Of a stretch of DNA of 64,000 nt, positions 1-64,000 are shown in pieces. The translations under genes were made by a program, and so were the position numbers. Under the pieces are notes generated by a model. That model worked only from the letters and a program-made list of their open reading frames with translations. It was not told the origin of the DNA and made no database searches. Within the stretch, counting starts at the first letter, position 1; each line of letters opens with the position of its first letter. The stretch is from an uncultured delta proteobacterium. GTDB lineage: Bacteria > Bdellovibrionota_C > UBA2361 > CAIXSY01. The stretch covers positions 634-64,633 of the forward strand of contig CAIXSY010000024.1 of assembly GCA_903922175.1 (NCBI GenBank). The letters are read 5' to 3'.

Positions 1-1
1 C

Positions 2-199
2 GCCGGTGTCGCCATGGATGGTGTGCGTATAGTCGAACGTAACTTACCGCAGCCGACGTCCTGGCTTGCGGTCGAGGTTGAACTTTTAGGAATGCAGGTG
101 CTGGAATGCGATTGTCCCGACTGCCGGGCCCTGCTCGTGACTAAACAGGCGGAGCTGGCAAAGCTTAAGGAATCGATGCAGGAACAGCACCTTAATTAG
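2..199 (+). CDS. C-terminal end of an unidentified protein whose gene starts upstream of the window
   Basis: The frame is open from base 2 and closes at TAG 197-199. The tail LECDCPDCRALLVTKQAELAKLKE has a CxCxxC cluster. No family recognised. Confidence 0.3.
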   Translation, partial: AGVAMDGVRIVERNLPQPTSWLAVEVELLGMQVLECDCPDCRALLVTKQAELAKLKESMQEQHLN

Positions 200-286
200 T
201 TAATTAGATCGACAGCGTCTTTGTTGTTCTTCGACAGGCGAAAAATTATCGCATTGACGAATTGTAGAGTATAACCTACACTTACC

Positions 287-634
287 ATGGAAGCATCACT
301 GAAAATGTTGCGGCTTTTCCGCCTAAAGAATGGTGTCGTGCCGTTCTCTGAGTGGTTTTTAAGTCTCACGGATATTCGGGCGCGGCAAAAAATAATCTCT
401 CGATTAGCTCGTGTGCGAGCGGGCAACCTAGGGAGGGTCGAGTCGGTCGGGGGCGGGGTCCGTGAGCTGAAATTTGATTACGGGCCGGGTTACCGAGTAT
501 ATTTTGGACAGGGTGGCCCGGAAATGGTGCTCTTACTCTGTGGTGGTGATAAGGGATCGCAAAATGACGACATCCAAAAAGCGAAAAAGTATTGGGAAGA
601 ATACAAGAGGGAAAGAGGCTATGCCAACTATTGA
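287..634 (+). CDS. RelE/ParE-superfamily toxin of the addiction-module killer (HigB-like) type
   Basis: 115 aa. FRLKNGVVPFSEWFLSL, RARQKIISRLARV, GGGVRELKFDYGPGYRVYF and VLLLCGGDKGSQNDDIQKAKKYW match the usual killer-protein layout. It overlaps the downstream antidote gene by 14 nt. Confidence 0.8.
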   Translation: MEASLKMLRLFRLKNGVVPFSEWFLSLTDIRARQKIISRLARVRAGNLGRVESVGGGVRELKFDYGPGYRVYFGQGGPEMVLLLCGGDKGSQNDDIQKAKKYWEEYKRERGYANY

Positions 635-926
635 CTACAAAGAATGGCTCCTCGGGCAGCTCAAAGACCTCGACTTCGCCGCTGGGTATCTGACCGAAGC
701 CATCGAGGAGGGGGAGGCGGCATTTCTTCTGGCGATCCGAGATGTCGTGGAGGCTCAGGGCGGAGTGGGGGTTGTTTCCAAGAGTGCAGCTCTTAATCGT
801 GAAGGTCTGTATGCGATGCTTTCAGAAAAGGGGAATCCTCGACTATCGAGCTTGTCCTCGGTGTTCTGCACTCTCGGTTTGCAGCTTGCGGTAACAAAAA
901 AATTGCCTGGAAAAAAGGCTGCCTGA
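621..926 (+). CDS. Addiction-module antidote protein (HigA-family DNA-binding antitoxin)
   Basis: I use the internal ATG at 621 of track ORF 474..926. MPTIDYKEWLLGQLKDLDFAAGYLTEAIEEG...IRDVVEAQGGVGVVSKSAALNREGLYAMLSEKGNPRLSSL is the typical antidote sequence. It sits immediately after the killer gene. Confidence 0.75.
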   Translation: MPTIDYKEWLLGQLKDLDFAAGYLTEAIEEGEAAFLLAIRDVVEAQGGVGVVSKSAALNREGLYAMLSEKGNPRLSSLSSVFCTLGLQLAVTKKLPGKKAA

Positions 927-946
927 GGCGAAGCGGACTGTTTTGT

Positions 947-1090
947 AACTTGTCAGCACTTTTAGTGAACGCGCAGGGAAAATTCGATGACGTTGACGTC
1001 TAATGTCTAACGCCGGAGCCCGGCGTTAGTCGTTTGACGTCAGCGTCATCGATCTTTTAGTTAAATAGTTCCCCAAAGTGCTGACTAGTT
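947..1090. repeat. ~144-bp imperfect palindrome (long hairpin) centred near 1018
   Basis: The left arm AACTTGTCAGCACTTTT...TCGATGACGTTGACGTC...TAACGCCGG pairs with the right arm CCGGCGTTA...GACGTCAGCGTCATCGA...AAAGTGCTGACTAGTT. It lies between the antidote gene and the SNF2 gene and is followed by a T8 run. Confidence 0.7.
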
Positions 1091-1196
1091 ACTTTTTTTT
1101 GTTTACTCAGGTGCTGCGCTCTTGGCTTTTTCTGGCTAGGTACGCTACCTTTTGCTTGTGAGTCCCTCAATTCCTTAAGATCAGGAGGCCCGGAGT

Positions 1197-3953
1197 ATGA
1201 CCATCGCTGCTGCCAACACTGCCTTTTCAGTCAACCAGGAGGCAGCGATAGCTGCCTCCTCTCCTGAAAGTATCCACGAGTCAGAAACCTACGAGCAGCT
1301 GCTGGCGATGGCGGGGAAGCGCTTTCATCCGCTGCCGGCAGATTATCTTGTGCGGCATGTTATGGCCGTTACGCCGATGGGAAATTGGCCGGTGAGGCGC
1401 GCGGCACTTGAGGCTTTGCAGACGCGCCAGGCCAATCTCCTTCGTGATCAGCTGCAAGTGACAGGAGCGGTGCGAGCGAAACGTCCTCATGCGGAATTTA
1501 AGGTGAGTCGGCCTGGTCGGAAGGGGCAAAGCTATCGGGTGCTGTTGCGGGGAGTTTGTCCGCTTGATGCCGCCTGCAGCTGCCCCGACTTTGTGCGTAA
1601 CTCGCTTGGTGTGTGTAAACATATTTTGGCAGTGTTGCGTGCAAAATGCGAGGATCGCGGAGAAGAGATCTTTAACGCGGCAGCGCCAGAAGACAGAGTG
1701 CCTACGCCGGGGCTGCTCTGGAATCCAATTCGCCCGCTTTGTGGAGCCTATGATCTGCTCTCTGGTTTTGAGTGGCGCGGCAGTGCTGATAGTTGCCCGA
1801 CTGGCGCACGTTTCCTGCTACGTAAGTTCTTCACTAAAAAGAGCGACGATAGTCTATCTTTGGCGGATAAGGCGCTTGCAGTGAGTGCCCGCCGTGGAGT
1901 CTTGTTAAAGACGCTACGTGCACTTTTGGATCCATCTCAGGGCTCACCCTCAGACCCGGCGGCAGAAGTTGTATTAGCGACAGAGGAAGCTCGCCAAGCC
2001 CTTCGGACAAGGAGCCGTAAGGCGCTTGAGACACTTTCGGCAGCCCTCAAAAGCTTCAAACAGAAGCTCTATCCCTATCAGATCGAGGGGGTTCGCCGTT
2101 TTCTCGAAAACGGCAGATTGCTTCTGGCTGATGATATGGGGCTCGGTAAAACCATGCAGGCTATCGCCGCTTGTCACGCACTTTGGCAGGCGCACCTCGT
2201 GCGGCGTGGTTTGTTGATCGTGCCGGCCGCGCTAAAATCGCAGTGGCTGCGTGAATGGCAACGTGCCACCGATCTGCCCGTCGTCATTGTTGAGGGCACG
2301 CAGCGTGAGCGTCTGCAGATTTATCGTCGTCATGAGCGTGGCTTTCTGATTGCTAACTATGAGCAGGTCTGGCGTGATCTGGAGGAGATGCATCACTGGC
2401 AACCTGATCTGGTTGTGCTTGATGAAGCGCAGCGCATTAAGAACTGGTCCACAAAAACTGCGCAGTACGTCAAACAGCTCCAGCCGCAGTTTCGGCTCGT
2501 GCTTACCGGCACTCCGATGGAGAATCGCATTGATGAGCTGGTCTCTATCGTCGACTGGGTCGACAGCTTCGCCTTGCAACCGGTGTGGCGGATTAATGCA
2601 CAGCACCTGGTTCTGATAGATGGTCGTTCGGAGGTCGGTGGACTGCGTGATCTGGGGCTACTGCGTGCTCGATTAGATCCCTGCCTTTTACGTCGCTTGC
2701 GCACGGATGTGTTAAAACAGCTTCCGAAGCGCAGCGATACCGTCATTCCGGTGCCGCTTAGCGACGCGCAGAAGGGCGCTCACGCTGATTACGATCAGCC
2801 GATCGTGCAGCTGATGGCTATCGCCAAAAAGCATCCGCTGACCCAAGCACAGTTTCTAAGGCTAATGAGCTATTTTACCTCGCAGCGCATCATCTGTAAC
2901 GGCATAGAGCAGTATCAGTTTGATGATCACTGGCCGGAGCTTTCGCAGGTACGCAACCCGCGTGAGGATTTTTTGGCCTCGCTCAATTCCCCGAAGCTAG
3001 CTGAATTCTACCGTGTCATACGCTCCATAGTCATCGAGCAAGGGCGTAAAGCGGTGGTCTTTAGTCAGTGGCGTCATATGCTTATCTTGGCGCAGTGGGC
3101 CGTGAGTGGATTACTGGCCGAGCACGGTGTGCGCGCCGTCTTTTTTACGGGGCAGGAGTCGCAGAAACGGCGCACGCACAATATTGTCGATTTTCATGAT
3201 GACCCATCGGCGCGCATCTTCTTTGCCACGGATGCTGGAGGGGTCGGCCTAAACCTGCAGCATGCAGCGAATTGCTGCATTAATCTCGATCTGCCGTGGA
3301 ACCCGGCCGTGCTTGAGCAGCGCATCGGTCGCATCTATCGCCTGGGACAGAAGCACCCCATCGATGTCTATAACCTCGTCGCCGAAACAGGGATCGAGGC
3401 TCGCATTAGTACCATTGTGGCCAACAAACGCGCTATGTTTAAGGGGATCTTCGATGGTGGAAGCGATCAAGTTGAGTTCGAGCATCAGGGATCGTTCCTT
3501 GAGCGGATGGCGCGAATAATTGAGCCGGTAGATATTCCAAAGCTTGGCGCAGTAGCTGCACAATCTGAAGATGAAAACTGCATGGAAGAGGTCACGGATC
3601 TAGAGCATGAGGCGTCAGCCGAGGTATCTGTGGAGGCGCCTGTTGGGGCATCTTTGGGTGGAGGATCCAGTCCCGTGCCGTTGTCTGAGGCACCGGCACG
3701 AGTGCTCGCTCCGGTAGCGGCTGCGCTACCACCGAGCGAAGCTGCGGAGACACCCGCGCCGTCAATCGCCGCGCTCTTTTCTCAGGTTACCGTGCAACGT
3801 CGCGAGGATGGAGGAATTACGCTGCAGGCCCCGCCGCAGGCAGCCGCTCAGCTCGCGGGTGCTTTTGACGTTCTGGCGCAGCTGTTGCGGGCGGCGGGGC
3901 AAGTATCGTCAGGCGGCAGCCTACCCCAATCGACTAGCCCGTTGCGCAATTAA
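1197..3953 (+). CDS. SNF2/RAD54-family helicase with an N-terminal SWIM zinc finger and an Ala/Pro-rich tail
   Basis: 918 aa. SWIM CxCx(n)CxH is CSCPDFVRNSLGVCKHILAV. Helicase motifs are LADDMGLGKT (I), VLDEAQRIKN (II), LTGTPMEN (III) and QRIGRIYRLGQ (VI). The last ~130 aa are low-complexity A/P/S. Confidence 0.9.
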   Translation: MTIAAANTAFSVNQEAAIAASSPESIHESETYEQLLAMAGKRFHPLPADYLVRHVMAVTPMGNWPVRRAALEALQTRQANLLRDQLQVTGAVRAKRPHAEFKVSRPGRKGQSYRVLLRGVCPLDAACSCPDFVRNSLGVCKHILAVLRAKCEDRGEEIFNAAAPEDRVPTPGLLWNPIRPLCGAYDLLSGFEWRGSADSCPTGARFLLRKFFTKKSDDSLSLADKALAVSARRGVLLKTLRALLDPSQGSPSDPAAEVVLATEEARQALRTRSRKALETLSAALKSFKQKLYPYQIEGVRRFLENGRLLLADDMGLGKTMQAIAACHALWQAHLVRRGLLIVPAALKSQWLREWQRATDLPVVIVEGTQRERLQIYRRHERGFLIANYEQVWRDLEEMHHWQPDLVVLDEAQRIKNWSTKTAQYVKQLQPQFRLVLTGTPMENRIDELVSIVDWVDSFALQPVWRINAQHLVLIDGRSEVGGLRDLGLLRARLDPCLLRRLRTDVLKQLPKRSDTVIPVPLSDAQKGAHADYDQPIVQLMAIAKKHPLTQAQFLRLMSYFTSQRIICNGIEQYQFDDHWPELSQVRNPREDFLASLNSPKLAEFYRVIRSIVIEQGRKAVVFSQWRHMLILAQWAVSGLLAEHGVRAVFFTGQESQKRRTHNIVDFHDDPSARIFFATDAGGVGLNLQHAANCCINLDLPWNPAVLEQRIGRIYRLGQKHPIDVYNLVAETGIEARISTIVANKRAMFKGIFDGGSDQVEFEHQGSFLERMARIIEPVDIPKLGAVAAQSEDENCMEEVTDLEHEASAEVSVEAPVGASLGGGSSPVPLSEAPARVLAPVAAALPPSEAAETPAPSIAALFSQVTVQRREDGGITLQAPPQAAAQLAGAFDVLAQLLRAAGQVSSGGSLPQSTSPLRN

Positions 3954-5258
3954 GCGCTCTAATCGATCCTTCTCGGTATCTGGTATCCACGCATGAGCAG
4001 CGAGGGCTGCGGCGATATTGGGCAGATTTTTATAGCGTTTTGAGAGATTCTTATATGCCTTTGGCGTGATTCCTAAATAGGTAGCAAAACTCTCAAAGTC
4101 GGATCCTCCTAATTTATTTTTTTTTCCTCCGAGTGGAAGAGCAAGCTCTTCGTCGTCTCCTGGTTCTAGTGCCTCAACAGAGACAAGATCGTAGCACGGT
4201 GTAAGGCGAATTCCAGCTTGGGTAAAAATGGAGAGGTTCTTTAGGTGTAGGTCGCTGTTGCCAACCAAAAATGAGAAAAGTACATGCTCAAAGAAACGAG
4301 TGACATCAAGTCCTGGCTGGCTAGAGTGTTCTTTGATCCATCTTCCGATCTGATTGTAACTACTGCCATATTTTTGAGCGCCTTGATTGCGATCGAATAT
4401 CTGACCAAAATCTTCGACAGAAACCTTTGCCACCGCTGCGTGCTCTTGGCGAACACGATCAAACCTGCGTACGAGGTAGGCGAACGTTCCATCTTGGAGC
4501 GCGATAAGACCGAAAGGTGGTACGGGGATGCCCATAGCTGAAGCTATGTTCATGATCAGATGTTCATTGGCGGCCATGCTGGGAAGTTCTGCGGGGGCGG
4601 GTTTTAAGATGTACTCCCCCCATAATCCGACAATCGTTAGTCGTCCCCCCAGATCGCCCGAATTTCGATCGAGCGAGAGCGAAAGTTTTCTCTGTACGCC
4701 GGTGACGGCGAGTCTCTGGTTAACAACCTCAAGTCCGAGGCGGTCGATGTCGTGCGCAGTGGCATTGATGATCGGGGCATGTGGAGATCCAAAGAGGCTT
4801 TTAGCGCAGGCTTTGTGGTAATGAGCCTCGTCGTGTGTGAGCTTGCCGAGACAACATAGGCAATAGGTCGATGGGGGGAGCTTCTGGGTGGGAGGGAGGG
4901 GGGCCCCATCATTAATCACCGCTTCCACAGGTTCTCGAACTTCGCTTTGCACGGCGACTGAACCGATACAGTCTCCGCACACCGCAAGTAATAGGCGCAT
5001 GCGATCGTTTTTATCTATCTTCCACTGATGAGAAGTAATATTGAGCAGCCAGCCTTCTGGAATTAAACCATCAAAGAATCCGAAGAGTCTATCGGCCTGG
5101 TATGGTAAGGCGCTGCTTGGGAGGGTGACGCTGACTGATTCCGGGGCGGGAAAACCCTTGTTGGTGGCGTCGTAGGTGAAGTGGTAATCTCTCTCGTCAC
5201 TTTCTTCGAGCGTGCCGACGTGCGATCCGTGGTTGGTGATCTCAGCCTTGATGCTCAT
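3921..5258 (-). CDS. hipA: HipA-family serine/threonine kinase toxin
   Basis: 445 aa. The N-terminal coupling domain has LIPEGWLL and GDCIGSVAV. The kinase core has VTGVQRKLSL, ILKP, NEHLIMNIA, YLVRRFDR, LVGNSDLHLKNLS and TPCYDLVS. It shares an ATGA start/stop overlap with hipB. Its 3' end overlaps the SNF2 gene by 33 nt. Confidence 0.9.
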   Translation of the reverse strand: MSIKAEITNHGSHVGTLEESDERDYHFTYDATNKGFPAPESVSVTLPSSALPYQADRLFGFFDGLIPEGWLLNITSHQWKIDKNDRMRLLLAVCGDCIGSVAVQSEVREPVEAVINDGAPLPPTQKLPPSTYCLCCLGKLTHDEAHYHKACAKSLFGSPHAPIINATAHDIDRLGLEVVNQRLAVTGVQRKLSLSLDRNSGDLGGRLTIVGLWGEYILKPAPAELPSMAANEHLIMNIASAMGIPVPPFGLIALQDGTFAYLVRRFDRVRQEHAAVAKVSVEDFGQIFDRNQGAQKYGSSYNQIGRWIKEHSSQPGLDVTRFFEHVLFSFLVGNSDLHLKNLSIFTQAGIRLTPCYDLVSVEALEPGDDEELALPLGGKKNKLGGSDFESFATYLGITPKAYKNLSKRYKNLPNIAAALAAHAWIPDTEKDRLERLIAQRASRLG

Positions 5259-5518
5259 GGCCTTGTCCCTCGTGGCAGGACCAATAGATCGAGGCCTAAG
5301 AATTCTAAAATGACGTAGAGCTTATCAAGGCGTATAGAGCGACTGCCCTGTTCAAATTTACGAATAAAAAAAATACTAATCCCAGAACGTTCAGCAAGCT
5401 CTTGTTGTGTCATCCCCTGTAAAACGCGCGCATCCTTGACTGCGCTTGCCAGCTGATTAATAGGACGAGCGCTTGTTTTTCTGTGTGGCGCACCATGTCC
5501 TCGAGCCTTAAATTGCAT
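5255..5518 (-). CDS. hipB: HipB-like XRE-family helix-turn-helix antitoxin
   Basis: The HTH is MTQQELAERSGISIFFIRKFEQGSRSIRLDKL. The track ORF extends to a TTG at 5554. The ATG at 5518 is preferred but the start is uncertain. Confidence 0.75.
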   Translation of the reverse strand: MQFKARGHGAPHRKTSARPINQLASAVKDARVLQGMTQQELAERSGISIFFIRKFEQGSRSIRLDKLYVILEFLGLDLLVLPRGTRP

Positions 5519-5556
5519 GCTTTTGAATATAATATAACAGTCTATAGATTGCAATA

Positions 5557-5570
5557 TATTCGTTCGAATA
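5557..5570. promoter_or_regulatory. Candidate operator palindrome TATTCG-TT-CGAATA upstream of hipBA
   Basis: It has 6-bp inverted arms in the AT-rich region ~40 nt upstream of the hipB ATG. HipB-type repressors bind palindromes, but this assignment is inference only. Confidence 0.25.
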
Positions 5571-5672
5571 CAATATACTAAATTACTATGGAAGTATATG
5601 TATTAGCATATAACGTAACTATAAAAACTGATATCCTGGTATCTGCTCAATAACCTCGGGGAACTTAATAAT

Positions 5673-5918
5673 TCACAGCCTCCTGGGCATCGACGATGAT
5701 GGTGTGGTCGCAGTCCATTCAATTTTTCGCTGAGTCTGGACACAATCTCTTAAATAAAGATTAATAAGATTTTGGTAAGGGACGCCCATTCCAAGTGCCA
5801 TCGATTTAAAATAACTGATCACATCTGTGCCTAGTCGAATGGTAATAGGTTTTTTTAGACGTGCGGCATAGGGGTTCCGCCGAAATTTCATTTTTGACAG
5901 GTCATACTCTCGTTTCAT
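5673..5918 (-). CDS. brnA: BrnA-family antitoxin (ribbon-helix-helix type)
   Basis: MKREYDLSKMKFRRNPYAARLKKPITIRLGTDVISYFKSMA...GVPYQNLINLYLRDC is typical of BrnA. The ATG at 5918 forms an ATGA overlap with the brnT stop. Confidence 0.8.
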   Translation of the reverse strand: MKREYDLSKMKFRRNPYAARLKKPITIRLGTDVISYFKSMALGMGVPYQNLINLYLRDCVQTQRKIEWTATTPSSSMPRRL

Positions 5919-6208
5919 GGCTTCTCCTCCCAATATTTCTTGGATTCTTCTTTTGTTGCCTTCCTGGCAGAAATAATTCTAACAATGGCCCCAGATTCTC
6001 TTAGGCAATGTGAAACGATCAAAACTCTCGTCTGCGAACTCAATCCGAGCATAAGAAATCTATCTTCATCCACGGAATGTTCTGGGTCCTCAAATTCCAA
6101 AGCATCCTCGTCATAGAAAACAGTGATGGCCTCTTCAAAAGTAACGCCATGCTTTCGTTTGTTTAGTGCTGATTTGCTCTGGTCCCAATCGAACGTTAGG
6201 TCTTCCAT
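5915..6208 (-). CDS. brnT: BrnT-family (DUF497) toxin
   Basis: 97 aa. FDWDQSKSALNKRKHGVTFEEAITVFYDEDALEFEDPEHSVDEDRFLMLGLS...RIISARKATKEE is the BrnT signature layout. Confidence 0.85.
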   Translation of the reverse strand: MEDLTFDWDQSKSALNKRKHGVTFEEAITVFYDEDALEFEDPEHSVDEDRFLMLGLSSQTRVLIVSHCLRESGAIVRIISARKATKEESKKYWEEKP

Positions 6209-6257
6209 ATGTACAATGTCAATATATCATACTCAAGTGAATTGTTCAAATAAAATC

Positions 6258-6965
6258 TCACCATTTCGCCCTACCAGCTGCGGGCAGTAAAAGCGGTGGC
6301 GGCGGCAACGCCGCCACCTTGCAGGTCGCAAGTTCAGCTAACCTCTGCGCATGGACTGGCCCGATGCCCGCAACCTTATCCAGATCTGCCGCCGAAGCAT
6401 CAAAGACGGCGCGCAGCGATCCAAAATGCTCCAACAGTGCCTGGGCGCGGGCTACGCCGATCCCAGGCACGCCGGCCAGGATGAAGCGTTGATAAAAAGC
6501 TCGGGTATCAGGATCGCGTAGCGAGCGCTCTCGAATTTGGCCCGCCGCAGAGAGGAAAGTTTGAAAGGCGAGGTGCAAAAGCTTCTGTGCTGTGTCGTGA
6601 GTGCTACACGTGTAAAGTATCGGAATCTGAAAGGCGCCGATCGTGCGCAGGATAGCTCCCTGGATGGCCCGTTCCGAAAGACGCTTGCTGGCCATGGGCA
6701 TGCCTTCAATAACAAGAAGGCGTCGGCGAAAGGTTCTCTTAAGGATGATCATCTGTCTGAAGAATCGCCCATCGATTAAGGACGAGACCAGATCGGCGCC
6801 TGTTTTGCGCTCGATCCCCATATCGTCGATTATGATATCACCCGAGGAAAGCTGCTGTTCTTGGACATCGACGAACTCCTGGGCCCTGAGTAGCTCGACG
6901 AGCCCACTCTGCTTCTCGCGGGTATCGACGATGATGGCGGGGACGGTGTCTTCTTGGGGCAACAT
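6258..6965 (-). CDS. ERCC4/XPF-Mus81-type nuclease with a C-terminal tandem helix-hairpin-helix
   Basis: 235 aa. The ERCC4 catalytic signature GDx(n)ERKx3D is present as SGDIIIDDMGIERKTGADLVSS. The (HhH)2 region is GVPGIGVARAQALLEHFGSLRAVFDASAADLDKVAGIGPVHAQRL. Confidence 0.8.
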   Translation of the reverse strand: MLPQEDTVPAIIVDTREKQSGLVELLRAQEFVDVQEQQLSSGDIIIDDMGIERKTGADLVSSLIDGRFFRQMIILKRTFRRRLLVIEGMPMASKRLSERAIQGAILRTIGAFQIPILYTCSTHDTAQKLLHLAFQTFLSAAGQIRERSLRDPDTRAFYQRFILAGVPGIGVARAQALLEHFGSLRAVFDASAADLDKVAGIGPVHAQRLAELATCKVAALPPPPLLLPAAGRAKW

Positions 6966-7224
6966 AGGAATTTCGGTAATAAGCGAGAAAAGTGGCTGCT
7001 TCGAGCGCGATTTTACTCGTGCTCCATTTGCTCCAATTATCCTTCGGAGAAAATGCCTTAAAGTTTCTGGCGATTGAACAAAATTCTGGCTCTATTGCAG
7101 AAAGTCAGGATAAAAACATACGATCGATCGTGATCCGTAATTGTTGTGCAATCCAGGATTATTATCACTGGAAGGCTCAACTTGTCGAAAACAAACAACT
7201 TTGCTCTGTTTTGCGCGCGTGTGT

Positions 7225-8424
7225 CTAAAGTATTTCCCCAACAATAGTTAGGTATTGTTTCCAGGGGATGATCTTTATTCCTTGATGATCTTCCGGCGAG
7301 TCGATTTCTGCGACGACGTAGAGCGGGACGTTGGGAAACTCTCGCCGAAAAGATATCAGCCCTTTCGTCAGGGGAGCTTTCCCAGATTTAAACTCAAAAG
7401 CAGCCAAGACGGTGCCGTGTTTTTCAATTAAAAGGTCAACTTCGTTGCCGTCTTTGGTCCGCCAGAAAAACAAATGGGCTTCGCTACGTTTATAGCCACG
7501 CAGACGGAAAGCCTCAAGAATAAGTAAGCTTTCAAAAAGCCTACCCCGATATTGCGGCGTGAACTGCGCAGACAGTAGATTGCCGAGCGCATTCACTATT
7601 CCAAGATCGAACAGATAGAACTTAGCGTGAGCCACCATTTTTTTTCTTTCGCTCAATTCATAGGGCTCAAGCTTAAATCCGAGTAATGTATCCTCAAGGA
7701 TCTCGTAAAATGTCTGCACCGTGGTTCTTTGAACCTGTGCTTCGCGAGCGATGTTAGAGTAGTTAAGCAAGTCACCATTGGTGGAGCCAGCGAGCTGTAA
7801 AAAACGCGCAAAGCTACCGATATTGCGAGTTAGTCCCTCTTCTTTAATCTCCTCTTTTAGGTACAACTCGACATATCCATTTAATATATCACATTGTTCT
7901 TGGACGTTATGTCTCAAGACTGAGGGAGCTGCTGAATCGGTTGTAAAAAACAACCCCGCCAGTGATCCGTAACGCAATACCTCATCGAGATTGAACAGAT
8001 CGCCAAGCTCTTTGTAGGTAAAAGGATAAAGAGAATAACTGGCCAGTCGTCCACCACCTAGATTCACACCAGTGCGTTTCAACTTACGGGCACTCGAGCC
8101 GGTCAAAATAACTTGAAGATTCTTTGTCTTGTACTGCTCGATGAGACTATGGATTTCATCAAGCAGAGACGGCACTTTTTGGATTTCATCGATAAACAAG
8201 ACTGGCTTCTCGGTGCTTGGAAGACCCTCAATCCAGGCTTTAACTCTTGCTTGCAAGAGAGTTGAGTTTTGTGAATATTCTAAAAAGCTTGATGTTTTGA
8301 GCAGGTCAATCCTAAAAGCAGAAGGCGGAATCATCTGGTTGATGAAAGAGGTTTTCCCGGTTTGACGAGCGCCAAACAGAAGAAAAGACAACGATTCCGG
8401 CAATTTGCAGATTCTGTGTAGCAT
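7225..8424 (-). CDS. AAA-family ATPase with a DUF4143-type C-terminal domain (COG1373-like)
   Basis: 399 aa. Walker A is FGARQTGKTS and Walker B-like is LFIDEIQKVPSLLDEIH. The C-terminal WRTKDGNEVDLLIE block is typical of this family. Confidence 0.85.
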   Translation of the reverse strand: MLHRICKLPESLSFLLFGARQTGKTSFINQMIPPSAFRIDLLKTSSFLEYSQNSTLLQARVKAWIEGLPSTEKPVLFIDEIQKVPSLLDEIHSLIEQYKTKNLQVILTGSSARKLKRTGVNLGGGRLASYSLYPFTYKELGDLFNLDEVLRYGSLAGLFFTTDSAAPSVLRHNVQEQCDILNGYVELYLKEEIKEEGLTRNIGSFARFLQLAGSTNGDLLNYSNIAREAQVQRTTVQTFYEILEDTLLGFKLEPYELSERKKMVAHAKFYLFDLGIVNALGNLLSAQFTPQYRGRLFESLLILEAFRLRGYKRSEAHLFFWRTKDGNEVDLLIEKHGTVLAAFEFKSGKAPLTKGLISFRREFPNVPLYVVAEIDSPEDHQGIKIIPWKQYLTIVGEIL

Positions 8425-8726
8425 GCACTCATAAATTACACTTTTTTGAGGCCATAGTCAACGTTTTGCTGTATTCTGGCAATTGCATATTATTTCTGCC
8501 AAAAGAGTGCTGACGAGTTTCTTTTCCAGTACCTACTCTTCGGAGAAAGTGCTTGAAAGTTCTCTTCTCAGCTAGCCAATAATACAGCCTATTCAGAGGT
8601 CGCTTGGCAGGAGTGCCTGGTGTTGAGTGAGAACCATACTGGGGTGATACAGTTGAGTATTAGGCCTAGCGTTTCCATACCCCGTGCAGTATCTATTTCT
8701 AAGGATTTTAGTATGTTGGAGTTGAA

Positions 8727-9545
8727 ATGAAGAGCAAGAAGAAAGGTTCTCGTGGGCCGCGTAAGGTGTCCGGGCGGGTGCGTAAGACGCCGAAAGTCAA
8801 GCGCCGCGCAGGTGCTCCGGCTAAATCAGTGGACTCGCGCTACATTCCACGTAGCGTTCGACGCAAGCACCTTGATAGTCGGCTACAGTCTCTGTATCAG
8901 CGCGCCGTGATCCTCGAAAAGGCACTTATTGACCTAGAGGAGAATCGCTTCTATCGCACCTGCGTGTTCGGCAGCGCTCGTATTAAACCGGATACCGTGG
9001 CTTACAACGAAGTTTACCAACTCGCACGGCTCCTGGCCTGCGAAGGCGTCGATGTGTTGACTGGGGGCGGCCCAGGCCTTATGGATGCGGCAAATAAGGG
9101 AGCTCAGCAGGGAAGGGAGGATAAAAAAACCAAGACCCTCTCCTATGGTATTTCGATTCGCGGCGGCTTCGAGCGCGAGACTAATACCCACATTGACGTC
9201 AAACGGCACCATCAAAAGTTCTCATCAAGGCTTGATGACTTCATGCGCCTATCACAGTCCGTCGTTATTACCCCGGGGGGCATCGGGACATTGCTGGAGC
9301 TATTCTTTACGTGGCAGCTTATCCAGGTAAAGCATATCAGCTATCGGCCCATAGTATTCTTGAATAAAAAGTTTTGGAGCGGCGTTATCGATTGGATGCG
9401 CGCCGTGCCCCTGGCCAATGAGCTGATGAGCCCGCACGATTTCGACTGTATCTCGATTGTCGATACGCCGGAGGAGGTGGCTGCGATCATCGCGGCTCAT
9501 CATCGGGAGTTTTTGGAGAAGAATAAGGTGAATCCTTCGGCTTAG
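8727..9545 (+). CDS. LOG-family (TIGR00730-type) Rossmann-fold nucleotide-binding protein with a basic N-terminal extension
   Basis: The GGGPGLMDAANKGA and PGGIGTLLELF motifs are present. The first ~50 aa are Lys/Arg-rich. Confidence 0.85.
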   Translation: MKSKKKGSRGPRKVSGRVRKTPKVKRRAGAPAKSVDSRYIPRSVRRKHLDSRLQSLYQRAVILEKALIDLEENRFYRTCVFGSARIKPDTVAYNEVYQLARLLACEGVDVLTGGGPGLMDAANKGAQQGREDKKTKTLSYGISIRGGFERETNTHIDVKRHHQKFSSRLDDFMRLSQSVVITPGGIGTLLELFFTWQLIQVKHISYRPIVFLNKKFWSGVIDWMRAVPLANELMSPHDFDCISIVDTPEEVAAIIAAHHREFLEKNKVNPSA

Positions 9546-9602
9546 TTCTTCCGCAAGTGGACCTTTTAGTTTAAAGAGTACTTGTGGCAGAGTGCCGGGA
9601 CT

Positions 9603-10721
9603 ATGTCTAAAGCAATTCATACGCGGTTGAGTATTATTTGTCTGGGGATTTTTTCCGCGCTCATGCTCGTAGAAGGCTCGTTTCGCATCGGCGCTCTCTG
9701 GACACCACCTGCGCCTTCGGAACTTTACGCGAAATCTCTGCTCTACGATTCGTCGATATTTTCGCGACATGTGCTTCAGCCAGGTCCGCGTGAGGTTGAA
9801 ATCCAGCAATCGCCCCAAATTCGTTATCGCATTAATAGCCTCGGATATCGTGGACCAGACTTCCTGGAGGTCAAATCCCCGGGTCGAACGAGAGTAATGA
9901 TATATGGGGGATCTGCTGTTTTTGATGTTACGGCCAATGAAGAGCAAGATTGGCCCCATAAAGTTGGTCGTATCCTCCGGGAGAGAGGGCATGGCGATGT
10001 TGAAGTTATTAACGCTGGGACACCAGGACATGCTTCCTTTGACAATTTAGGAACCTACTTGACCGAGGGACACTCTTTAGGATCGGATTATGTGCTCCTG
10101 ATGAATGAGTGGAATGATATTAAGAGCTTTGGAAACGACGGAAGTCTTCTTCGGTCGATGAAGCCGTATGATCCGTATCACAACCCTTTTATTTATTCCC
10201 AAGGTGCCGTGGACGGATTCTTGGCTGAGCACGTGCTCCTCTATCGCTTTATTCGTGGGAGTCTCATTATCTCTTCTCGATCTGAATTTAACAGCGAAGG
10301 CGAGTTGTTGCGCCAGCCTGGCGTGGCTGGGCATATTTCTGCGCGTGCATTAGCGCAGTTCAAGCTTACGGTTGCAAGCTTTGTCGATGCCGTTAGAAAC
10401 GGTGGGGCAGAGGCTATTTTGGTAACAGAGCCTCACTTGCCTCGCCCCGATAATGAAGCCGTGGCGCGTGCAAAGATTCGCTATGATTACGTAGGGATGA
10501 GCCCTGAAGTGCTCTGCCAGGCGTTTGACGAGGCAGAGGGGGTTGTAAAGGACCTGGCCCATCAGAAAAATGTACCTTTAGTTGATTCCTCTTTGGAGAT
10601 GTCCGGTCGAGAGCAATATTTTGCTGATCATGTCCACCTAACCCCGTTGGGATCGTCTACGATGGCTGTTTTTGTTGCGGATCGGCTGGAGCTTATCTTG
10701 GGTCATCGGGTGGGGCGCTAG
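9603..10721 (+). CDS. Membrane-anchored SGNH/GDSL-family hydrolase (paralogue 1 of 5)
   Basis: I use the ATG at 9603, because track position 9582 is a TTG. The N-terminal hydrophobic helix is LSIICLGIFSALMLVEG. SGNH blocks are MIYGGSAVFD, VINAGTPGHAS and DHVHLTPLG. Confidence 0.7.
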   Translation: MSKAIHTRLSIICLGIFSALMLVEGSFRIGALWTPPAPSELYAKSLLYDSSIFSRHVLQPGPREVEIQQSPQIRYRINSLGYRGPDFLEVKSPGRTRVMIYGGSAVFDVTANEEQDWPHKVGRILRERGHGDVEVINAGTPGHASFDNLGTYLTEGHSLGSDYVLLMNEWNDIKSFGNDGSLLRSMKPYDPYHNPFIYSQGAVDGFLAEHVLLYRFIRGSLIISSRSEFNSEGELLRQPGVAGHISARALAQFKLTVASFVDAVRNGGAEAILVTEPHLPRPDNEAVARAKIRYDYVGMSPEVLCQAFDEAEGVVKDLAHQKNVPLVDSSLEMSGREQYFADHVHLTPLGSSTMAVFVADRLELILGHRVGR

Positions 10722-10722
10722 T

Positions 10723-11004
10723 TCAGTGCTTATATCCCACAATCCACAGCAGCATGAGTTTCGCCCATTCCTGGTACGTGTTGTGGTTAACGCGGCGCTT
10801 TGCTTGTACCAATTTGTCCAAAGAGTCCTGCTCGAAGTTGCCACGAGAAATGCCGAGAAGCTCGGCCTGTAGCATTTTAATCGACTCTGTCGTCTCGCAC
10901 TCAATAAAGCCTTCGACTGCTTTCTGATCGGAGATACCCGCGCTGCCGTAATTGTCGACCCAGTACTTGATCTGTTTAAATATTGGCCGCTCTCTACCGG
11001 CCAT
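10723..11004 (-). CDS. Hypothetical small protein translationally coupled to galU
   Basis: 93 aa with no family recognised. Its ATG overlaps the galU stop (TAATG). Confidence 0.4.
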   Translation of the reverse strand: MAGRERPIFKQIKYWVDNYGSAGISDQKAVEGFIECETTESIKMLQAELLGISRGNFEQDSLDKLVQAKRRVNHNTYQEWAKLMLLWIVGYKH

Positions 11005-11897
11005 TAGCCCTCCTTTTTCGTCTGGGCTAGGACCTCACGCATGTAGGCCAAGAGTTTTGGGCGAATGTCTGGGCGTTTTAAGGCATAGGCGACATTCGCT
11101 TGCAGGAACCCAAACTTGTCGCCAGCATCATAGCGCTGCCCTTCAAACTGGAGCCCCAAAAAGCCGTCGCGCCGCATTAAGGTGGCCATGGCGTCAGTGA
11201 TCTGGATTTCACCACCTTTGCCCGGCGCTTGCTTCTCTAGAATGTCGAAAATCGCGGGAGTGAGGATATATCTACCGACGATGGCGCTGTGAGATGGGGC
11301 CTCGGCGAGTTTGGGCTTCTCCACCATGGCGGAGATCTCCATAATCCTATCGGTCATCATCTTGCCGCCACAGATACCGAATTTGGGAACGTCTTCATCT
11401 GAGACCTCCCATAGACCCACAACGGACTTGCCATATTCCTGGTATACATCCAACATCTGCTTCGTGCAGGGGACCTTGGCATCAACCAGGTCGTCGCCGA
11501 GGAGCACGGCAAAGGGCTCGTCTCCGATTACCTGACGCGCGCAGAGCACGGCGTGTCCAAGGCCACGGGGCGTGCCTTGTCGCACGGAGACGATCTGCAC
11601 CATCGAGCGTACTTTGCGTAGGCAGGCCACGAGGTCGTCTTTCCCCTCTTTCTCAAGTTTAGTTTCGAGGTCGAGGTACTGATCAAAGTGATCTTCGATA
11701 GCCTCTTTGCCGCGCCCCGTGATAAACACGACGGTGTCTATTCCAGCATCCATAACCTCTTGGACGATGTATTGGATGGTTGGGATATCGACAATGGGGA
11801 GGAGCTCTTTCGGCACGGCTTTGGTGGCTGGTAAAAAGCGGGTGCCGAGTCCGGCAGCGGGGATGACAGCTTTGCGTACACGAGGTAAGGTTGGCAT
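11004..11897 (-). CDS. galU: UTP--glucose-1-phosphate uridylyltransferase
   Basis: 297 aa. KAVIPAAGLGTRFLPATKAVPKELLPIVDIPTIQYIVQE, VRQGTPRGLGHAV and VEKP are canonical GalU blocks. Confidence 0.95.
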   Translation of the reverse strand: MPTLPRVRKAVIPAAGLGTRFLPATKAVPKELLPIVDIPTIQYIVQEVMDAGIDTVVFITGRGKEAIEDHFDQYLDLETKLEKEGKDDLVACLRKVRSMVQIVSVRQGTPRGLGHAVLCARQVIGDEPFAVLLGDDLVDAKVPCTKQMLDVYQEYGKSVVGLWEVSDEDVPKFGICGGKMMTDRIMEISAMVEKPKLAEAPSHSAIVGRYILTPAIFDILEKQAPGKGGEIQITDAMATLMRRDGFLGLQFEGQRYDAGDKFGFLQANVAYALKRPDIRPKLLAYMREVLAQTKKEG

Positions 11898-11913
11898 GGA
11901 AACTCCTCTAAAG

Positions 11914-12100
11914 TGAGTAATTGCTCATTAAGTGTGGGTAACCCTTTCCTAGTCCTGGTTTTGGTCGTGGTCCTAAATCCTGGTCATTGTCAATTGGTCA
12001 ATGTTTTCGGCCAAGAAGAACTAAGACAATGACTGAAGACCAGAACCAAGACCAGGACCAAGATCGAGGCGCTTACGCCCGAGGTTAATGCAACTACTAA
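11914..12100. repeat. Copy A of a dispersed long-hairpin repeat with hexamer periodicity
   Basis: The outer arm GTAATTGCTCATTAAGTGTGGG (11917-11938) pairs with CCCGAGGTTAATGCAACTAC. The inner arms are TCCTGG/TTTTGG/TCGTGG hexamers versus GACCAG/AACCAA/GACCAG/GACCAA. The asymmetric core is TCAATTGGTCAATGTTTTCGGCCAAGAA (11990-12017). It lies in the divergent intergenic region between galU and the first GT-C gene. Confidence 0.7.
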
Positions 12101-12177
12101 GATATTTGTCAGCTGGATGAACTTATACTTGATTTTGGTGGAGATCGCCAGTTGCCGAAATCTCGGTATGGGCAGTT

Positions 12178-13794
12178 TTGAAGGTCTGCGTGAAGTCGAT
12201 TATTGAAGCAATTCGTCAACATCGTCGACATTGGTCGGCGGAGATCGTTACCGCCCTCATGTGGGCAATATACTGTTCTGTCGCGATGTTCCTGCCGTGG
12301 AAGCACTCTCCAGATGGGAATGTGTATTATCTTGTTACACTACGTATCTTGCAGGGAAATTTTACCGAGTCGATAGACGGAGTTTTTTCGCCTCTTCTTT
12401 CCTGGTTCATGGTAATCCCTAGCTTGTTTGGGACAGCTCTGCCGGATGCGTACAGGATCGTTAACTGCCTTGCCTTTGGAGTTCTGCTTTGGGCGACATC
12501 TTCGCTTAGCAAAAAGTTCAAGTTTTCACCTCTGTTGCACGGTCTTATCCTTGTTCTTACGACGCTTGAGTGCGCCTATCTTAGTCTGAGGCTGATCACC
12601 TCTGACCTTCTTGCCGCCGGATTGGTTGTATTGTTCGTTGATGGCCTTGTTGCTGACCAGCAGGGGGCGCGGCGCACAAAGTGGTACAGCTATTCGGTTC
12701 TTATCTCGCTGGTGTACCTAGCCAAAGCGTTTCAGCTCCCCATCATCCTGGGAAGCCTCATAGCTTCTTGGTTCTTTGTGCTCCGCCGTGGAGCTGGTGA
12801 GTTTGCACGCCCCACATGGATAGTTTGTATAATCGTAATGGCCTTAGCCTTATGTGCCCCTTGGGTGGCAGTACTAAGCGTCAAATATGGAGCTTTTACT
12901 CTTAGCGCGCAGCAATTCATCTATCACCGACAGCTGCCGCTTGAGTACTCTCCGTTTAACCAGCCTGTACTCGCCGCTGGAGCAGATAGTCGTCACCTCG
13001 CGGTAGTTGCTGCTCCCTCGCTTTTAAGTGAAAGTCTAAGGCGCATTGTTGTAGGGACTACCGAACTGCGCCGTGGAGCGACAACAGCGGTCTTCGGCGA
13101 TGTCGGGCTGTGGTTTTTTATCGGGATGTTGTTCATATCCGCCGTAGCGGCGAGTAGGGCATCCGAGCAGGCGGCCGAATGCAGACTTCTATGGATCTTC
13201 GCCGTCGTCCCCTTTGTTTTCTACCTGCCCATTTGGGGTGGAAGCTTACGCTATTATTTCCCGTCGCTGCCGCTTCTGAATCTATTGGTTGTTCGTGCCA
13301 TATCTCAGACTGATGCCGTCATTCGTCTATGGCGGGTAACCGCTCCCAATCGAGTTCGCTGGGGGGCGGTGATGGCTTACAGGGCGTTAGTCTCAATTAC
13401 GATCATAGGGATCGTGTACCAAAGCGTATCCTTGGTTGTTCGTGATTGGAGTAGCACCTCCGACCACGTCGTCAAGTGGGCCGCTAATTTGCCCGAACTT
13501 CGCGACGGGGCGGGGACGATTGCGGGGTTTGAAGTCAGTGATCCATATCCGTCACTTATTGCCGCTGTGCTTGGACGGCCGATGTGGTTGTATGTTGGGC
13601 TGCATATGCAGGACGCCCCTCGTAGACTGCAGGAGCTACTTGCGCGTGAGACAATTTCTCAAGTGGTCGTTAGTGGTGGGCGCAATACGCATCTCGAGGA
13701 GGTGCCAGGCATTGAGTTTATAGGTGTTTTCTCGCAGCCATCGTACTCCTTTGCACTTTACCATTTTGGCCCCTCTCCGGCGGAGATAAAATGA
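12178..13794 (+). CDS. Polytopic membrane protein, putative GT-C-fold glycosyltransferase
   Basis: 538 aa, hydrophobic throughout with many helix-length segments. It shares an ATGA overlap with the next GT-C-like gene. The start is non-ATG (TTG 12178 or GTG 12190). The family call comes from context and topology only. Confidence 0.45.
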   Translation: MKVCVKSIIEAIRQHRRHWSAEIVTALMWAIYCSVAMFLPWKHSPDGNVYYLVTLRILQGNFTESIDGVFSPLLSWFMVIPSLFGTALPDAYRIVNCLAFGVLLWATSSLSKKFKFSPLLHGLILVLTTLECAYLSLRLITSDLLAAGLVVLFVDGLVADQQGARRTKWYSYSVLISLVYLAKAFQLPIILGSLIASWFFVLRRGAGEFARPTWIVCIIVMALALCAPWVAVLSVKYGAFTLSAQQFIYHRQLPLEYSPFNQPVLAAGADSRHLAVVAAPSLLSESLRRIVVGTTELRRGATTAVFGDVGLWFFIGMLFISAVAASRASEQAAECRLLWIFAVVPFVFYLPIWGGSLRYYFPSLPLLNLLVVRAISQTDAVIRLWRVTAPNRVRWGAVMAYRALVSITIIGIVYQSVSLVVRDWSSTSDHVVKWAANLPELRDGAGTIAGFEVSDPYPSLIAAVLGRPMWLYVGLHMQDAPRRLQELLARETISQVVVSGGRNTHLEEVPGIEFIGVFSQPSYSFALYHFGPSPAEIK

Positions 13795-15218
13795 ACAACA
13801 TTCGTCGCGGGCTAATCCAACTTATATGCGTGGCGGTTGGAGCGTTCTACTTCTGGCTGCTTTATCGAGTTTTGTCCTTCGCCCCGATTAACCCGGATGC
13901 TGGTTACTACCTCTCGGTAGTAGAAAGAGTTCGGGAGGGCCTCGTTCCGTATCGCGATTTTAGGCTTCACTATACTCCGCTCGGGATCTACCTATTGGGA
14001 TGGGGGGCGAATCTGTTGGGAGGTGGTGTCCCCAGCTATGTGGCGTACGTGGAAAGTATGCTTGTGGCGCAGATTCTCTGTTTGATCCTTACCTTCGTCA
14101 TACTTCGCCGTCTGGGATTACCTAAAGTTTCAGCCGCGTTGGCAGCGTTTACGCAAGGTTGTATCTTTATATACTACCAGGGATCTTTCATCGAATTAGA
14201 GCCCTATGTGCTGCTTTTCACCCTCGGCACTATCTATGTCTGCCTTTCTGACGTTGCCCTGTCTCGACGATGCTTTTACGCCGGCTTGTTTGCCGCGCTG
14301 GCTTTTTTGTCTAAGCAGTATGGAGTTGCTGCGCTCGCATCTTCATCTGTTCTCCTTCTTCCAGCCGGGAGTATTTTGGCCAGACTGCGAAGGGGTGCTC
14401 TTATTGCGCTTGGATTTATTTTGCCATTGTTTTTTGCCCTCACGTATTATTGTGTGATCGCGGAGACGTCACTCTCCGCAGTGCTCACGGGTGTTCGGCG
14501 TGCAGACCTAAAATTCGTGCTTAATGAGCCATGGAATTTGACGGCATGGGGGATCGAATGGAGCGTAGCCATTGTTGTTATTATCGCTGCATTCGTGCGT
14601 GCGCAGGCTAAGCAGAGACTTGTGTTCTCAACTCTTGCGCTTGCTGCGTTAAGCTTTGTACCGCAGTTTATGGTGAGGCAGTCGCTGCACTACTTTATGC
14701 TTCCCTCCGCCCCATTGTTTATTTTGGCAGTATATGCGGCGTTTACCCTGATGCAGAAATTTAGAGTGGCTAAAGCGCGACTTCTTTTATGCGGGTTTTC
14801 TCTCTGGTGTGCGATGTTCGTGCTCCTGGCTGGTCAAGAGGTGTTGTCGTTTGGGGATGGCTCATCGAGGCGTCATCAGCTCAAAGAGGGGGAGGAGTTG
14901 CGTGCGCTTTTACCTGTCGAGAGCCGAGCACTTTTAATCGCCGATCCTATGTTTTTTTACACGGCACAACTGCGAAGCTTTAACGAGCTTGGGGTGGGCT
15001 ATGATTATCCAGGGCTTCACTCGGGGACGACGATAGCTGCTTGGGTTCAGGCGGCAACGACTGTGGTTGTCGACCGCGCCGATACTCTATTCTATCAACG
15101 GGTGGAAGAGGAGCTTATGAAGAACGGGGACACGCTGAGCGGTCTGCTAGAGCGGGAAGGATTTGAACAAACGGTGAGTATGCGGCAGGGAGAGGTGGAG
15201 ATTTGGCGGAGGGGATGA
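13791..15218 (+). CDS. GT-C-fold membrane glycosyltransferase (DUF2029/GT87-like)
   Basis: 475 aa. The first loop NPDAGYYLSVVERVREGLVPYRDFRLHYTPLG resembles the D..Y...G..PY.DF..YPP loop of DUF2029/GT87 enzymes. The remainder is polytopic. Confidence 0.6.
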   Translation: MNNIRRGLIQLICVAVGAFYFWLLYRVLSFAPINPDAGYYLSVVERVREGLVPYRDFRLHYTPLGIYLLGWGANLLGGGVPSYVAYVESMLVAQILCLILTFVILRRLGLPKVSAALAAFTQGCIFIYYQGSFIELEPYVLLFTLGTIYVCLSDVALSRRCFYAGLFAALAFLSKQYGVAALASSSVLLLPAGSILARLRRGALIALGFILPLFFALTYYCVIAETSLSAVLTGVRRADLKFVLNEPWNLTAWGIEWSVAIVVIIAAFVRAQAKQRLVFSTLALAALSFVPQFMVRQSLHYFMLPSAPLFILAVYAAFTLMQKFRVAKARLLLCGFSLWCAMFVLLAGQEVLSFGDGSSRRHQLKEGEELRALLPVESRALLIADPMFFYTAQLRSFNELGVGYDYPGLHSGTTIAAWVQAATTVVVDRADTLFYQRVEEELMKNGDTLSGLLEREGFEQTVSMRQGEVEIWRRG

Positions 15219-15301
15219 AAGTAGAATACGACGGCGATGCTGCGGTGCCAGGACGGAAGGGGCAAAGGATGACTTGACTGCCGAAACGATCTGACCGTTT
15301 C

Positions 15302-16477
15302 TTAGCGCAGAAATGAGGGTTGATCCGCTAGTCGGCTACAGACAACATCGGCGATCTTCTGAGCAACCACCCTACTACCTCTATCGTTATAATGACTCGT
15401 ATCTAGGTACACAGGGCTAGCTACCGTAGCAAGGGAATCTTTAATGTCATGGAAGTTAGCCGTAGATATTGCCGCACAACTCGCTAGTGCTTGGAAGAGC
15501 CCAGAGGCTTTTTCTCGGTCGCCATACTTAAGCTCTTTCTCCAAAAAACGAGTGGGCTGAAGAAAAAAGAAAGGCAGGATTGCCTCGACCGTTGAGAGTG
15601 CGTCAATTCGGGCAATATTGCCTGAATACATCTGACAAATTGCTTCTGGCGAGACGAACTCCTTCGATTGTGTTCGCGGATCCGTGAAGGATAAAAAGCG
15701 ACTTGAAGGGGTGGCGGGGTCCCATAACCTCCCCAGGCGTGAGGGGGGAAAGGCTGGTAGTAACTGTAGCCAGTTGTGCTCAGCACCAGATTCTAGGCGA
15801 GTATAGTTTTCGACAATTTGCTGCACTTTATTGCTTAGTAATGGTTCTTCAAGCCCACGTCCTCCAAGCTCAACGTCATTAAAGCCATCGAGGAAGATCG
15901 CAATATGAGATTTCTCCTTACGTTGAAGTAAGGCGGAAAATAGGACACTCTCCATCGTGCTCCAGTAGTAGGCGTGTCCATAATTTACGACATTAATGTT
16001 TCGCCCTGTGCACTTCGAAAGAAGTTTCTGTAGGTGTGCAGGGATAGTTTCGTTGTCTGGCAGCCCCCAACCAAAAACGCTGGACCCTCCAAACATCCAG
16101 ACGAAAACGGGCTTCTGGTTCTGTTCGAGGTTCGAAGAAGAGTTGGATCTGTAGTTGGAGATTGTATCGTTGATAATGTTTAATGTCTTCCCTGTCCGAG
16201 GACTTTCCTGGAACGTGGCGTAGGGGGAATGGGTGAATGTCATTTCCTTGCCCATGTTGTCAAATTCATTCCAAACCTGCTTTATTGTGTCCTGAGTTAG
16301 GTAGGTGTAATCGGCAGAGCTCCATTTTTTTGAGTATACCGGGCCGCTAAGTTTTCCTATGCTTGCGCCGACGAGATCAAGGGCTCCCTTAATCAAATAA
16401 CAAACCAGTAAGAATAATAGTGTCGTCGTAAGGAGGAGGGTTGCGACGGTCTTATACAGGTGGAGAAAGTTCTTCAT
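15302..16477 (-). CDS. Membrane-anchored SGNH/GDSL-family hydrolase (paralogue 2)
   Basis: The N-terminal helix is LLLTTTLLFLLVCYLI. SGNH blocks are VWMFGGSSVFGWG, VVNYGHAYYWS, FLDGFNDV and YLDTSHYNDRG. Confidence 0.65.
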   Translation of the reverse strand: MKNFLHLYKTVATLLLTTTLLFLLVCYLIKGALDLVGASIGKLSGPVYSKKWSSADYTYLTQDTIKQVWNEFDNMGKEMTFTHSPYATFQESPRTGKTLNIINDTISNYRSNSSSNLEQNQKPVFVWMFGGSSVFGWGLPDNETIPAHLQKLLSKCTGRNINVVNYGHAYYWSTMESVLFSALLQRKEKSHIAIFLDGFNDVELGGRGLEEPLLSNKVQQIVENYTRLESGAEHNWLQLLPAFPPSRLGRLWDPATPSSRFLSFTDPRTQSKEFVSPEAICQMYSGNIARIDALSTVEAILPFFFLQPTRFLEKELKYGDREKASGLFQALASCAAISTANFHDIKDSLATVASPVYLDTSHYNDRGSRVVAQKIADVVCSRLADQPSFLR

Positions 16478-16625
16478 ATGGTGAGGATCTAGATAGTGTG
16501 GCGGCCCAATTCCTTTCAGTTCGGCAATTTATTCTTCGGAGATTCTTCCTACTTCGCCTTACGGTAAGTGTGATGTAAAATAAGTCGCAGCGTAATTGTT
16601 CGGTCATTCTGTCGACAGGAACTAA

Positions 16626-17765
16626 TTATATCGCGGAGGAACGATTTTGTGGCAAGTGGTCATCGCCCCCTGACTCGATCCTCTTTTGCCTAACGGCATC
16701 TATGGGTCTTGCGACAAAATAGTAAACGAGAAAGGAGATGATGAGCGTAATAGGAATAACCGTTGCGGCTACCGTGTGGTTAGAGATTCCGATAAAAGTG
16801 ACCACGAGCCAGATAATACTTACATGTATCAAATACACCGGATATGATAGTTCGCCGAGGACGCGATCGACAACCCAAGTTTTGCTCAGGAGGAAAACAT
16901 AGGGAATGCAGGCGCCGAATAGCAACAAAAATCCCCACAATCGTAGCTCTGGCCACTCTCGAAAGAAGTAGGGAAATCCTAATAGGAGAGTTAGTGATAG
17001 AGCGAAGACTTCGCAGAGGCGCAAGTTCGATGGGGGATAGCGCCGAATCCAAACATACCATCGGTATGCCAAGGCACCCCAAACAAAGAGAGCGAGTTCA
17101 TTCGGGAAAAAGCGATGAGCCCAGGGGTCAAACGAGTACCCCGCTGAATACAGCAAGATACGAGTGGCCACACTGGCCATCAAGATTAAGAAGAGTACTG
17201 AGCTTCGGCGAGTCGCAATAGCTGGGGCAATGGCATAGAAGAGCATTTCTATAGAGAGAGACCAGCCCTGAGGCACGACCAGGAGCCGATGTGCAGGAAG
17301 GGCCGCCGCGTGAAAGTTTGTGGTCGGATAAAGTGATCCGGAGATGCTATCGATACCGAGGAACATACTTAAATCCTGACCGAGAATGAAGAGATTCGAC
17401 CACACGGCAAATAACAGCGTGCCGATGCTCATAGGGGAATACAGAGCAATGGGGGTTGTCGGCATCTCTTGAGCGAAGTACCCATGGGTCAGGATCGTCG
17501 CCGCGACGCCAATAAGTAACGCCGCCCAGTACACGGGCAAAAGCCTCAAGAGACGGTTCGAAATGAACAATTGGTAGCAATTTTTCTTATCTGCATACTT
17601 TTCGTTGAGAATGAGGGCCATATAGAAGCCCGAGATCACATAGAAGGTCTGAACGGCGGTCGATCCCGGTAGCAGGGGAAGGTAGAGTATGCCGCCGGAG
17701 TGGCTGGCGACTACCGCGATGGCAAGGATTAGACGAATACATCCCATATAGGTTACACGAATCAC
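16626..17765 (-). CDS. Acyltransferase family 3 (OafA/YrhL-like) integral membrane O-acyltransferase
   Basis: 379 aa and polytopic. RLILAIAVVASHSG and QGWSLSIEMLFYAIAP are typical acyl_transf_3 blocks. The start is GTG 17765 or ATG 17747. Confidence 0.85.
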   Translation of the reverse strand: MIRVTYMGCIRLILAIAVVASHSGGILYLPLLPGSTAVQTFYVISGFYMALILNEKYADKKNCYQLFISNRLLRLLPVYWAALLIGVAATILTHGYFAQEMPTTPIALYSPMSIGTLLFAVWSNLFILGQDLSMFLGIDSISGSLYPTTNFHAAALPAHRLLVVPQGWSLSIEMLFYAIAPAIATRRSSVLFLILMASVATRILLYSAGYSFDPWAHRFFPNELALFVWGALAYRWYVWIRRYPPSNLRLCEVFALSLTLLLGFPYFFREWPELRLWGFLLLFGACIPYVFLLSKTWVVDRVLGELSYPVYLIHVSIIWLVVTFIGISNHTVAATVIPITLIISFLVYYFVARPIDAVRQKRIESGGDDHLPQNRSSAI

Positions 17766-17969
17766 AGAAGATTACTGGCACGTTTTTACCATACTCCTGT
17801 TCTATGGGTAAATGGAGTCAATGGCCCCTTAGTGAGAAGAAGATTGGTATTTCGGGAGCCTCTACCCTAGATATGTATTTTGCTTATTTGCAGATTTCCG
17901 TGCTAATCGTTTACTTGACGCAAGTATAGGGGTCTGCCAGCCGTACCTCAACTGATCCGACACGACCAA

Positions 17970-19613
17970 ATGATGCTATCCGGGAGCGCCACACTTCGAA
18001 AACTTGCCGCTATCTCCGGACGGGAATGGGGTCTACTTGCGGCTGTGTTTTTTGCCGCCGTGCTTCGCCTCTATCACCTACCAGATCAGCTTTTTATCGA
18101 CGACGAATGGCATGCGATACATGCAGCGCTTACGCTCTCTTATTCTAAAATTCTGACAAGCTTCGGAGCCAACCACATCTCAGCACCGATTGCTCTGTGG
18201 TACCGACTGCTGATTGACAGCGTGGGACTTAACGAGTGCCTCGTCCGCTGGCCCTACTGTTTGTTTGGCGTGGCGATCGTTGCACTCGTGCCGCTGCTTT
18301 TGCGCCGATTTATCGGGCGTGAAGCTTCGACTGTGCTAGCGTGGTTGCTGGCTGTCTCCCCACTTCTCGTGTTTTTTAGTCGATTTGCGCGGCCCTATAT
18401 AATAGTTGCCCTGGTAGGCTGGATCGCTGTGTGGGCCTTTTATCACTGGTGGCGTGAGGCCCGTTTCTTTTATGGTGCACTCTATGTGGCAACGGCGACG
18501 ATGAGCGTTTGGCTACTTCCCGTGGCCGCCCCCTTTGTATACGGCCCCTTGCTGCTGAGCCTGGTAGCGCGTGTACGACCTCGAAGCGTCTGGCCTCAAC
18601 TGTCGTTTAGTCGCTGGCTTGGTGTTAGCTTCTGGACCCTTGTGGCTTTCGGCTTAACCATCGGACCAGCGCTCTTCCGAGATTTGGGGAGTCTGACGGG
18701 TAAAAGCGACAATCAGACTGTTGCCCTACACGAAATCCTCTCTGCCTTTGATATGCTTTTGGGTCATAGCAGCAGTCTTATGACTTTCCTGGTTGTTCTC
18801 CTGATCCTGAGGGGATCGCTTTGTCTATGGAAGCGTGAGAAAACACTCATGTACTATCTTCTCGCCTTAAGCGCATTGCAGGTTATCGGTGTCATTCTCG
18901 CGCAACCAGCCTACGGGTTTTTCCCCTTGGTCGTCGCACGCTATCTTTTACTCCTTCTGCCACTACTGCTAACGATGCTCGCGGTAGGGGTTACGGGAAT
19001 TTTTGATAATTGGCACGCCGTTCCTTCGACCGTGCGTAGGAGTGTTATCCCGTCGCTCTTGTGCCTCGGACTGTTTCTGGATGGCCCCTTACCGGGGGTG
19101 TATGGGGCTCCTTCAGCCTGGTTTTCTCAGGTGCTTGGATTAGCATTTCATAGAGCAAATGGTGAGAGTCCATTGCCACCCCCACCATTGGCGAGCTATG
19201 AATTCCTCGGCCGTCTACCGCGGCAGTCAGTTGCGATTATGGAGGTGAGTAATAGCTTCTTTACGCTGTGGGGCAGTGAATTACCTGCCTACGATCACAT
19301 TGCTAATCAACGGGTGCTTATCGGCATGCTCAACGGGGTATGTGGTGGGCCGCGTCCCTACGAGATCCCCTATACTGAGGAGCGTGTGCGTTTTAGCCGT
19401 TACGCGAGTGTTGGTGACGGTGAGCGTCTAAAAGCCCTCAAGGTGAACTATCTCGTATTCCATCGAAAACTTCCCTTCGATGTTTCAACCAGTATGTTTG
19501 CTATGCCACCATTAGATATTAATGCGTGTGTCGAGGAACTAACGCATCTCTTTGGTAGGCCTGTGGTTGAGGATCCTGATGTGCTCCTATTTGAGGTGAG
19601 AGGTAAAACGTGA
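17970..19613 (+). CDS. GT-C-fold membrane glycosyltransferase (GT39/PMT_2-like)
   Basis: 547 aa and polytopic. The acidic first-loop motif is LFIDDEWHAIHAA. It shares a GTGA overlap with the next GT-C gene. Confidence 0.65.
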   Translation: MMLSGSATLRKLAAISGREWGLLAAVFFAAVLRLYHLPDQLFIDDEWHAIHAALTLSYSKILTSFGANHISAPIALWYRLLIDSVGLNECLVRWPYCLFGVAIVALVPLLLRRFIGREASTVLAWLLAVSPLLVFFSRFARPYIIVALVGWIAVWAFYHWWREARFFYGALYVATATMSVWLLPVAAPFVYGPLLLSLVARVRPRSVWPQLSFSRWLGVSFWTLVAFGLTIGPALFRDLGSLTGKSDNQTVALHEILSAFDMLLGHSSSLMTFLVVLLILRGSLCLWKREKTLMYYLLALSALQVIGVILAQPAYGFFPLVVARYLLLLLPLLLTMLAVGVTGIFDNWHAVPSTVRRSVIPSLLCLGLFLDGPLPGVYGAPSAWFSQVLGLAFHRANGESPLPPPPLASYEFLGRLPRQSVAIMEVSNSFFTLWGSELPAYDHIANQRVLIGMLNGVCGGPRPYEIPYTEERVRFSRYASVGDGERLKALKVNYLVFHRKLPFDVSTSMFAMPPLDINACVEELTHLFGRPVVEDPDVLLFEVRGKT

Positions 19614-21106
19614 GAGCAGGAGCTCGGCTAGATCCCCTTCTTTCCTATCTAACCATAGTTGTGGTTGCGGCGGTCGTTGGGCATATGCTTACCGGGCTTG
19701 AGCGCAGTTTGTGGATTGATGAGCTCATTACGTATTGGGTAAGCGCGGACTCTTTCAGCGCCACACTAGATAGGGTCGCTGAGTACCAAGCCCAGGGTCC
19801 GCTCTATTTCTTGCTTATATGGGGAATGCGTCACTGTTTTGGAGAAAGCGAGATCGTCCAACGAATCCCCTCGCTTTTCGCCGGTATCGGGATTTTTGTA
19901 GTTGCCTATAGACTCGCACGGCTTTTTGTCGATCGCAGCGGTGCTGAGATATGTGTGCTCTTACTTGCCGGTGCTTCGTCGATTACCGGGGTCTTCACGT
20001 CGTCTCGTCCCTATGCCCTGGCGATATTGGCCTCACTTCTGGCGACCTACAGCCTCGTGCGCTGGATCAGATGCGGCAAGATACAGTATCAAATAATCTA
20101 TTTCCTATCACTCGTTTCCATGCTGGCGCTCCATTTCTTGTTTGCCGCTCTTATCCCGGCGCATGCTCTGTATGTCCTCGGTATAAAAGGTCGGCAGGCC
20201 TCTCTGGTTAATATCTTCGGAACAATGGGGGCAAGTCTTTTAGTTCTGACTGTGCAGATGTCCCAGCTCCTCACGACGTACTCGCGCCAGGGGGCGTATT
20301 CATTTGTAGAAGCTCCTAATTTAGCTATGGTTGTCGGGGTAGCCTTGCCACTACAGTTGCTCGTTCCGCTGCTTGGTGCTGCCGTCGTTGGCCTTATATG
20401 GACAGCGCTCTATTACAGGCAGGTCAGCCGTCCTTGGACGTTCTCCAGTGATGGAATACGGCTAACCCTCGTTTTGGGGTATGGACCGATGTTAGCCATC
20501 CTTGCCGTATCGCTATGCGGCAAGACCTCGATTTTTTGGGACCGTTATCTGTTAATGAGTCTTATTTATCCCGTATTTCTTGCTGGCTTTTGTATGCGCG
20601 CCTTGTGTCCGGCCCCGGCGGCATGGTGTATCGCTGCCTTTGGGGCGGTTACAGCGCTCCAGATACCCGTCGGCAACCGTCTTGAATATTGGCGCGAGGC
20701 CAATACCTACGCCAATGAAATAATCGCTCGCGATAAACCACTGACTATTGTGTGGATGGGCTTGGTCGAGCAGGAGGACTTAACTTGGTTTAGGAATCCT
20801 AAGCATGAGGCCTACTTTCTTTCGCTCTTGGCAAAATATCCACTCGCAGGGGAGGTGCAGTCTTGGCCGCAGCAGTTTGATGCAGTCGATTTTGACGGGC
20901 AGTATATAGGGCGCTTGGAGCTTTTAAAGACGGAGAAACGACCGGTCCTCCTGGTGATAAGAAACATATTTGACCCTTATCTTTATATGCCACCGGCTCT
21001 TGAGCGCTTCAAGGATCGCTTTGCGCGGCATGGTTTTGAAGAGAGGCTCCGGCGTTGCTTCGTGGGAATCTGTGTTGCGGAGTTTAAGGTGGGCGAAACT
21101 CACTAA
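19610..21106 (+). CDS. GT-C-fold membrane glycosyltransferase (GT39/PMT_2-like)
   Basis: 498 aa and polytopic. The first-loop motif is SLWIDELITYWVS. Confidence 0.7.
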   Translation: MRAGARLDPLLSYLTIVVVAAVVGHMLTGLERSLWIDELITYWVSADSFSATLDRVAEYQAQGPLYFLLIWGMRHCFGESEIVQRIPSLFAGIGIFVVAYRLARLFVDRSGAEICVLLLAGASSITGVFTSSRPYALAILASLLATYSLVRWIRCGKIQYQIIYFLSLVSMLALHFLFAALIPAHALYVLGIKGRQASLVNIFGTMGASLLVLTVQMSQLLTTYSRQGAYSFVEAPNLAMVVGVALPLQLLVPLLGAAVVGLIWTALYYRQVSRPWTFSSDGIRLTLVLGYGPMLAILAVSLCGKTSIFWDRYLLMSLIYPVFLAGFCMRALCPAPAAWCIAAFGAVTALQIPVGNRLEYWREANTYANEIIARDKPLTIVWMGLVEQEDLTWFRNPKHEAYFLSLLAKYPLAGEVQSWPQQFDAVDFDGQYIGRLELLKTEKRPVLLVIRNIFDPYLYMPPALERFKDRFARHGFEERLRRCFVGICVAEFKVGETH

Positions 21107-21328
21107 TGATTGAGTCCGAATAGAGGGTCGTGAAACACTTAAAGTGCCGTCAGGTTTTGCAGTGGCATGGGCTGAAATGCCACGAGGGGTCTATTCTCAT
21201 TTCTTTACCTAGGCAGCATTTAGCAGGTGAACTCAGCGATGCAAGCATACATATCGACGGATTGCCCCAGGTATGAAAACGCTCTAATTTGTTGATTAAC
21301 AGCAGCTTTATATTTCTCAGGGTCATTC

Positions 21329-23443
21329 ATGCGCTATGGATCTTCTCTACGACTTTTTCTCCTCAGCATCTTGATTCTATTTCTAGAAATGATGCTTATC
21401 CGCTGGATCGGGACAGAGATTAGAATTTTTGCCTATGTGCAGAATGTTGTCCTCGTGGTGTGCTTTTTGGGGTTGGGAGTAGGGTGTGCTCGTTCGTCGC
21501 AGAAGGGGAGGCTTTGGCAGCTATGCTTGCCGTTGCTGATACTGATTATCCTCGTCAACGTTCCAGTCACGCGGAATGTTTTGCAGCTCATTAGCTCGGA
21601 CCTTTCGACGTTTGACGATACGATCATTTGGTATAAGGCCGTTGTCAACTCGGAAGTGAGCACGTTCGTTCCTATGCTTCAGGGTGTGTTCCTCGCTTTC
21701 GCCGTGTTGTTGTTAATCTTCGATGCCTTTGAAATCCTCGGAAGACACTTGGGCGCGGAGATGGCCACGTCGTCAGGCCGGATCTCTCGCTACTCGGTAA
21801 ATATCGCTGGAAGCCTCGCCGGTATCTGGCTTTTTACCGCAATGAGTTACTGTTCGAGCCCCCCGGCTATTTGGGCTATCGCTTTGGCAATCTTAATTCT
21901 CCTGAGCTTTGTCGACGAGGTCTTGGCCGAGGGAAGACTGCTACTTCTTATTGCCGCTCTCCCGATACCGTTCGTGATATACACCGAAATGGGGACAACG
22001 ACGACGTGGTCTCCCTATCAGAAGCTTTCGATGTCGCCCTACGTGGAGTCTCCGAACAGCGCACAAATGCTGGTGAATAATGTAGGCTACCAGTTGATGT
22101 TGGACTTGAGTGAAGAAAATGTGTTGGGCCACCCTGATGTTTTCTCTCCGAGTCTGCGTACCCTATCTCACTATGATATTCCATTCCGTTTTTCGCCAAA
22201 TCCGAAGAAGGTGTTACTCCTCGGAGCTGGATCGGGCAATGATGCTGCTGGCGCGTTGCGAAATGGGGCCGAACGAATTACCGCAGTGGAGATTGATCCG
22301 GTAATCATCGATCTGGGGATGCGATCTCATCCAGAACATCCCTATGCGTCCGAGCGAGTTACCGTCGTTAATGACGATGCGCGTACGTTCTTGCAGAAGA
22401 CCAACGAAACCTTCGATGTAATTATCTTTGGACTTCTCGACGCGCATACGGGGAATGCGCTCACGAATGTGCGGCTTGACCACTACATTTATACACGGGA
22501 GGCCTTGCTTCAGGCCAAGAGTAGACTGACTCCAGATGGCAAGTTGTTCCTTAGTTTCGGCATGGGATTCCCTTTTATTGCCGCGCGTATAGATCAGCTA
22601 CTCCGTGATGCTTTTGGCGTGCCCCCTCTGAGCTTTATATCCGGAACAACTCCGGCCTACGGATGGGGCGGTACTATGTTTGTGGCAGCTCGAGAGGGGG
22701 AGGTGCAGCGTGCTCTGGCCCTCGATCCGGCCCTCGCTGCCTGGATCGCGCCGCGGAAGATTGCTCATACTACTGCCACAATTGTCCCCACCGATGACTG
22801 GCCGTATCTCTATCTTTCTGCAGCACGCATTCCATCACTGTATTATGTACTTGGCGCCGTGATAGTTGGAGTATCCGCCTTTAGAGGGCGCGGGCTTTGG
22901 CGGCAGGGGCTTGCCCAATGGGGAATGTTTGAAGGACATCTGTTTCTACTTGGTTTTGCCTTTTTACTTCTTGAGGTCCAGAACATAAACAAAGCGGCTC
23001 TAGTGTTTGGGAATACCTGGACGGTTAACGCGATAGTCGTTAGTGGGATCATGATAATGTCACTCTTGTCGAATGCTGTTGCCGCCCTGTTCCCGAGGAT
23101 CTCTAGCACAATTATTTGCAGCGGGTTGGTACTTTCTCTCGTTCTGCTGATTGCACTCCCGGTTTCATTTTTTGGATTGCTTGGCGTACCATTACGCCAG
23201 CTGCTCTACGGCATCGTCGTCTCACTTCCAGTCTTTTTCAGCGGTATCCTGTTTATACGGGCGTTTAATACTTCACGTAACCCCGCACAAGCCCTGGCCG
23301 CAAACCTCCTGGGCGCCTTGTTCGGTGGCCTTCTCCAGTCACTCTCCTTTGTCACGGGAATGCAGACCCTCTTTCTCCTCACTATCGTCGTTTACCTTGG
23401 TGCAATTATAACAAGGCCAAAGGGGGAGGAGGCTCTTCACTAA
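21329..23443 (+). CDS. Polytopic membrane protein with an embedded spermidine-synthase-like (aminopropyl/methyltransferase fold) domain, paralogue 1
   Basis: 704 aa. The N-terminal TM block contains EMMLIRWIGTEIRIFAYVQN. The central Rossmann block reads VLLLGAGSGNDAAGAL, AVEIDP, VVNDDARTFL, FDVIIFGLLDAHT. TDDWPYLYL and a C-terminal TM block follow. Confidence 0.85.
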   Translation: MRYGSSLRLFLLSILILFLEMMLIRWIGTEIRIFAYVQNVVLVVCFLGLGVGCARSSQKGRLWQLCLPLLILIILVNVPVTRNVLQLISSDLSTFDDTIIWYKAVVNSEVSTFVPMLQGVFLAFAVLLLIFDAFEILGRHLGAEMATSSGRISRYSVNIAGSLAGIWLFTAMSYCSSPPAIWAIALAILILLSFVDEVLAEGRLLLLIAALPIPFVIYTEMGTTTTWSPYQKLSMSPYVESPNSAQMLVNNVGYQLMLDLSEENVLGHPDVFSPSLRTLSHYDIPFRFSPNPKKVLLLGAGSGNDAAGALRNGAERITAVEIDPVIIDLGMRSHPEHPYASERVTVVNDDARTFLQKTNETFDVIIFGLLDAHTGNALTNVRLDHYIYTREALLQAKSRLTPDGKLFLSFGMGFPFIAARIDQLLRDAFGVPPLSFISGTTPAYGWGGTMFVAAREGEVQRALALDPALAAWIAPRKIAHTTATIVPTDDWPYLYLSAARIPSLYYVLGAVIVGVSAFRGRGLWRQGLAQWGMFEGHLFLLGFAFLLLEVQNINKAALVFGNTWTVNAIVVSGIMIMSLLSNAVAALFPRISSTIICSGLVLSLVLLIALPVSFFGLLGVPLRQLLYGIVVSLPVFFSGILFIRAFNTSRNPAQALAANLLGALFGGLLQSLSFVTGMQTLFLLTIVVYLGAIITRPKGEEALH

Positions 23444-24773
23444 TACTTCTCGGGGAGCGCTTAAAGCACCATCCCAGACCGACTATCCCAATTGATACCA
23501 AGGAGCCTTTCCAGTCATAGACGAAGGCATTGTAGGCGAGGTAGAGAGCTGAAATGCAGAATATGGACATGCTGAGGATATTAAAGGGAAATTGGCGCCG
23601 GTTGGTATTGGGGCTGTTCTTATAGCGCAAGATAAGAACAGAAAAACCGGTGAGTGTAAAAAAGATCCATACCACGGCCGTCGTGTAGACCACGGTGCTA
23701 CTAAAGGAGCCCGATAGAACTACGATGAAGATGCTCATCAGTGCTTGGACTAGAAGCGCTCGAAGAGGGGTTCCGCGTGCGCTATTCCATCCCCCAAGGA
23801 TACGAAACAAGGGGTAGTCTCTGCCTAAGACATGCGAGATGCGTGATCCGGTGAGAATCAAGCCATTCATAGCGCCCATCGCAGAAAGGCATATCAGTGC
23901 ACTCATAAATCTTGGCCCCCAGTGTGGGAACACGACTGCCAGCGTGTCGGATGCGGCTATCGTTGATTGGGTGAGTCCGGTGTATCCGAGAGCCCACACG
24001 AAGGCGAAGTTGGTTAGTAGGTAGAGGCAGGTGACTATGAGCACGCAGAGGAGAATTGAACGTGAGAGATTCTTTTCGGGATGCCGCACTTCTGCAGCAA
24101 CGTAGCCTATCTCCTGCCAGCCGCCGTACGTGAAAAGCACCAAAATGAGGGCGAGGCCGAAATTCTGGTTTTTAGAATTTGCGACAGTGACCGATGAGAT
24201 CGATTCACTTGGAGTAACGACGACTGCCGCGACAAATATTGCGAATAGGCCCAGAATTTTTAGTAAGGTTAGGACGTTTTGAGCCCAGGCACTGGCACTG
24301 ACTTTGATGCAGTTAATACCGGTAAGGAGTACCACCCCGCCAGTTGCGAATAGTACCGTGCTGCTACCCTCGAGCAAGGTGCCCCGAAAGGGGGACCACA
24401 ATCCCTCCAGATAATGCGCGAATGGAAAGGCCATGGCCGCAATCGAGCCTGGTCGAATTATGGCAAATGATGCCCATGCGAAAAGATATCCGACCGTGTC
24501 GCCGTAAGCTTTGGAGAGGTAGATGTAGTCACCACCGTTTTGTGGGTATGTCGAGGCTAATTCTGCATAACAGAGTGCTCCTGCCAAAGACAGCACCCCT
24601 CCGAGTGCCCAGACTGTGAGCATACTAACTGTTCCAGGCAGACAGCTCGCCACAAGTGGGGCTGTTTCATAGATACCCACACCAATGACAATGCCCACCA
24701 TGACTGCGGTTGAATCTAGCAGCGAGAAGACAGGCTGTGGTTTTCTTAGTTGATTCTTGGGCTGAGATATCAT
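23406..24773 (-). CDS. APC-superfamily (amino acid/polyamine/organocation) permease
   Basis: 455 aa with about 12 hydrophobic segments. The N-terminal LLDSTAVMVGIVIGVGIYETAP and GGDYIYLSKAYG blocks are typical. Its 3' end overlaps the previous gene by 38 nt. Confidence 0.85.
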   Translation of the reverse strand: MISQPKNQLRKPQPVFSLLDSTAVMVGIVIGVGIYETAPLVASCLPGTVSMLTVWALGGVLSLAGALCYAELASTYPQNGGDYIYLSKAYGDTVGYLFAWASFAIIRPGSIAAMAFPFAHYLEGLWSPFRGTLLEGSSTVLFATGGVVLLTGINCIKVSASAWAQNVLTLLKILGLFAIFVAAVVVTPSESISSVTVANSKNQNFGLALILVLFTYGGWQEIGYVAAEVRHPEKNLSRSILLCVLIVTCLYLLTNFAFVWALGYTGLTQSTIAASDTLAVVFPHWGPRFMSALICLSAMGAMNGLILTGSRISHVLGRDYPLFRILGGWNSARGTPLRALLVQALMSIFIVVLSGSFSSTVVYTTAVVWIFFTLTGFSVLILRYKNSPNTNRRQFPFNILSMSIFCISALYLAYNAFVYDWKGSLVSIGIVGLGWCFKRSPRSISEEPPPPLALL

Positions 24774-24936
24774 AACGACTTCTAGACCATTATCAGGCGA
24801 GGGGAGGAACCCATATTACTTTCTTCTCTTTTCGTCCCAGCTTTTGCAAGTTACGATGCACGTGATTCGGTTAAGGCTCGTTAGCTTCAACAAAACAGTT
24901 GCCTCGTATTAACATGCCCAAGACGGAGATAGCGCT

Positions 24937-25809
24937 ATGGTTCGTTCCTTGATTGTGGCCCTTGTTTTTAGCATCGGGTTCATCGGCTACTACAATTATG
25001 ATACGTTTACGCGTTATGTGCACTATGAGTTGTGGGGCTCGATCAATGTTGATGGGGCGACCATCTTCCTTGATCCCAAGGATTTGGCGGGGACTCCGTA
25101 CTTGCTCGCCGTGCAGCGCAATACAGGAGAGGACGTGGCTCTTCGCACCTTTATAAAGCCTGGCGATACGGTAATCGACGTAGGGGCTGATATAGGCTGG
25201 TTTACCGTACTTGCTGCGCAGCTAGTCGGTGAGCGTGGAAAGGTCATTGCCTTTGAGCCTGATCCGGAGACGTTTGCTATTTTGCAACGCAATGTTGCTG
25301 TCAATGGCTTTAAAAATGTGGTGCTCGAGCAGAAGGCACTATCCAATAAACATGATCGGCTAAAACTATTCCTGGCGCAAGAGAATAGAGGGGATAATCG
25401 CATCTTCGATTTTGGAGATAAGCGCCAATCTGTCGAGGTTGAGGCGTTATCGTTCGATGAGTATGCACGCTCACTTAATCCCCCGCTTAAGGTCGACTTT
25501 GTGAAGATCGATACGCAAGGTGCTGAAGGGGTCATTATCGAGGGGATGAAGGAGACCTTTCAGCGTTTTCCGGAGTTGAAGGTGGACATCGAGTTTTGCC
25601 CGGCGTTTCTTACCAAGAGCGGCTACGAGCCGGCAAAGCTTCTCCAAACTTTTGAGCAGTGGGGATTCGAGTTTTGGAATATTGACTCGTTTGCCTTACC
25701 TTTCAGGCCAGCGACATCGGCACAGTTACTCTCTGAGCTGACGCCTCAAAATGGGCGTCAGGTGAATTTGCTCCTTCGACGACCGGCATGTCATCGTGCA
25801 GAATCGTAG
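24937..25809 (+). CDS. FkbM-family methyltransferase
   Basis: The SAM-binding block is VIDVGADIGWFTVLAA. FVKIDTQGAEGVIIEG is the hallmark FkbM block. Confidence 0.85.
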   Translation: MVRSLIVALVFSIGFIGYYNYDTFTRYVHYELWGSINVDGATIFLDPKDLAGTPYLLAVQRNTGEDVALRTFIKPGDTVIDVGADIGWFTVLAAQLVGERGKVIAFEPDPETFAILQRNVAVNGFKNVVLEQKALSNKHDRLKLFLAQENRGDNRIFDFGDKRQSVEVEALSFDEYARSLNPPLKVDFVKIDTQGAEGVIIEGMKETFQRFPELKVDIEFCPAFLTKSGYEPAKLLQTFEQWGFEFWNIDSFALPFRPATSAQLLSELTPQNGRQVNLLLRRPACHRAES

Positions 25810-25829
25810 GCATTCAACGACGTGGTGCG

Positions 25830-26897
25830 TCAGGGATCTTTCGGCAAGATGGACGTTGAAAGATCGATAAGAGCACGAGCGAGCTTTAAATGTCCGCTCG
25901 CTCTTGGGTGTCCATCCCCTTTGAAAAAGTCTTCTTCAGTCTGGTTAATGAAGTACGGTGTGGCGTCAACGATGTGGTTGCCTTGCTGGGATAGTCCTTG
26001 GACCACAAGATATCGCCAGGTGTCTGATGCCCGTGTGGTAACGTATTCGTTGATTTCATCGACACGTGGAACATAGAGAAACCCGACGACCAATCCCTCA
26101 CGTTCGGCGAACTGAATCATAGGATGCACTACCTTTGTCAACAGTACTTCGACGGCTTGTTTTCTCCTCTCGACGCTCTCTTTCACCGTTGTTCGTCGAA
26201 GGTCAGCTGCAAGAAAGGCTGAAATTTGAGAGGACAAGAAACTCAAGGCTGCGGAAGGCGCCACTATGTGACGAGAGAAAAATGCAGGCAGCCCCGTTTT
26301 TTCAAAAACATATTTCTTTAAGAGAAATTGCTCGGGAAGAGCTAACGGCGGAGTGTCGCTGGTGCGTAACCCTTCAGAGAAATACAGCTGTGGGCCGGCC
26401 TGCTCAAAGCAAAAGATCACAGCGTCGAGGGGAGGGTATTTTCCCTGAACGCCAAAATACTGTGGAAAGTAGTATTCGGAAAAAGCGAGTTGAATGGGGG
26501 AATAGTTTCCACTCCGACCGAGTGCGAGGAATTGAAGAGAGGGGGCAATTCGGTGTGCTTGCTCCGGGAATGTCGAGTCAATTTCAACCTGCAGCGCTTC
26601 AATAAAGCTATCACCCACAACGGCAATTCGGTGACGACACTCTGGACAGGAGGCAAACGACGAGGCATGAAAACCTTCTGCGTTTTTCCTAATAATCTGT
26701 GAGAATTCCTTTTTTACCCAAGGTGCCCCCCTATATATGGTGACGCCTTCGGCGGTATTGAGGTGATAATTTTCGACGGGGTTGTTTAATTCAAAATAAT
26801 TTTCAATATGTAAGATACCATCGATTGCAAAAATAAGCAGCGCCAGCGAAACGGCACAGTTCACAAGCTCAATGGCAATGTCGCGAAGCCTAATCAT
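25830..26897 (-). CDS. Membrane-anchored SGNH/AlgJ-AlgX-like hydrolase or acyl-transfer protein (paralogue 3)
   Basis: The N-terminal helix is VNCAVSLALLIFAI. SGNH blocks are IAVVGDSFIEA and KGDGHPRASGH. It lies directly downstream of the MBOAT gene in the same orientation. Confidence 0.55.
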   Translation of the reverse strand: MIRLRDIAIELVNCAVSLALLIFAIDGILHIENYFELNNPVENYHLNTAEGVTIYRGAPWVKKEFSQIIRKNAEGFHASSFASCPECRHRIAVVGDSFIEALQVEIDSTFPEQAHRIAPSLQFLALGRSGNYSPIQLAFSEYYFPQYFGVQGKYPPLDAVIFCFEQAGPQLYFSEGLRTSDTPPLALPEQFLLKKYVFEKTGLPAFFSRHIVAPSAALSFLSSQISAFLAADLRRTTVKESVERRKQAVEVLLTKVVHPMIQFAEREGLVVGFLYVPRVDEINEYVTTRASDTWRYLVVQGLSQQGNHIVDATPYFINQTEEDFFKGDGHPRASGHLKLARALIDLSTSILPKDP

Positions 26898-26906
26898 ATT
26901 ATGTTA

Positions 26907-28307
26907 TTAGAACTGGAAGTAAACAAAATCCCCTCCAGAGAAATTACCGAACAGTAACGTAGCCAGTACGTAGCCCCAGCACAGAGTCCAGAACGGAAAA
27001 CTATGCTTAAGAATAACACTATCGTACTCAAGCTTGAAATGTGAATGCACGTAATCTAAGGTCAGGGTTACGCAAGACAATCCCACAACATAGGCCACGG
27101 GCTGAGTGATCGTCCCAGGATGTCCGAGTTGCTTGAGAAGGATGAGGGCATCGTTGACTGAGGTCGCACGAAAAAATATCCAGGTGAAGCATACGAGGAG
27201 AAATGTGGAGGGGATAGAGATACTCGATCGCAGCCAAGGAGGTGTACGAGCCCAGAACTTAGGCGGTGAGATGAGATGAGCACAAACTATGTAGACACCG
27301 TGGATTAACCCCCAAAGCATATACGTCATATTGGCGCCGTGCCAAAGCCCACCCAGAACCATCGTCAACATTATATTGCGGCACGTCGTCAGCACGCCGC
27401 TTCGATTGCCTCCGAGGGAGATATAGAGGTAATCCCGCAACCACGTCGATAGAGAGATGTGCCAGCGTCGCCAAAAATCACGTATTCCCGCGGCAAAATA
27501 GGGAGAATTGAAGTTTGTACCGAGATCGTAGCCAAGGATGCGTGCAAATCCACGCGCCATATCGGTGTATCCTGCAAAATCGCCATATATCTGAAATGCG
27601 AAGGCAATGGTTGCCACCACGACATCAATCTGAGATTGACCTGCTGGTCTTGCATAAACTTGCTCAACGATAGGAGCTAAATTGTCGGCGATAGCAATCT
27701 TTTTAAAAAGTCCAGAGCAAACGAGGAAGATACCAGATCTTATCTGTAGCAGAGAAACTTTGGGACCATCCTGCAACTGTCTTAAGAGGTACGATGCTTT
27801 AACAATTGGCCCGGCAACGAGGTGAGGAAAAAAAGCTACATAGAGCGCGTAGGAGAGGAGATTCTTGGCAGGGGTCATTTTCCCTCGGTAGACGTCCACG
27901 GTATAGGTAATGGACTGAAAAGTGTAGAACGAAACCCCGAGGGGAAGTGGAATGTGATAGCTGTACGTCATCCATTGCGGGGCATTTCCACCTAATAGAT
28001 CTGCGCCCAAGCCCAGAGCCCAGGCGATATACTTGAAAAAAAATAAGATAGATAGGTTAGTTCCGACAGAAGCAACGAGGAGAAGTTTCTTCAATGTCGG
28101 ATCGCGTTGGCAGACTATCTGCTTGGCAAGAAAATAATCGAAGCAACTCACGCCAATCAGAACCAGAAGGAGCCGAGCGCTAAACCAGGCATAGAACAGG
28201 TAGCTTGCGCCTAAGAGGACTGATTTCCTAAAGGTGGAATCGCGAGAGTACGCGAAAAACAGCGTACCTACGAAAAGGAGGGCGAATTCTGTGGTGTGAA
28301 AAAGCAT
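26907..28307 (-). CDS. MBOAT-family membrane O-acyltransferase (AlgI/DltB/PatA-like)
   Basis: 466 aa and polytopic. FWRRWHISLSTWLRDYLYISLGGNR and GGLWHGANMTY (conserved His) are MBOAT signatures. Confidence 0.9.
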   Translation of the reverse strand: MLFHTTEFALLFVGTLFFAYSRDSTFRKSVLLGASYLFYAWFSARLLLVLIGVSCFDYFLAKQIVCQRDPTLKKLLLVASVGTNLSILFFFKYIAWALGLGADLLGGNAPQWMTYSYHIPLPLGVSFYTFQSITYTVDVYRGKMTPAKNLLSYALYVAFFPHLVAGPIVKASYLLRQLQDGPKVSLLQIRSGIFLVCSGLFKKIAIADNLAPIVEQVYARPAGQSQIDVVVATIAFAFQIYGDFAGYTDMARGFARILGYDLGTNFNSPYFAAGIRDFWRRWHISLSTWLRDYLYISLGGNRSGVLTTCRNIMLTMVLGGLWHGANMTYMLWGLIHGVYIVCAHLISPPKFWARTPPWLRSSISIPSTFLLVCFTWIFFRATSVNDALILLKQLGHPGTITQPVAYVVGLSCVTLTLDYVHSHFKLEYDSVILKHSFPFWTLCWGYVLATLLFGNFSGGDFVYFQF

Positions 28308-28419
28308 GTTCCCTTAACGAGGGCAGCCCCTTTTCGCCATAGCGCATAGCACCTGCTCTCCCGATGTGTGCAAATTATCAAGAATGTCATCAAGTCACAA
28401 GTTGGAGAAGTATGTATTC

Positions 28420-29331
28420 CTATTCTGAGGAGTGCGACAAGATCTTACTTTTTAGGAAGCCCTCAACGCAATCGGCCCATAGTTGGTGCCCCTTTGGATT
28501 AGGGTGTCCTTCGCCTTCGACGGTTAGATCGGGGGTGAGCGTCATCGTGCAATCCGCAAAAGGAATATTTTTTGACTTAAGGAAGTTGGCGTATGGCTGC
28601 AGTTCGTTATCAAGGTTCGTTAGAATCACCACCCCGAAATTACGGCATCGTTGTTCGCACCGCCTGGCCATTTCTAGGATCAAAAGTTGAGTGGCGCGAT
28701 CCTTGTAACCAGAGCGCTGCCTCGTGACGAGGGACTGAATCCCATTTTGCAGCACATTCATAAAAGCCGAGCGATTGCTCAAAGGCCATATCCAATGTTC
28801 CGCGGGGGGATGGTAGGATAATGCGTTGTTGCCATCCAAAGTCACATAGGGTACTTGGACATGCCCCCGTCGCGAGTGCGCAGTCAGAAACCTTAGCCAC
28901 TGTTCTGTGGCCACATTTCTGTCAGCATCAACGGTACTGAAGCCATAAATTACCGTCGGTCTATTCTGTGTTTTTGTGAGAAGTCTATCGAGCAACATGA
29001 GGGACTGATAGGTGCTGTGTCCTCCTACCCCATAATTTTCGACAGCGTATTCTGGAAGCCGGTTTTGTACTTTCCATAAAAAAGTTTCTTCGTCGGACAC
29101 TGCCCACCCGTTAACGAAGGAATCTCCGAGGAACATTATTTGCTGCTTGTCGGAGCCCCTGCTGCCGTTATCTCTTCGTCCATCAGCCAAGTAGGTAACT
29201 TTCGTGCTTGAGCCAGACGGCGACCAAGGAGGAATCAAATACGAGCCTGGCTTGTTCCGCCATCCTAATTCCGGATCCGGCTCCAGAGTTGCCGGCTCAT
29301 TGGCCGAAGTTCTTGAATATCCCCACAGCAC
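28420..29331 (-). CDS. SGNH/GDSL-family hydrolase (paralogue 4), apparently separated from its own N-terminal membrane anchor by a frameshift
   Basis: SGNH blocks are MFLGDSFVNGW, NYGVGGHSTYQS and GEGHPNPKGH. The ORF starts at a GTG without an anchor. A 56-codon ORF from ATG ~29435, in another frame, encodes the expected anchor VILCAGIVLAVLAGEIYARLIGFE. Confidence 0.7.
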   Translation of the reverse strand: MLWGYSRTSANEPATLEPDPELGWRNKPGSYLIPPWSPSGSSTKVTYLADGRRDNGSRGSDKQQIMFLGDSFVNGWAVSDEETFLWKVQNRLPEYAVENYGVGGHSTYQSLMLLDRLLTKTQNRPTVIYGFSTVDADRNVATEQWLRFLTAHSRRGHVQVPYVTLDGNNALSYHPPAEHWIWPLSNRSAFMNVLQNGIQSLVTRQRSGYKDRATQLLILEMARRCEQRCRNFGVVILTNLDNELQPYANFLKSKNIPFADCTMTLTPDLTVEGEGHPNPKGHQLWADCVEGFLKSKILSHSSE

Positions 29332-29679
29332 ACTTCAAATCCGATAAGCCTGGCGTATATCTCCCCCGCCAATACAGCAAGGACAATCCCAGCGCATAAT
29401 ATTACTGAATTGACGACTCTCTGAGACGTGCCCATATGGAACTATGGCAATTAATAATTCACGGGGTCTTCTATATTTATAGCAAGAAGAAGCCTTATCG
29501 CACTAGACCTACCCCAAAGAAGTTTCCTCCAAGGAGCGATGCGATTCTTAGCAATTCTTGGATAAAAAAGCTCAGCATAGGTGAAAGAACTTATTTTGGG
29601 TAGAACAGTTCGCCATTGTACTTCGTCCGTAAAATAAAAGTTCCTTGTGTTTCTGGGTATTGACCTCATTAGGTGGGTT

Positions 29680-30774
29680 TTATTGCTGATCTGGAATAAC
29701 GTGAGGTGACCCCCGGCTACTCAGGTGACCCCACGCCAGAGCGAGCAAGGGGACGGCTGCATACCAACGCTCGTACCACGCGAAGAACAAAAAGGGCATT
29801 GAGAGCGCAAGGCCAAGCAAGAGGAGGTGATACACATACCTTCTGACAATTTTTGTAAGATATTCGGCGATGGAGCAGTAAGTTGGAAAGAGAAGCACCA
29901 GGGAATGGCTCCACATATAGGGAGCTATGGTTAAGGAAAGAGGGACAATTACCTGCAAGAAATTCTTTGTCGAGAATCGGGTGCGTAATCCGTAAGAAAA
30001 TGCGACTAGGCAACCGATTGTTGGTAGCAGGAGCGACAAATTGCCCCCCCATAGGCTGCGAAATACTTGAGACAACGATGCTCCGGGGAGTGAAAAACCC
30101 GAATCGAAGGTGCCGTGCCTGAGGAAGGAGAGGGTAATTCCAGGCACAAGTGCCTCGCCGAGAAGGAGCTGGAGGGAACCTCCAGCTATGGCCCCTCCAA
30201 TTAAGGCAACGCTCTTGTTGTGCGCCGTGGCCCCCAAAAGATAGGCATATACCCCCATAAAGAGGTTCGGCTTACATAGTGAGAGCGAAAGCACTACACC
30301 TGCCCAAAATAATCTCTGTTGCAGCAATAGGAGAGAGGCGCCGAGGAGTGTTAACAGCAGAAGGAAGTTGTATTGCCCCCAATATATGTTAGACCAATAC
30401 CACGGGAACAGGAGGACGAGAACGAGAGCTGCAGCATTGGACTTTTTTTTATGATGTGGAGCAAGTAGTCCCTGAATCCGAGTCAAGATGATGGCACTTG
30501 CCGCAGCAATTATGCAGGGCCATGCTACTCGAGCGGCCGAAAAAGGAATCAGTGAAAGAATGGCCCATAGCCACAGCGCCCAGGGCGGAGTAAGTACGGC
30601 ATGGGCGTACTCATCCGATGGCCACCCCAATTGATACATGAGCGATGCCAGGGCATTTTGATCATAGACATCCTGTCCATGACGGGCAAGAAATCCACTA
30701 GCCCATAGGTAAAAGACGTCATACCCGAATACGTCTTGGACGGTGTGGGTAGCGGTAGGGTCGAGGATGTCCAT
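29680..30774 (-). CDS. GT87/DUF2029-like GT-C membrane glycosyltransferase
   Basis: 364 aa and polytopic. The first loop is DVFGYDVFYLWASGFLARHGQDVYD. The C-terminal PYMWSHSLVLLFP block is shared with 44604..45860 and with the fragment at 39320..39793. Confidence 0.7.
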   Translation of the reverse strand: MDILDPTATHTVQDVFGYDVFYLWASGFLARHGQDVYDQNALASLMYQLGWPSDEYAHAVLTPPWALWLWAILSLIPFSAARVAWPCIIAAASAIILTRIQGLLAPHHKKKSNAAALVLVLLFPWYWSNIYWGQYNFLLLLTLLGASLLLLQQRLFWAGVVLSLSLCKPNLFMGVYAYLLGATAHNKSVALIGGAIAGGSLQLLLGEALVPGITLSFLRHGTFDSGFSLPGASLSQVFRSLWGGNLSLLLPTIGCLVAFSYGLRTRFSTKNFLQVIVPLSLTIAPYMWSHSLVLLFPTYCSIAEYLTKIVRRYVYHLLLLGLALSMPFLFFAWYERWYAAVPLLALAWGHLSSRGSPHVIPDQQ

Positions 30775-31014
30775 GAAGATCCGTTAGTCGCTAAGACGTT
30801 TAATAAATCTGCAGCCTCATGCCCAGCAATCCGCGGACCACGATAGCAGTGGTGTTTTTAATGTTCAACAGTGATATGGGCAGGGAGGGTACGGGGGCGA
30901 TAGCTCAGCGTCTGCCCTCTGTCGCGCTAAGTCTCCCAAAAAATTACATAGGTGACGCAAGGACCCTGAGTATTTGAGCTTCCTGTAATATTGGAGCTTT
31001 CCCTTTGAAATTAT

Positions 31015-33189
31015 TTAAGAAGGTGAGGTGGCCTTCTTGGTTAGTTGGGCACCACGTATGCTTGTGGCGATCCATGCCGCAGCATATAGCATGATGATGA
31101 CCAGGGTTAGCGCGCGCAGTCCCCATACAAAGGAAAGGACCTGCAGGAACCCACCCGCTACGGCGCCGAGTAAATTGATTCCCAAGGCAAGATTTTTGTC
31201 CTGCGTTTGATCAAATGATCCTGCAAAAATAGAGCTGCTAAAAAAAACTGGGGCCCCGCTTATCAATGCAACCGCCAGTAGTCGCGGTACATACGAGAGA
31301 GTGTAGAGCTGGCTGAAGTCGAGTTTGTATACGAGGAGAAGTGTCACGACGAGCACACCGAAGAGGACGTGTCTGTTGATATGCAGATAGTTTCGCAGCA
31401 ACGTTGCGACAAAGGCCATAAAAAGTACTCCCGAAACGACTGCGGCGCTTACTATCCAGGTTGTTCCACAGAGCAGAGAGGATCGGTTGACAAAATAGAC
31501 TTCCAGAAGCAAAAACGCTGCGCCGAGGAAGAAGAAATGCCACTGATCGCTGTGCCATCGCCAAAAGGTGGCCTGCACGTGCGCCGATCGTCCACCCCAA
31601 AAATAGAGAGCCAGAGTGAGTAAGAAAAGGAAAGCAAAAAGAGAGGGGATCGAGGGGTTTTCTAGGTAAAGATAGGGCCAGTCATCGGTTGAAATTGCGA
31701 ATGATTTGGGACTATTTGACGTAGGCGAGCTTATCATTACGCTAACGACACCATCTGGAAGAAGAGTCCGAAAGCGCTGCAGGCGGTCAGGTGGACCGAT
31801 TACAAATGAGACCGCTCCCGTGTCATATGTGGTCCGTCGTGCTGAAATAGCGAGTGGTGAACTTCCGAAAACGCTGCTGAGCATCTGTTGAATGCGCATG
31901 AATATAAAATTCTCTTGTACGGCAAACCCCAGTACCATCACCCCATCCTTCTTTAGAAGACGCTGTGCGTCACGGAAGCTCTCTTCAGTATAGACATAGT
32001 GATCAAGTCTAATGTTCGAATAGGCAGGTACGGTGTGGGAGTCGAGGAAGGCAAACACAATCAAGTCGAATTTCTTCTTACTTGAACGGAAATACGCACG
32101 AGCGTCGTCATTTACCACGGTAACCCGATCGACTTGGTCGTACGGATGCTCCGGGTGAAAACGCTTACCTATCTCTATAATAGCAGGATCGATATCAACC
32201 GACGTGACATGACGAGCCCCCCAACGCAGAGCTGCTGCAGTATCGTTGCCGGCGCCGGAGCCAACAATCAGGACATTCTCTGGGTTGGGCATCACGAGGT
32301 ACGGAAGATCGTGATCTCCAATAGCGGCTACTGAATTGTGAAACACCTCAGGATGTGCCGCTACCGTGCTGGGAAGTAGGTCGAACATAAACTGGTAGCC
32401 GATATTATTCACGTTGACCTCAAACGAGTTCGGCAAGGAGGTGTGCTGCTTCACGGAAAGCTTTTGATACGGGGACCAGATCTCAAGGATACTGTCGTTG
32501 AGGGGCAAGGCGACACTCCCTCCTAAGACAAAGATTGGGATAATCCACCAGCGCCAGGCTTGGCCGCTAAATACCTGCGAGCGCACAAGGAATAGAATAG
32601 CCAGTGCAAGGCTGCCCCACGCCACCGGCGGAAGCGATGCTAGGCCAACCAGAGCAAAGGCCCAAACTCCGGCCAGGCTCCCCATGATATTCGCACCGTA
32701 CAACGCGAGCGGACGGGAAGTTCGGCCAAAAGCTGAATTTAACGCAACGCCAAAAGGCAGCATCACCTGCCAAACCAGGAGCATGAGAATGAAGCTCAGG
32801 AAGAGTCCTAAGGTAAAGCTCGCGGCGCTTGCTCCCAGTGACGATAGCGCTCCCGGATACCAGATCTGCAAACCATCAAATACGGTAAGGAACAGGCTTG
32901 TCTGCGCGAAAGTCTCTTTAAACGGCGGGAAGGTCAAAAAAGCCCACAATGCGGAGAAGGCGAGTAGAGGGGCTTTGTTGCCACGCAGGACGCCTTTTCC
33001 AAGAAAACCAACTCCCATTGCTAAAAAACAGACGACAAGGATTGAGTTTTGGAGATAGGCGAAAATTCGCACCTCGGTGCTCACCCAGCGGATGAGGAAC
33101 ATCTCCATGAACAATGCTGCGCAGCTCACCGCGAAAACAAATGAGAGCTCTTGGACAGATGAACAACTTTTTAGGTCTTGTTGGCACAT
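31015..33189 (-). CDS. Polytopic membrane protein with an embedded spermidine-synthase-like domain, paralogue 2
   Basis: 724 aa. Blocks are EMFLIRWVSTEVRIFAYLQN, WSPYQKLS, VLIVGSGAGNDTAAAL, SVDIDP, VVNDDARAYF, FDLIVFAFLDSHT and TDDWPYLYL. It is collinear with 21329..23443 but on the opposite strand. Confidence 0.85.
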   Translation of the reverse strand: MCQQDLKSCSSVQELSFVFAVSCAALFMEMFLIRWVSTEVRIFAYLQNSILVVCFLAMGVGFLGKGVLRGNKAPLLAFSALWAFLTFPPFKETFAQTSLFLTVFDGLQIWYPGALSSLGASAASFTLGLFLSFILMLLVWQVMLPFGVALNSAFGRTSRPLALYGANIMGSLAGVWAFALVGLASLPPVAWGSLALAILFLVRSQVFSGQAWRWWIIPIFVLGGSVALPLNDSILEIWSPYQKLSVKQHTSLPNSFEVNVNNIGYQFMFDLLPSTVAAHPEVFHNSVAAIGDHDLPYLVMPNPENVLIVGSGAGNDTAAALRWGARHVTSVDIDPAIIEIGKRFHPEHPYDQVDRVTVVNDDARAYFRSSKKKFDLIVFAFLDSHTVPAYSNIRLDHYVYTEESFRDAQRLLKKDGVMVLGFAVQENFIFMRIQQMLSSVFGSSPLAISARRTTYDTGAVSFVIGPPDRLQRFRTLLPDGVVSVMISSPTSNSPKSFAISTDDWPYLYLENPSIPSLFAFLFLLTLALYFWGGRSAHVQATFWRWHSDQWHFFFLGAAFLLLEVYFVNRSSLLCGTTWIVSAAVVSGVLFMAFVATLLRNYLHINRHVLFGVLVVTLLLVYKLDFSQLYTLSYVPRLLAVALISGAPVFFSSSIFAGSFDQTQDKNLALGINLLGAVAGGFLQVLSFVWGLRALTLVIIMLYAAAWIATSIRGAQLTKKATSPS

Positions 33190-33385
33190 AACTTTTCCTT
33201 ATGGTGCGCCTGTGCTGTTATTGCGCATGAGATTGTTTGCAACAGCCTGAAAGTACCGTAAATAGGGTGTGCATGCTAGCCCCGCCGCTCTGTTGTTGCC
33301 AAGAAAACCACTGGCCGCTTCTGATCCGGGTGGATAGACTCTCTAAGACGAACACTTGTTATGTGTTACGCTTCATCTCAACTCA

Positions 33386-34423
33386 ATGCGCACGCCTAAA
33401 CCCATAGTTCTTTGGCTCTCGTATTTGGCCCCGCTGGGGATAAGCCTCCTGCTGTGTGAAGCCGTGTTGTGGTTGGTTAGCTACCCAAGTTGGTATGGGT
33501 CGAGAACCACTATGGAGCCTCCCATGTATCTCGAGCCAGACGTCCATCTCGGATGGCGGCATCGGCCCGGTTTTTACGAGTTTTACTCCCCATTCAAACA
33601 CGGAAACGCGGTAATGACCTTTGATCGAAACGGATCGAGGAGGAACATTCTGGCAACAAGCACAGTTCCAGCGGCGCTCTGGCTGTTTGGCTGTTCTTTT
33701 GTGGAGGGTTTTTCGCTGAGTAACGAGGAGACTTTCGCTTGGGATTTGGCGTCTCGTTTTAAGGGCGAGTATGCGGTGGTAAATTTTGGCACCGCCGGTT
33801 ATGGGACGTACCAAAGTTTACTGCTCATGAAACAGAAGCTGCAGGAGCAATCCGCGCTAGGGCTCATTACCCCGAAGTGGATCGGGTACCTCCTTAACGA
33901 TTTTCACGAGCCGCGCAACACTGGGGCCTATTCTTTTATGCGTCTCTTGAGTCCGCCCAAGGGTGGAAAGATTCCGTTATTGCCCTATTGTAAGCTTGAC
34001 CGGGAGGGCAGTTTGTCGTGTGACTACGCCGCAGCGGAGGTTATTTGGTCCATATCGTGGTATTCGCGGGTCGTGGCACTTATCAATGAAGCTTATTTCA
34101 CCTTCACGCTTCGCTCTAGAAACCAGAATGGCGAGACGGTGACGGGACAGCTGATCAAGCAGATGCATGAATTGGCACAAGGAGCCAATAGCCGCTTTGG
34201 CGTGATACTGTTTGCACTTTCGGCCGAGAAAAAAGCAAATTACGAGCGTTTCCTGCGTGGTGCGGGGATAGAATTTGTTGATTGCGACCGTGAGGAGAGG
34301 CTCTCTCCTGAGTTTTCCTTGCCGGACGGGCATCCTAATGCAGCCATGAATAAGCTGATCGCGCAGTGTGTGGACGCCTATTTGCGGACCTCCGTCATTT
34401 CCCAAGCAGGAGGGATTCGGTAG
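33386..34423 (+). CDS. Membrane-anchored SGNH/GDSL-family hydrolase (paralogue 5)
   Basis: I use the ATG at 33386, because track position 33356 is a TTG. The anchor is IVLWLSYLAPLGISLLLCEAVLWLV. SGNH blocks are LWLFGCSFVEGF, VNFGTAGYGTYQS and PDGHPNAAMN. Confidence 0.7.
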   Translation: MRTPKPIVLWLSYLAPLGISLLLCEAVLWLVSYPSWYGSRTTMEPPMYLEPDVHLGWRHRPGFYEFYSPFKHGNAVMTFDRNGSRRNILATSTVPAALWLFGCSFVEGFSLSNEETFAWDLASRFKGEYAVVNFGTAGYGTYQSLLLMKQKLQEQSALGLITPKWIGYLLNDFHEPRNTGAYSFMRLLSPPKGGKIPLLPYCKLDREGSLSCDYAAAEVIWSISWYSRVVALINEAYFTFTLRSRNQNGETVTGQLIKQMHELAQGANSRFGVILFALSAEKKANYERFLRGAGIEFVDCDREERLSPEFSLPDGHPNAAMNKLIAQCVDAYLRTSVISQAGGIR

Positions 34424-35817
34424 TGCGTTGGAAGAATTTCATTAGAGGTGGAGCGCTAGCAAACTATGGACTGCCGCTTGTCCTTGGCTTGGTGTTGCTT
34501 TGGTTGTCGAGTGGGAGTGTCAACCCGTATGCTTCCACCTACCCGCTGCCAATTGTAGACCCGACCTGCGGATATCTCTACAACCCAGACCACGAAGGCT
34601 TTCGAGCTCCTTTTTTGCTACTCGATGGTGCGCCCGCGCAAGACTGGATCCAGAGCGAAAACCTCAAGCGATTACTTTACCCATTTATAGCGTATCCTCT
34701 GATGAAGCTTCTCGGCTTCGAGTGGGGAGGCTTTATGATGAATCTGGTTTTATTTGTGGTAAGTTTTGCGGTCCTGTCGCAGCTCCTTACTCGTACGAGC
34801 GGTCCAGCTGCCGCATCTATGGGGCGGTGGCTTTTTGCCACCTTCCCGGGACTCGCCTACTGGGCCGGTCTTCCGTATAGTTATGCTTGCGTTGTCCCGT
34901 TTTCAGTCTTTGCTTTAGACTTGTTTACAGGCATAGCCTATCAAGAACAGCGCTGGGCCCGAACGCTACGTGCAGCGTTCTATGTGGGGCTCTTGTGCCT
35001 CGCCTACGATCTGTTCCTTCCGATATTTCTCGTGGCGCTTTTGGTAGAAGCAGTGGTTCTTCGTTGGCGTGTATGGATACTCCTCAGTGCTGCAGCGGTC
35101 ATGATCTTGCCGACTGTGCTGCTTAATTCTGGGCTCCTGCTGTTTTTGAAGGTGGATCCGCTGAATCCCAATACTGGGCGCTACTTCAAAATCCTTGCCG
35201 CATATCTCAATCCTCCCGCGTTCAGCAGCTGGTTTCTGATCCAAAAGGATCTTCCTTGGATACTGATTCATAACTTTCTCTCTTGTGGCTTTCTCTTTTT
35301 GCCCTTTGTCGCCTTCGTGGTGGCGGCATATTTATATCTCCTCGGTCGTAGGATCAGGCTTGAGAGATCGAAAGAGCTTAAGCTTGCCGAAATGGCCATC
35401 ATTGTCGGGTTAGGAGCAATGTTTATCTTGATAAATGCAGCTCCGCCCTATATCGATAGGTTTCAGATTCGAGGTCCGCAGTATGCAAGGCTCTATGTGC
35501 CGCTTGGGGTGGTGATCATTTCGTACCTGAGCAGCATATATCAAAGCTTGGGACAAAATTTGCGACTTAAGAGGGGAGTAAGCCTACTCTGTGGCATCGC
35601 TGTTATTGGCAACTGCCTCGTGATCACGGGGCCATACTATGCGCCGCAAATATCCGATCTCGTCTACTCCTCCTTCTATGGGCATGGGCCGACGGGGACT
35701 ATGACCAAGAATCTCCTGCTATTTGGGCCCCATCCTTTGGGAGTATGCCGTCCGCCCCCGAATATCGAGGGGTCGTCAGAATTTTTTTCGGACGGTCTAG
35801 GGAGCGTAGGCCGCTAG
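34423..35817 (+). CDS. Polytopic membrane protein of unknown family (possible GT-C-like)
   Basis: A GTG at 34423 overlaps the upstream TAG by 1 nt and is preceded by AGGAGG. About 464 aa, hydrophobic throughout. No diagnostic motif recognised. Confidence 0.5.
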   Translation: MRWKNFIRGGALANYGLPLVLGLVLLWLSSGSVNPYASTYPLPIVDPTCGYLYNPDHEGFRAPFLLLDGAPAQDWIQSENLKRLLYPFIAYPLMKLLGFEWGGFMMNLVLFVVSFAVLSQLLTRTSGPAAASMGRWLFATFPGLAYWAGLPYSYACVVPFSVFALDLFTGIAYQEQRWARTLRAAFYVGLLCLAYDLFLPIFLVALLVEAVVLRWRVWILLSAAAVMILPTVLLNSGLLLFLKVDPLNPNTGRYFKILAAYLNPPAFSSWFLIQKDLPWILIHNFLSCGFLFLPFVAFVVAAYLYLLGRRIRLERSKELKLAEMAIIVGLGAMFILINAAPPYIDRFQIRGPQYARLYVPLGVVIISYLSSIYQSLGQNLRLKRGVSLLCGIAVIGNCLVITGPYYAPQISDLVYSSFYGHGPTGTMTKNLLLFGPHPLGVCRPPPNIEGSSEFFSDGLGSVGR

Positions 35818-37305
35818 CGAAAGCCTGGTTGCTCTTATTAGATTGCGCTCTTCTGGGGCAAGCCCCTCATACTGATACGCCGGGAAGCTTAGAAAGTGTG
35901 GGCCGTAGAGTAAATTTCTTGAAGTGGGCGGCGGGGAAAATGTAGGAAGCAGTCGCGTCACGTGGAAGTAATCGCAGAAGTTAACCAGGGTGAGTTGATT
36001 GCCAAGGAGCGAATCCCCAGGAGCTGGGTGGAGAGGAAGAGAGTAACGTAAGCAGTTCTCTCTCTCTTCGACAAAGGTCAGCCGGTTTATGGTTTCCGCC
36101 GAGGCATGCACTGTATAGAGCCCGTCTCGCGGGTATTCTAGTGCATAGAACTCCTCAACTCGGGGGAGAAATGAACCAAGGCCAAGTGCCACCAGTGCTG
36201 CTCCTAGATATGCTCGAAACGAGCTACCCACGAGAGCATAGAGCCCCCCAACTGTCATAATCACCATAATAGCGTAAGCAGGCAGCAGTAATCGGCCGTA
36301 AAAGACCATGTGTCGTGCAAAGTAGCCCAGCGCGGCGTGCGTAAGGAGCAGTGAGGCGAGGGAAATAGCAATATAGACAAAATCGGGTCGAAGCAGACCG
36401 CGAAGCTTCGCTCGGCCGGTTCGTGTGCCGAGGCAGAGGAGGAAGGCCGCGGCACCGGCAAGAAGTAGTACTCCAATGGGTCCATCAACTTGGATAAGGT
36501 ATTCGGGGAGGAATGTAAAGCTTTCGTCGAACGAACCGATATTCACGGTCTGCGAAAGCTGAGAGAGTACCGCCAAGTATGAAAAACTAAAGCAGGCGGC
36601 GACCGCCTCAATTATGACGAGCGGAAGTAGCGCTCCCGCGCAAAATTGAAGCAGAGGGTGCGGCCACGATGCCCTTCCTAGTTTGAGGAGCAGAGCTCCA
36701 GCTATGGTGGGCACAGCAAAATAGTAGCCAGGGTAGGTGACAAAAGTCAGTGCGCTTAGGCTGCCTAGCGCAAGATAGTGCACAGTCGTCGAGTGCTTGC
36801 CGATATCGAAAAGTCTTAGACAGGCCCAGAGGAAGAAGCACAAGGCAGCATAGTACGGGACAAGGTGGCGAACGTAGTAAAAACTCGGCGTGCAAAAGCT
36901 AAAGAGGAGGGTACAGAGCCATGGAGCCGAAGCGCTTTCAAGGAAACTCTTCCTGGCGAGCAGGTACACCTGCAGACAGCAGACCGTAGCGAGAATGGCA
37001 TTTAGTGCTGTAGGGATGTAAAGTTCGACTGGGCTTAGTAATTGGACCTGGAGAAAATGTTCACGCAGTACCTGCAGAAGTGCTGGCAGGAAAAATACGG
37101 CTACCATCGCTGGGCGGGCGTGGGTTTCGCCGAGAAGTAATGAAAACGCCTGGAACCCATCTCCCTCGAGGAGTAGCCGCATTCCACGGAGGATACCTAT
37201 GTAGCGTTGTTCGTCGATCCAGGTCAAGCTTCCTCGGCCAAGAAGGGATAGACGCAGCAACAACAACGTCGTAAAGAAGAATAAAGAGAATTTTTTTGAG
37301 GACAT
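35797..37305 (-). CDS. GT-C-fold membrane glycosyltransferase (GT39/PMT_2-like)
   Basis: 502 aa and polytopic. The first-loop motif is SLTWIDEQRYIGILRG. It converges on the previous gene with a 21-nt overlap. Confidence 0.6.
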   Translation of the reverse strand: MSSKKFSLFFFTTLLLLRLSLLGRGSLTWIDEQRYIGILRGMRLLLEGDGFQAFSLLLGETHARPAMVAVFFLPALLQVLREHFLQVQLLSPVELYIPTALNAILATVCCLQVYLLARKSFLESASAPWLCTLLFSFCTPSFYYVRHLVPYYAALCFFLWACLRLFDIGKHSTTVHYLALGSLSALTFVTYPGYYFAVPTIAGALLLKLGRASWPHPLLQFCAGALLPLVIIEAVAACFSFSYLAVLSQLSQTVNIGSFDESFTFLPEYLIQVDGPIGVLLLAGAAAFLLCLGTRTGRAKLRGLLRPDFVYIAISLASLLLTHAALGYFARHMVFYGRLLLPAYAIMVIMTVGGLYALVGSSFRAYLGAALVALGLGSFLPRVEEFYALEYPRDGLYTVHASAETINRLTFVEERENCLRYSLPLHPAPGDSLLGNQLTLVNFCDYFHVTRLLPTFSPPPTSRNLLYGPHFLSFPAYQYEGLAPEERNLIRATRLSLAAYAP

Positions 37306-37389
37306 TTAAGATGAATGGTATGTCAGGTTGTAGTCTGTATCCCTCATTCTCAGCAGACTTTCCTCTAAAAGTATAGCTAGGATTTTTAG

Positions 37390-38799
37390 ATGAATCAGAA
37401 ACCATGTGTGCAATACGCTGCGGCGGGGATAACGCTAGTCTTTATGGCAGGGGCAGTGCTCCGCATCCTCTCAGGAGTCCTGAGCGAGTTTTCAATTGAT
37501 GAAGTTTGGTCACTCTATTTTGCCGAGCACTCCAAATCGATTTTGGAGATACTTTTTTTTACCAAGCATGATAACAATCATCCGCTTAACACCATTCTCC
37601 TCCGCTATCTGAGTATTTGGAACAGCCCGCTGCTCTATCGTTTACCCGCGCTTCTCACTGGCCTACTTGTACCGGCTGCGGGATGGTATCTGGCGAAAGG
37701 GTGCCGTACCGCTGCGCGCACGTTGTTTGCTCTTTTTCTGGCAAGCTCTTTCCTTCTTATCTTCTACAGCAGCGAAGCACGCGGGTATTCACTCATGCTT
37801 TTTTTTGGACTTCTTGCCCTTATTTGTTTGCGGGACTATGCGGACTCCCCCAAAGCTAGGAAGGCCTTGCTCTATGCGCTCTGCACGGTTCTGGCAGTAT
37901 TATCACACTTTTCATACCTCCGCTTTTTCTTCAGTAGCGTGTTGCTGTCATTTGTTTGTCTAAACCACGTGCCGATAGGGGATCGCGTGCGGCGATTGGC
38001 TGGAATTCATGCGCTTCCTGCGCTGTTGCTTGCGCTGATATATTTTTTTTCTGTGCGTGGGATGTATGTGGCTGGTGGTCAGTTCGGAAGTAGCGGCGAG
38101 GTGCTGCTTAATACCCTCGCCCTTGTCTTGGGTGGTACGCCATTGGAGATCGCCTGCACGAGCTTGCAGACACGTGCCAATAGTGTGTTGGCCATAGTCG
38201 CTATAGCTACGGCACTTGCAGGAACCTATGTTTTGGCACGCGGGCAGCGCAGTGTTCTTTTGGCGATTCTCGTCGCTCTGTTCGTTGTGCCGGTTACCTC
38301 CGGTCTTTTGATTGAGGATCTGGCGCTCTTCCCGCGCTACTTCCTGCCGGAGGTTGTCTTGCTCTATTTCGTGGTCGCGGCGCTGTGTGCTGAGTTGTGG
38401 AGTTCGAAGTCGCTGGGTAAAATTCTTGCGGGTATCGTTGCTAGTGTGATTGTATTCCTAAACTTCTCCCAAGGTATTCGGTTCGTCGAATATGGACGTG
38501 GTGGGGTTTTAACGGCGCTGCGCACTATTGCGGAAGCGCCTCAAGACTCTCCCCAGCGCGTGGCGGCACTTGACAATGGGCGTCTTGGCTGGTTGGTCGA
38601 CTATTACCTGGTGCATGCAAAATTGCCAGGCGTTCTGCGAAATGAGAACGAGCCGATGTGGATTCTCGGCACATCAAGAAGCTCCTGTCCTTCGCCGATT
38701 ACGCAGCTGCGACACCACTCAGAGAACTATGTACTTGTAACGTCCATTCCCTTCTGGGGGCTGTCTGGAGAGGAGACAATGCTCTACCGACGTGAGTGA
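37390..38799 (+). CDS. GT-C-fold membrane glycosyltransferase (GT39/PMT_2-like), intact copy of a duplicated gene
   Basis: 469 aa. The first-loop motif is EFSIDEVWSLYFAE. Its last ~320 codons are repeated at 39830..40793. Confidence 0.65.
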   Translation: MNQKPCVQYAAAGITLVFMAGAVLRILSGVLSEFSIDEVWSLYFAEHSKSILEILFFTKHDNNHPLNTILLRYLSIWNSPLLYRLPALLTGLLVPAAGWYLAKGCRTAARTLFALFLASSFLLIFYSSEARGYSLMLFFGLLALICLRDYADSPKARKALLYALCTVLAVLSHFSYLRFFFSSVLLSFVCLNHVPIGDRVRRLAGIHALPALLLALIYFFSVRGMYVAGGQFGSSGEVLLNTLALVLGGTPLEIACTSLQTRANSVLAIVAIATALAGTYVLARGQRSVLLAILVALFVVPVTSGLLIEDLALFPRYFLPEVVLLYFVVAALCAELWSSKSLGKILAGIVASVIVFLNFSQGIRFVEYGRGGVLTALRTIAEAPQDSPQRVAALDNGRLGWLVDYYLVHAKLPGVLRNENEPMWILGTSRSSCPSPITQLRHHSENYVLVTSIPFWGLSGEETMLYRRE

Positions 38800-38910
38800 T
38801 GAAAATATAGTCCTTCATTTGTACTCACAGGCTTGTTTTAGCTGCCGGTAAGTTGGTATGTTCATAGTAGATAAATTGATCCTGTATACCGCAAACTAGT
38901 GGAGGCGCAA

Positions 38911-39087
38911 ATGAGTGAAATCAAAGAGATTATTAAAAAAGATCACTCTCAGGAAGAGGAGAAAGCGGCAACCTTAGTCGAATATGCCTTACTTGTTGCC
39001 TTGATTGCTGTTGTTTGCATCGTTTCGGTTCGCATAATAGGCCAGAAAACCTCACAGAAATTTTCAATGTTGGCGAGCTCTCTTTAG
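38911..39087 (+). CDS. flp: Flp/Fap-family type IVb pilin prepeptide
   Basis: 58 aa from ATG 38911, with GGAGG 5 nt upstream. A charged leader is followed by ATLVEYALLVALIAVVCIVSV....TSQKFSMLASSL, matching the Flp motif (xEY + hydrophobic helix + S/T-rich tail). Confidence 0.7.
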   Translation: MSEIKEIIKKDHSQEEEKAATLVEYALLVALIAVVCIVSVRIIGQKTSQKFSMLASSL

Positions 39088-39319
39088 CCTGCGGCGATTG
39101 ACTCAGAGGGCTCGTAATCGCAAACAAGCTCTCAGCATTGTAATTCCTGCTCTTGTGGCATCCACATATCCACGCGATGTGCCTGATTGGGGCGCTCTTG
39201 TCTGATGGCTCATCTATTCCCCTACAGGTCGACCCAGAGAAGCTCTGTCGGCAGTTCCCGCAGAGAGTTCTCGCAGCGCTTGTGGAAAAATAGCCGGAAG
39301 GCATGCGCCCCAATACTGT

Positions 39320-39793
39320 TCAGGCTTCGAATCGGCACAAAATCTTACTTCGAATGAGGACATACAGCATGGCAAGAAAGATGATGCCGCAGACGACAAA
39401 ACTCCAGCCGGGGACGAAGAAATGATAGGCTAAGGCTAGCGGGATCGTTGCCTGTAACGCGAGGAGAGTGATTAGTGGTCCGCTCCAAATTGATCTCTGC
39501 GAGCGCAAGGCCTGCGCGCTATAGCCACATAGGTATAGGAAGGGGAGACATAACAGGTAGTCGTGCCCCCAGGTGAATGGCGATAAGGTGCAGGCAATCG
39601 GAAGCAGGCATAGGCTGACGACGGTCGGAGGCCATTGCCGTTTCTTGGTCCCTAGCCAGATAGCGCATACGAGGATGGCAATAAAGGGGAGGAATCGCAG
39701 CAGTCCCGCGTCATCGGGGCTAACTGCAGCTAAGACTGAGGGGATACTGGCATTGGTCATGAAGGTTGGAGGAGCGCTGCGGTAAAGCACCAC
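39320..39793 (-). pseudogene. 3' fragment of a GT87/DUF2029-like glycosyltransferase paralogue
   Basis: PFTWGHDYLLCLPFL and FFVPGWSFVV align with PNAWGHDFILLAP and FWVPGYSFAL at the C terminus of 44604..45860. Only ~150 aa are present, versus 360-420 in the intact paralogues. Confidence 0.5.
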
Positions 39794-39829
39794 GAACTCC
39801 TCAACTATGCGCGGTCTTAATCCGACGGC

Positions 39830-40793
39830 ATTATGCGGCTGCCCCTGGAGCTAGGAAGGCCTTCCTCTATGCGCTCTGTACGGTGCGGCAGTATTATCAC
39901 ACTATTCATATCTCCGCTTTTTCTTCAGTAGCGTGTTGCTGTCATTCGTTTGCCTAAACCACGTACCGATAGGGAATCGCGTGCGGCGACTAGTTGGGAG
40001 GCCTGCGCTTCCTGCGCTGCTGCTTACGTTGATCTATTTTCTTTCCGTGCGCGGGATGTATGTAGCTGGTGGTCAGTTCGGAAGTAGCGGCGAGGTGCTG
40101 CTTAATACCCTCGCCCTCGTCTTGGGTGGTACGCCATTGGGGCTCGCCTGCACGAGCTTGCAGGCACGTGCCAATAGTATGTTGGCCATAGTCGCCATAG
40201 GTACGGCACTTGCAGGAACCTATGTTTTGACACGCGGACAACGCAGTGTTCCTTTAGATCTTCTCGTCACTCTGTTCGTCGTGCCGGTTGCCTCCGGTCT
40301 TTTGATTGAGAATCTTGCGATCTTCCCTCGCTACTTCCTGCCGGAGGTTGTTTTGCTCTATTTCGTGGCAGCGACGCTTTGCGCTGAGCTATGGTCCTCG
40401 ACGGCGCTTGGTCGGTTGCTGGCAGGCCTCCTCGTTAGTGTCCTCATCTTCTTTAACCTTGTGCAAGGTGCTAATTTTCTTGTCGATGGACGTGGTGGAG
40501 TTTTAGCGGCGCTGCGCACGGTTGCAAGAGCATCGCAGGAGATCCCCACGCAGGTGGGGGTTCTTGATAGTGAGAGCCTAAGCTGGCTGGTCAACTATTA
40601 TCTGGCGCATGCCCTCATAGAGCAGGTTAAGCGAGATGACCGAGATCCAACTTGGCTGCTGACGGCATCTCGCAGTCCTTATCTGGCGCCAGGCTCGGTT
40701 TTGCAGAGCGGACCTCGGCTCTATGTTCTTAATGCCATGTTCTCCTTCGGCGGGTTGTCGGGAGAGCAGGTAAGGCTCTACCGGCGTAAATGA
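39830..40793 (+). pseudogene. 5'-truncated, frameshifted duplicate of the GT39-like gene 37390..38799
   Basis: ARKAFLYALCTV (track ORF 39766..39957) and then VLSHYSYLRFFFSSVLLSFVCLNHVPIGN (another frame, ORF 39933..40793) follow copy 1 (ARKALLYALCTVLAVLSHFSYLRFFFSSVLLSFVCLNHVPIGD). A 1-nt deletion is seen (GTTCTGGCA versus GTGCGGCA). The first ~150 codons, including the acidic loop motif, are absent. Confidence 0.7.
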
Positions 40794-40955
40794 CGGCTGT
40801 CGTATTCGCCGTCTAGGGAAAGGGAGAACGAGAGGGCTCGGAGCCTGCCCTGCGAGTGGTGTAATCTTTCCTATTGAGAGGATTTGAAGTAAGGTGCAGA
40901 CCAGGTGCGACCTATGATACAAAGTTTTTCAGCACCTATCGAGAAACAAGAGTAA

Positions 40956-42005
40956 GTGTTGTCGTCTATGGATAGTGCAGATTCATCTCTACTTAACGCT
41001 AAGCGCGTTCTGATTACGGGCGGAACTGGATCGTTTGGACATTTCATGGTCCAGCGTTTGCTGACGACCAGTATAGCGGAAGTCCGCGTCTTTAGCCGAG
41101 ATGAGAAAAAGCAGTTCGACATGCGCAAGCAATTCGCCGCTTCACCCCAGGTTACCTTTATGATTGGCGATGTCCGGGATGCTGCTCAACTTGACCGAGC
41201 TTGTAGTGGTATTGACATGGTTTTTCATGCAGCAGCCTTGAAGCAAGTTCCCAGCTGCGAGCTCTTCCCCGGCGAGGCTCTGAAGACGAACCTGATCGGA
41301 GCGCAGAATTTGATTGGTGCAGCCATCGCCAATAACGTTGAGCGGGTAGTCGCCGTTAGTACCGATAAGGCTGTGAAGCCGGTGAATGTCATGGGGATGA
41401 CCAAAGCCATCCAAGAGCGTTTAATTATCAATGCCAACCAGCTTTCCCATAATCAGAAGACCCGCTTTTGCTGTGTGCGCTATGGCAACGTCATGAACTC
41501 TCGCGGTTCGGTGCTTCCGCTTTTTCGTCGTTTGTTGCGAGATGGAAAGCCTTTGACCGTGACACACCCAGAGATGACTCGTTTTATGCTTACCTTTGGG
41601 GATGCAATAGATCTCGTTATCTATGCGCTTGTGCATATGCGCGGCGGCGAACTCTTCGTGAAAAAAGCGCCAGCCGCCTACATGGTTGATGTTGCCGCTG
41701 TGTTTGCCGAGATGCATGGGGCACCGGCACAGCCGATTTCGTTTATTGGGCAGTTCGCTGGTGAGAAACTCCATGAAATATTGTTATCCGATGAAGAGCT
41801 TATTCGGAGTAAGGATTGTGGCGACTACTTCGTGGTCGCGCCATGGTCAATGCCGCCGCATAGCGAGTCCCTCGGTGGTGTAAATAAAGAGTATGGCTCG
41901 CGCGATAATATCGTAGGACGTGAGGTGCTGCGGGGGCTCCTTGAGCGATCCGATCGGGAGGTGCGCACCATGCAGTATGAAGATAGTTATTTTGTTGTCT
42001 CATGA
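40956..42005 (+). CDS. UDP-N-acetylglucosamine 4,6-dehydratase-type SDR (PseB/FlaA1/PglF-like)
   Basis: 349 aa. Blocks are VLITGGTGSFGH, VFSRDEKKQ, FHAAALKQVPSCE and STDKAVKPVNVMGMTKA. The start is GTG 40956 or ATG 40968. Confidence 0.85.
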   Translation: MLSSMDSADSSLLNAKRVLITGGTGSFGHFMVQRLLTTSIAEVRVFSRDEKKQFDMRKQFAASPQVTFMIGDVRDAAQLDRACSGIDMVFHAAALKQVPSCELFPGEALKTNLIGAQNLIGAAIANNVERVVAVSTDKAVKPVNVMGMTKAIQERLIINANQLSHNQKTRFCCVRYGNVMNSRGSVLPLFRRLLRDGKPLTVTHPEMTRFMLTFGDAIDLVIYALVHMRGGELFVKKAPAAYMVDVAAVFAEMHGAPAQPISFIGQFAGEKLHEILLSDEELIRSKDCGDYFVVAPWSMPPHSESLGGVNKEYGSRDNIVGREVLRGLLERSDREVRTMQYEDSYFVVS

Positions 42006-42628
42006 TTGATTTTATTATAATGGGGGCGGGCGGGGCGGGGCGTACCGTTCTTGGCACCTGTGCGGATATATCTTCACGTGTAGGCTTTCTTGATGATAAT
42101 TGTGCAGCCACGGTGGTAAACGGCGCCCCGGTTCTTGGAACCACCAACGAGCGAGGCCGTTTGCGAGGTTGCAAATATATCATCGCTTTCGGTAGCCGCT
42201 TCCAGCGTGAACGCAGTAGCGTCTTTGCGACGATGCAGGCAGAAGGATATACTTTTTTTAACGCAATCAATTCACAGGCCTATGTCGATCGCTTCGCCGT
42301 GGTTGGGCAGGGTGTCTTCGTTGGCGCGCAATCAGCGATATTACCGAATGCCAATGTCGGCAATAACTGCTACATCTGTGTAGGTTGTAGCGTCGATCAT
42401 GATTGCGTTGTGGAATGCGGTACCTATCTTGCTCCGGGCGTACATCTTGCTGGTGGAGTTCATGTCGGGGAGAGCGTTTTTATTGGAATAGGGGCCGTGG
42501 TCCTTCCTTTGGTGCGGGTTGGCGCAGGTGCTGTTATTGGTGCCGGAGCCGTCGTTATGCACGATGTCGTACCCGGAGCCGTAGTCGCTGGGGTGCCGGC
42601 GCGAACTTTGCATAAGAAGGAGAGCTGA
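42002..42628 (+). CDS. NeuD/PglD-family hexapeptide-repeat sugar N-acetyltransferase
   Basis: 208 aa. The N-terminal Rossmann-like segment IIMGAGGAGR is followed by left-handed beta-helix repeats (VGNNCYICVGCSVDHDCVVECGTYLAPGVHLAGGVHVGESVFIGIGAVV). It shares an ATGA overlap with the dehydratase gene. Confidence 0.85.
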   Translation: MIDFIIMGAGGAGRTVLGTCADISSRVGFLDDNCAATVVNGAPVLGTTNERGRLRGCKYIIAFGSRFQRERSSVFATMQAEGYTFFNAINSQAYVDRFAVVGQGVFVGAQSAILPNANVGNNCYICVGCSVDHDCVVECGTYLAPGVHLAGGVHVGESVFIGIGAVVLPLVRVGAGAVIGAGAVVMHDVVPGAVVAGVPARTLHKKES

Positions 42629-42632
42629 GCGA

Positions 42633-43754
42633 ATGGATACAATCCCAATTATGCGACCGTGGCTGCCAAGTTTTGAGACACTTGCCCCGATGCTGCGGGA
42701 GGTGGTTGAAAATGGGTTGATAACGAACGGCAAGTACGTTCGGCTCTTCGAAGAGCGTGTGGCAGCATACCTTGGTGTGCGCAACTGTGTTGCGGTGAGC
42801 AGTGGAACACTGGCACTGACCATCGCCATGGGCATGCTGGAGCTTACGGGTGAAGTTATCATGCCCAGCTTCACGTTTACGGCGACGGCACATGCGGCCA
42901 TCTGGAATAAACTTGATGTTGTCCTCGTTGATATAGACCCTGAAACGTTTAACATCAATCCAGACTTAATTGAGAAGCTCATCTCTCCCCGCACCAGTGC
43001 CCTCGTTGCCGTGCATATGTTTGGGAATCCATGTGATGTCGACCGCCTGGCTGAGATCGCGAACAAGCATAAGCTGCGTTTAATTTACGATTCGGCTCAT
43101 GCGCTGGGCAGTCATTACCGGGCCAAGCCTCTAGCAGGTTTTGGCAATGTTGAGATATTCAGCTTGAGCCCGACGAAGATAGTGACAAGCGCGGAAGGGG
43201 GCCTTATTGCAACGAATGACGACGCGCTCGCCGAACGTTGTCGACTCGCTCGTAACCAGGGGGTGCATGCAGATTACGACTGTAGTCTTCTTGGTACGAA
43301 TGCCCGCATGTCCGAGCTGCATGGTATTCTCGGTCTTGGCAGCATGGATATTATTGATGCCGCCGTGGAGAAGAAAAATGTATTGGTGGGCTACTACAGG
43401 AAGCAACTTGAGGCTCATCCCGGAATAAGGCTACAGCGCCTATTAGATTCAACGGTTCGGTCTACCTATAAGGATTTTAATATTATTATTGACGCGAACA
43501 TATTCGGGATGAATCGCGATGGGGTAGCGCAGGTCTTGGCCGCACGTGGCATTGCTACAAAAAAGTATTATTCCCCGCCCGTTCATCGACAGAGCTTCTA
43601 CCGCACGCGGACGCAATGCTATGATGTCGCTCTCCCCGTGACGGACTTTGTATCTTCGAATACCCTTACCTTGCCGCTATTTCCGGAGATGACCTTCGCT
43701 GAGGTTGACCGGGTATGCCAAGCTGTGGCTGCCGCAGGTGAACATGTCGGATAG
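42633..43754 (+). CDS. DegT/DnrJ/EryC1/StrS-family PLP-dependent sugar aminotransferase (PglE/PseC/ArnB-like)
   Basis: 373 aa. Blocks are SGTLALTIA, YDSAHALG and the PLP-lysine block FSLSPTKIVTSAEGG. Confidence 0.9.
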   Translation: MDTIPIMRPWLPSFETLAPMLREVVENGLITNGKYVRLFEERVAAYLGVRNCVAVSSGTLALTIAMGMLELTGEVIMPSFTFTATAHAAIWNKLDVVLVDIDPETFNINPDLIEKLISPRTSALVAVHMFGNPCDVDRLAEIANKHKLRLIYDSAHALGSHYRAKPLAGFGNVEIFSLSPTKIVTSAEGGLIATNDDALAERCRLARNQGVHADYDCSLLGTNARMSELHGILGLGSMDIIDAAVEKKNVLVGYYRKQLEAHPGIRLQRLLDSTVRSTYKDFNIIIDANIFGMNRDGVAQVLAARGIATKKYYSPPVHRQSFYRTRTQCYDVALPVTDFVSSNTLTLPLFPEMTFAEVDRVCQAVAAAGEHVG

Positions 43755-43768
43755 TTGGAGAGGATTGC

Positions 43769-44587
43769 ATGGGTGTTTCTAAGTGGCTCTCTGCGCTGCG
43801 TCGGCCAGGTAATGTTTCAATAGCGCTTTTACCAGCGTACAATGAGGCTAAAAGTATAGCTTCGGTGTTGGATCGTGTGGCGCCACATGTTGACGCTATT
43901 CTTGTCGTTGATGATTGTTCTACGGATGAGACGGTGAACGTTGTACGTCAGTGGGGGCAGCAGCACGAAGGAGCATATCTTGTAGCGCTGCCGCACAATG
44001 TCGGGGCGTCGGGTGCCCTGCGCGCTGGGTATGTCTTGGTGAGCTATCTGCTGCGCATTGGAGTTCTTGCTCCCGACGATGTAATTGTGGAGCTCGATTC
44101 CGATGGGCAGCATGATCCCATCTATATTCCACAGCTGCTTCAATTCTTCCGAGAGGCAAAGCCGTTTGACGTGGTGTTGACGCGACGCGATTTTTCGGTG
44201 TATCCGGCTTACAAGCGCATCGGGAATTGTGGGCTTTCGTTGATTGCTTCGATATTTAGTGACTATTGGTATCGCGATGTGGAATCAAACTTTCGCGCAT
44301 CACGAGTACGAGTGTTTCCGGAACTTCTAAAATATTTCTCCGGATATCGTTATAGTGGCGCTTTTGAAGTCGGAATTATTCATGCGCTGTGTAAGCAGCG
44401 TATTCACAATGAGATGAGCGTTAACGTACCTTTTTATAGGCCAGGCGCAAGCGCGATAGATGGCTTGCATGTGTTGATGTTTGGACTTATTGCAATGCTG
44501 AGAGTTCGGCTGGGCATCGGCAGAGCCGACTTCCAGTCAGAGGAAGAACTGGTATTGAAGTACAGCGAGAGTATCGGGCCCGGATAG
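43769..44587 (+). CDS. GT2 glycosyltransferase of the polyprenyl-phosphate sugar synthase type (DPM1/GtrB/ArnC-like)
   Basis: 272 aa. Blocks are LPAYNEAKSI, VVDDCSTDET, LDSDGQHDP (compare MDADLQHPP in GtrB/ArnC) and a C-terminal hydrophobic segment LHVLMFGLIAML. Confidence 0.8.
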   Translation: MGVSKWLSALRRPGNVSIALLPAYNEAKSIASVLDRVAPHVDAILVVDDCSTDETVNVVRQWGQQHEGAYLVALPHNVGASGALRAGYVLVSYLLRIGVLAPDDVIVELDSDGQHDPIYIPQLLQFFREAKPFDVVLTRRDFSVYPAYKRIGNCGLSLIASIFSDYWYRDVESNFRASRVRVFPELLKYFSGYRYSGAFEVGIIHALCKQRIHNEMSVNVPFYRPGASAIDGLHVLMFGLIAMLRVRLGIGRADFQSEEELVLKYSESIGPG

Positions 44588-44603
44588 GTCGTCGCCCTGA
44601 TCG

Positions 44604-45860
44604 TCATTCGAGAGTTGTCGATTCTGATCTCTTGATGAGCTGCAAGGCATCTATGGAGACGATTTCCCTCAGTGGTTTTATAAGTGCAAGGCCCACGAGT
44701 ACTGGATAGAGGGCGAATGAATATCCCGGCACCCAGAAGCGTACTGCCAACAAGAGCACATAGCATTGGGCAAGCGAGAGGATAAGAAGGCTTGGCAGAT
44801 ACTGAGTTAGCGTCTTTTTATTCATCCATGCATATGAAGTAAGCCATGCACATGCGGGCGCGAGGAGGATGAAATCGTGTCCCCAAGCGTTGGGCGCAAA
44901 GGCGAGTGCCCAGGGTGAGAACAGGGCGAGCGCGGTGCCTATTCTGCGCACTCGCCACCCGACGCATGCGCCGACAACACATAACAGTAACTGAGGTGCG
45001 AGTAAAAGATAGAAGGGAATATGCCGAGGGAAGAGTCCGTGGACCAGACTTGGTAGTGATGCGCTCGTGATGACCATAGAACCACTCGCTTTCCAGTCGG
45101 CCAAAAAATGGGCGCCAATCTGCGGATCGAGGTACAAGGAGAGCAGCCCACACGCCAGAGTGACGAAAAAGGTAGTCGCGATGAGCGTCCAGTGACGTTG
45201 GTGGAGGGACCACATAACGACAATCGCCACAAGCGGTGCAGTAACGTGAGGTTTGAGGCAGAGAAAGAAGAGCGCTACGCCGGGCAGCACTCCTCCCTTT
45301 GTAGGACCGCAATGGTCAATCAAGATGGCCAGCGCAATCCACATAATCCATGAAGGCGACCCCCAATTGACGCCATGGATCAGCGTTCCAAAGGGCACGA
45401 TCAGCATCGCTACCCAGCCAGCAGAAAAAAGCGAGCCCACGTTGCCAAGTGCCTGTTGGCGAGATCGGATTGTGAGCCATAGGGCAGTTATAGTGCCCAT
45501 AAATTCTGTTAGGAGGAATATTGACTTGGCCGTGGGCAGGGTGAAGAGGCTAAAAATAAGAAAGGGCGTCAACATTGGTGGAAGCCAGAGGAGGCTGAGG
45601 CTAGGACCATTTGGAGACGGTCCCCGTGCAGGGAGGGCGTGTTCCACGAATGCGGTGCTGTCGGGCAGCGCATAGGGGTTCTGACCGCTGCGAAGCAGGT
45701 GTGCTGCTTTCCATAAGCGTGTGAAATCAAAGAGTGACTGATCGGGAAGTAGATACCAGAGGAGGAGGGTGATAATGCTTATCGCCATCCATATGCATGG
45801 ATGAGAAGCGGACAGCTTGACGCATTTTTCCTGTGATTGGGTTGTTTGACTTAAGTTCAT
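44604..45860 (-). CDS. GT87/DUF2029-like GT-C membrane glycosyltransferase
   Basis: I prefer the ATG at 45860, because the track start 45950 overlaps the upstream gene by 68 nt. The first loop is LFDFTRLWKAAHLLRSGQNPY. Polytopic. Confidence 0.65.
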   Translation of the reverse strand: MNLSQTTQSQEKCVKLSASHPCIWMAISIITLLLWYLLPDQSLFDFTRLWKAAHLLRSGQNPYALPDSTAFVEHALPARGPSPNGPSLSLLWLPPMLTPFLIFSLFTLPTAKSIFLLTEFMGTITALWLTIRSRQQALGNVGSLFSAGWVAMLIVPFGTLIHGVNWGSPSWIMWIALAILIDHCGPTKGGVLPGVALFFLCLKPHVTAPLVAIVVMWSLHQRHWTLIATTFFVTLACGLLSLYLDPQIGAHFLADWKASGSMVITSASLPSLVHGLFPRHIPFYLLLAPQLLLCVVGACVGWRVRRIGTALALFSPWALAFAPNAWGHDFILLAPACAWLTSYAWMNKKTLTQYLPSLLILSLAQCYVLLLAVRFWVPGYSFALYPVLVGLALIKPLREIVSIDALQLIKRSESTTLE

Positions 45861-45882
45861 TAGTGCCCGTGGTCTCAGTGCC

Positions 45883-47049
45883 TTAGTTCTGCCCTTGAGA
45901 AGGCAGGGATGGATTAAAGTGATTTTTAAGTCGTAGAAAAGGATATTCAAAGTAGTGGTAGCTCAGAACGCTCAGTGCGATTGAAAGAGCGAGAGCGGCG
46001 AGGGCCTGCAATACAAAAAAAATGAAAGAGCTATGGAACCAGCTAGCCCAGCCATCTACATATCTAAAAATAGTGATCGGGATCATGTGGAGTAAATACA
46101 GACTGTAAGTGTATTTCCCTAGTTTTGTGAAGTATGACAGCCTACTCATTTTAAAGAGTGAGTTTTCGCAGTAGTTCTGTTCGATGATAACAAACGAAAA
46201 AAATAAGGCATTTATCACTTGCCCCGACGGTGACCCCATGACGTCGACGGCAAATAGCCAGGTTATTCCAAATAAGTAAGCGAGCGCAATCCACCGCCCA
46301 TCCAATCTCTGCAGATTCCCTTGGATTCGGACGGAATAGGTGCATATCCAGGCAGCGATGCCGCCGCAGGCGAGATCCCCCATCGCAGAGAATGAATGGA
46401 AGATTAGTTCCGAATGTTCGGAGGGGGCGCTGTGCGCCAGACGAAACGCCACGGAAGAAAAAAAGATGATGACCATCAAAGCTAGTTGCGATGCTGAATG
46501 TTTAACTTTGAGCAGCCACGGCCAAATTGCGTAGAACTGCTCTTCAATGGCGACACTCCACTGTACGCCGAGGATCGGCGAGGGAAATACATGCATGGTA
46601 TCAAAATTTGCAGCGAGAAATAAGAATGCGGTAAGGTTGCAGTGCTCTTGGTAGTTTTGCCCCAACGCGCGGACGAGGCAGGGGTAAAGACCAAACCCGA
46701 GCAGTATCACGAGGTAATAAAGAGGCCAGATGCGCAAGATCCTACGTGCGTAGAATTTCCGAATATGGATCCTGCCATGCTGTAACTGTTCGTGTAGTAA
46801 TAAGAAGGTTATGAGAAATCCGCTCAGTACAAAAAAGAATTGCACGCCGATGAGCCCACTCGCACCGTTGATAGTCATTAAAATACGAGCGAATATTTGG
46901 AAATTTGATTTCGGTTCTGGAGCTAGCCACAGGAAGGAATGGAGAGAGAAGACCGCAAGGAAGGCCAACGTTCGGAACCCATCAAGGTTTTTAAAGATGA
47001 TGTCTTTTTTTTGGGGGGGGGCGTTTTGCGCTGACTCTCTGCATCTCAT
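45883..47049 (-). CDS. Acyltransferase family 3 (OafA-like) membrane O-acyltransferase
   Basis: 388 aa. Blocks are LDGFRTLAFLAVFSLHS and VQWSVAIEEQFYAIWP. It carries the T8G9 tract in codons 10-15. Confidence 0.85.
   Translation of the reverse strand: MRCRESAQNAPPQKKDIIFKNLDGFRTLAFLAVFSLHSFLWLAPEPKSNFQIFARILMTINGASGLIGVQFFFVLSGFLITFLLLHEQLQHGRIHIRKFYARRILRIWPLYYLVILLGFGLYPCLVRALGQNYQEHCNLTAFLFLAANFDTMHVFPSPILGVQWSVAIEEQFYAIWPWLLKVKHSASQLALMVIIFFSSVAFRLAHSAPSEHSELIFHSFSAMGDLACGGIAAWICTYSVRIQGNLQRLDGRWIALAYLFGITWLFAVDVMGSPSGQVINALFFSFVIIEQNYCENSLFKMSRLSYFTKLGKYTYSLYLLHMIPITIFRYVDGWASWFHSSFIFFVLQALAALALSIALSVLSYHYFEYPFLRLKNHFNPSLPSQGQN
47005..47021. repeat. Homopolymer tract T8G9 (C9A8 on the coding strand) inside the 5' end of the acyltransferase gene
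   Basis: The plus strand reads GTC TTTTTTTT GGGGGGGGG C. The tract encodes A-P-P-Q-K-K, and the run lengths agree with the track translation QNAPPQKKD. Confidence 0.85.
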
Positions 47050-47236
47050 ATGGAATCATTATTTGGGTCGCAGATCTCTTGATGAATCTTAGTTATTGAA
47101 CGACATGGCCACTCACTGCACGGTATCCTATGGATTGGTGTCATGTAAACTGGTTGTACCTGGGAGAACACAAGAGAGCCGTGGAACCTCAAACTTGGCG
47201 TAGAAATGCTTCATGCGCGGGGAGGTGGCATCGAGA

Positions 47237-48718
47237 TTAACTTTGCCGTAATGTGAAAGGCATTGTTTCCCCCATTATGCCGCGGGCTCGAAGAAAAATT
47301 ACCATAATTAAAAGGTAGGTGCAGGCAATACCAATTTTTATAACAACTTGAAGCCCAGCTTCCACTTGGCTAAAAAAAGGCTCGATAAGGGGGAGTAGGC
47401 ATGGGAGAAGAGCAATGAACGATGCCTCGAATATCGGCCAGGGAAGCTTTATTAACTTTTGACAAAACAGATATACCGCTGCTACCAATAACATGTTGGC
47501 AAAGACGGCTCCTATTGCTGCTCCGAGGACAGATAGCGTGACAATTAGGACGAGTGTGGTTAGGAAAGAACTGGAGAGGGCGACAAGCGTTATCACCGCC
47601 AGTAGTCTGGATTTTTTCTGCTGATAGATAACGAGAACGAGATTCGAGTAAATTACCCAGAAAAGCATCGCTGAGAGAAGTACTGGAATAAATTGCGATG
47701 TTGAGTGAAATGTAGGTGAGGTTAGTAATGATACTAGATTGGGAGCAAAAAGGCCGAAAGCTATTGCCGCAGCTGAAAAGCCTGCTGTCGACAAGAGGAG
47801 CATGTCCGTAACCTGACGCCAATGTTTTGTTTGTGATAGCTGAAAGAATCGAGGGTTGTTCGATGCTGCAAATGAATTAACTCCCAGGTAGAACGGCTGT
47901 ACGATATTCACTGCTACAAAATAAATGCCGGCGGCCTGTGTGGTGGTAAAATAAGAAAGCGCTATCCGATCTCCGAATCCTTTAATCCAATGCGCAAAGT
48001 TATGAGGAACTAGGGGGGTGGAGAATGAGAGCAACTCTCTTATCTTGGGTAACTTCTCCCTGGTATCTACTCTTCCCCACCAGAGTGTCAACAGTGCGGT
48101 TATGCTGTTAGAAAAAACGGCAGCTAATATGATGCTTAATGCATTGCGCTGAAAATAGATGAGAAATAAAACCGCGAGAGTTGTTGTCAGTGTGAACTGG
48201 ATTCCTCCAAAAAGAGAATATTCTTTCATTCGCTCTGATGCACGAAGCTGCTCTTGTGATGTGACAAAGAAGCCCCCGAGTAGGCCAGCCATGAGGGAGA
48301 AAAAAAGATATGGGTATACGGGGATATTGAAAATAAGTTTGTTCTTTAGCCAGATGGTTAATAAGACAACCCCAGATGCCGCGAGGAGAAATACCCGCGA
48401 TTGAAAATGAAGCGCAACTCGCAAGATGCTGCCAGGAGGGGACTCGCTGCGAAGAGAGAGAAAATAAACAGCATCTGAAATACCCAAGAAAACCAAAAGC
48501 GGAGCTAGTGTCGATACGGAAGCGCAAACTGACACGATCCCCAGGTTGTATTGATCAAGATAGTAAGTATAAATAGGCAGGAGCGCGCAGCTAATTAGTT
48601 TTTGTGCAATCGAGACAAAAAAATAGAGGCTTGAGTTTGAAAATCGTTTATTCAACTTCGGGACTCCAGAGATGCACGGCGTCTTGTCATGGCGCGCTTG
48701 AACTAACCCTGCTTGCAA
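47237..48718 (-). CDS. Wzx-like oligosaccharide flippase (MOP/polysaccharide biosynthesis protein family)
   Basis: 493 aa with about 12-14 hydrophobic segments. The N-terminal FFVSIAQKLISCALLPIYTYYLDQYNLGIVSV is typical. The start is non-ATG (TTG 48718 or TTG ~48655). Confidence 0.7.
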   Translation of the reverse strand: MQAGLVQARHDKTPCISGVPKLNKRFSNSSLYFFVSIAQKLISCALLPIYTYYLDQYNLGIVSVCASVSTLAPLLVFLGISDAVYFLSLRSESPPGSILRVALHFQSRVFLLAASGVVLLTIWLKNKLIFNIPVYPYLFFSLMAGLLGGFFVTSQEQLRASERMKEYSLFGGIQFTLTTTLAVLFLIYFQRNALSIILAAVFSNSITALLTLWWGRVDTREKLPKIRELLSFSTPLVPHNFAHWIKGFGDRIALSYFTTTQAAGIYFVAVNIVQPFYLGVNSFAASNNPRFFQLSQTKHWRQVTDMLLLSTAGFSAAAIAFGLFAPNLVSLLTSPTFHSTSQFIPVLLSAMLFWVIYSNLVLVIYQQKKSRLLAVITLVALSSSFLTTLVLIVTLSVLGAAIGAVFANMLLVAAVYLFCQKLIKLPWPIFEASFIALLPCLLPLIEPFFSQVEAGLQVVIKIGIACTYLLIMVIFLRARGIMGETMPFTLRQS

Positions 48719-49634
48719 GGTGTAACCTCTTCTCTAGGCGCACCCTGAGCGTTCTCCATAATAGAATGAGCATAGATTGAGAAGGATGAAAAAATATTTC
48801 TTGCAATAGTCCGCATAGTCCCCATGCAGCTCCTTCGAAGAAAGGTTTTCTCTCATTTTTTGGTGGCAACTCACGATAATTCGAATATAGGGCACTCAAG
48901 TAGTTTTCGGCATTTGCTGGGCCACTGAGGGTTAGTCCAGCGAATTTATAGCGAGTAATCGGAAAAACATCGATATATTTGTAGGCGGGGCGCTGGAGTG
49001 GGGTGCCAGCGCTTTTGGTATCAGCAGCCCATTCATGAAATGCGTATGTAACTCGGCAGTTGTTCGGTTCGCTTGTCAGGTAATCGAATTTCGTCAAGTA
49101 ATTTTCGGTGGTAAGCAATTCCAAAAAAATAGAAGTCTCCTCCCGCAGGCCAGCAGAAATGCCATTTAGAGCGGATTTGGTACGATTTCTGTCCTCATCT
49201 ATGAAGCCTGGTGAGTTGGGGAGAATTTTTGCATTTGAGATATCCAGCCCAAAGTGTTGGAATGAATGTCCGAGTCGGCGAAATCCATCCAGCGAGTTCA
49301 AAGACATGTGCATGTGGTCCAGGACATTTCGTGGAGATCTTGCATTGTGGGATATAAAAAAACGAGGATGCCATCTTGTTTCATCGATCAAGACCTTCCT
49401 TAATCTTTCGAAGCTTGCGGCAAGCACGCAAACGTCAGCATCATCATCCCAGGGAATAAATCCCTGATGGCGTATGGCACCAAGGAGCGTACCGCCATCC
49501 ATCCAGTAGTTTATAGCATGCTTTTTGCAAACCCAATCAAGGAATGAAAGTAAATCAAGGAGAACGAGCTGATAACGAAGGAGCCCAGGGTAGCTCTGAT
49601 ATTCGCAAGTGTGATCCGCGGGCTCGCTTATCAT
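48687..49634 (-). CDS. LicD-family phosphotransferase (CDP-alcohol to glycan transfer)
   Basis: 315 aa. The hallmark block is YWMDGGTLLGAIRHQGFIPWDDDADVCV. It shares an ATGA overlap with the upstream methyltransferase gene. Confidence 0.85.
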   Translation of the reverse strand: MISEPADHTCEYQSYPGLLRYQLVLLDLLSFLDWVCKKHAINYWMDGGTLLGAIRHQGFIPWDDDADVCVLAASFERLRKVLIDETRWHPRFFISHNARSPRNVLDHMHMSLNSLDGFRRLGHSFQHFGLDISNAKILPNSPGFIDEDRNRTKSALNGISAGLREETSIFLELLTTENYLTKFDYLTSEPNNCRVTYAFHEWAADTKSAGTPLQRPAYKYIDVFPITRYKFAGLTLSGPANAENYLSALYSNYRELPPKNERKPFFEGAAWGLCGLLQEIFFHPSQSMLILLWRTLRVRLEKRLHLASRVSSSAP

Positions 49635-50272
49635 GCTTTCTCGCCAAGTATGGCATAGTAGTGAGTATTATGCCATTTGTTGAACTTTGCCGGATATATA
49701 TCAAAGGCTTCGACGTGCCGAAATCCCAGTTCTTCCAACAGTGAGATCTCCTGTTGGAGCTTCCTATATTCTGCGAAATAATGCTGGCCGACCTCTTTCG
49801 ACGGACCCTCGACAACAACATTCTCTATCACGCCGAATTGATTCTTAACTATGAATTTTCCGCCCTTCTTTAGCATTCTTAGGCAGTTGCGGTATATCTC
49901 CTGCACCTCTGCTCGGTTAAAGTGGTGAAGTACTCCAAATGCGGTGATGAGGCTAAACGCCTTGTCTACAATAAAGTCTTTCAAGTCCGCATTAATTATC
50001 GTTATATTGGGACGCCTGACGATGAAATTTGAAAACTCCGGAAGAAATTCGACGCAAGTAATTTCACTGACGAGTTGAGCAATCTGGTTCACAATAAGTC
50101 CGGTGCCACTTCCTAGATCGAGCACGGTGCTGTCTGTGCATAGGTATGGCAGCAGAAAATTTACATCAAGCTGCGGAAGCGCGTGAGCATCGTTTTTTAG
50201 TTTAATATCCTCAGGAACTTTAATCTGACCCGATAGCCATCGGTAGAATTCCAAACTCTGCTTATTCTCCAT
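49631..50272 (-). CDS. Class I SAM-dependent methyltransferase
   Basis: 213 aa. Motif I is VLDLGSGTGLIVNQ, and the post-I/II blocks are VEFLPEF and ITAFGVLHHF. Confidence 0.8.
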   Translation of the reverse strand: MENKQSLEFYRWLSGQIKVPEDIKLKNDAHALPQLDVNFLLPYLCTDSTVLDLGSGTGLIVNQIAQLVSEITCVEFLPEFSNFIVRRPNITIINADLKDFIVDKAFSLITAFGVLHHFNRAEVQEIYRNCLRMLKKGGKFIVKNQFGVIENVVVEGPSKEVGQHYFAEYRKLQQEISLLEELGFRHVEAFDIYPAKFNKWHNTHYYAILGEKA

Positions 50273-50975
50273 TGCAACTCCCTGACGCCGACCTAACTAG
50301 GTATCTCGCGAGTTCTGTGCACGAGTCTACGAGGATCGTTGGTAAATTATGGGTTCTCGGATCGAATTTAACGCTCAATTCAGTACAGCCTAAAATAATA
50401 ATATCGGGGCGATATTTGTCGTACACCAATCCCATTACTGCAGCCAGCTGCTCTGTTTGTGCCGTCGACGGAAAATCCTTTATGCTATAAATAATCTTCT
50501 CTACGAGCAATTGAATGTCCTCATCGTGGTTGAGGTATTCCATCCCAAGCGCATTAATGAAAGGTTTGTAGGTTTGCTTTTTATAAGTAATCGGCGCGCC
50601 TAAAACCATAACAGAGCGCGAGTGATCTCGAAATTGCTTCAGCGCGGTGCACGTCCTTTCAATAATATTGATGACAGGGACAGCTACTTGACGGCGAATA
50701 TCGTCAATAAAAAAACAAGCGCTGTTACAAGGGATATAAACTTCATCGACCGGGTAAGATTGAAGTCTCTTTAGAGAGTCCACCATTCCAGGTACCGGGC
50801 TAGCTTCGCCGTATAAGATGTGCCGCGTGCGGCTTGGGATGTGTGGGTTGACGTCGAGTATTATCCGCAGGTGATCGCGATCAGTCGTAGCTGGAGTCAG
50901 GGCGAGGACACGCTTATAAAACTCAAACGAGGCATACGGCCCCATCCCCCCTAGAATTCCAATAGTCTTGGTCAT
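50262..50975 (-). CDS. Aspartate/glutamate-family amino-acid racemase
   Basis: 237 aa. IGILGGMGPYAS is present, and both catalytic Cys blocks are present (IPCNSA and LGCTELS). Confidence 0.85.
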   Translation of the reverse strand: MTKTIGILGGMGPYASFEFYKRVLALTPATTDRDHLRIILDVNPHIPSRTRHILYGEASPVPGMVDSLKRLQSYPVDEVYIPCNSACFFIDDIRRQVAVPVINIIERTCTALKQFRDHSRSVMVLGAPITYKKQTYKPFINALGMEYLNHDEDIQLLVEKIIYSIKDFPSTAQTEQLAAVMGLVYDKYRPDIIILGCTELSVKFDPRTHNLPTILVDSCTELARYLVRSASGSCNGE

Positions 50976-51619
50976 CGTCTGCCGACTGAGTTTTTTAGAA
51001 AAAGTTTAGCTTTTGAAAAATCTCTCATGGTGTCAATATCCATAGCTCGTACGCACACGCCACGGATTGGTAGAAAACTTGCAATATGCTGATAAACGTG
51101 AAGCTTTTTATGAGCAGCGAGATGCTCACGTCGTAAGCATGCCGGCCCTAGCCATTCGTATTCGCCGCTTCTTCGAGTAAAGGAAATTACGTGCTCTTTG
51201 TCGTCGAGCCTTACATATACGGGTTCCTCCGAAGTTTTTTTTGTGAAGCCGATGAATTCCTCTGACATGGCCAGTAATCTCTTCATGTCGTCGGGGTGTA
51301 CAAGGAGGTCTCCATCGATAGAGAAAACCAAATCATGTCCGTACTGCGCGCCTAGGTAAAGACTTGCCAGGGTTTTGGTGTTGAAATAATCGTGATTATA
51401 GATGAAAAGGATGTCGTTCCTTACTTGTCGAACCACTTCTATTAGTCTGTCCGCTTCGAACCCAACTACAATACGAACATCTTCAACTTCTTTGAGCATA
51501 TCAAGTTGCCAGTGAATAATCGGACGGCCCGAAATCTCGATCAGTGATTTGGTATGACCAAGTCCCAGGCGGCTTCCGATCCCGGCACAGGTTATAACAA
51601 CTGTTTTAGGAATGTGCAT
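50972..51619 (-). CDS. Nucleotidyltransferase (LicC/IspD/MobA-like, probable cytidylyltransferase for a phospho-alcohol)
   Basis: 215 aa. The N-terminal VVITCAGIGSRLGLGHTKSLIEISGRPII is the G-x-G-x-R...K nucleotidyltransferase loop. Confidence 0.75.
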   Translation of the reverse strand: MHIPKTVVITCAGIGSRLGLGHTKSLIEISGRPIIHWQLDMLKEVEDVRIVVGFEADRLIEVVRQVRNDILFIYNHDYFNTKTLASLYLGAQYGHDLVFSIDGDLLVHPDDMKRLLAMSEEFIGFTKKTSEEPVYVRLDDKEHVISFTRRSGEYEWLGPACLRREHLAAHKKLHVYQHIASFLPIRGVCVRAMDIDTMRDFSKAKLFLKNSVGRR

Positions 51620-52260
51620 AATCGCTCGGCAGAATATACAGCATGTGTAGCGACGCTCCTGACCGTTCGGGAGGGGGGATGAACTCCACCGAAGGCGATC
51701 GAAATATCGGACACCATCATCGCTTGCGCATCATTGTTTCCCTCCCCAATAAAAACTACGCGCTCTGCACTACGGCGGCACTGGGCCGTCACCTGCTCTT
51801 TATTTATGATCTGGTCAAGCCGAATCACGTGGTCGTCTTTTACGCACGCCGTTGATACAAAATAAGCACAGCCTAGCCTTTTCAAGAGAGGAACAACCCA
51901 GCAATCTAGGTTTTGGGTAATAACTCGGCAATTTCTCGGGTGTGTGACGATGAACGACGCTATATGGGAATTTAATTTGGTTTTTGTAATCAAGTCTCTT
52001 ATCTGAGAGACTGGGAGTTTTCCTAAGACGTTCACTCTTTTGATGAAGGACTCAATGAAAGGTACTTTTCCCTCTATCGTATCTTTGGTGAGCGCTTCAA
52101 TATCTTCTTTAATGCCCGGGAAATTCTTAGCAATTAGAGGAAGTGTCTCCTCCTCGGTGACCGTTCCGTCAAGGTCGAAAAGAAAAAGAGTCTCTGCTAT
52201 CTTTGTTTTAAAGCTACTTGCCACATTGTTGAAGATACCCTTCTTGGAAAAACAAAACAA
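51592..52260 (-). CDS. HAD-superfamily hydrolase, subfamily IB (phosphoserine-phosphatase-like)
   Basis: Motif I is LFDLDGTVT and motif IV is GEGNNDAQAM. The start is non-ATG (TTG 52260 or GTG 52224). Confidence 0.8.
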   Translation of the reverse strand: MFCFSKKGIFNNVASSFKTKIAETLFLFDLDGTVTEEETLPLIAKNFPGIKEDIEALTKDTIEGKVPFIESFIKRVNVLGKLPVSQIRDLITKTKLNSHIASFIVTHPRNCRVITQNLDCWVVPLLKRLGCAYFVSTACVKDDHVIRLDQIINKEQVTAQCRRSAERVVFIGEGNNDAQAMMVSDISIAFGGVHPPSRTVRSVATHAVYSAERLCTFLKQLL

Positions 52261-52378
52261 CTAGCAGGCTGCCTCCGAGGTTTATTACCTGTGGCGTCGT
52301 TCACTCTAATAAGGCAGCTTATAATATCAAATAATGCTGGCTGTTAATATTTATAGGGTCGAGAAGACTCTGGAACTG

Positions 52379-52768
52379 GTCAGGTAGGTAGCTGTTTTAT
52401 TATTGACCCATTTTTTCTAACTAATTAGCACTATTGATGGGGGCACCATATACGCAATATTTCGCACGGAGACGCACCGATCGCCCGGAAAAATACGGAG
52501 CGGAATGTGCCTGCCTTCATCACGCAGTCTCCTATAGGACTCCGTGGTTCCATTGTGCCTCTTGGTGTGAAACATACTGCTAAAAATGCCAAAAGTGCTG
52601 AATGGTTACCATTTTTTTAGACGACAAACCGTATCGAATTTTACTTTTGGGTCTCGGATGAAGCACTATCGCTTGGTCCGACTCGGCGCATGTCATAGTT
52701 TGCCAGAAAGGATAGGCACCATACAGCGGGCTTTGTGCCTTTGCTCTTGAAAACAGCTACCTATTGAC
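52379..52768. repeat. Pair of ~19-bp inverted repeats enclosing ~350 bp of non-coding DNA (MITE-like or relic)
   Basis: GTCAGGTAGGTAGCTGTTTT (52379-52398) faces AAAACAGCTACCTATTGAC (52750-52768). The pair lies inside the 568-bp ORF-free gap between divergent operons. Confidence 0.4.
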
Positions 52769-52828
52769 TTAAACTTGGTAACAGGTTTTTCTACTTGCGT
52801 AATCAGTCAGATTGTATATCACCTTTAG

Positions 52829-53887
52829 ATGAGTCTGCTTCTCGGATTCAAGGGCACAATGCCGAGGTTTTTTTGTACCTATCTTAATATAAATTACCTC
52901 TCTCGTGGAATTGCGCTCCTGCATTCTCTGCATGCTGTGGTAGGCGATTTCATGTTGTTGGTGGTGTGTTTTGATGAAACATCTCTTGCAGCGTGCCGTG
53001 CGCTGAACGATGAAAGACTTCAGAGCGTATCTATCGACTCGGTGGAGCAGGCTGTTCCTGCCTTGTGCGAGCTAAAATCGGTGCGTTCAGCAGTTGAATA
53101 TTTTTTTTCGGCAACCCCGTGTGTTATCGATTATGCCCTCGAGTTCTTTTCAGAGGCTCAGCTTATTACCTACCTCGATGCGGATCTTTTTTTCTTTGCC
53201 TCTCCAGAGCCCATCTTCGCAGAGATTGGGGATGCCTCAGTTGGAATTATTGAGCACCGTTTTTCGGGGCGTAATGAGCATTTAAATAAGTTTGGACGCT
53301 TCAATGTCGGTTGGGTTTCTTTTCGCCGTGACGGTGATGGTCTCGCTTGTTTACAGTGGTGGAAGGAGAGCTGTCTTGAGTGGTGCTTCGATCGACTCGA
53401 TGGCGATCGATACGCCGATCAGAAGTATCTCGATCAGTGGCCGACGCGCTTTAACAAAGTCAGAGTCATTGCGCATCAAGGGGCTAACGTAGCACCTTGG
53501 AATATGGAAAATCTTCCACTCTCAAAGACGGCCGGGCAGTTGGAGGTGGGGCGCTGGCCGCTTATTTTCTTTCACTTCCAAGGTCTTCGTCAATTGACCT
53601 CAAAGATATTTAATAGTGGGGTCGGGCGTTATGGCGTAGCCCTTGATGCCTCGTGGCGCACGCTGGTATTTGAGCCGTATGTTGGGGCATTAATTGACGC
53701 CGGTGCCTTGTTACGAGATTGTGCGCCGCATGCCTCTGCCGCGACTACGAGCCGTGTTCCTCAGCCGTTCTCAAATCGCCTTGTGGCCGTTGTTTATAGT
53801 AGCTACAATCGTGCGCGGTCCGCGTTACGTCTCGTGCGTGATGCGGCCCTATTTAGGGCGTTGGTGCGAGCCCACAAATCTTCTTAA
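52829..53887 (+). CDS. GT-A-fold nucleotide-diphospho-sugar transferase (GT8-like)
   Basis: 352 aa. The DxD block is ITYLDADLFFFASP. The N-terminal CTYLNINYLSRGIALLHSL is typical of this poorly characterised group. Confidence 0.55.
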   Translation: MSLLLGFKGTMPRFFCTYLNINYLSRGIALLHSLHAVVGDFMLLVVCFDETSLAACRALNDERLQSVSIDSVEQAVPALCELKSVRSAVEYFFSATPCVIDYALEFFSEAQLITYLDADLFFFASPEPIFAEIGDASVGIIEHRFSGRNEHLNKFGRFNVGWVSFRRDGDGLACLQWWKESCLEWCFDRLDGDRYADQKYLDQWPTRFNKVRVIAHQGANVAPWNMENLPLSKTAGQLEVGRWPLIFFHFQGLRQLTSKIFNSGVGRYGVALDASWRTLVFEPYVGALIDAGALLRDCAPHASAATTSRVPQPFSNRLVAVVYSSYNRARSALRLVRDAALFRALVRAHKSS

Positions 53888-53900
53888 TGGAGACGATTGC

Positions 53901-54743
53901 GTGCAGTGGCGAAAGATTCTAAGGCCGTTTGTCCCTCCGCTTTTATGGCAAGCTGGCCGTCTTCTTATGGGCGAGCAGGACTCGCTGCGGTTTTATGGCC
54001 CCGTTGCTTCATGGGAGGATGCCCTCGGTCGTTGCGCAGGGTATGGCTCGCCGCTTATTCTTGAGGCTGCCAAGCAAGCGCGCTTAAAAGTTGAGCGGGG
54101 GGAGGCAGCATGGGAGCGTGATGGGGTTGCCTTTTCTTCCGGCAATCCACCGTTTCCGCTTTTGTGCGCGATCCTTGTGGCATCATTAAACATCAAGCAC
54201 CGCCTCGTCGTGCTTGATTACGGCGGTGCGCTTGGGAGTTCCTACACACAGTGCCGACATTTTTTAAAAAATTTACCTGAGATATTGTGGTTAGTTGTGG
54301 AACAACCGCACATTGCGCAATGTGGACGTGAGCTTTTTGAATCATCCTCGCTAAGGTTTTTTGACAGCATTGAGGACGCTAGTCGTGCTGCAACCCCGGA
54401 CATTGTCGTTCTCTCAGGCGTGCTTCAGTATCTTTCGCGACCGTATGAGGTGCTTGCAACACTAGTCAAGCTTCGGGCCTCAGTACTCTTTATTGATCGC
54501 ACATCTTTTTCAACTTCCGCAGATCTGCTTACTGTGCAACTGGTACCAAGCGTGCACTCGGCGATTAGCTACCCTTGTTGGTTCCTTGATCAAGGGGCAG
54601 TACTTTCCATGGTAGCGGAGCAATATCTTGCATTAACTACTTTTGATTGCCCAGAGGGATTTTATAGCAGGGCGAGGCTTTGTGCGCACTTTCGGGGAAT
54701 ACTTTTTAGTCTAAAGAACTATTCGCCGTCTGAGAAAGCATAG
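53901..54743 (+). CDS. SAM-dependent methyltransferase of the TIGR04325 (LIC12133-like) type
   Basis: I use the GTG at 53901, preceded by GGAGA. Track start 53694 overlaps the previous gene. FYGPVASWEDALGRCAGYGSPLILE....GEAAWERDGV and VLDYGGALGSSY resemble that family. Confidence 0.6.
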   Translation: MQWRKILRPFVPPLLWQAGRLLMGEQDSLRFYGPVASWEDALGRCAGYGSPLILEAAKQARLKVERGEAAWERDGVAFSSGNPPFPLLCAILVASLNIKHRLVVLDYGGALGSSYTQCRHFLKNLPEILWLVVEQPHIAQCGRELFESSSLRFFDSIEDASRAATPDIVVLSGVLQYLSRPYEVLATLVKLRASVLFIDRTSFSTSADLLTVQLVPSVHSAISYPCWFLDQGAVLSMVAEQYLALTTFDCPEGFYSRARLCAHFRGILFSLKNYSPSEKA

Positions 54744-55167
54744 TTATACAAGAGTTTTAAGATGGTTCTAGGTGCATGCCAGTGTCAGTTATCGACCGAA
54801 TGGGATGACTTGACTCGTCCGTGGAGCGTTCGCAACATTTGCTTGGTTTGTGTGCACCCTTCGTAGCATTTGAGAGCTTGTCGGTTAATGAATTGGTGTA
54901 TTAGGAGGCTATGAGAAACTCCATTTCATGATTCTCCTCACCACTCTTGCAGTCCTCCTTGTGTGGAAACACTAGGTCTTTCATTAAGAGAACGGCGAGG
55001 AAACCGAATATTTCAGGGGTCCCCGCTAATCTAGTTAGTTTTGTTGATGAATTCAGTGCTTGAGATAGTCAGTATTAGAAGAAGGAGATCCTTGGTTATC
55101 TTGGCATGCCCTTGGCGATTCATGCTAGGCTCCTTGCGCTTAGTAGGTACGATAGTAGTGTGGAGCA

Positions 55168-56319
55168 TTGACGAAGGTGGAAGATCAGGGAGGAGTGGGT
55201 TTGGGCATTCGAGTTGCGGCACGGCGTCGTTTACTCTTTGTTATCCCCACATTGGGGTGTGGCGGGGCCGAGCGCATCTCGGCATTACTGGCTAATGCCT
55301 TTGCCCGCCGTGGTATGGTTGTTCAGATCGTTAGGCTGGACCGAGGGGCTGATCCAGTGTTCGTTAATCTAGAGCCAGAGATAAAGGTGCATGCCCTTGG
55401 CTTATTGAGCGGTTGGCAAACGATATTCCGGTTACCAGGGGCATTATTGAAGCTGCGCCGGCTCCTTCGGCATTCTGATTGTGTCATCTCTTCGGTTACG
55501 GGCGCCAGCGTACTTTCAATCCTCTCTCTTGTCGGGAGTCGTGTGCCGGCGGTCATCATCGATCATTCGCACCCGAGCTATTACACGCGCCGGATTATAC
55601 ATCGTCTGGCCCGTTCTCTGTTCTACCGCAGGGCTAATCGCATCGTCGTACTTACGGAGGAGTCAGGCCGAGCACTTAAGCATCTTGGGGCCCGGGTCTT
55701 GGTCATCCCGAATCCTGTTGAAGTGGATTCTATAGAGAGGCAAAAGGGAGAGGCTCTCAAGCTTGAGAGAATCTCCTCGGTACGCATCGTCGCCATGGGG
55801 CGACTTGTCCCAGTCAAGGGATTTGAACGTCTTCTTACGGCCTTTGCCACGGTCGTCGCCCATCATCCAGCAGCGGAGTTGGTAATTTGGGGTGAGGGGC
55901 CGATGCGGACAGAATTGGAAAGTCTTTCAACTCGCCTTGGCATCTCCGCACGGGTGAGCTTTCCTGGCGTAACCAGAAACCCAAGCCTTGAGCTCGCCGC
56001 GGCTGATATCTTTGTTCTGTCTTCCTATACGGAGGGCTTCCCCGGTGTGCTGTGCGAAGCCATGGCCTGTGGAACAGCCGCAGTAAGCTTCGCCTGCCCG
56101 GCTGGCCCAGCTGAAATTATTCAGCACGAGAAAAATGGTTTGCTCGTCCCCAATGGGGATGTGCAGGCGTTGGTAGGTGCAATGGATCGGTTAATCATGG
56201 ATAAGGAACTGCGTGCTCGGCTAGGGCATGAGGCTACGAGGGTAGTGGTGGAGTATTCGTTGGATAAGATTGTCGCCCGGTACACAAGCTTAATCGATGA
56301 GGTGGACTGCGCTGGCTAA
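55168..56319 (+). CDS. GT4-family (GT-B fold) glycosyltransferase
   Basis: The N-terminal block is LLFVIPTLGCGGAERISALLANAF. The C-terminal block EGFPGVLCEAMACGTAAVS is the E-x7-E-type motif. The start is uncertain (TTG 55168 or GTG 55177). Confidence 0.85.
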   Translation: MTKVEDQGGVGLGIRVAARRRLLFVIPTLGCGGAERISALLANAFARRGMVVQIVRLDRGADPVFVNLEPEIKVHALGLLSGWQTIFRLPGALLKLRRLLRHSDCVISSVTGASVLSILSLVGSRVPAVIIDHSHPSYYTRRIIHRLARSLFYRRANRIVVLTEESGRALKHLGARVLVIPNPVEVDSIERQKGEALKLERISSVRIVAMGRLVPVKGFERLLTAFATVVAHHPAAELVIWGEGPMRTELESLSTRLGISARVSFPGVTRNPSLELAAADIFVLSSYTEGFPGVLCEAMACGTAAVSFACPAGPAEIIQHEKNGLLVPNGDVQALVGAMDRLIMDKELRARLGHEATRVVVEYSLDKIVARYTSLIDEVDCAG

Positions 56320-56339
56320 AGAATTTCAGGTTTCTCACT

Positions 56340-57338
56340 ATGCACTTCTTAAGACTACGCAAAATACCAAACGGCCCTCTGCGCATCGAAATTCAGAGCA
56401 CTGCTGAAGGCACCAGAATTGTTAAGCTATTTTCGTCTGAGATGCAGGCACCCTCATTGGTTCATGAATTTGAGACGAAATATACAGTTGAGCTCATTGA
56501 AGCTCTTTTAAAGACTCATGGAGCTGCGTCTCTTTGGGATGAAATTCGGCGCGATGAGGACCCGACGCATATTCGGCGTCGCTTGGGGGCCTTGATTGAG
56601 GCGCATGGAATTGTCCCCTCAAAAACACATCGCATCTTGGATTTTGGATGTGGGGCGGGAGCCTCAACCCTAAACCTATCGCGTTTTTTCCCGAGTGCTG
56701 AGGTAATCGGTATTGAGCCACAGCGCCAGATGATAGAAGTTGCAAGGAAACGCGCTGATTTTTGGGAGCTCTCAAACATCTCTTTCTTACCTTCTGAGAG
56801 TGACACAAAGTTGCCCGAGGTGAGGGGCCCTTTTGATTTAATTCTTCTCAATGCTGTTTATGAGCATCTACTTCCCGATGAAAGGAGGCTCCTTTTGCCT
56901 CAGTTATGGAGGGCTCTTCGTCCACAGGGAATAGTTATAATCACCGCGACCCCTCACCGCTATTATCCATTTGAAATTCATAGCACAAGCCTTCCTCTTA
57001 TAAACTACCTGCCGGATTCATTGGCCTTCCACTGTGCCAAGAAATTCTCCCGAAGGGTATGCGGAGATCCGACATGGGAGAGCCTTCTCAAGGGGGGGAT
57101 TCGTGGTGGCACGCCTAGAGGAGTGCTTGCTCACCTTACTGCAGGCAATTTGCAGGAGGGGGAAATTCTTGTGCCACGCGGAGAGAATATAAAAGATAGT
57201 GTGGACCTCTGGTGGTCGGCGACAGATCCATTGAGAAGCAAATTTCAACGCCGAGTGGCTTTTGTAATCGGAAAAATTGGAGGCATTTTCGGTCTTGAAC
57301 TGCTTCCTAGCTTGGAAATGGCTATAAGAAAAGTTTAG
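56340..57338 (+). CDS. Class I SAM-dependent methyltransferase
   Basis: Blocks are ILDFGCGAGASTLNLS, VIGIEP and LLNAVYEHL. Confidence 0.8.
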   Translation: MHFLRLRKIPNGPLRIEIQSTAEGTRIVKLFSSEMQAPSLVHEFETKYTVELIEALLKTHGAASLWDEIRRDEDPTHIRRRLGALIEAHGIVPSKTHRILDFGCGAGASTLNLSRFFPSAEVIGIEPQRQMIEVARKRADFWELSNISFLPSESDTKLPEVRGPFDLILLNAVYEHLLPDERRLLLPQLWRALRPQGIVIITATPHRYYPFEIHSTSLPLINYLPDSLAFHCAKKFSRRVCGDPTWESLLKGGIRGGTPRGVLAHLTAGNLQEGEILVPRGENIKDSVDLWWSATDPLRSKFQRRVAFVIGKIGGIFGLELLPSLEMAIRKV

Positions 57339-57625
57339 GGTGCTTATAGGAAGAAGAATAAAAGACCCCCTAGGATTTCGTCTTGTCCCCGGAAGGTGCA
57401 TAGCAATTCTCCCGCACATTCCTGTTCTGGTGTATCTGTCTGACGAGCAGATTTAGATACGGTGCGATGAGAGAGGCTGCGTAACGGTTACACGGGACGG
57501 CGCACCTAATTAATTTCGTTGCTTTGTGTTAGCATGCGCCTATGGGGAATGAGGCTGCAATGCTATGCTGCTTCCAAGGTGACTCAGCATGTGAGACGCC
57601 CCACGAACATTCTTTAAGGATAACT

Positions 57626-58423
57626 ATGTCGCCTACCATCAGCGTCGTGACTGCCTGCCGGAACGCGGTTAGCTGTATTGATCGAGCGATCTGCTCAGTT
57701 GAAGCGCAAGGTGTGGCCGGGGTTGAGTACATTGTCATCGATGGTGCCAGCACTGATGGTACGGCGGAGATAATAAAAAAGCATGCTTCTTCTATTGCCT
57801 ATTGGGTGAGCGAGCCGGATCAGGGTCTGACCGATGCCTTGATTAAGGGGTTTAGCCGGGCGACAGGGGATATCTTATGCTGGCTAAACGCAGATGATCA
57901 CTTTGAAGCAGGGGCGTTTAAGCAGGTACTGTTTGCTGTCGAGAGAGCGCCGGATGCGGTCGCTTGGGTCGGGGCGGCCAGGCGCAGGTCAAAAGGGGGC
58001 CGGCCAAAGAGGGTAGCAACACCCGCTCTTGAAGGGTTCCCTGGGCAGGGGGTGTGGTGGAAAGAGGTGCGCATTCCACAGGCGGCGTGTTTCTTTTCAG
58101 CTGCAGCCTATAGAAAGGTAGGTGGTTTAGATTCGCGTTTTAACCTGACGATGGACCTTGATCTTTGGCTGCGGTTGGCGAAGGTGGGACGGTTTGAGGC
58201 CATCCCCCAGGTGCTGGCTAATGTTACGATCGATGATGGGACCCTGTCTGGGCGTGATCCGGCCCTTACCATGAGCGAGGCGATTAGCGCTTACTGTGTT
58301 AACGGGCACCATCAGCTCGCAGCGCGGCTTTTTGAGCACTATGCGCGCCATGAGTACTGGAAGCAGACTTTGTACCGTAGCGGGCCGGTAAAGGCGCTTC
58401 GGGGGTGGTTGGAGCCGGAGTAG
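57626..58423 (+). CDS. GT2-family glycosyltransferase
   Basis: I use the ATG at 57626, preceded by AAGGA. Blocks are ISVVTACRN, YIVIDGASTDGT, EPDQGLTDAL and LNADD. Confidence 0.8.
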   Translation: MSPTISVVTACRNAVSCIDRAICSVEAQGVAGVEYIVIDGASTDGTAEIIKKHASSIAYWVSEPDQGLTDALIKGFSRATGDILCWLNADDHFEAGAFKQVLFAVERAPDAVAWVGAARRRSKGGRPKRVATPALEGFPGQGVWWKEVRIPQAACFFSAAAYRKVGGLDSRFNLTMDLDLWLRLAKVGRFEAIPQVLANVTIDDGTLSGRDPALTMSEAISAYCVNGHHQLAARLFEHYARHEYWKQTLYRSGPVKALRGWLEPE

Positions 58424-58429
58424 CTGATA

Positions 58430-58738
58430 TTAAGCCGCAATTCTTTCAAGTTGCTTCAGGTGGGCGTATTTGGAGCTGTCAACTTGGCTAAGTTCCCACT
58501 GTTTCTGCATATTGAGCCACATCTGCGCGCTGACCCCGAAAACGCGACCGAGTGCCGTAGCCATTTCAGCAGATACGCCTCGCTTGCCTCGGCAGATCTC
58601 GTTAATTTTTGCCGGATCCACCCCAAGATGACGGGCTAGTTTTAATTGTGAGGCGCCGCAATCCTTAAGCCAATCCTGCAAAATCTCGCCAGGATGAACA
58701 GCAATCGGGAAATCCCCGTTTAAATCCTTCTTCGTCAT
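58430..58738 (-). CDS. higA: HigA-family HTH antitoxin
   Basis: 102 aa. HPGEILQDWLKDCGASQLKLARHLGVDPAKINEICRGKRGVSAEMATALGRVFGVSAQMWLNMQ is canonical HigA/VapI. Confidence 0.85.
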   Translation of the reverse strand: MTKKDLNGDFPIAVHPGEILQDWLKDCGASQLKLARHLGVDPAKINEICRGKRGVSAEMATALGRVFGVSAQMWLNMQKQWELSQVDSSKYAHLKQLERIAA

Positions 58739-58749
58739 AAAATTCTTCC

Positions 58750-59046
58750 TTAGTGGTAGTCTGTAATCTCAACTCGATCGGCATCCGCTCCGCTCCAACG
58801 AAAACAGATTCGATACTGGTCGTTTATCCTTATAGCAAACTGCCCCTTGCGATCCTTTTGCAATGAATGCAGGTTTAACCCAGGCGCTTTTTTTAAGTCA
58901 GCCAAGGACGTTGCGGAAGCCAGTACAAATAACTTCTTTCTTCCCATTCGATGTAATACTTCGGGCAGCACTTTACGTGATTCCTTAGATTGCTGTCTAA
59001 GCGCAATATCCTTGGTTCCAGAATCGTAGTAGGACCTGATTGCCAT
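58750..59046 (-). CDS. higB: HigB-family (RelE/ParE superfamily) toxin
   Basis: From internal ATG 59046. LADLKKAPGLNLHSLQKDRKGQFAIRINDQYRICFRWSGADADRVEITDYH is the plasmid-maintenance killer signature. It lies upstream of higA, the usual reversed order. Confidence 0.8.
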   Translation of the reverse strand: MAIRSYYDSGTKDIALRQQSKESRKVLPEVLHRMGRKKLFVLASATSLADLKKAPGLNLHSLQKDRKGQFAIRINDQYRICFRWSGADADRVEITDYH

Positions 59047-59123
59047 ATTGACAGTATGGCACATTGGGCCAATAACCTCAAGCAACAATTGTGCCTTTAC
59101 GCCCTCTGTCATCCCGAAGAGCG

Positions 59124-59447
59124 CTAGCGACGAGCGGCCTCCGTCGTTGGGGGCGACGGAGGCCGCTCGTCGTTCTCCCCTTTTTTAAGGCGGTAAGTAT
59201 TAAGACTCGCCTGCACCAGAGGCAGCAATCGCTGCGCGGTATCGTTATGCCCTTTTATGTTCCAATGTCCATCGATGCGATAATAGAGATCGCTAGCCTC
59301 TGGTTTCGAAGGCAGGCGCACCAGCGCTATTCCGAGGGCGGCAAGGCGCTGCTCAAGGATCTTAGCCCGCTCACCTTCTGCGCCGACACAGGCAAATACC
59401 ACAGGCCACCCATTCTTTTGACAGAGGGCTAGGGGCCTGTCCTTCAA
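59124..59447 (-). pseudogene. C-terminal remnant of an SGNH-family hydrolase
   Basis: Only the last ~90 residues are present, with the block V motif IDGHWNIKGH (compare GEGHPNPKGH in 28420..29331). There is no block I and no anchor. The 3' end of the ORF runs into the hairpin. Confidence 0.45.
59128..59186 (+). terminator. Perfect 19-bp GC-rich hairpin followed by a T-rich run (intrinsic-terminator-like)
   Basis: CGACGAGCGGCCTCCGTCG - TTGGGGG - CGACGGAGGCCGCTCGTCG is followed by TTCTCCCCTTTTTT. No convincing plus-strand gene ends here, so its role is unclear. Confidence 0.45.
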
Positions 59448-59592
59448 GTTCCTTCATGTGGTCGTATTTGGAACTGTCAATTTGGCTAGCTTTAATTGTG
59501 ATGCACCGCACTCCTTAAGCCAATCCTGCTCAGCGCAAGAGTTCCTCGGTGGTGATAATTCGATCAAAGTATGCACCTTGAGCCATCTCTTT
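59444..59592 (-). pseudogene. Decayed higA-like antitoxin gene with an internal deletion
   Basis: Bases 59444-59489 match higA 58445-58492, and 59490-59529 match higA 58640-58680. The junction falls at a GGCTAG microhomology present at both deletion ends in the intact gene. The frame is broken. Confidence 0.55.
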
Positions 59593-59810
59593 GGAAACGG
59601 TGCCCGCGCTTATCAAAATGCGTTGCAGAGAGCAGTTTTTGGGGAGAGGGAATTCGGCGAAACGATCAAGATGCCCAACTATAGCTGTTTTGCATACTAT
59701 TTGGGTAGTAATAGTTATATCGTATGCCCAAATACTGTCTTAGATTGTCATATTTGGCGTGTCTGTATATTCACGTGTGCGGGAAATGTTAAAAATAGTT
59801 TATAAAAACA

Positions 59811-60010
59811 AGTAGTTAAGGCTTAATCGAGTAACTGCTCAATGACCCCGGGCGGAAGTGCCCAGATCCTAGCCCTGGTCTTGATTCTGGCCTAAGTCAT
59901 AGTCGTGTTCTTGGCCGAAATCATTGACCAATTGATCATGACCAGGATTTAGGACCAGGACCAAAGCCAAAACCAAGACTGTAGTACCCGGGGTTATTGA
60001 GCACTTACCA
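59811..60010. repeat. Copy B of the dispersed long-hairpin repeat, inverted relative to copy A
   Basis: The outer arms are GTAACTGCTCAATGACCCCGGG (59831-59852) and CCCGGGGTTATTGAGCACTTAC (59987-60008). The core TTCTTGGCCGAAATCATTGACCAATTGA (59908-59935) is the reverse complement of the copy A core, with 27 of 28 nt identical. Confidence 0.7.
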
Positions 60011-60186
60011 AGAATCGCTCTAACCAATTGATCATACATGTCTTATTTGAACGTTCCGAATTTAGAAAGTGATAACTTTCTAAATTTAGAAAATGTACTA
60101 TTTGCAAAATCAGCAGCCGTCAAGTGGCCCCGACATTTTTTATCCTGGTAGCGATTTATTACTAGCTCCTGTCCGTAGGACAGGAA

Positions 60187-62214
60187 CTACTTCACGATAC
60201 TCCACAAGCTGGCATAATCATCAGTCCATAGCCTAAAATCCGGCTGGGCGATGAGTGGCTGCGAAGCCTCGGCGAGTAATGGATGTTGAAAGATCGCTTC
60301 GGAACGGCTCAGGATCACGTACTCATTCTCCATTGAGCCTTGAGCCGCATCACCAGAACTTTCGGTGTACCTGCCTTCCAGGTGTAGCCTCTCTGCTGCC
60401 CGGGCGAGTACGGGTTTAAGGTCGAGGTAGAGGTTGGAGATGTGAAAAACGATGACACCGCTGGAGGTAAGATGTGAAAGATAAAGTTCGAGTGCCTCGT
60501 GGGTTACGAGGTGCACCGGGATGGAGTCTCCGTTAAAAGCATCTATGATGATTATGTCGTAGAGAGCCTGTGCACTAAGGCGCTCCATTCCCAATCTGCC
60601 GTCACCGTAAACCACCTTTACGCTAGCTGGAGTCATCGAGAGAAAAGAGAAATTTGCTTGCGCGACATCGATAATGTCCGGGTTAATGTCCCAGAAGGTA
60701 ATACGATCACCGGCTTGCCCGTAAGCGGCTAGCGTTCCACTGCCCAGGCCAATGATGGCGATATCTCGGCCCTGGTTGTGGTTGAAAGATCGGAACACTC
60801 TGCCGACGCCACTTGTTGGTGCGTAATAGGTAGTTGGGCGCATCGGGTCATCTATAAATTGGATGCCGTGGCGTATGGTGCCGTGAAATAGCTCTCGTCG
60901 CCTGTGGCCTTGTCGGTCAGTTGATTCGCGTACCCTGGTGACGCCAAAGAAACTTCGTCTTGAGATCAAGTCAGTGTTGTCGCTCCCCATGCGCAGGCTA
61001 AGTGCAGTACCACCGCAGGCAAGGAGCAGAAGAGAGATCGTCGCCATGCTCCTGGTGAGTAATCCGCGACTAAAGACCTTGTCGGATTCGAGGAGCCGCA
61101 GCAGCACGAGGAGCGCGCAGAACTGAAAGCCAAGGGCGTATTCTGTATAATCAGAGAAGATATGCGGTGCGATAACCGAAACAAATAGGGCCCCCACGGC
61201 ACCACCAAGGGCGGTGACGAAGTAAAAGAGCGAGAGATACCTAGCCGCAGGCTTACAGGCGACGAGCTCTCCATTGCAGAGTAGGCAGCCAAAGAATAGC
61301 GCGCTAAGGGCAGTGATGATAAGGAGTTGCAGTGACCCTCCCTGGAGGTGCAGGAGGGTCATCAAGCTAAGTGCCACAAAGTAGAGAATGATAACAATTT
61401 TGCGTTTATAGAGTGGTCGGCGAGCAAAGGTGACGACGTAGGAGAGAAGGAACAGGGCGAGCGGGATAACCCAGAGGAGGGGGATAGAAGCTACGTCTCG
61501 GCAGAGGTGGTTTGTAGTGGCAAGGAGCAGCCACGAGGAGCAAACCGAGAGAAGGAACCATTCAAAGATAATCCGTCCACAGGGACGAGCCTCGGCGATC
61601 TCTGCCGTGGAAGGCAGCGCCGCTTTGGCTGTGGTGTCGGTCTGGCGGTAGTACTGGATCGCTTGAATGACGATCATCGCCGAAAATATGGCAAAGCCCC
61701 AGGACCAGAGGATGCTCTGACTGCTTAGGTAGAGGCTCGGCTCGACTAAGAATGGGTACGATAGCAGTCCTAGGAATGATCCGAGATTTGAAAGCGCGTA
61801 GAGCCAGTAGGGCGACTTTTCTGAGCGAAAGGTATGGCGCCAGGATTGGAGCAGCGGGGCGGTCGCGGATAAGATAAAGAAAGGAGCTCCGAGGGTTCGC
61901 ATCAATACCCAGAGCAGGTGAACTATCGGATCCTCCGTGCCGAGCGGACGAAGCGTAGCTTGAGGGACGATCGGTAGTGTGTAAAGCGCAGCTGCGAGTG
62001 CCAGCAGATGCAAGATAAGCTGCGTTCGCGGCCGACAAAACTTAGAAAGTAGGTAGGCCCAGCCATAACCTAGGAGAAGCACTGTTTGGAAGAAAAGCAG
62101 GCAGGTCGTCCAGACGCTGGCCACCCCACCGTACCAGGGCAGGATCCACTTGCTGATCAACGGTTCTACCAGGAAGAGGAGGAAGGCGCTTAGGAATGTT
62201 AGGGTGGGGGTCAT
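60187..62214 (-). CDS. Polytopic membrane protein with a C-terminal spermidine-synthase-like domain, paralogue 3
   Basis: 675 aa. About 11 N-terminal hydrophobic helices are followed by IAIIGLGSGTLAAY, FWDINP, VVYGDGRLGM and YDIIIIDAFNGDSIPVHL. Confidence 0.85.
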   Translation of the reverse strand: MTPTLTFLSAFLLFLVEPLISKWILPWYGGVASVWTTCLLFFQTVLLLGYGWAYLLSKFCRPRTQLILHLLALAAALYTLPIVPQATLRPLGTEDPIVHLLWVLMRTLGAPFFILSATAPLLQSWRHTFRSEKSPYWLYALSNLGSFLGLLSYPFLVEPSLYLSSQSILWSWGFAIFSAMIVIQAIQYYRQTDTTAKAALPSTAEIAEARPCGRIIFEWFLLSVCSSWLLLATTNHLCRDVASIPLLWVIPLALFLLSYVVTFARRPLYKRKIVIILYFVALSLMTLLHLQGGSLQLLIITALSALFFGCLLCNGELVACKPAARYLSLFYFVTALGGAVGALFVSVIAPHIFSDYTEYALGFQFCALLVLLRLLESDKVFSRGLLTRSMATISLLLLACGGTALSLRMGSDNTDLISRRSFFGVTRVRESTDRQGHRRRELFHGTIRHGIQFIDDPMRPTTYYAPTSGVGRVFRSFNHNQGRDIAIIGLGSGTLAAYGQAGDRITFWDINPDIIDVAQANFSFLSMTPASVKVVYGDGRLGMERLSAQALYDIIIIDAFNGDSIPVHLVTHEALELYLSHLTSSGVIVFHISNLYLDLKPVLARAAERLHLEGRYTESSGDAAQGSMENEYVILSRSEAIFQHPLLAEASQPLIAQPDFRLWTDDYASLWSIVK

Positions 62215-62258
62215 AGTGGCTGGAAAGTTATGGCACTAGCCTTCCCTTATGCGGAAAA

Positions 62259-63059
62259 TCAACCTTCGGCGGAGATTATCGGCCAAGCTCCGAACAGCGA
62301 GCCACGATGGCGCTGAAGTTTTATAAATTGCGGATCTGACGGTTCGGGAAGAACTGGGGTTCGGGTGCGAGGATCAAGGTACAGACACCCCACTTCAGTG
62401 GCTGGTAATGCACAGAACAGTTTCTCACTTTCCGCCTTAGCAATGGTCCAGTTCCGCCGAATAGTGACCGCATCAATCGGCATGAATAGGCTTAGCTCTG
62501 CGATCTGCTGAGGTGAGATTGCACGGTGCTGGTCGATACACTCTAGTAGTGCCTCTGGTGAAAATCCGGGGTCTTTGCCGCAGGCAGCCCAGATCAATGC
62601 GCCGACGTGCAGATAAGTCGAGTGCAGATAAAGGAGGTCGATAAAGTCCCGTGCCTCTCTTCGGCCTCCGGCGGCCAGAGTTTTATTTACGGCCACATCG
62701 GCCAGATGTAAGGCGTAACCAAAGTCAGGATCCGCTACAACGGGGAAAAACCTAAACGTGGTATCCTGCACCCACTCCAATTTAAGCGTATCATTACCCT
62801 TGGAGATAACAGCTCGGCAGAATCCGGGTTGCCTTAGAAGCCAGGTAACCAAAAACTCGTTTTGCTCCAAAGTTTTGACATCTGATTCGGCCGCTCGGAG
62901 GGTGAGCTGCTGAGAATCATGAAAAAAGTCGATATCGGCGGAGTAGCGTGGCGTGTCCTGCCCGCGGTTAATTACCAAGCCCCCAGCAACATGGCTCTCC
63001 GCTGAGCGGTTGGCTGCGATCAACCGAAGTACAAGTTTTTGAAATGGTGTTAAGGGCAT
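62259..63059 (-). CDS. Nucleotidyltransferase-fold protein, possibly an AbiEii/DUF1814-like toxin
   Basis: 266 aa. HVAGGLVINRGQDTPRYSADIDFFHD fits the G[GS]x(9-13)DxD nucleotidyltransferase motif. It overlaps a small upstream ORF by 10 nt. Confidence 0.45.
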   Translation of the reverse strand: MPLTPFQKLVLRLIAANRSAESHVAGGLVINRGQDTPRYSADIDFFHDSQQLTLRAAESDVKTLEQNEFLVTWLLRQPGFCRAVISKGNDTLKLEWVQDTTFRFFPVVADPDFGYALHLADVAVNKTLAAGGRREARDFIDLLYLHSTYLHVGALIWAACGKDPGFSPEALLECIDQHRAISPQQIAELSLFMPIDAVTIRRNWTIAKAESEKLFCALPATEVGCLYLDPRTRTPVLPEPSDPQFIKLQRHRGSLFGAWPIISAEG

Positions 63060-63328
63060 AGGGAACGGGCAATTAAATAATCTTCGCGTGAGCCGTTTTT
63101 CCTGAGCGCACGGGCGATGCTCGGGAGCATCTCTTCAGAGATAACCAAATCTCTGGGCATATACCAGAAACAGCTAGCATACTTAATTCGAAACTGCTCT
63201 TTGGCAAGTGCTAGTCTTTGCTTCAAAGATAACGCTTCGTCGGCACTCATAGTTTTCATTTTAGCATGTAGAGCGATTATTGGAAACTTGGCTAGGGATA
63301 CACGTAATTGCTCATCAAGTGTGGGCAC
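63050..63328 (-). CDS. Small hypothetical protein upstream of the nucleotidyltransferase (possible antitoxin); true start probably internal
   Basis: The track ORF starts at GTG 63328, inside repeat copy C. The ATG codons near 63259/63250 (MKTMSADE) are more plausible starts. No family recognised. Confidence 0.3.
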   Translation of the reverse strand: MPTLDEQLRVSLAKFPIIALHAKMKTMSADEALSLKQRLALAKEQFRIKYASCFWYMPRDLVISEEMLPSIARALRKNGSREDYLIARSLCP

Positions 63329-63420
63329 TACAGTCTTGGTTCTGGTTTTGGTCCTGGTCTTAATATCTTGGTCTTGTGCCTGGTCTTGGTCAAAAAGGCC
63401 AAAAATGACCAGAAGTTAGG
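63304..63420. repeat. Copy C (shorter variant) of the dispersed hairpin repeat
   Basis: GTAATTGCTCATCAAGTGTGGG (63304-63325) matches the copy A outer arm at 21 of 22 nt. TCTTGG/TTCTGG/TTTTGG/TCCTGG hexamers follow, with a reduced core TTGGTCAAAAAGGCCAAAAATGACCA. Confidence 0.55.
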
Positions 63421-63465
63421 ACCGATGGCGTTGATGTCATTGGCGATGGTGGTGACGCTGCCGTA

Positions 63466-63708
63466 GTGCTGCCCGCAGCCGAGGTAGCTTCCGAAAACAC
63501 CGACACGGCGGCGGCGGCCTTGCAGCAGGCCAAATCGCTGCGCCAGCGCGCGCAGAGCTTGCTCGCAAAGAAAATTGAGGTCAGCGACGCCGAGGAGATA
63601 CGAGTGCTCATGGGGCAGAGCCTGCAAGCCGTGGAACAGAAAGACTGGGGCTCTCTTGCAGGTTGCAACGAGCGCATGTCTGATGTGCTCTTTTATCTGG
63701 AGGACTAG
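63466..63708 (+). CDS. Hypothetical protein (helical; possibly a fragment)
   Basis: 80 aa from a GTG start. The frame opens only at ~63409, at the edge of repeat copy C, and ends at TAG 63706-63708. An open frame follows immediately in the same phase. Confidence 0.3.
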   Translation: MLPAAEVASENTDTAAAALQQAKSLRQRAQSLLAKKIEVSDAEEIRVLMGQSLQAVEQKDWGSLAGCNERMSDVLFYLED

Positions 63709-64000
63709 GTGGATCTGTGCTGTCCGTGCTGCGCTAAGCATTTAGAGTTTGGTCAGGGATCCTCTCTTCACGTAGCAGATGTTGCGGCAGATCCGCAGCC
63801 GACTACCTGTGCGCGTTGTCGTGCCGAGTTAGCACCGATTATAGAAGTGAGGCTATACGCGGAAGCGTGGCGCTATGCTGCCGAGGCGGCTCTACGAAGC
63901 GGTGATTCGGCACGCGCACGGAGCTGTGCCGGCAAGTCTTGGGAGTTGCAGCATGATGCGCACACTGCCTGGCTATTGATGCTCGCAGGTATAATGGCGG
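63709..64000 (+). CDS. N-terminal part of a hypothetical zinc-ribbon protein running out of the window
   Basis: A GTG at 63709 opens VDLCCPCCAKHLEF...TTCARCRAEL (two CxxC pairs), followed by a helical Ala-rich segment. There is no stop before base 64000. Confidence 0.3.
   Translation, partial: MDLCCPCCAKHLEFGQGSSLHVADVAADPQPTTCARCRAELAPIIEVRLYAEAWRYAAEAALRSGDSARARSCAGKSWELQHDAHTAWLLMLAGIMA

Follow-up and report, generated by a model that had tools for sequence, protein, structure and literature searches.

A cassette of four genes from an uncultured delta proteobacterium would, as predicted from sequence and structural models, probably load a diacetamido-trideoxyhexose onto a lipid monophosphate through its own GT2 glycosyltransferase, for use by an extracytoplasmic GT-C enzyme. 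The core of this route had been proposed in a first-pass annotation of the window, i.e. the complete stretch of 64,000 nucleotides that was analysed. It is well supported in silico due to the class of the GT2 in profile and fold searches, the co-occurrence of the GT2 with the cassette and the adjacency of PMT genes in three loci. Also consistent with it, Bac_transf phosphoglycosyl transferases are missing from the window and number just two in the genome, on contigs C7 and C341. Two parts of the proposal were not supported, namely the GT87 enzyme as the partner and the description of the sugar as bacillosamine-like.

Organisation of the locus

The four genes are tightly packed on the plus strand (40956-44587), as verified by an ORF check (Table 1). 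In cassette order, they are separated by an ATGA overlap of 4 nt, a gap of 4 nt and a gap of 14 nt, which indicate a single transcription unit; the genes form one operon-like cassette. The ORFs and family profiles confirmed the earlier description of four packed genes of these families with a converging GT87-like GT-C gene. The overlap and the short gaps were borne out as well, and the convergent gap, previously given as 17 nt, was corrected to 16 nt because the minus-strand gene ends at 44604.

Table 1. Features of the cassette and its surroundings (positions within the window)
Feature	Coordinates	Strand	Length	Basis
UDP-GlcNAc 4,6-dehydratase, short soluble, Polysacc_synt_2, FnlA/CapE-sister clade	40956..42005	+	349 aa	Pfam, PDB scores, tree
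N-acetyltransferase for 4-amino sugar, PglD/NeuD/VioB-type, left-handed beta-helix	42002..42628	+	208 aa	TIGR03570, PglD_N
Sugar 4-aminotransferase, DegT/DnrJ/EryC1	42633..43754	+	373 aa	Pfam, PDB matches
GT2 of a rare subfamily, predicted polyprenyl-phosphate glycosyltransferase	43769..44587	+	272 aa	Profile, fold, motif
GT87-like GT-C, divergent, candidate user of the lipid-linked sugar	44604..45860	-		Pfam, family profile, fold
Membrane protein without Pfam match, probable PMT_2-like GT-C, alternative candidate partner	37390..38799	+ (same as cassette)	469 aa	Homologue domains, invariant DE motif
Truncated duplicate of gene 37390-38799	39933..40793	+	C-terminal 286 aa	68% identity
Third GT87-like gene, C-terminal remnant	39323..39850	-		GT87 family HMM match
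Wzx-type flippase (Polysacc_synt), neighbouring operon	47237..48718	-		Pfam

Predicted synthesis of the sugar nucleotide

[quoted passage not shown] The aminotransferase matches DegT_DnrJ_EryC1 over its full length (342 bits, Pfam), and its closest PDB structures are DesI (2po3) and perosamine synthases; PseC (124 bits) and PglE (111 bits) score lower, and ArnB is also among the matches. The acetyltransferase exceeds the cut-off of the NeuD/PglB/VioB family TIGR03570 (181.4 versus 160.8 bits) and carries a PglD_N domain. Its closest PDB structures are the acetyltransferase domain of Neisseria PglB (4m98), which is the best match, PerB and VioB.

The configuration of the sugar depends on the dehydratase, which matches Polysacc_synt_2 with 327 bits (Pfam). 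Among PDB structures, it scores highest with FnlA (4j2o, 309 bits), followed by CapE (288 bits), PseB (243 bits) and PglF (140 bits), and it stays below the NCBIfam cut-offs for both FnlA and PseB. Its T-x9-M-x3-K triad (STDKAVKPVNVMGMTK) is common to FnlA and CapE. A phylogenetic placement between inverting and retaining enzymes had been suggested in the first-pass annotation. In the resulting tree, the dehydratase falls within the inverting supergroup and outside the PglF clade, and forms a separate clade that is sister to the inverting FnlA/CapE enzymes. Therefore, the bacillosamine (D-gluco) configuration is not established, and the label was not supported because the enzyme groups with FnlA, CapE and PseB instead of PglF. 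Judged from the sequence, an L-series product would be at least as likely as D-bacillosamine.

This placement also separates the cassette from the Campylobacter/Neisseria pgl pathway (PglF, PglE, PglD, PglC), although the chemistry of the three steps is shared and likewise ends in a UDP-2,4-diacetamido-2,4,6-trideoxyhexose there. The genome has a separate PglF-type dehydratase gene on contig C133, and no PglC-type enzyme is present in the window, where a GT2 of the lipid-monophosphate class takes its place. The route to UDP-L-FucNAc (FnlA/CapE/WbjB) shares the sister dehydratase and its triad, and a stand-alone CapF-type cupin domain (PF14667) occurs in the related loci L084, L086 and L087. 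However, the cassette lacks the CapF/FnlB reductase and the CapG/FnlC 2-epimerase, and the 4-keto intermediate, which is reduced in that route, would be aminated and acetylated here.

It is extremely improbable that the cassette represents the front end of a pseudaminic acid pathway (PseB, PseC, acetyltransferase) with an incidental GT2. The dehydratase belongs to the inverting supergroup and reaches 334 bits with the PseB model, but this is below the cut-off of 407.75, and a Met replaces the catalytic Tyr of PseB. PseH is a GNAT enzyme, whereas the acetyltransferase of the cassette is of the PglD type. The pseudaminic acid route, which the first-pass annotation had named as a result that would speak against its proposal, was rejected because the true PseB (526 bits), PseC (471 bits) and PseI (488 bits) are grouped on another contig, C267.

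Class of the glycosyltransferase

The GT2 matches Glycos_transf_2 with 64.7 bits (Pfam). In its segment ELDSDGQHDP (residues 107-117), DSDGQH fits the DADLQ[DNH] motif of GtrB, ArnC and DPMS. The invariant R140, which forms a basic pair with K149, aligns with R128 of ArnC, a ligand of the lipid phosphate (10.1101/2025.01.29.634835). In a PDB search with a profile of the 18-member subfamily, the top seven sequences were all polyprenyl-phosphate glycosyltransferases, with E-values of 2.5e-13 for GtrB, 2.9e-13 for ArnC and 2.5e-11 for PfDPMS. They were followed by generic GT2s, which aligned over the N-terminus, i.e. the nucleotide-binding half, only. The nearest folds of the AF2 model (pLDDT 91.7) are likewise ArnC, the best match, and GtrB (E 3e-12 to 6e-10, TM 0.65-0.68). 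The best NCBIfam matches, PpgS, AglJ, ArnC, PgfS and a Dol-P-hexose transferase, are all lipid-phosphate glycosyltransferases.

Nevertheless, several observations count against lipid loading. The scores are far below every NCBIfam equivalog cut-off (43.8 versus 370 bits for PpgS, 33.4 versus 529 bits for ArnC), and the next-nearest fold (TM about 0.56) is GpgS, whose acceptor is soluble. The two C-terminal membrane helices of GtrB, ArnC and DPMS are absent from the GT2, which has a single, marginal C-terminal hydrophobic helix with a mean Kyte-Doolittle value of 1.67 (1.0-1.5 in many relatives). Fold, profile and synteny suggest that, like ArnC, GtrB and DPM1 with their sugars, the enzyme would use the UDP-sugar to glycosylate the monophosphate of undecaprenol or of a different polyprenol, and it would be peripheral or singly anchored.

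The missing two-helix hairpin would also fit a conventional cytoplasmic glycosyltransferase, which adds the diacetamido sugar to an Und-PP-oligosaccharide or another hydroxyl for Wzx/Wzy or ABC export, with the GT-C genes as unrelated neighbours in a glycan island. This explanation is considered rather unlikely, since lipid-phosphate glycosyltransferases rank first in the profile and fold searches, and the extended DxDxQH motif and the R140/K149 pair suit that class. Its remaining evidence concerns the genomic context described below.

Linkage of the GT2 to the sugar genes

Independent loci with a GT2 of at least 49% identity comprise the window, L081, L083, L084, L086, L087, L096, L097 and L098, and cassette genes directly flank the GT2 in all nine. 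None of the 80 loci of more distant DPM1-like GT2s contains the cassette, and any DegT gene within 10 kb was found in only one of them. This GT2 is absent from 60 genomes of the same order; therefore, the GT2 travels with the cassette and is not a housekeeping synthase.

These distributions speak against a GT2 that, in the manner of GtrB, GacI or DPM1, would have Glc, GlcNAc or Man as its common sugar while another transferase uses the diacetamido sugar, as does the single transcription unit indicated by the gene spacing. Although all characterised relatives at such a distance use common sugars or Ara4FN, and further DPM1-like GT2 paralogues in the genome, six or more, make roles hard to assign, this alternative appears improbable.

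Lipid-monophosphate loading for a GT-C enzyme is further consistent with three loci, L083, L084 and L097, in which the GT2 gene is immediately succeeded by a PMT/PMT_2 gene in the same orientation; in L097 the two genes overlap by 4 nt and are translationally coupled. This arrangement also counts against a conventional cytoplasmic role of the GT2. In L081, several genes are of the PMT_2 type and YfhO is matched weakly, and a GT2 branch at 38-41% identity neighbours TMEM260-like and DUF2298 proteins. No GT-C is visible in the available sequence of four of the nine cassette loci. Other neighbours favour cytoplasmic assembly: L083 has Wzy_C and ABC-transporter genes, a Wzx-type flippase gene lies in the operon next to the cassette in the window, and L087 has the layout of an ordinary Wzy-type cluster, in which other glycosyltransferases and a small PglC-like Bac_transf gene surround the cassette, so the GT2 of L087 could serve that process. 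Moreover, the genome contains at least 26 PMT_2-like genes, and the proximity of a GT-C to the cassette is therefore less telling.

Candidate GT-C partners and flippase

The convergent gene alone matches Pfam GT87 weakly (22.9 bits, gathering score 25). Its family, which has an invariant Asp (D45) in the first loop, is small: a set of 1.8 billion representative proteins contained 45 relatives. The GT87 call was upheld because 19 of 29 family members match Pfam GT87 (best E 4e-14), a second GT87 gene of the window matches the family profile with 99.4% probability, and the nearest fold is PimE (9dm5, E 5e-4, TM 0.56-0.60), a polyprenyl-phosphate-mannose-dependent mannosyltransferase of GT87, despite an identity of 17%. 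Its start is most likely at 45860, giving 418 aa, the same length as the protein-collection record.

The first-pass view of this gene as the dedicated partner was not supported. Scanning eight related loci with the GT87 family profile revealed no such gene, and in the window it closes the opposite operon, overlapping the end of an acyltransferase gene, which indicates translational coupling there. Since this neighbour is not conserved, it is one candidate partner among several. Besides it, the window contains at least five further GT-C-like genes, and candidates would include the PMT_2-like gene 2 kb upstream and other GT-C genes of the island. The product of the former is a putative, probably PMT_2-like GT-C: D37 and E38 are invariant in its family, a few homologues carry PF13231, and it has a weak PTPS_related match, while a PDB search gave no sequence match. 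Its truncated duplicate, 162 nt upstream of the cassette, and the GT87-like remnant (family HMM positions 224-385, 118 bits, 51% identical to P0125) are parts of the same rearrangement scar.

A flippase would be expected to turn the lipid-linked monosaccharide across the membrane, and a GT-C outside the cytoplasmic membrane would then place the sugar on an envelope glycan or protein. Near the cassette, no flippase candidate other than the Wzx-type protein was recognisable, and assigning this protein to the step is speculative.

Comparison with known systems and implications

The Arn pathway of lipid A modification comprises the aminotransferase ArnB, the formyltransferase ArnA, ArnC, ArnD, ArnE/F and ArnT. 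As proposed for the cassette, it aminates a 4-keto sugar nucleotide and N-acylates the resulting amine before a GT2 with the ArnC fold attaches the N-acyl sugar to undecaprenyl phosphate, where a GT-C can use it. In contrast to the cassette, its substrate is a pentose instead of a 6-deoxy-HexNAc, a formyltransferase takes the place of the PglD-type acetyltransferase, ArnC has two membrane helices, and ArnT belongs to GT83, whereas the GT-C candidates here are GT87- or PMT_2-like. An ArnD-like deacylase or ArnE/F flippase was not recognised among the genes of the window.

Three-component systems of extracytoplasmic glycosylation, such as GtrA/GtrB/GtrC, CsbB/GtcA/YfhO, GacI/GacL and PpgS/Rv3779 (PMC11127046), also combine a polyprenyl-phosphate GT2 with a GT-C in a surface-glycan locus. 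They differ in the transmembrane hairpin of the GT2, in the GtrA-family flippase, of which no gene was found in the genome studied here, and in drawing on common UDP-Glc, UDP-GlcNAc and UDP-Gal pools, whereas here a dedicated three-enzyme donor synthesis is joined to the GT2 gene.

With different GT-C families as its partners in different lineages, the cassette acts like a portable module that supplies the donor. Lipid-monophosphate delivery is well known for other sugars, and no description of it for the diacetamido sugar class was found in the literature. If the proposed route is true, it would extend this known way of delivery to diacetamido 6-deoxy amino sugars.

Organization of the cassette

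The four plus-strand genes of the cassette are all present and as tightly packed as the first-pass annotation described, with a 4-nt ATGA overlap followed by gaps of 4 nt and 14 nt (Table). The GT87-like GT-C gene on the opposite strand does converge on them, at a distance of 16 nt rather than 17 nt, since the minus-strand gene ends at 44604. Scans for promoters and terminators returned counts no higher than those in shuffled sequence. In the acetyltransferase, PglD_N and Hexapep domains were found, in agreement with the family definition of PglD_N plus a left-handed beta-helix, and the NCBIfam model TIGR03570 is passed with 181.4 bits against a cut-off of 160.8. The match of the aminotransferase to the Pfam family DegT/DnrJ/EryC1 covers profile positions 8-359 of 360 above the gathering score, and its scores lie below the NCBIfam equivalog cut-offs of DesI, PseC, ArnB and LegC.

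Directly upstream of the cassette lies a rearrangement scar (37390-40793), which comprises a putative GT-C gene, a truncated copy of it and an inverted remnant of a third GT87-like gene. The position of this scar at the upstream edge of the cassette fits a lateral insertion.

Features of the window, of other contigs of its genome (C) and of loci from other genomes (L)
Feature	Location	Strand	Description
Other GT87 gene	window 29680-30774		
Second GT-C candidate	window 37390-38799	+	PMT_2-like, putative
Small ORF	window 38899-39087		Flp-pilin-like
Third GT87-like gene, remnant	window 39323-39850		inverted C-terminal remnant, adjoins truncated copy
Truncated copy of 37390-38799	window 39933-40793		C-terminal 286 aa, 68% identity; 162 nt upstream of cassette
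Dehydratase	window 40956-42005	+	349 aa; Polysacc_synt_2, 327 bits (Pfam)
Acetyltransferase	window 42002-42628	+	208 aa; NeuD/PglB/VioB; TIGR03570 and PglD_N
Aminotransferase	window 42633-43754	+	373 aa; DegT, 342 bits
GT2	window 43769-44587	+	272 aa; best NCBIfam matches are lipid-phosphate glycosyltransferases
Convergent GT87-like gene	window 44604-45860	-	418 aa from start at 45860
Start of opposite operon	window 48687-52260	-	HAD to LicD genes
PglF/WbpM-type dehydratase	C133 9035-10963	-	~640 aa, membrane-anchored
PseB/PseC/PseI region	C267 (L091) 396-9303		
CapF-type cupin	L084 9603-10004		PF14667
CapF-type cupin	L086 9572-9973		PF14667
CapF-type cupin	L087 9845-10261		PF14667
CN_hydrolase gene	L096 2720-3532		270 aa, at GT2 end; candidate deacylase
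PIG-L gene	L087		candidate deacylase
Polysacc_deac_1 gene	L086		candidate deacylase
Pfam-less protein	L081 7023-8345; L097 3-971		~440 aa
Long frame with GT2	L002 9974-11983		669 aa
Distant GT2 branch	L001 4563-19783; L085 4860-19950		

Linkage of the GT2 subfamily to the sugar genes

Comparative genomics provides the strongest evidence of this analysis. Eight further independent loci encode a GT2 at least 49% identical to that of the window (L081, L083, L084, L086, L087, L096, L097 and L098), and cassette genes adjoin the GT2 gene directly in all of them, or in nine of nine loci if the window is counted. Homologues of all three sugar genes were found in four of the eight (dehydratase 48-71%, acetyltransferase 36-54% and aminotransferase 43-68% identity). 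Two SDR enzymes of another type replace the dehydratase in L084, no aminotransferase adjoins in L081, and contig ends truncate L096 and L098. The control set consisted of 80 loci retrieved with the same motif patterns and carrying more distant DPM1-like GT2s (at most 41% identity); the cassette occurs in none of these, and a DegT gene of any kind lies within 10 kb in only one. Because the cassette is present in 8/8 loci with close relatives and in 0/80 controls, the GT2 subfamily is specific to this sugar pathway. A GT2 that loads a common sugar, with the cassette supplying some other enzyme, is improbable in view of the 9/9 linkage.

No GT2 of this type was found in 60 genomes of the same order, and those relatives for which a name is given belong to Eisenbacteria and Vicinamibacterales. 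The whole cassette appears to be transferred laterally in one piece.

Some more divergent arrangements were also observed. In a high-GC Chloroflexi MAG (L002), a 38%-identical GT2 forms part of an open frame of 669 aa, whose roughly 400 additional C-terminal residues may reflect a gene fusion or an ORF called too long. A distant GT2 branch has pyruvate:ferredoxin oxidoreductase genes as neighbours and is flanked by a TMEM260-like GT-C on one side and by giant (at least 2000 aa) DUF2298 membrane proteins on the other. This arrangement was seen in two genomes (L001 and L085), one of them belonging to candidate division FCPU426.

Class of the GT2

The GT2 subfamily is small and sharply bounded, with lengths of 250-280 aa and identities of 33-64%. 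DSDGQH, R140, K149, D170 and S173 are invariant in it; within DSDGQH (residues 110-115), this applies to D110, D112, G113, Q114 and H115 in an alignment of 18 members. The motif noted in the first-pass annotation is thus present, as ELDSDGQHDP, and contains the extended DXD motif D-x-D-x-Q that serves as a criterion of the DPM1/GtrB/ArnC class. The class motif has been given as DADLQ[DNH], with DADLQD in GtrB, DADLQN in ArnC and DADLQH in PfDPMS, and R128 of ArnC has been assigned, together with R137, to undecaprenyl phosphate binding (10.1101/2025.01.29.634835). In a pairwise alignment, the invariant R140 aligns with ArnC R128, and K149 follows nine residues later, as R137 follows R128 in ArnC, an equivalence by spacing only. 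The basic residues expected in this class for the lipid phosphate are therefore found in the GT2.

Profile and structure comparisons gave a similar picture. In a search of the PDB with the subfamily profile, the seven best matches are GtrB, ArnC and the P. furiosus DPMS (E-values 2.5e-13 to 2.5e-11), followed by generic GT2 enzymes whose match is restricted to the nucleotide-binding half. The AlphaFold model (pLDDT 91.7) retrieved only ArnC and GtrB structures among its top 13 Foldseek matches (TM 0.65-0.68), ahead of the soluble GpgS at a TM score of about 0.56. The best NCBIfam matches are PpgS, AglJ, ArnC, PgfS and a Dol-P-hexose transferase, and all of these scores fall well short of the cut-offs, with 43.8 vs 370 bits for the equivalog PpgS (NF058614) and 33.4 vs 529 bits for ArnC (NF007986).

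The GT2 lacks the C-terminal two-helix membrane hairpin of ArnC and GtrB. The class is expected to have at least two C-terminal transmembrane helices after juxtamembrane helices, with two in ArnC and GtrB and four in PfDPMS. In the window's GT2, there is a single helix of marginal hydrophobicity (229-248), and most relatives are even less hydrophobic at this position. PpgS and human DPM1 also have no membrane helices, and the feature is not universal in the class. Since profile, fold and R140 fit the class and yet the hairpin is absent, the protein is best described, from its sequence and predicted fold, as a putative lipid-phosphate-class enzyme that would be peripherally or singly anchored, a build shared by PpgS and eukaryotic DPM1. 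The missing hairpin would also suit a conventional cytoplasmic enzyme that uses an Und-PP-linked acceptor, as would the Wzy and Bac_transf genes in the surroundings of L087. This alternative is considered unlikely, as the profile, the fold and the coupling to GT-C genes speak against it.

Identity of the sugar

The dehydratase, called PseB/PglF-like in the first-pass annotation, is closer to FnlA and CapE than to either. Its bit scores against PDB proteins are highest for FnlA (309) and CapE (288), followed by PseB (243) and PglF (140), and its T-x9-M-x3-K triad contains a Met, as in CapE and FnlA. A maximum-likelihood tree places the GT2-linked dehydratases in a clade of their own (support 93/91), which is sister to FnlA/CapE (87/94), then to PseB, with PglF outside. 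The clade lies beside FnlA/CapE and not within it. The dehydratase scores below the cut-off of the FnlA/CapE model for UDP-GlcNAc 4,6-dehydratase/5-epimerases, TIGR04130 (350.9 vs 730 bits), and the partner reductase or 2-epimerase that goes with FnlA/CapE is not encoded in the cassette. It is also below that of TIGR03589 for the inverting PseB (334.2 vs 407.75 bits), and a Met occupies the catalytic Tyr position. Because SpsM of B. subtilis is CapE-like with the same triad, yet retaining and PglF-like by genetic complementation (PMC7439481), retention at C5, as in PglF, is not readable from sequence.

A pseudaminic acid route, which the first-pass annotation had given as an example of an outcome that would refute its proposal, is practically ruled out for the cassette by a separate true PseB (526 vs 408 bits), PseC (471 vs 423.5) and PseI (488 vs 340), located together on contig C267 of the same genome. 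Genes for a DltA-like adenylation enzyme, a formyltransferase-like protein and an AAC(3)-like acetyltransferase lie beside this trio, and the contig ends just past PseI; this gene content suggests that the pseudaminic acid is derivatized with uncommon N-acyl groups. Contig C133 encodes a UDP-GlcNAc dehydratase of the PglF/WbpM type with 270 bits to PglF. Together with PseB and the cassette enzyme, the genome therefore contains three dehydratase paralogues of different types, of which the window's is the third.

Of the other cassette enzymes, the acetyltransferase is closest to three that act on 4-amino-4,6-dideoxy sugars, namely VioB, PerB and the acetyltransferase domain of Neisseria PglB, and the aminotransferase is closest to DesI and perosamine synthases. 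These affinities do not settle the configuration of the sugar. In three related loci, a stand-alone CapF-type cupin (133-138 aa, 91-110 bits) is encoded between the aminotransferase and the GT2; the window cassette has none. CapF is a 3-epimerase, and by analogy the cupins are probably 3-epimerases leading to a different stereoisomer, which points again to L-series chemistry. Since the relatives of no cassette enzyme settle the configuration, the predicted product is best stated as a UDP-2,4-diacetamido-2,4,6-trideoxyhexose with no configuration implied. The earlier label "bacillosamine-like" describes one possibility, and not the preferred one.

GT-C partner and flippase

In three of the related loci (L083, L084 and L097), the gene immediately after the GT2 gene, in the same orientation, encodes a PMT/PMT_2-type GT-C; in L097 the two genes overlap by 4 nt. 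In L081, several PMT_2 genes lie upstream and a weak YfhO match downstream. No GT-C is visible in the available sequence of L086, L087, L096 and L098.

In the window, the product of the convergent gene recovered only itself in a word-based homologue search, and an exhaustive HMMER search of 1.8 billion representative proteins yielded 45 relatives. The protein itself scores below the Pfam GT87 gathering score (22.9 vs 25 bits); 19 of the 29 family members match GT87 (best E-value 4e-14), and the family profile matches the other GT87 gene of the window with 99.4% probability. A Foldseek search with its model (pLDDT 89.7) ranks PimE (9dm5) first and then GPI mannosyltransferase I, ArnT and AftA. 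An Asp of the first outer loop, D45, is conserved without exception among the family members and may correspond to the catalytic Asp of PimE. Sequence and model describe a real, very divergent GT-C.

It is plausible that this GT-C works with the cassette. Its role as a conserved partner was rejected: a scan with the family HMM detected no GT87-like gene in any of eight related loci (L001, L002, L081 and L083-L087). The GT87-like gene stands last in the opposite operon, where it overlaps the final bases of an Acyl_transf_3 gene. This operon begins with genes for HAD, cytidylyltransferase, Asp/Glu racemase, methyltransferase and LicD proteins and continues with Wzx and the acyltransferase. The first five genes may constitute a CDP-activated decoration module, perhaps for the same glycan.

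The second candidate lies on the same strand as the cassette. A DE motif is invariant throughout its family, and PMT_2 is matched by some few of the homologues; its profile found no match in the PDB, and its GT-C status is putative. The contigs that carry its closest homologues are short or say little about gene context. Two more GT-C candidates of the window are the other GT87 gene (29680-30774) and a gene at 17970-21106. A search of the window's genome for orthologues of the PMT-type partners seen in the related loci gave only one weak match, on contig C13; the genome has at least 26 PMT_2-like GT-C matches.

No GtrA_DPMS_TM family match exists in the 94%-complete genome, and flipping of lipid-linked monosaccharides in this organism is therefore not GtrA-type. 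Beside the GT2 and the GT-C candidates, no dedicated flippase of the GtrA, GtcA or ArnE/F type was identified, as would be found in a three-component system; the only flippase recognized near the cassette is Wzx-type and belongs to the neighbouring operon. Directly upstream of the dehydratase in L081 and L097, a Pfam-less protein is encoded (62% identical between the two), for which neither BLASTP nor hhalign showed any relationship to the GT87-like or PMT_2-like families of the window. It might be a further GT-C, or else the flippase that the system lacks so far.

Discussion

The explanation considered the most probable, with reasonable but not high confidence, is that the cassette sugar is delivered as a polyprenyl-monophosphate donor. 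The three soluble enzymes would make the UDP-sugar, the GT2 is predicted to load its sugar onto polyprenyl monophosphate, a putative flippase would carry the lipid-linked sugar across the membrane, and a candidate GT-C enzyme would transfer it to an envelope glycan or protein. The proposal of the first-pass annotation is supported in part: the lipid-monophosphate GT2 is retained on the basis of profile, fold and locus linkage, the GT87-like gene is one candidate partner, and bacillosamine is one possible sugar.

2,4-Diacetamido-trideoxyhexoses are, to our knowledge, incorporated into glycans only via the diphosphate route, by PglC-type priming or by ordinary cytoplasmic glycosyltransferases. 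The known lipid-monophosphate donors for GT-C enzymes are common hexoses, HexNAc, Ara4N, pentofuranoses and GalN. No paper tying diNAcBac-type sugars to a GtrB/ArnC-plus-GT-C route was found, which, given incomplete literature coverage, is absence of evidence. The overall logic is that of the Arn pathway, which has a formyltransferase where the cassette has a PglD-type acetyltransferase. It is also that of three-component extracytoplasmic glycosylation (PMC11127046), although those systems have a dedicated flippase and the genome has none of the GtrA type. Four elements are new: the class of sugar, the acetyltransferase of PglD type, the hairpin-less GT2 genetically fused to the sugar cassette and the interchangeable GT-C.

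A further reading, offered tentatively and held with somewhat less than even confidence, is that of a laterally mobile "donor cartridge". It would provide a polyprenyl-monophosphate-linked 2,4-diacetamido-2,4,6-trideoxyhexose, quite possibly of the L series, as a new class of GT-C donor, and would pair with unrelated GT-C families depending on the lineage, GT87-like or PMT_2-like here and PMT-like elsewhere. More boldly, and by analogy, the 4-N-acetyl group may be the counterpart of the Arn N-formyl group, with a deacylase acting after lipid loading to expose a cationic surface amine. Candidate deacylases are encoded in three related loci (Table). In L096, the end of the GT2 gene borders directly on the CN_hydrolase gene, which could encode an ArnD-like deacylase of the lipid-linked sugar; the layout recalls mycobacterial Ppm1, which carries a fused Lnt-like domain.

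If the proposed route is correct, the existence of a polyprenyl-phosphate synthase dedicated to this kind of sugar would broaden the range of donors available to GT-C enzymes, the DSDGQHDP subfamily (about 260 aa) would be a sequence marker for such systems in uncultured bacteria, and the four genes would be a compact module for glycoengineering. The loci compared here also show a sugar cassette and synthase that stay together as the GT-C partner is exchanged, which bears on the evolution of surface-glycan diversity.

Follow-up and report, generated by a model that had tools for sequence, protein, structure and literature searches.

A composite homopolymer tract was identified near the 5' end of a gene encoding an acyltransferase-3 (AT3) membrane protein. 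The gene lies in a 64-kb stretch of DNA from an uncultured environmental bacterium that is probably related to Bdellovibrionota, and this whole stretch is referred to as the window. On the coding strand, the tract consists of nine cytosines followed by eight adenines (C9A8). We considered it as a candidate contingency switch that would operate by slipped-strand mispairing, of the type known from Neisseria pglI. This reading is plausible but unproven, and we placed it slightly below an even chance. It is mechanistically sound, it has a very close precedent, and its host would be unusual if the switch is real. The preliminary description of this DNA had proposed phase-variable O-acylation of a glycan. 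The 5' position of the tract, the gene class, the start codon and the precedent agreed with this proposal. However, no variation was seen, the tract has the minimum length and is solitary, and a chance origin is possible.

The tract was read directly. The forward strand at 47002-47024 is GTC-T8-G9-CGT, in which T8 occupies 47005-47012 and G9 occupies 47013-47021. On the minus strand, which is the coding strand, this gives C9 (47013-47021) and then A8 (47005-47012), with the composite tract at 47005..47021. It corresponds to nt 29-45 of the open reading frame at 45883..47049 on the minus strand. The frame opens with ATG AGA TGC AGA GAG TCA GCG CAA AAC, and the tract falls in codons 10-15 (GCC CCC CCC CAA AAA AAA, encoding APPQKK), which are followed by GAC. 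The coordinates, composition and codon positions in the preliminary description were correct, and the 388-aa frame was open at the present tract length (ON), as had also been reported. No G/C run in the window was longer than C9, which was also the sole one of at least 8. The runners-up were a C7 within a GT87-like gene (30044-30050) and a G7 within a methyltransferase gene (57092-57098), and this run listing bore out the earlier claim that the other G/C runs do not exceed 7. The location of the tract at nt 29-45 of the coding sequence, as the sole G/C run of at least 8 in 64 kb, favoured a switch. No other candidate simple repeats were found across the window, including approximately 40 kb with approximately 25 glycan genes. 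The repeat (GGGGC)4 at 42023-42042 was considered as a second switch repeat and rejected, as its units are not perfect and they code for a Gly-rich motif.

The C9 run by itself, anywhere in the window, was within chance. Under a first-order composition model, 0.31 G/C runs of at least 9 were expected per 64 kb, and synonymous-codon resampling of 45 ORFs gave 0.415 such runs per replicate, with a probability of 0.35 for any. In Markov simulations, 18-48% of the windows contained a G/C run of at least 9, which disfavoured a switch. The unusual feature was the 5' position of the run, not the run itself (p ~0.02), and the statistics were modest. A G/C run of at least 9 inside the first 60 nt of any coding sequence occurred in 1.85% of the resampling replicates, nearly all of them via the AT3 gene. 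With the AT3 peptide given, the probability of a run of at least 9 was 0.017 by resampling, and the probability of GCC CCC CCC for APP was 0.018; these p-values on tract position and codon choice are post hoc. The real ORFs had 3 G/C runs of at least 7, against 6.4 in the codon-shuffled null, a depletion of approximately 2-fold. The codon-choice p of ~0.02 and this depletion of the other G/C runs favoured a switch. The A8 half was ordinary, and 14 A/T runs of at least 8 were present in the window.

The gene carrying the tract encodes a 388-aa standalone AT3 membrane protein, which was recognized from a PF01757 match, motifs and an AlphaFold model. The match to PF01757 (Acyl_transf_3) covered residues 20-364 of the protein and positions 2-325 of the 326 in the profile, with an E-value of 3.6e-27 and a score of 95.7 bits (cut-off 31). 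Two motifs define the AT3 family (PMC9833829). R-X10-H, in TMH1 (Arg14/His25 in OafB), is absolutely conserved, and its Arg is essential in OafB and Oac. RXXR, at the cytoplasmic face of TMH3, is highly conserved. In the window protein, R-X10-H was R26-TLAFLAVFSL-H37. Both residues were invariant in a 24-sequence alignment and lay inside a predicted helix at residues 22-42. RXXR was R103-I-L-R106, and R102, R103 and R106 were invariant in the same alignment. The AlphaFold model (pLDDT 85.7, pTM 0.87) was all-helical from residue 22, with approximately 10 long helices and additional short ones. For an AT3 fold, ten transmembrane helices are expected. Residues 1-21 were modelled as coil with pLDDT values of 48-62. 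A sequence search of the PDB gave no solved bacterial AT3 structure. A fold search with the model gave no match at E <= 0.001, and the only sensible matches were weak ones to human HGSNAT (prob 0.6-0.84, TM 0.33-0.34). No SGNH or other second domain was present, and the protein stops 24 residues past the PF01757 match. The enzyme is AT3-only, and its architecture is like that of Oac and WbaK rather than that of the OafA-type AT3-SGNH fusions. The name given to it earlier, OafA-like O-acyltransferase, held at the level of the AT3 domain, as judged from PF01757, R-X10-H and RXXR. However, it did not hold for the SGNH domain of OafA.

Homologs were abundant and distant. A search of 5.8 billion proteins gave 5329 homologs, and the best 120 of 5329 all carried PF01757. 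The closest homolog was 42% identical, and the best matches were AT3 proteins of Bacteroidota with at most 42% identity. In the 24-sequence alignment, the leaders of the family were from ~5 to ~45 residues long, and a P/A-rich stretch followed by K-x-K was normal. Leaders such as PAPPKAK and AAPAKAK were present in homologs. Three homologs with similar P/A/K leaders used mixed codons and had no run; in P0082, for example, PAPPKAK is encoded by CCT GCA CCA CCC AAA GCG AAA. The lack of a run in these three suggested that the uninterrupted tract is specific to the AT3 gene of the window, which favoured a switch. The leader encoded by the tract is low-confidence and non-conserved. Since residues 1-21 are coil and the leaders of the family are variable, changes in leader length and frame should be tolerated, which also agreed with a switch.

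The AT3 gene belongs to a surface-polysaccharide cluster, and the genes around it pointed to a glycan substrate. A Wzx-like flippase gene (47237..48718, minus strand; PF01943, E 4e-14) is located upstream and co-directional, and the spacer between it and the AT3 start is 187 nt. Downstream and also co-directional is a gene for a GT87/GT-C-like membrane protein of 418 aa (44604..45860, minus strand), which is separated from the AT3 stop by 22 nt. Its PF09594 match (E 8.4e-5) is below the gathering score, and the same 418 aa were also called on public contigs. The co-directional run is LicD, the Wzx-like flippase, AT3 and the GT87/GT-C-like membrane protein. It faces a convergent block with a 4,6-dehydratase, a NeuD/PglB/VioB N-acetyltransferase, a DegT aminotransferase and a polyprenyl-phosphate-type GT2; the first three sit 3-6 kb from AT3. 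Glycan genes cover approximately 40 kb of the window and include a second AT3 and an MBOAT + GDSL pair. Acyl transfer onto a carbohydrate acceptor is predicted, and the genomic context (Wzx, LicD, GT2, GT-C-like and amino-sugar genes) speaks for it. Early termination of AT3 could affect the downstream GT87/GT-C-like gene via polarity. No promoter or terminator signals above shuffled background were detected in 45700-47500. The GC content dips to 45-47% over 46-54 kb. The AT3 block is probably a horizontal acquisition.

Whether the tract is translated depends on the start codon. At the present length, ATG1 (47047..47049, minus strand) is the sole in-frame start 5' of the conserved core, and its frame has a TGA stop two codons further 5'. 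The first residue of the invariant core in the 24-sequence alignment is F19, three residues past the tract. A start downstream of the tract was rejected, as the next in-frame start is the TTG of L28 (46966..46968, minus strand), and its use removes the invariant F19, L22, D23 and R26. Since there is no other start before the core, the tract is translated. A true start downstream of the tract had been named earlier as an observation that would refute the switch. This objection failed, because only the upstream start at ATG 47049 retains the invariant F19-R26. A start necessarily upstream of the tract favoured a switch. No Shine-Dalgarno motif was found before ATG 47049, and such motifs were present for just some genes of the window.

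The outcome of each tract length was then read from the frames. With 17 nt, ATG 47049 gives the 388-aa enzyme. After a +1 or -2 change, ATG1 leads to a 19-aa peptide and no start is left upstream of the core. The first possible start is then the TTG of L28, and the product from it is presumed to be inactive. After a -1 or +2 change, ATG1 leads to a 41-aa peptide. However, two alternative ATGs are then in frame with the whole enzyme, at 47057..47059 (offset -10) and 47042..47044 (offset +5), both on the minus strand. The leader predicted from ATG 47059 after a -1 change is MIPYEMQRVSAKRPP(Q/P)KKD..., in which the basic patch is kept. Since residues 1-21 form a low-confidence coil and the family tolerates leaders of ~5 to ~45 residues, the alternative leader is probably tolerated and the enzyme carrying it is probably active. 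On/off switching, as described earlier, was thus correct in that +1 and -2 changes are clearly OFF. However, it would not be a simple toggle, because the -1 state is potentially rescued by ATGs 47059 and 47044. If the tract is a device, it would potentially have the states ON, ON' and OFF, with only one of the three frames clearly OFF. The rescuing ATGs were not a sign of design. An alternative-frame ATG open to nt 45 was found in 9/45 genes of the window (~20%), and the arrangement was non-significant. Such ATGs in 20% of genes by chance and a P/A-rich + K-x-K leader that is normal in the family disfavoured a switch.

The proposed mechanism would start at replication, when the C9 run, or less often A8, would gain or lose one base. 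Cells with 17 nt would make the enzyme from ATG 47049 and be ON, which is the state seen. In cells with one base more (or two fewer), translation would end after 19 codons and no start would be left before R-X10-H, so that they would be OFF. In cells with one base fewer (or two more), ATG 47049 would be out of frame, and ATGs 47059 and 47044 would drive the whole enzyme with a new leader. These cells would probably be ON, perhaps at another level. The outcome would be a population that is mixed for O-acylation of its surface glycan. We infer slippage at a useful rate, use of the alternative starts and selection on the trait.

Repeat-mediated switching of glycan O-acyltransferases is already well established, and Neisseria pglI is the closest known case. 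The precedent for phase variation cited earlier is real, and it is closer than had been stated, since pglI, which encodes an AT3-family O-acetyltransferase, is switched by a poly-G of 9-15 within the gene (PMC5953494). PglI (NMB1836) has a PF01757 AT3 domain at residues 8-343 (PMC1976384), and it acetylates a surface protein O-glycan built on 2,4-diacetamido-trideoxyhexose (PMC9558356). In N. meningitidis and N. gonorrhoeae, the poly-G/C tract is in the reading frame, where lengths of G 9-15 have been observed (PMC5953494; PMC10425976), and 41% of paired carriage isolates showed changes in pglI (PMC5445459). The window gene resembles pglI in its PF01757 AT3 domain and its in-frame poly-G/C tract, and amino-sugar genes are nearby in the window. 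However, PglI is an AT3-SGNH fusion, whereas the window protein is AT3 only with 388 aa. No specific sequence relationship between the two was shown, and the best homologs of the window AT3, at no more than 42%, were from Bacteroidota. The tract of the window has the minimum length and is directly followed by A8, and variation is documented for pglI alone. The hosts also differ, as pglI belongs to a mucosal pathogen and the window to an uncultured environmental bacterium. The Neisseria cut-offs of PhasomeIt are at least 9 for poly-G and at least 11 for poly-A/T (PMC5953494). C9 was exactly at the first of these and A8 was below the second.

Other O-acyltransferases are switched by other repeats. 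In H. influenzae oafA, slipped-strand mispairing of a repeat inside the gene causes the switching (PMC9558356). Going by the title of the Fox et al. 2005 paper that PMC9558356 and PMC4432689 cite, this repeat is a tetranucleotide. S. pneumoniae wciZ (15B/15C) and S. aureus icaC also switch reversibly by slipped-strand mispairing in intragenic repeats (PMC4432689). The window gene is like these three in that a glycan O-acyl (acetyl or succinyl) transferase gene contains an intragenic repeat. The repeat is a TA dinucleotide in wciZ and a tetranucleotide in icaC. Unlike the tract of the window, none of the repeats in oafA, wciZ and icaC is a homopolymer. Repeat-mediated switching classically targets the class to which the AT3 gene belongs (pglI, oafA, wciZ, icaC), and this favoured a switch. 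In AT3-only architecture, R-X10-H and RXXR, the window protein is like Oac of Shigella phage Sf6 and WbaK of Salmonella, which act on lipid-linked or exported glycan (PMC9558356; PMC9833829). Repeat switching of Oac or WbaK is not reported in these two papers, and Salmonella oafB is switched epigenetically (PMC9558356).

Tracts of similar length are known from C. jejuni. In-frame G9-G10 tracts in its surface-glycan modification genes turn ON and OFF by +/-1 indels, with a modal length of G9 and mutation at 1e-4 to 1.6e-3 per division (PMC8355987). C. jejuni is without mismatch repair, and it has many tracts per genome, clustered in glycan loci (PMC8355987). Unlike C. jejuni, the window had one tract in ~40 kb of glycan genes. 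A length of nine that meets the Neisseria cut-off and is modal in C. jejuni favoured a switch. However, nine is also the bare minimum, which disfavoured it. The lack of a second repeat among ~25 glycan genes disfavoured it as well, since known repeat-switching species carry many. More generally, it has been proposed that homopolymers close to 5' ends serve prokaryotes as an inactivation device, and poly-G/C tracts are under-represented in prokaryotic genes (PMC2831843). A limited literature search found no report of repeat switching in Bdellovibrio-like bacteria.

Variation in tract length was searched for in public data. The AT3 gene was present on nine public contigs (from ENA ERZ18648440, ERZ18648719, ERZ27313441 and ERZ1426684, and Logan ERR4194641). 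All nine encoded the identical 388-aa protein, always with the downstream gene beside it. C9A8 was found in 4/4 contigs whose DNA was read, and these were independently assembled (ENA scaffold, MEGAHIT k141, Logan). They were 100% identical to the window, with 0 differences over 3-7 kb, and were therefore clonal. The 90% protein cluster of AT3 had a single member. Ten predicted variant proteins (-1, +1 and in-frame +/-3) were absent from a collection of 15 billion proteins. A pattern of the two flanks with a spacing of 10-26 nt had no matches in GTDB species representatives or JGI metagenomes. With the nearest homolog only 42% identical, there was no orthologous tract to compare. No tract-length polymorphism was present in any public contig or protein record, in a sample that amounted to one clone in consensus assemblies. 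The lack of a length variant in contigs, proteins and pattern scans disfavoured a switch. However, clonal contigs, consensus assemblies and the lack of close orthologs leave this test almost no power. The comparison between strains and MAGs that had been suggested earlier neither confirmed nor refuted the switch.

The tract could also be incidental, with an APPQKK leader that happens to use C- and A-rich codons. Frameshifts would then be purged and the population would be effectively fixed ON. The run would mutate somewhat faster than ordinary sequence and have no switch role. We gave this explanation close to, and not quite, a one-in-two chance. It agrees with the ~0.3-0.4 G/C runs of at least 9 per window expected by chance, the P/A/K leaders of homologs, the uniform tract length in public contigs and the lack of variant proteins. 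The solitary occurrence of such a tract in ~40 kb of glycan genes is also consistent with it. Codon runs were not strongly avoided in the window, as CCCCCC was used for PP in 4/50 cases and AAAAAA for KK in 11/41. In addition, the block is low in GC and was probably acquired recently, so the run may await purging. In contrast, placement in the first 45 nt of the coding sequence had a p of ~0.02 under the codon-aware null, and the gene belongs to exactly the class that is repeat-switched elsewhere. G/C runs of at least 7 were otherwise under-represented in the ORFs of the window, and poly-G/C is rare in prokaryotic genes (PMC2831843), which makes a retained C9 notable.

An expression-level device was judged very improbable. 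RNA-polymerase slippage, ribosomal frameshifting or Pro-Pro stalling at the tract would allow only a fraction of expression to yield the full-length enzyme. In frame 0, A8 reads CA A_AAA_AAA, which is an in-phase slippery heptamer, and transcriptional slippage on long A runs in Buchnera is cited in PMC2831843. However, the shifted frames from ATG1 give 19 aa, ending 5 codons past the tract, or 41 aa, and neither is an alternative functional product. A run of eight As is also short for transcription to slip efficiently, and the data do not call for a stimulatory structure. Ribosomal frameshifting with a productive outcome at A_AAA_AAA was rejected, as both shifted frames terminate within 5-26 codons. 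A sequencing or assembly artefact, with a true tract that is shorter or longer or with a pseudogene, had a nearly negligible probability. Homopolymers are error-prone on some platforms. However, the four independently assembled contigs came from different pipelines and agreed base for base, so that the length of the tract does not stem from faulty assembly. The intact frame and the full-length family homology were also inconsistent with an artefact.

If the tract switches, O-acylation of the surface glycan would be heterogeneous inside clonal populations, and phage adsorption, grazing or prey recognition would be affected. A true switch would provide one data point for homopolymer contingency loci beyond host-adapted pathogens. 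If there is no switching, the tract would be an ordinary homopolymer in a variable leader, w​ithout further consequence. A more extended form of the proposed switch was considered unlikely. In this form, three states (ON from ATG 47049, alternative ON from ATGs 47059/47044 with another leader and probably another translation efficiency, and OFF) would vary surface-glycan O-acylation, and perhaps also the GT-C transferase by polarity, in a free-living or predatory, non-pathogenic Bdellovibrionota-like host, as bet-hedging against phages or grazers. If it is true, repeat-based contingency loci would occur not just in host-adapted pathogens but also in an environmental lineage that is uncultured. 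In practice, the tract marks a position at which true variation in the population may be collapsed by metagenome assembly and at which a pseudogene could be mis-annotated by gene callers.

Scans of the window for Rfam families and tRNAs gave no matches. An XPF-type nuclease hinted at an archaeal origin of the DNA, which was unsupported, as the relatives of GalU were bacterial. The closest genome by GalU was an uncultured Bdellovibrionales MAG at 76%, and the named matches at 70-72% were MAGs of Bdellovibrionales, Deltaproteobacteria and Proteobacteria.

The GC content was 45-47% over positions 46000-54000 versus 50.5% in the whole window. Low values were obtained for the genes encoding the acyltransferase-3 protein AT3 (45883-47049, minus strand; 47%), the wzx-like flippase (45%) and LicD (46%), while the GT-C-like gene adjoining AT3 had a GC content of 53%. 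The best homologs of AT3 were from Bacteroidota, and GalU, which served as a pointer to the host lineage, indicated Bdellovibrionales. Horizontal transfer is the probable origin of the 46000-54000 block.

The short public contigs L002, L003/L006 and L004, three in all and originating from different assemblies, started no more than 15 nt apart at 47648-47663. This site was located within the flippase gene (47237-48718, minus strand), and a 64.7-kb scaffold continued across it without a break. It looks like a recurrent assembly break, with no repeat visible at the contig-start site; it is possibly a strain-variable boundary.

Directly downstream of AT3, a GT87/GT-C-like membrane protein gene (44604-45860, minus strand) adjoined a GT2 gene (43769-44587, plus strand). 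The GT2 product resembled the polyprenyl-phosphate glycosyltransferases PpgS/ArnC/AglJ with scores below the cut-offs. Together, the two genes make up a Gtr-like module for side-branch glycosylation in the periplasm.

Additional acylation systems were present in the window, namely a second Acyl_transf_3 protein (16626-17765) and an MBOAT protein (26907-28307) followed by a GDSL/SGNH-type hydrolase (28420-29331), all on the minus strand. None of these three genes contained a long G/C run. The AT3 gene also carried a coding-strand T8 close to its 3' end (46015-46022, approximately nt 1028-1035). The longest A/T run of the window was a coding-strand A9 at 4117-4125, approximately 85% into the HipA-like toxin gene (3921-5258, minus strand). 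An imperfect (GGGGC)x4 was found at 42023-42042, corresponding to nt 22-41 of a NeuD/PglB/VioB-family acetyltransferase gene; it coded for a Gly-rich motif and was not a clean repeat.

The glycan region was flanked by toxin/defence-type genes on the minus strand, encoding the HipA kinase, a DUF4143 AAA ATPase (7225-8424) and an AbiEii nucleotidyltransferase toxin (62259-63059). Two proteins of approximately 700 aa (21329-23443, plus strand; 31015-33189, minus strand), each with a spermine/spermidine-synthase-like methyltransferase domain at its centre and long flanking regions lacking annotation, were located amid glycan genes. An XPF-type nuclease of 235 aa with ERCC4 and helix-hairpin-helix domains (6258-6965, minus strand) was found on this apparently bacterial contig. 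Its close relatives were metagenome proteins (46-61%), and the named relatives, at approximately 35%, were from a Myxococcales MAG and DPANN archaea.
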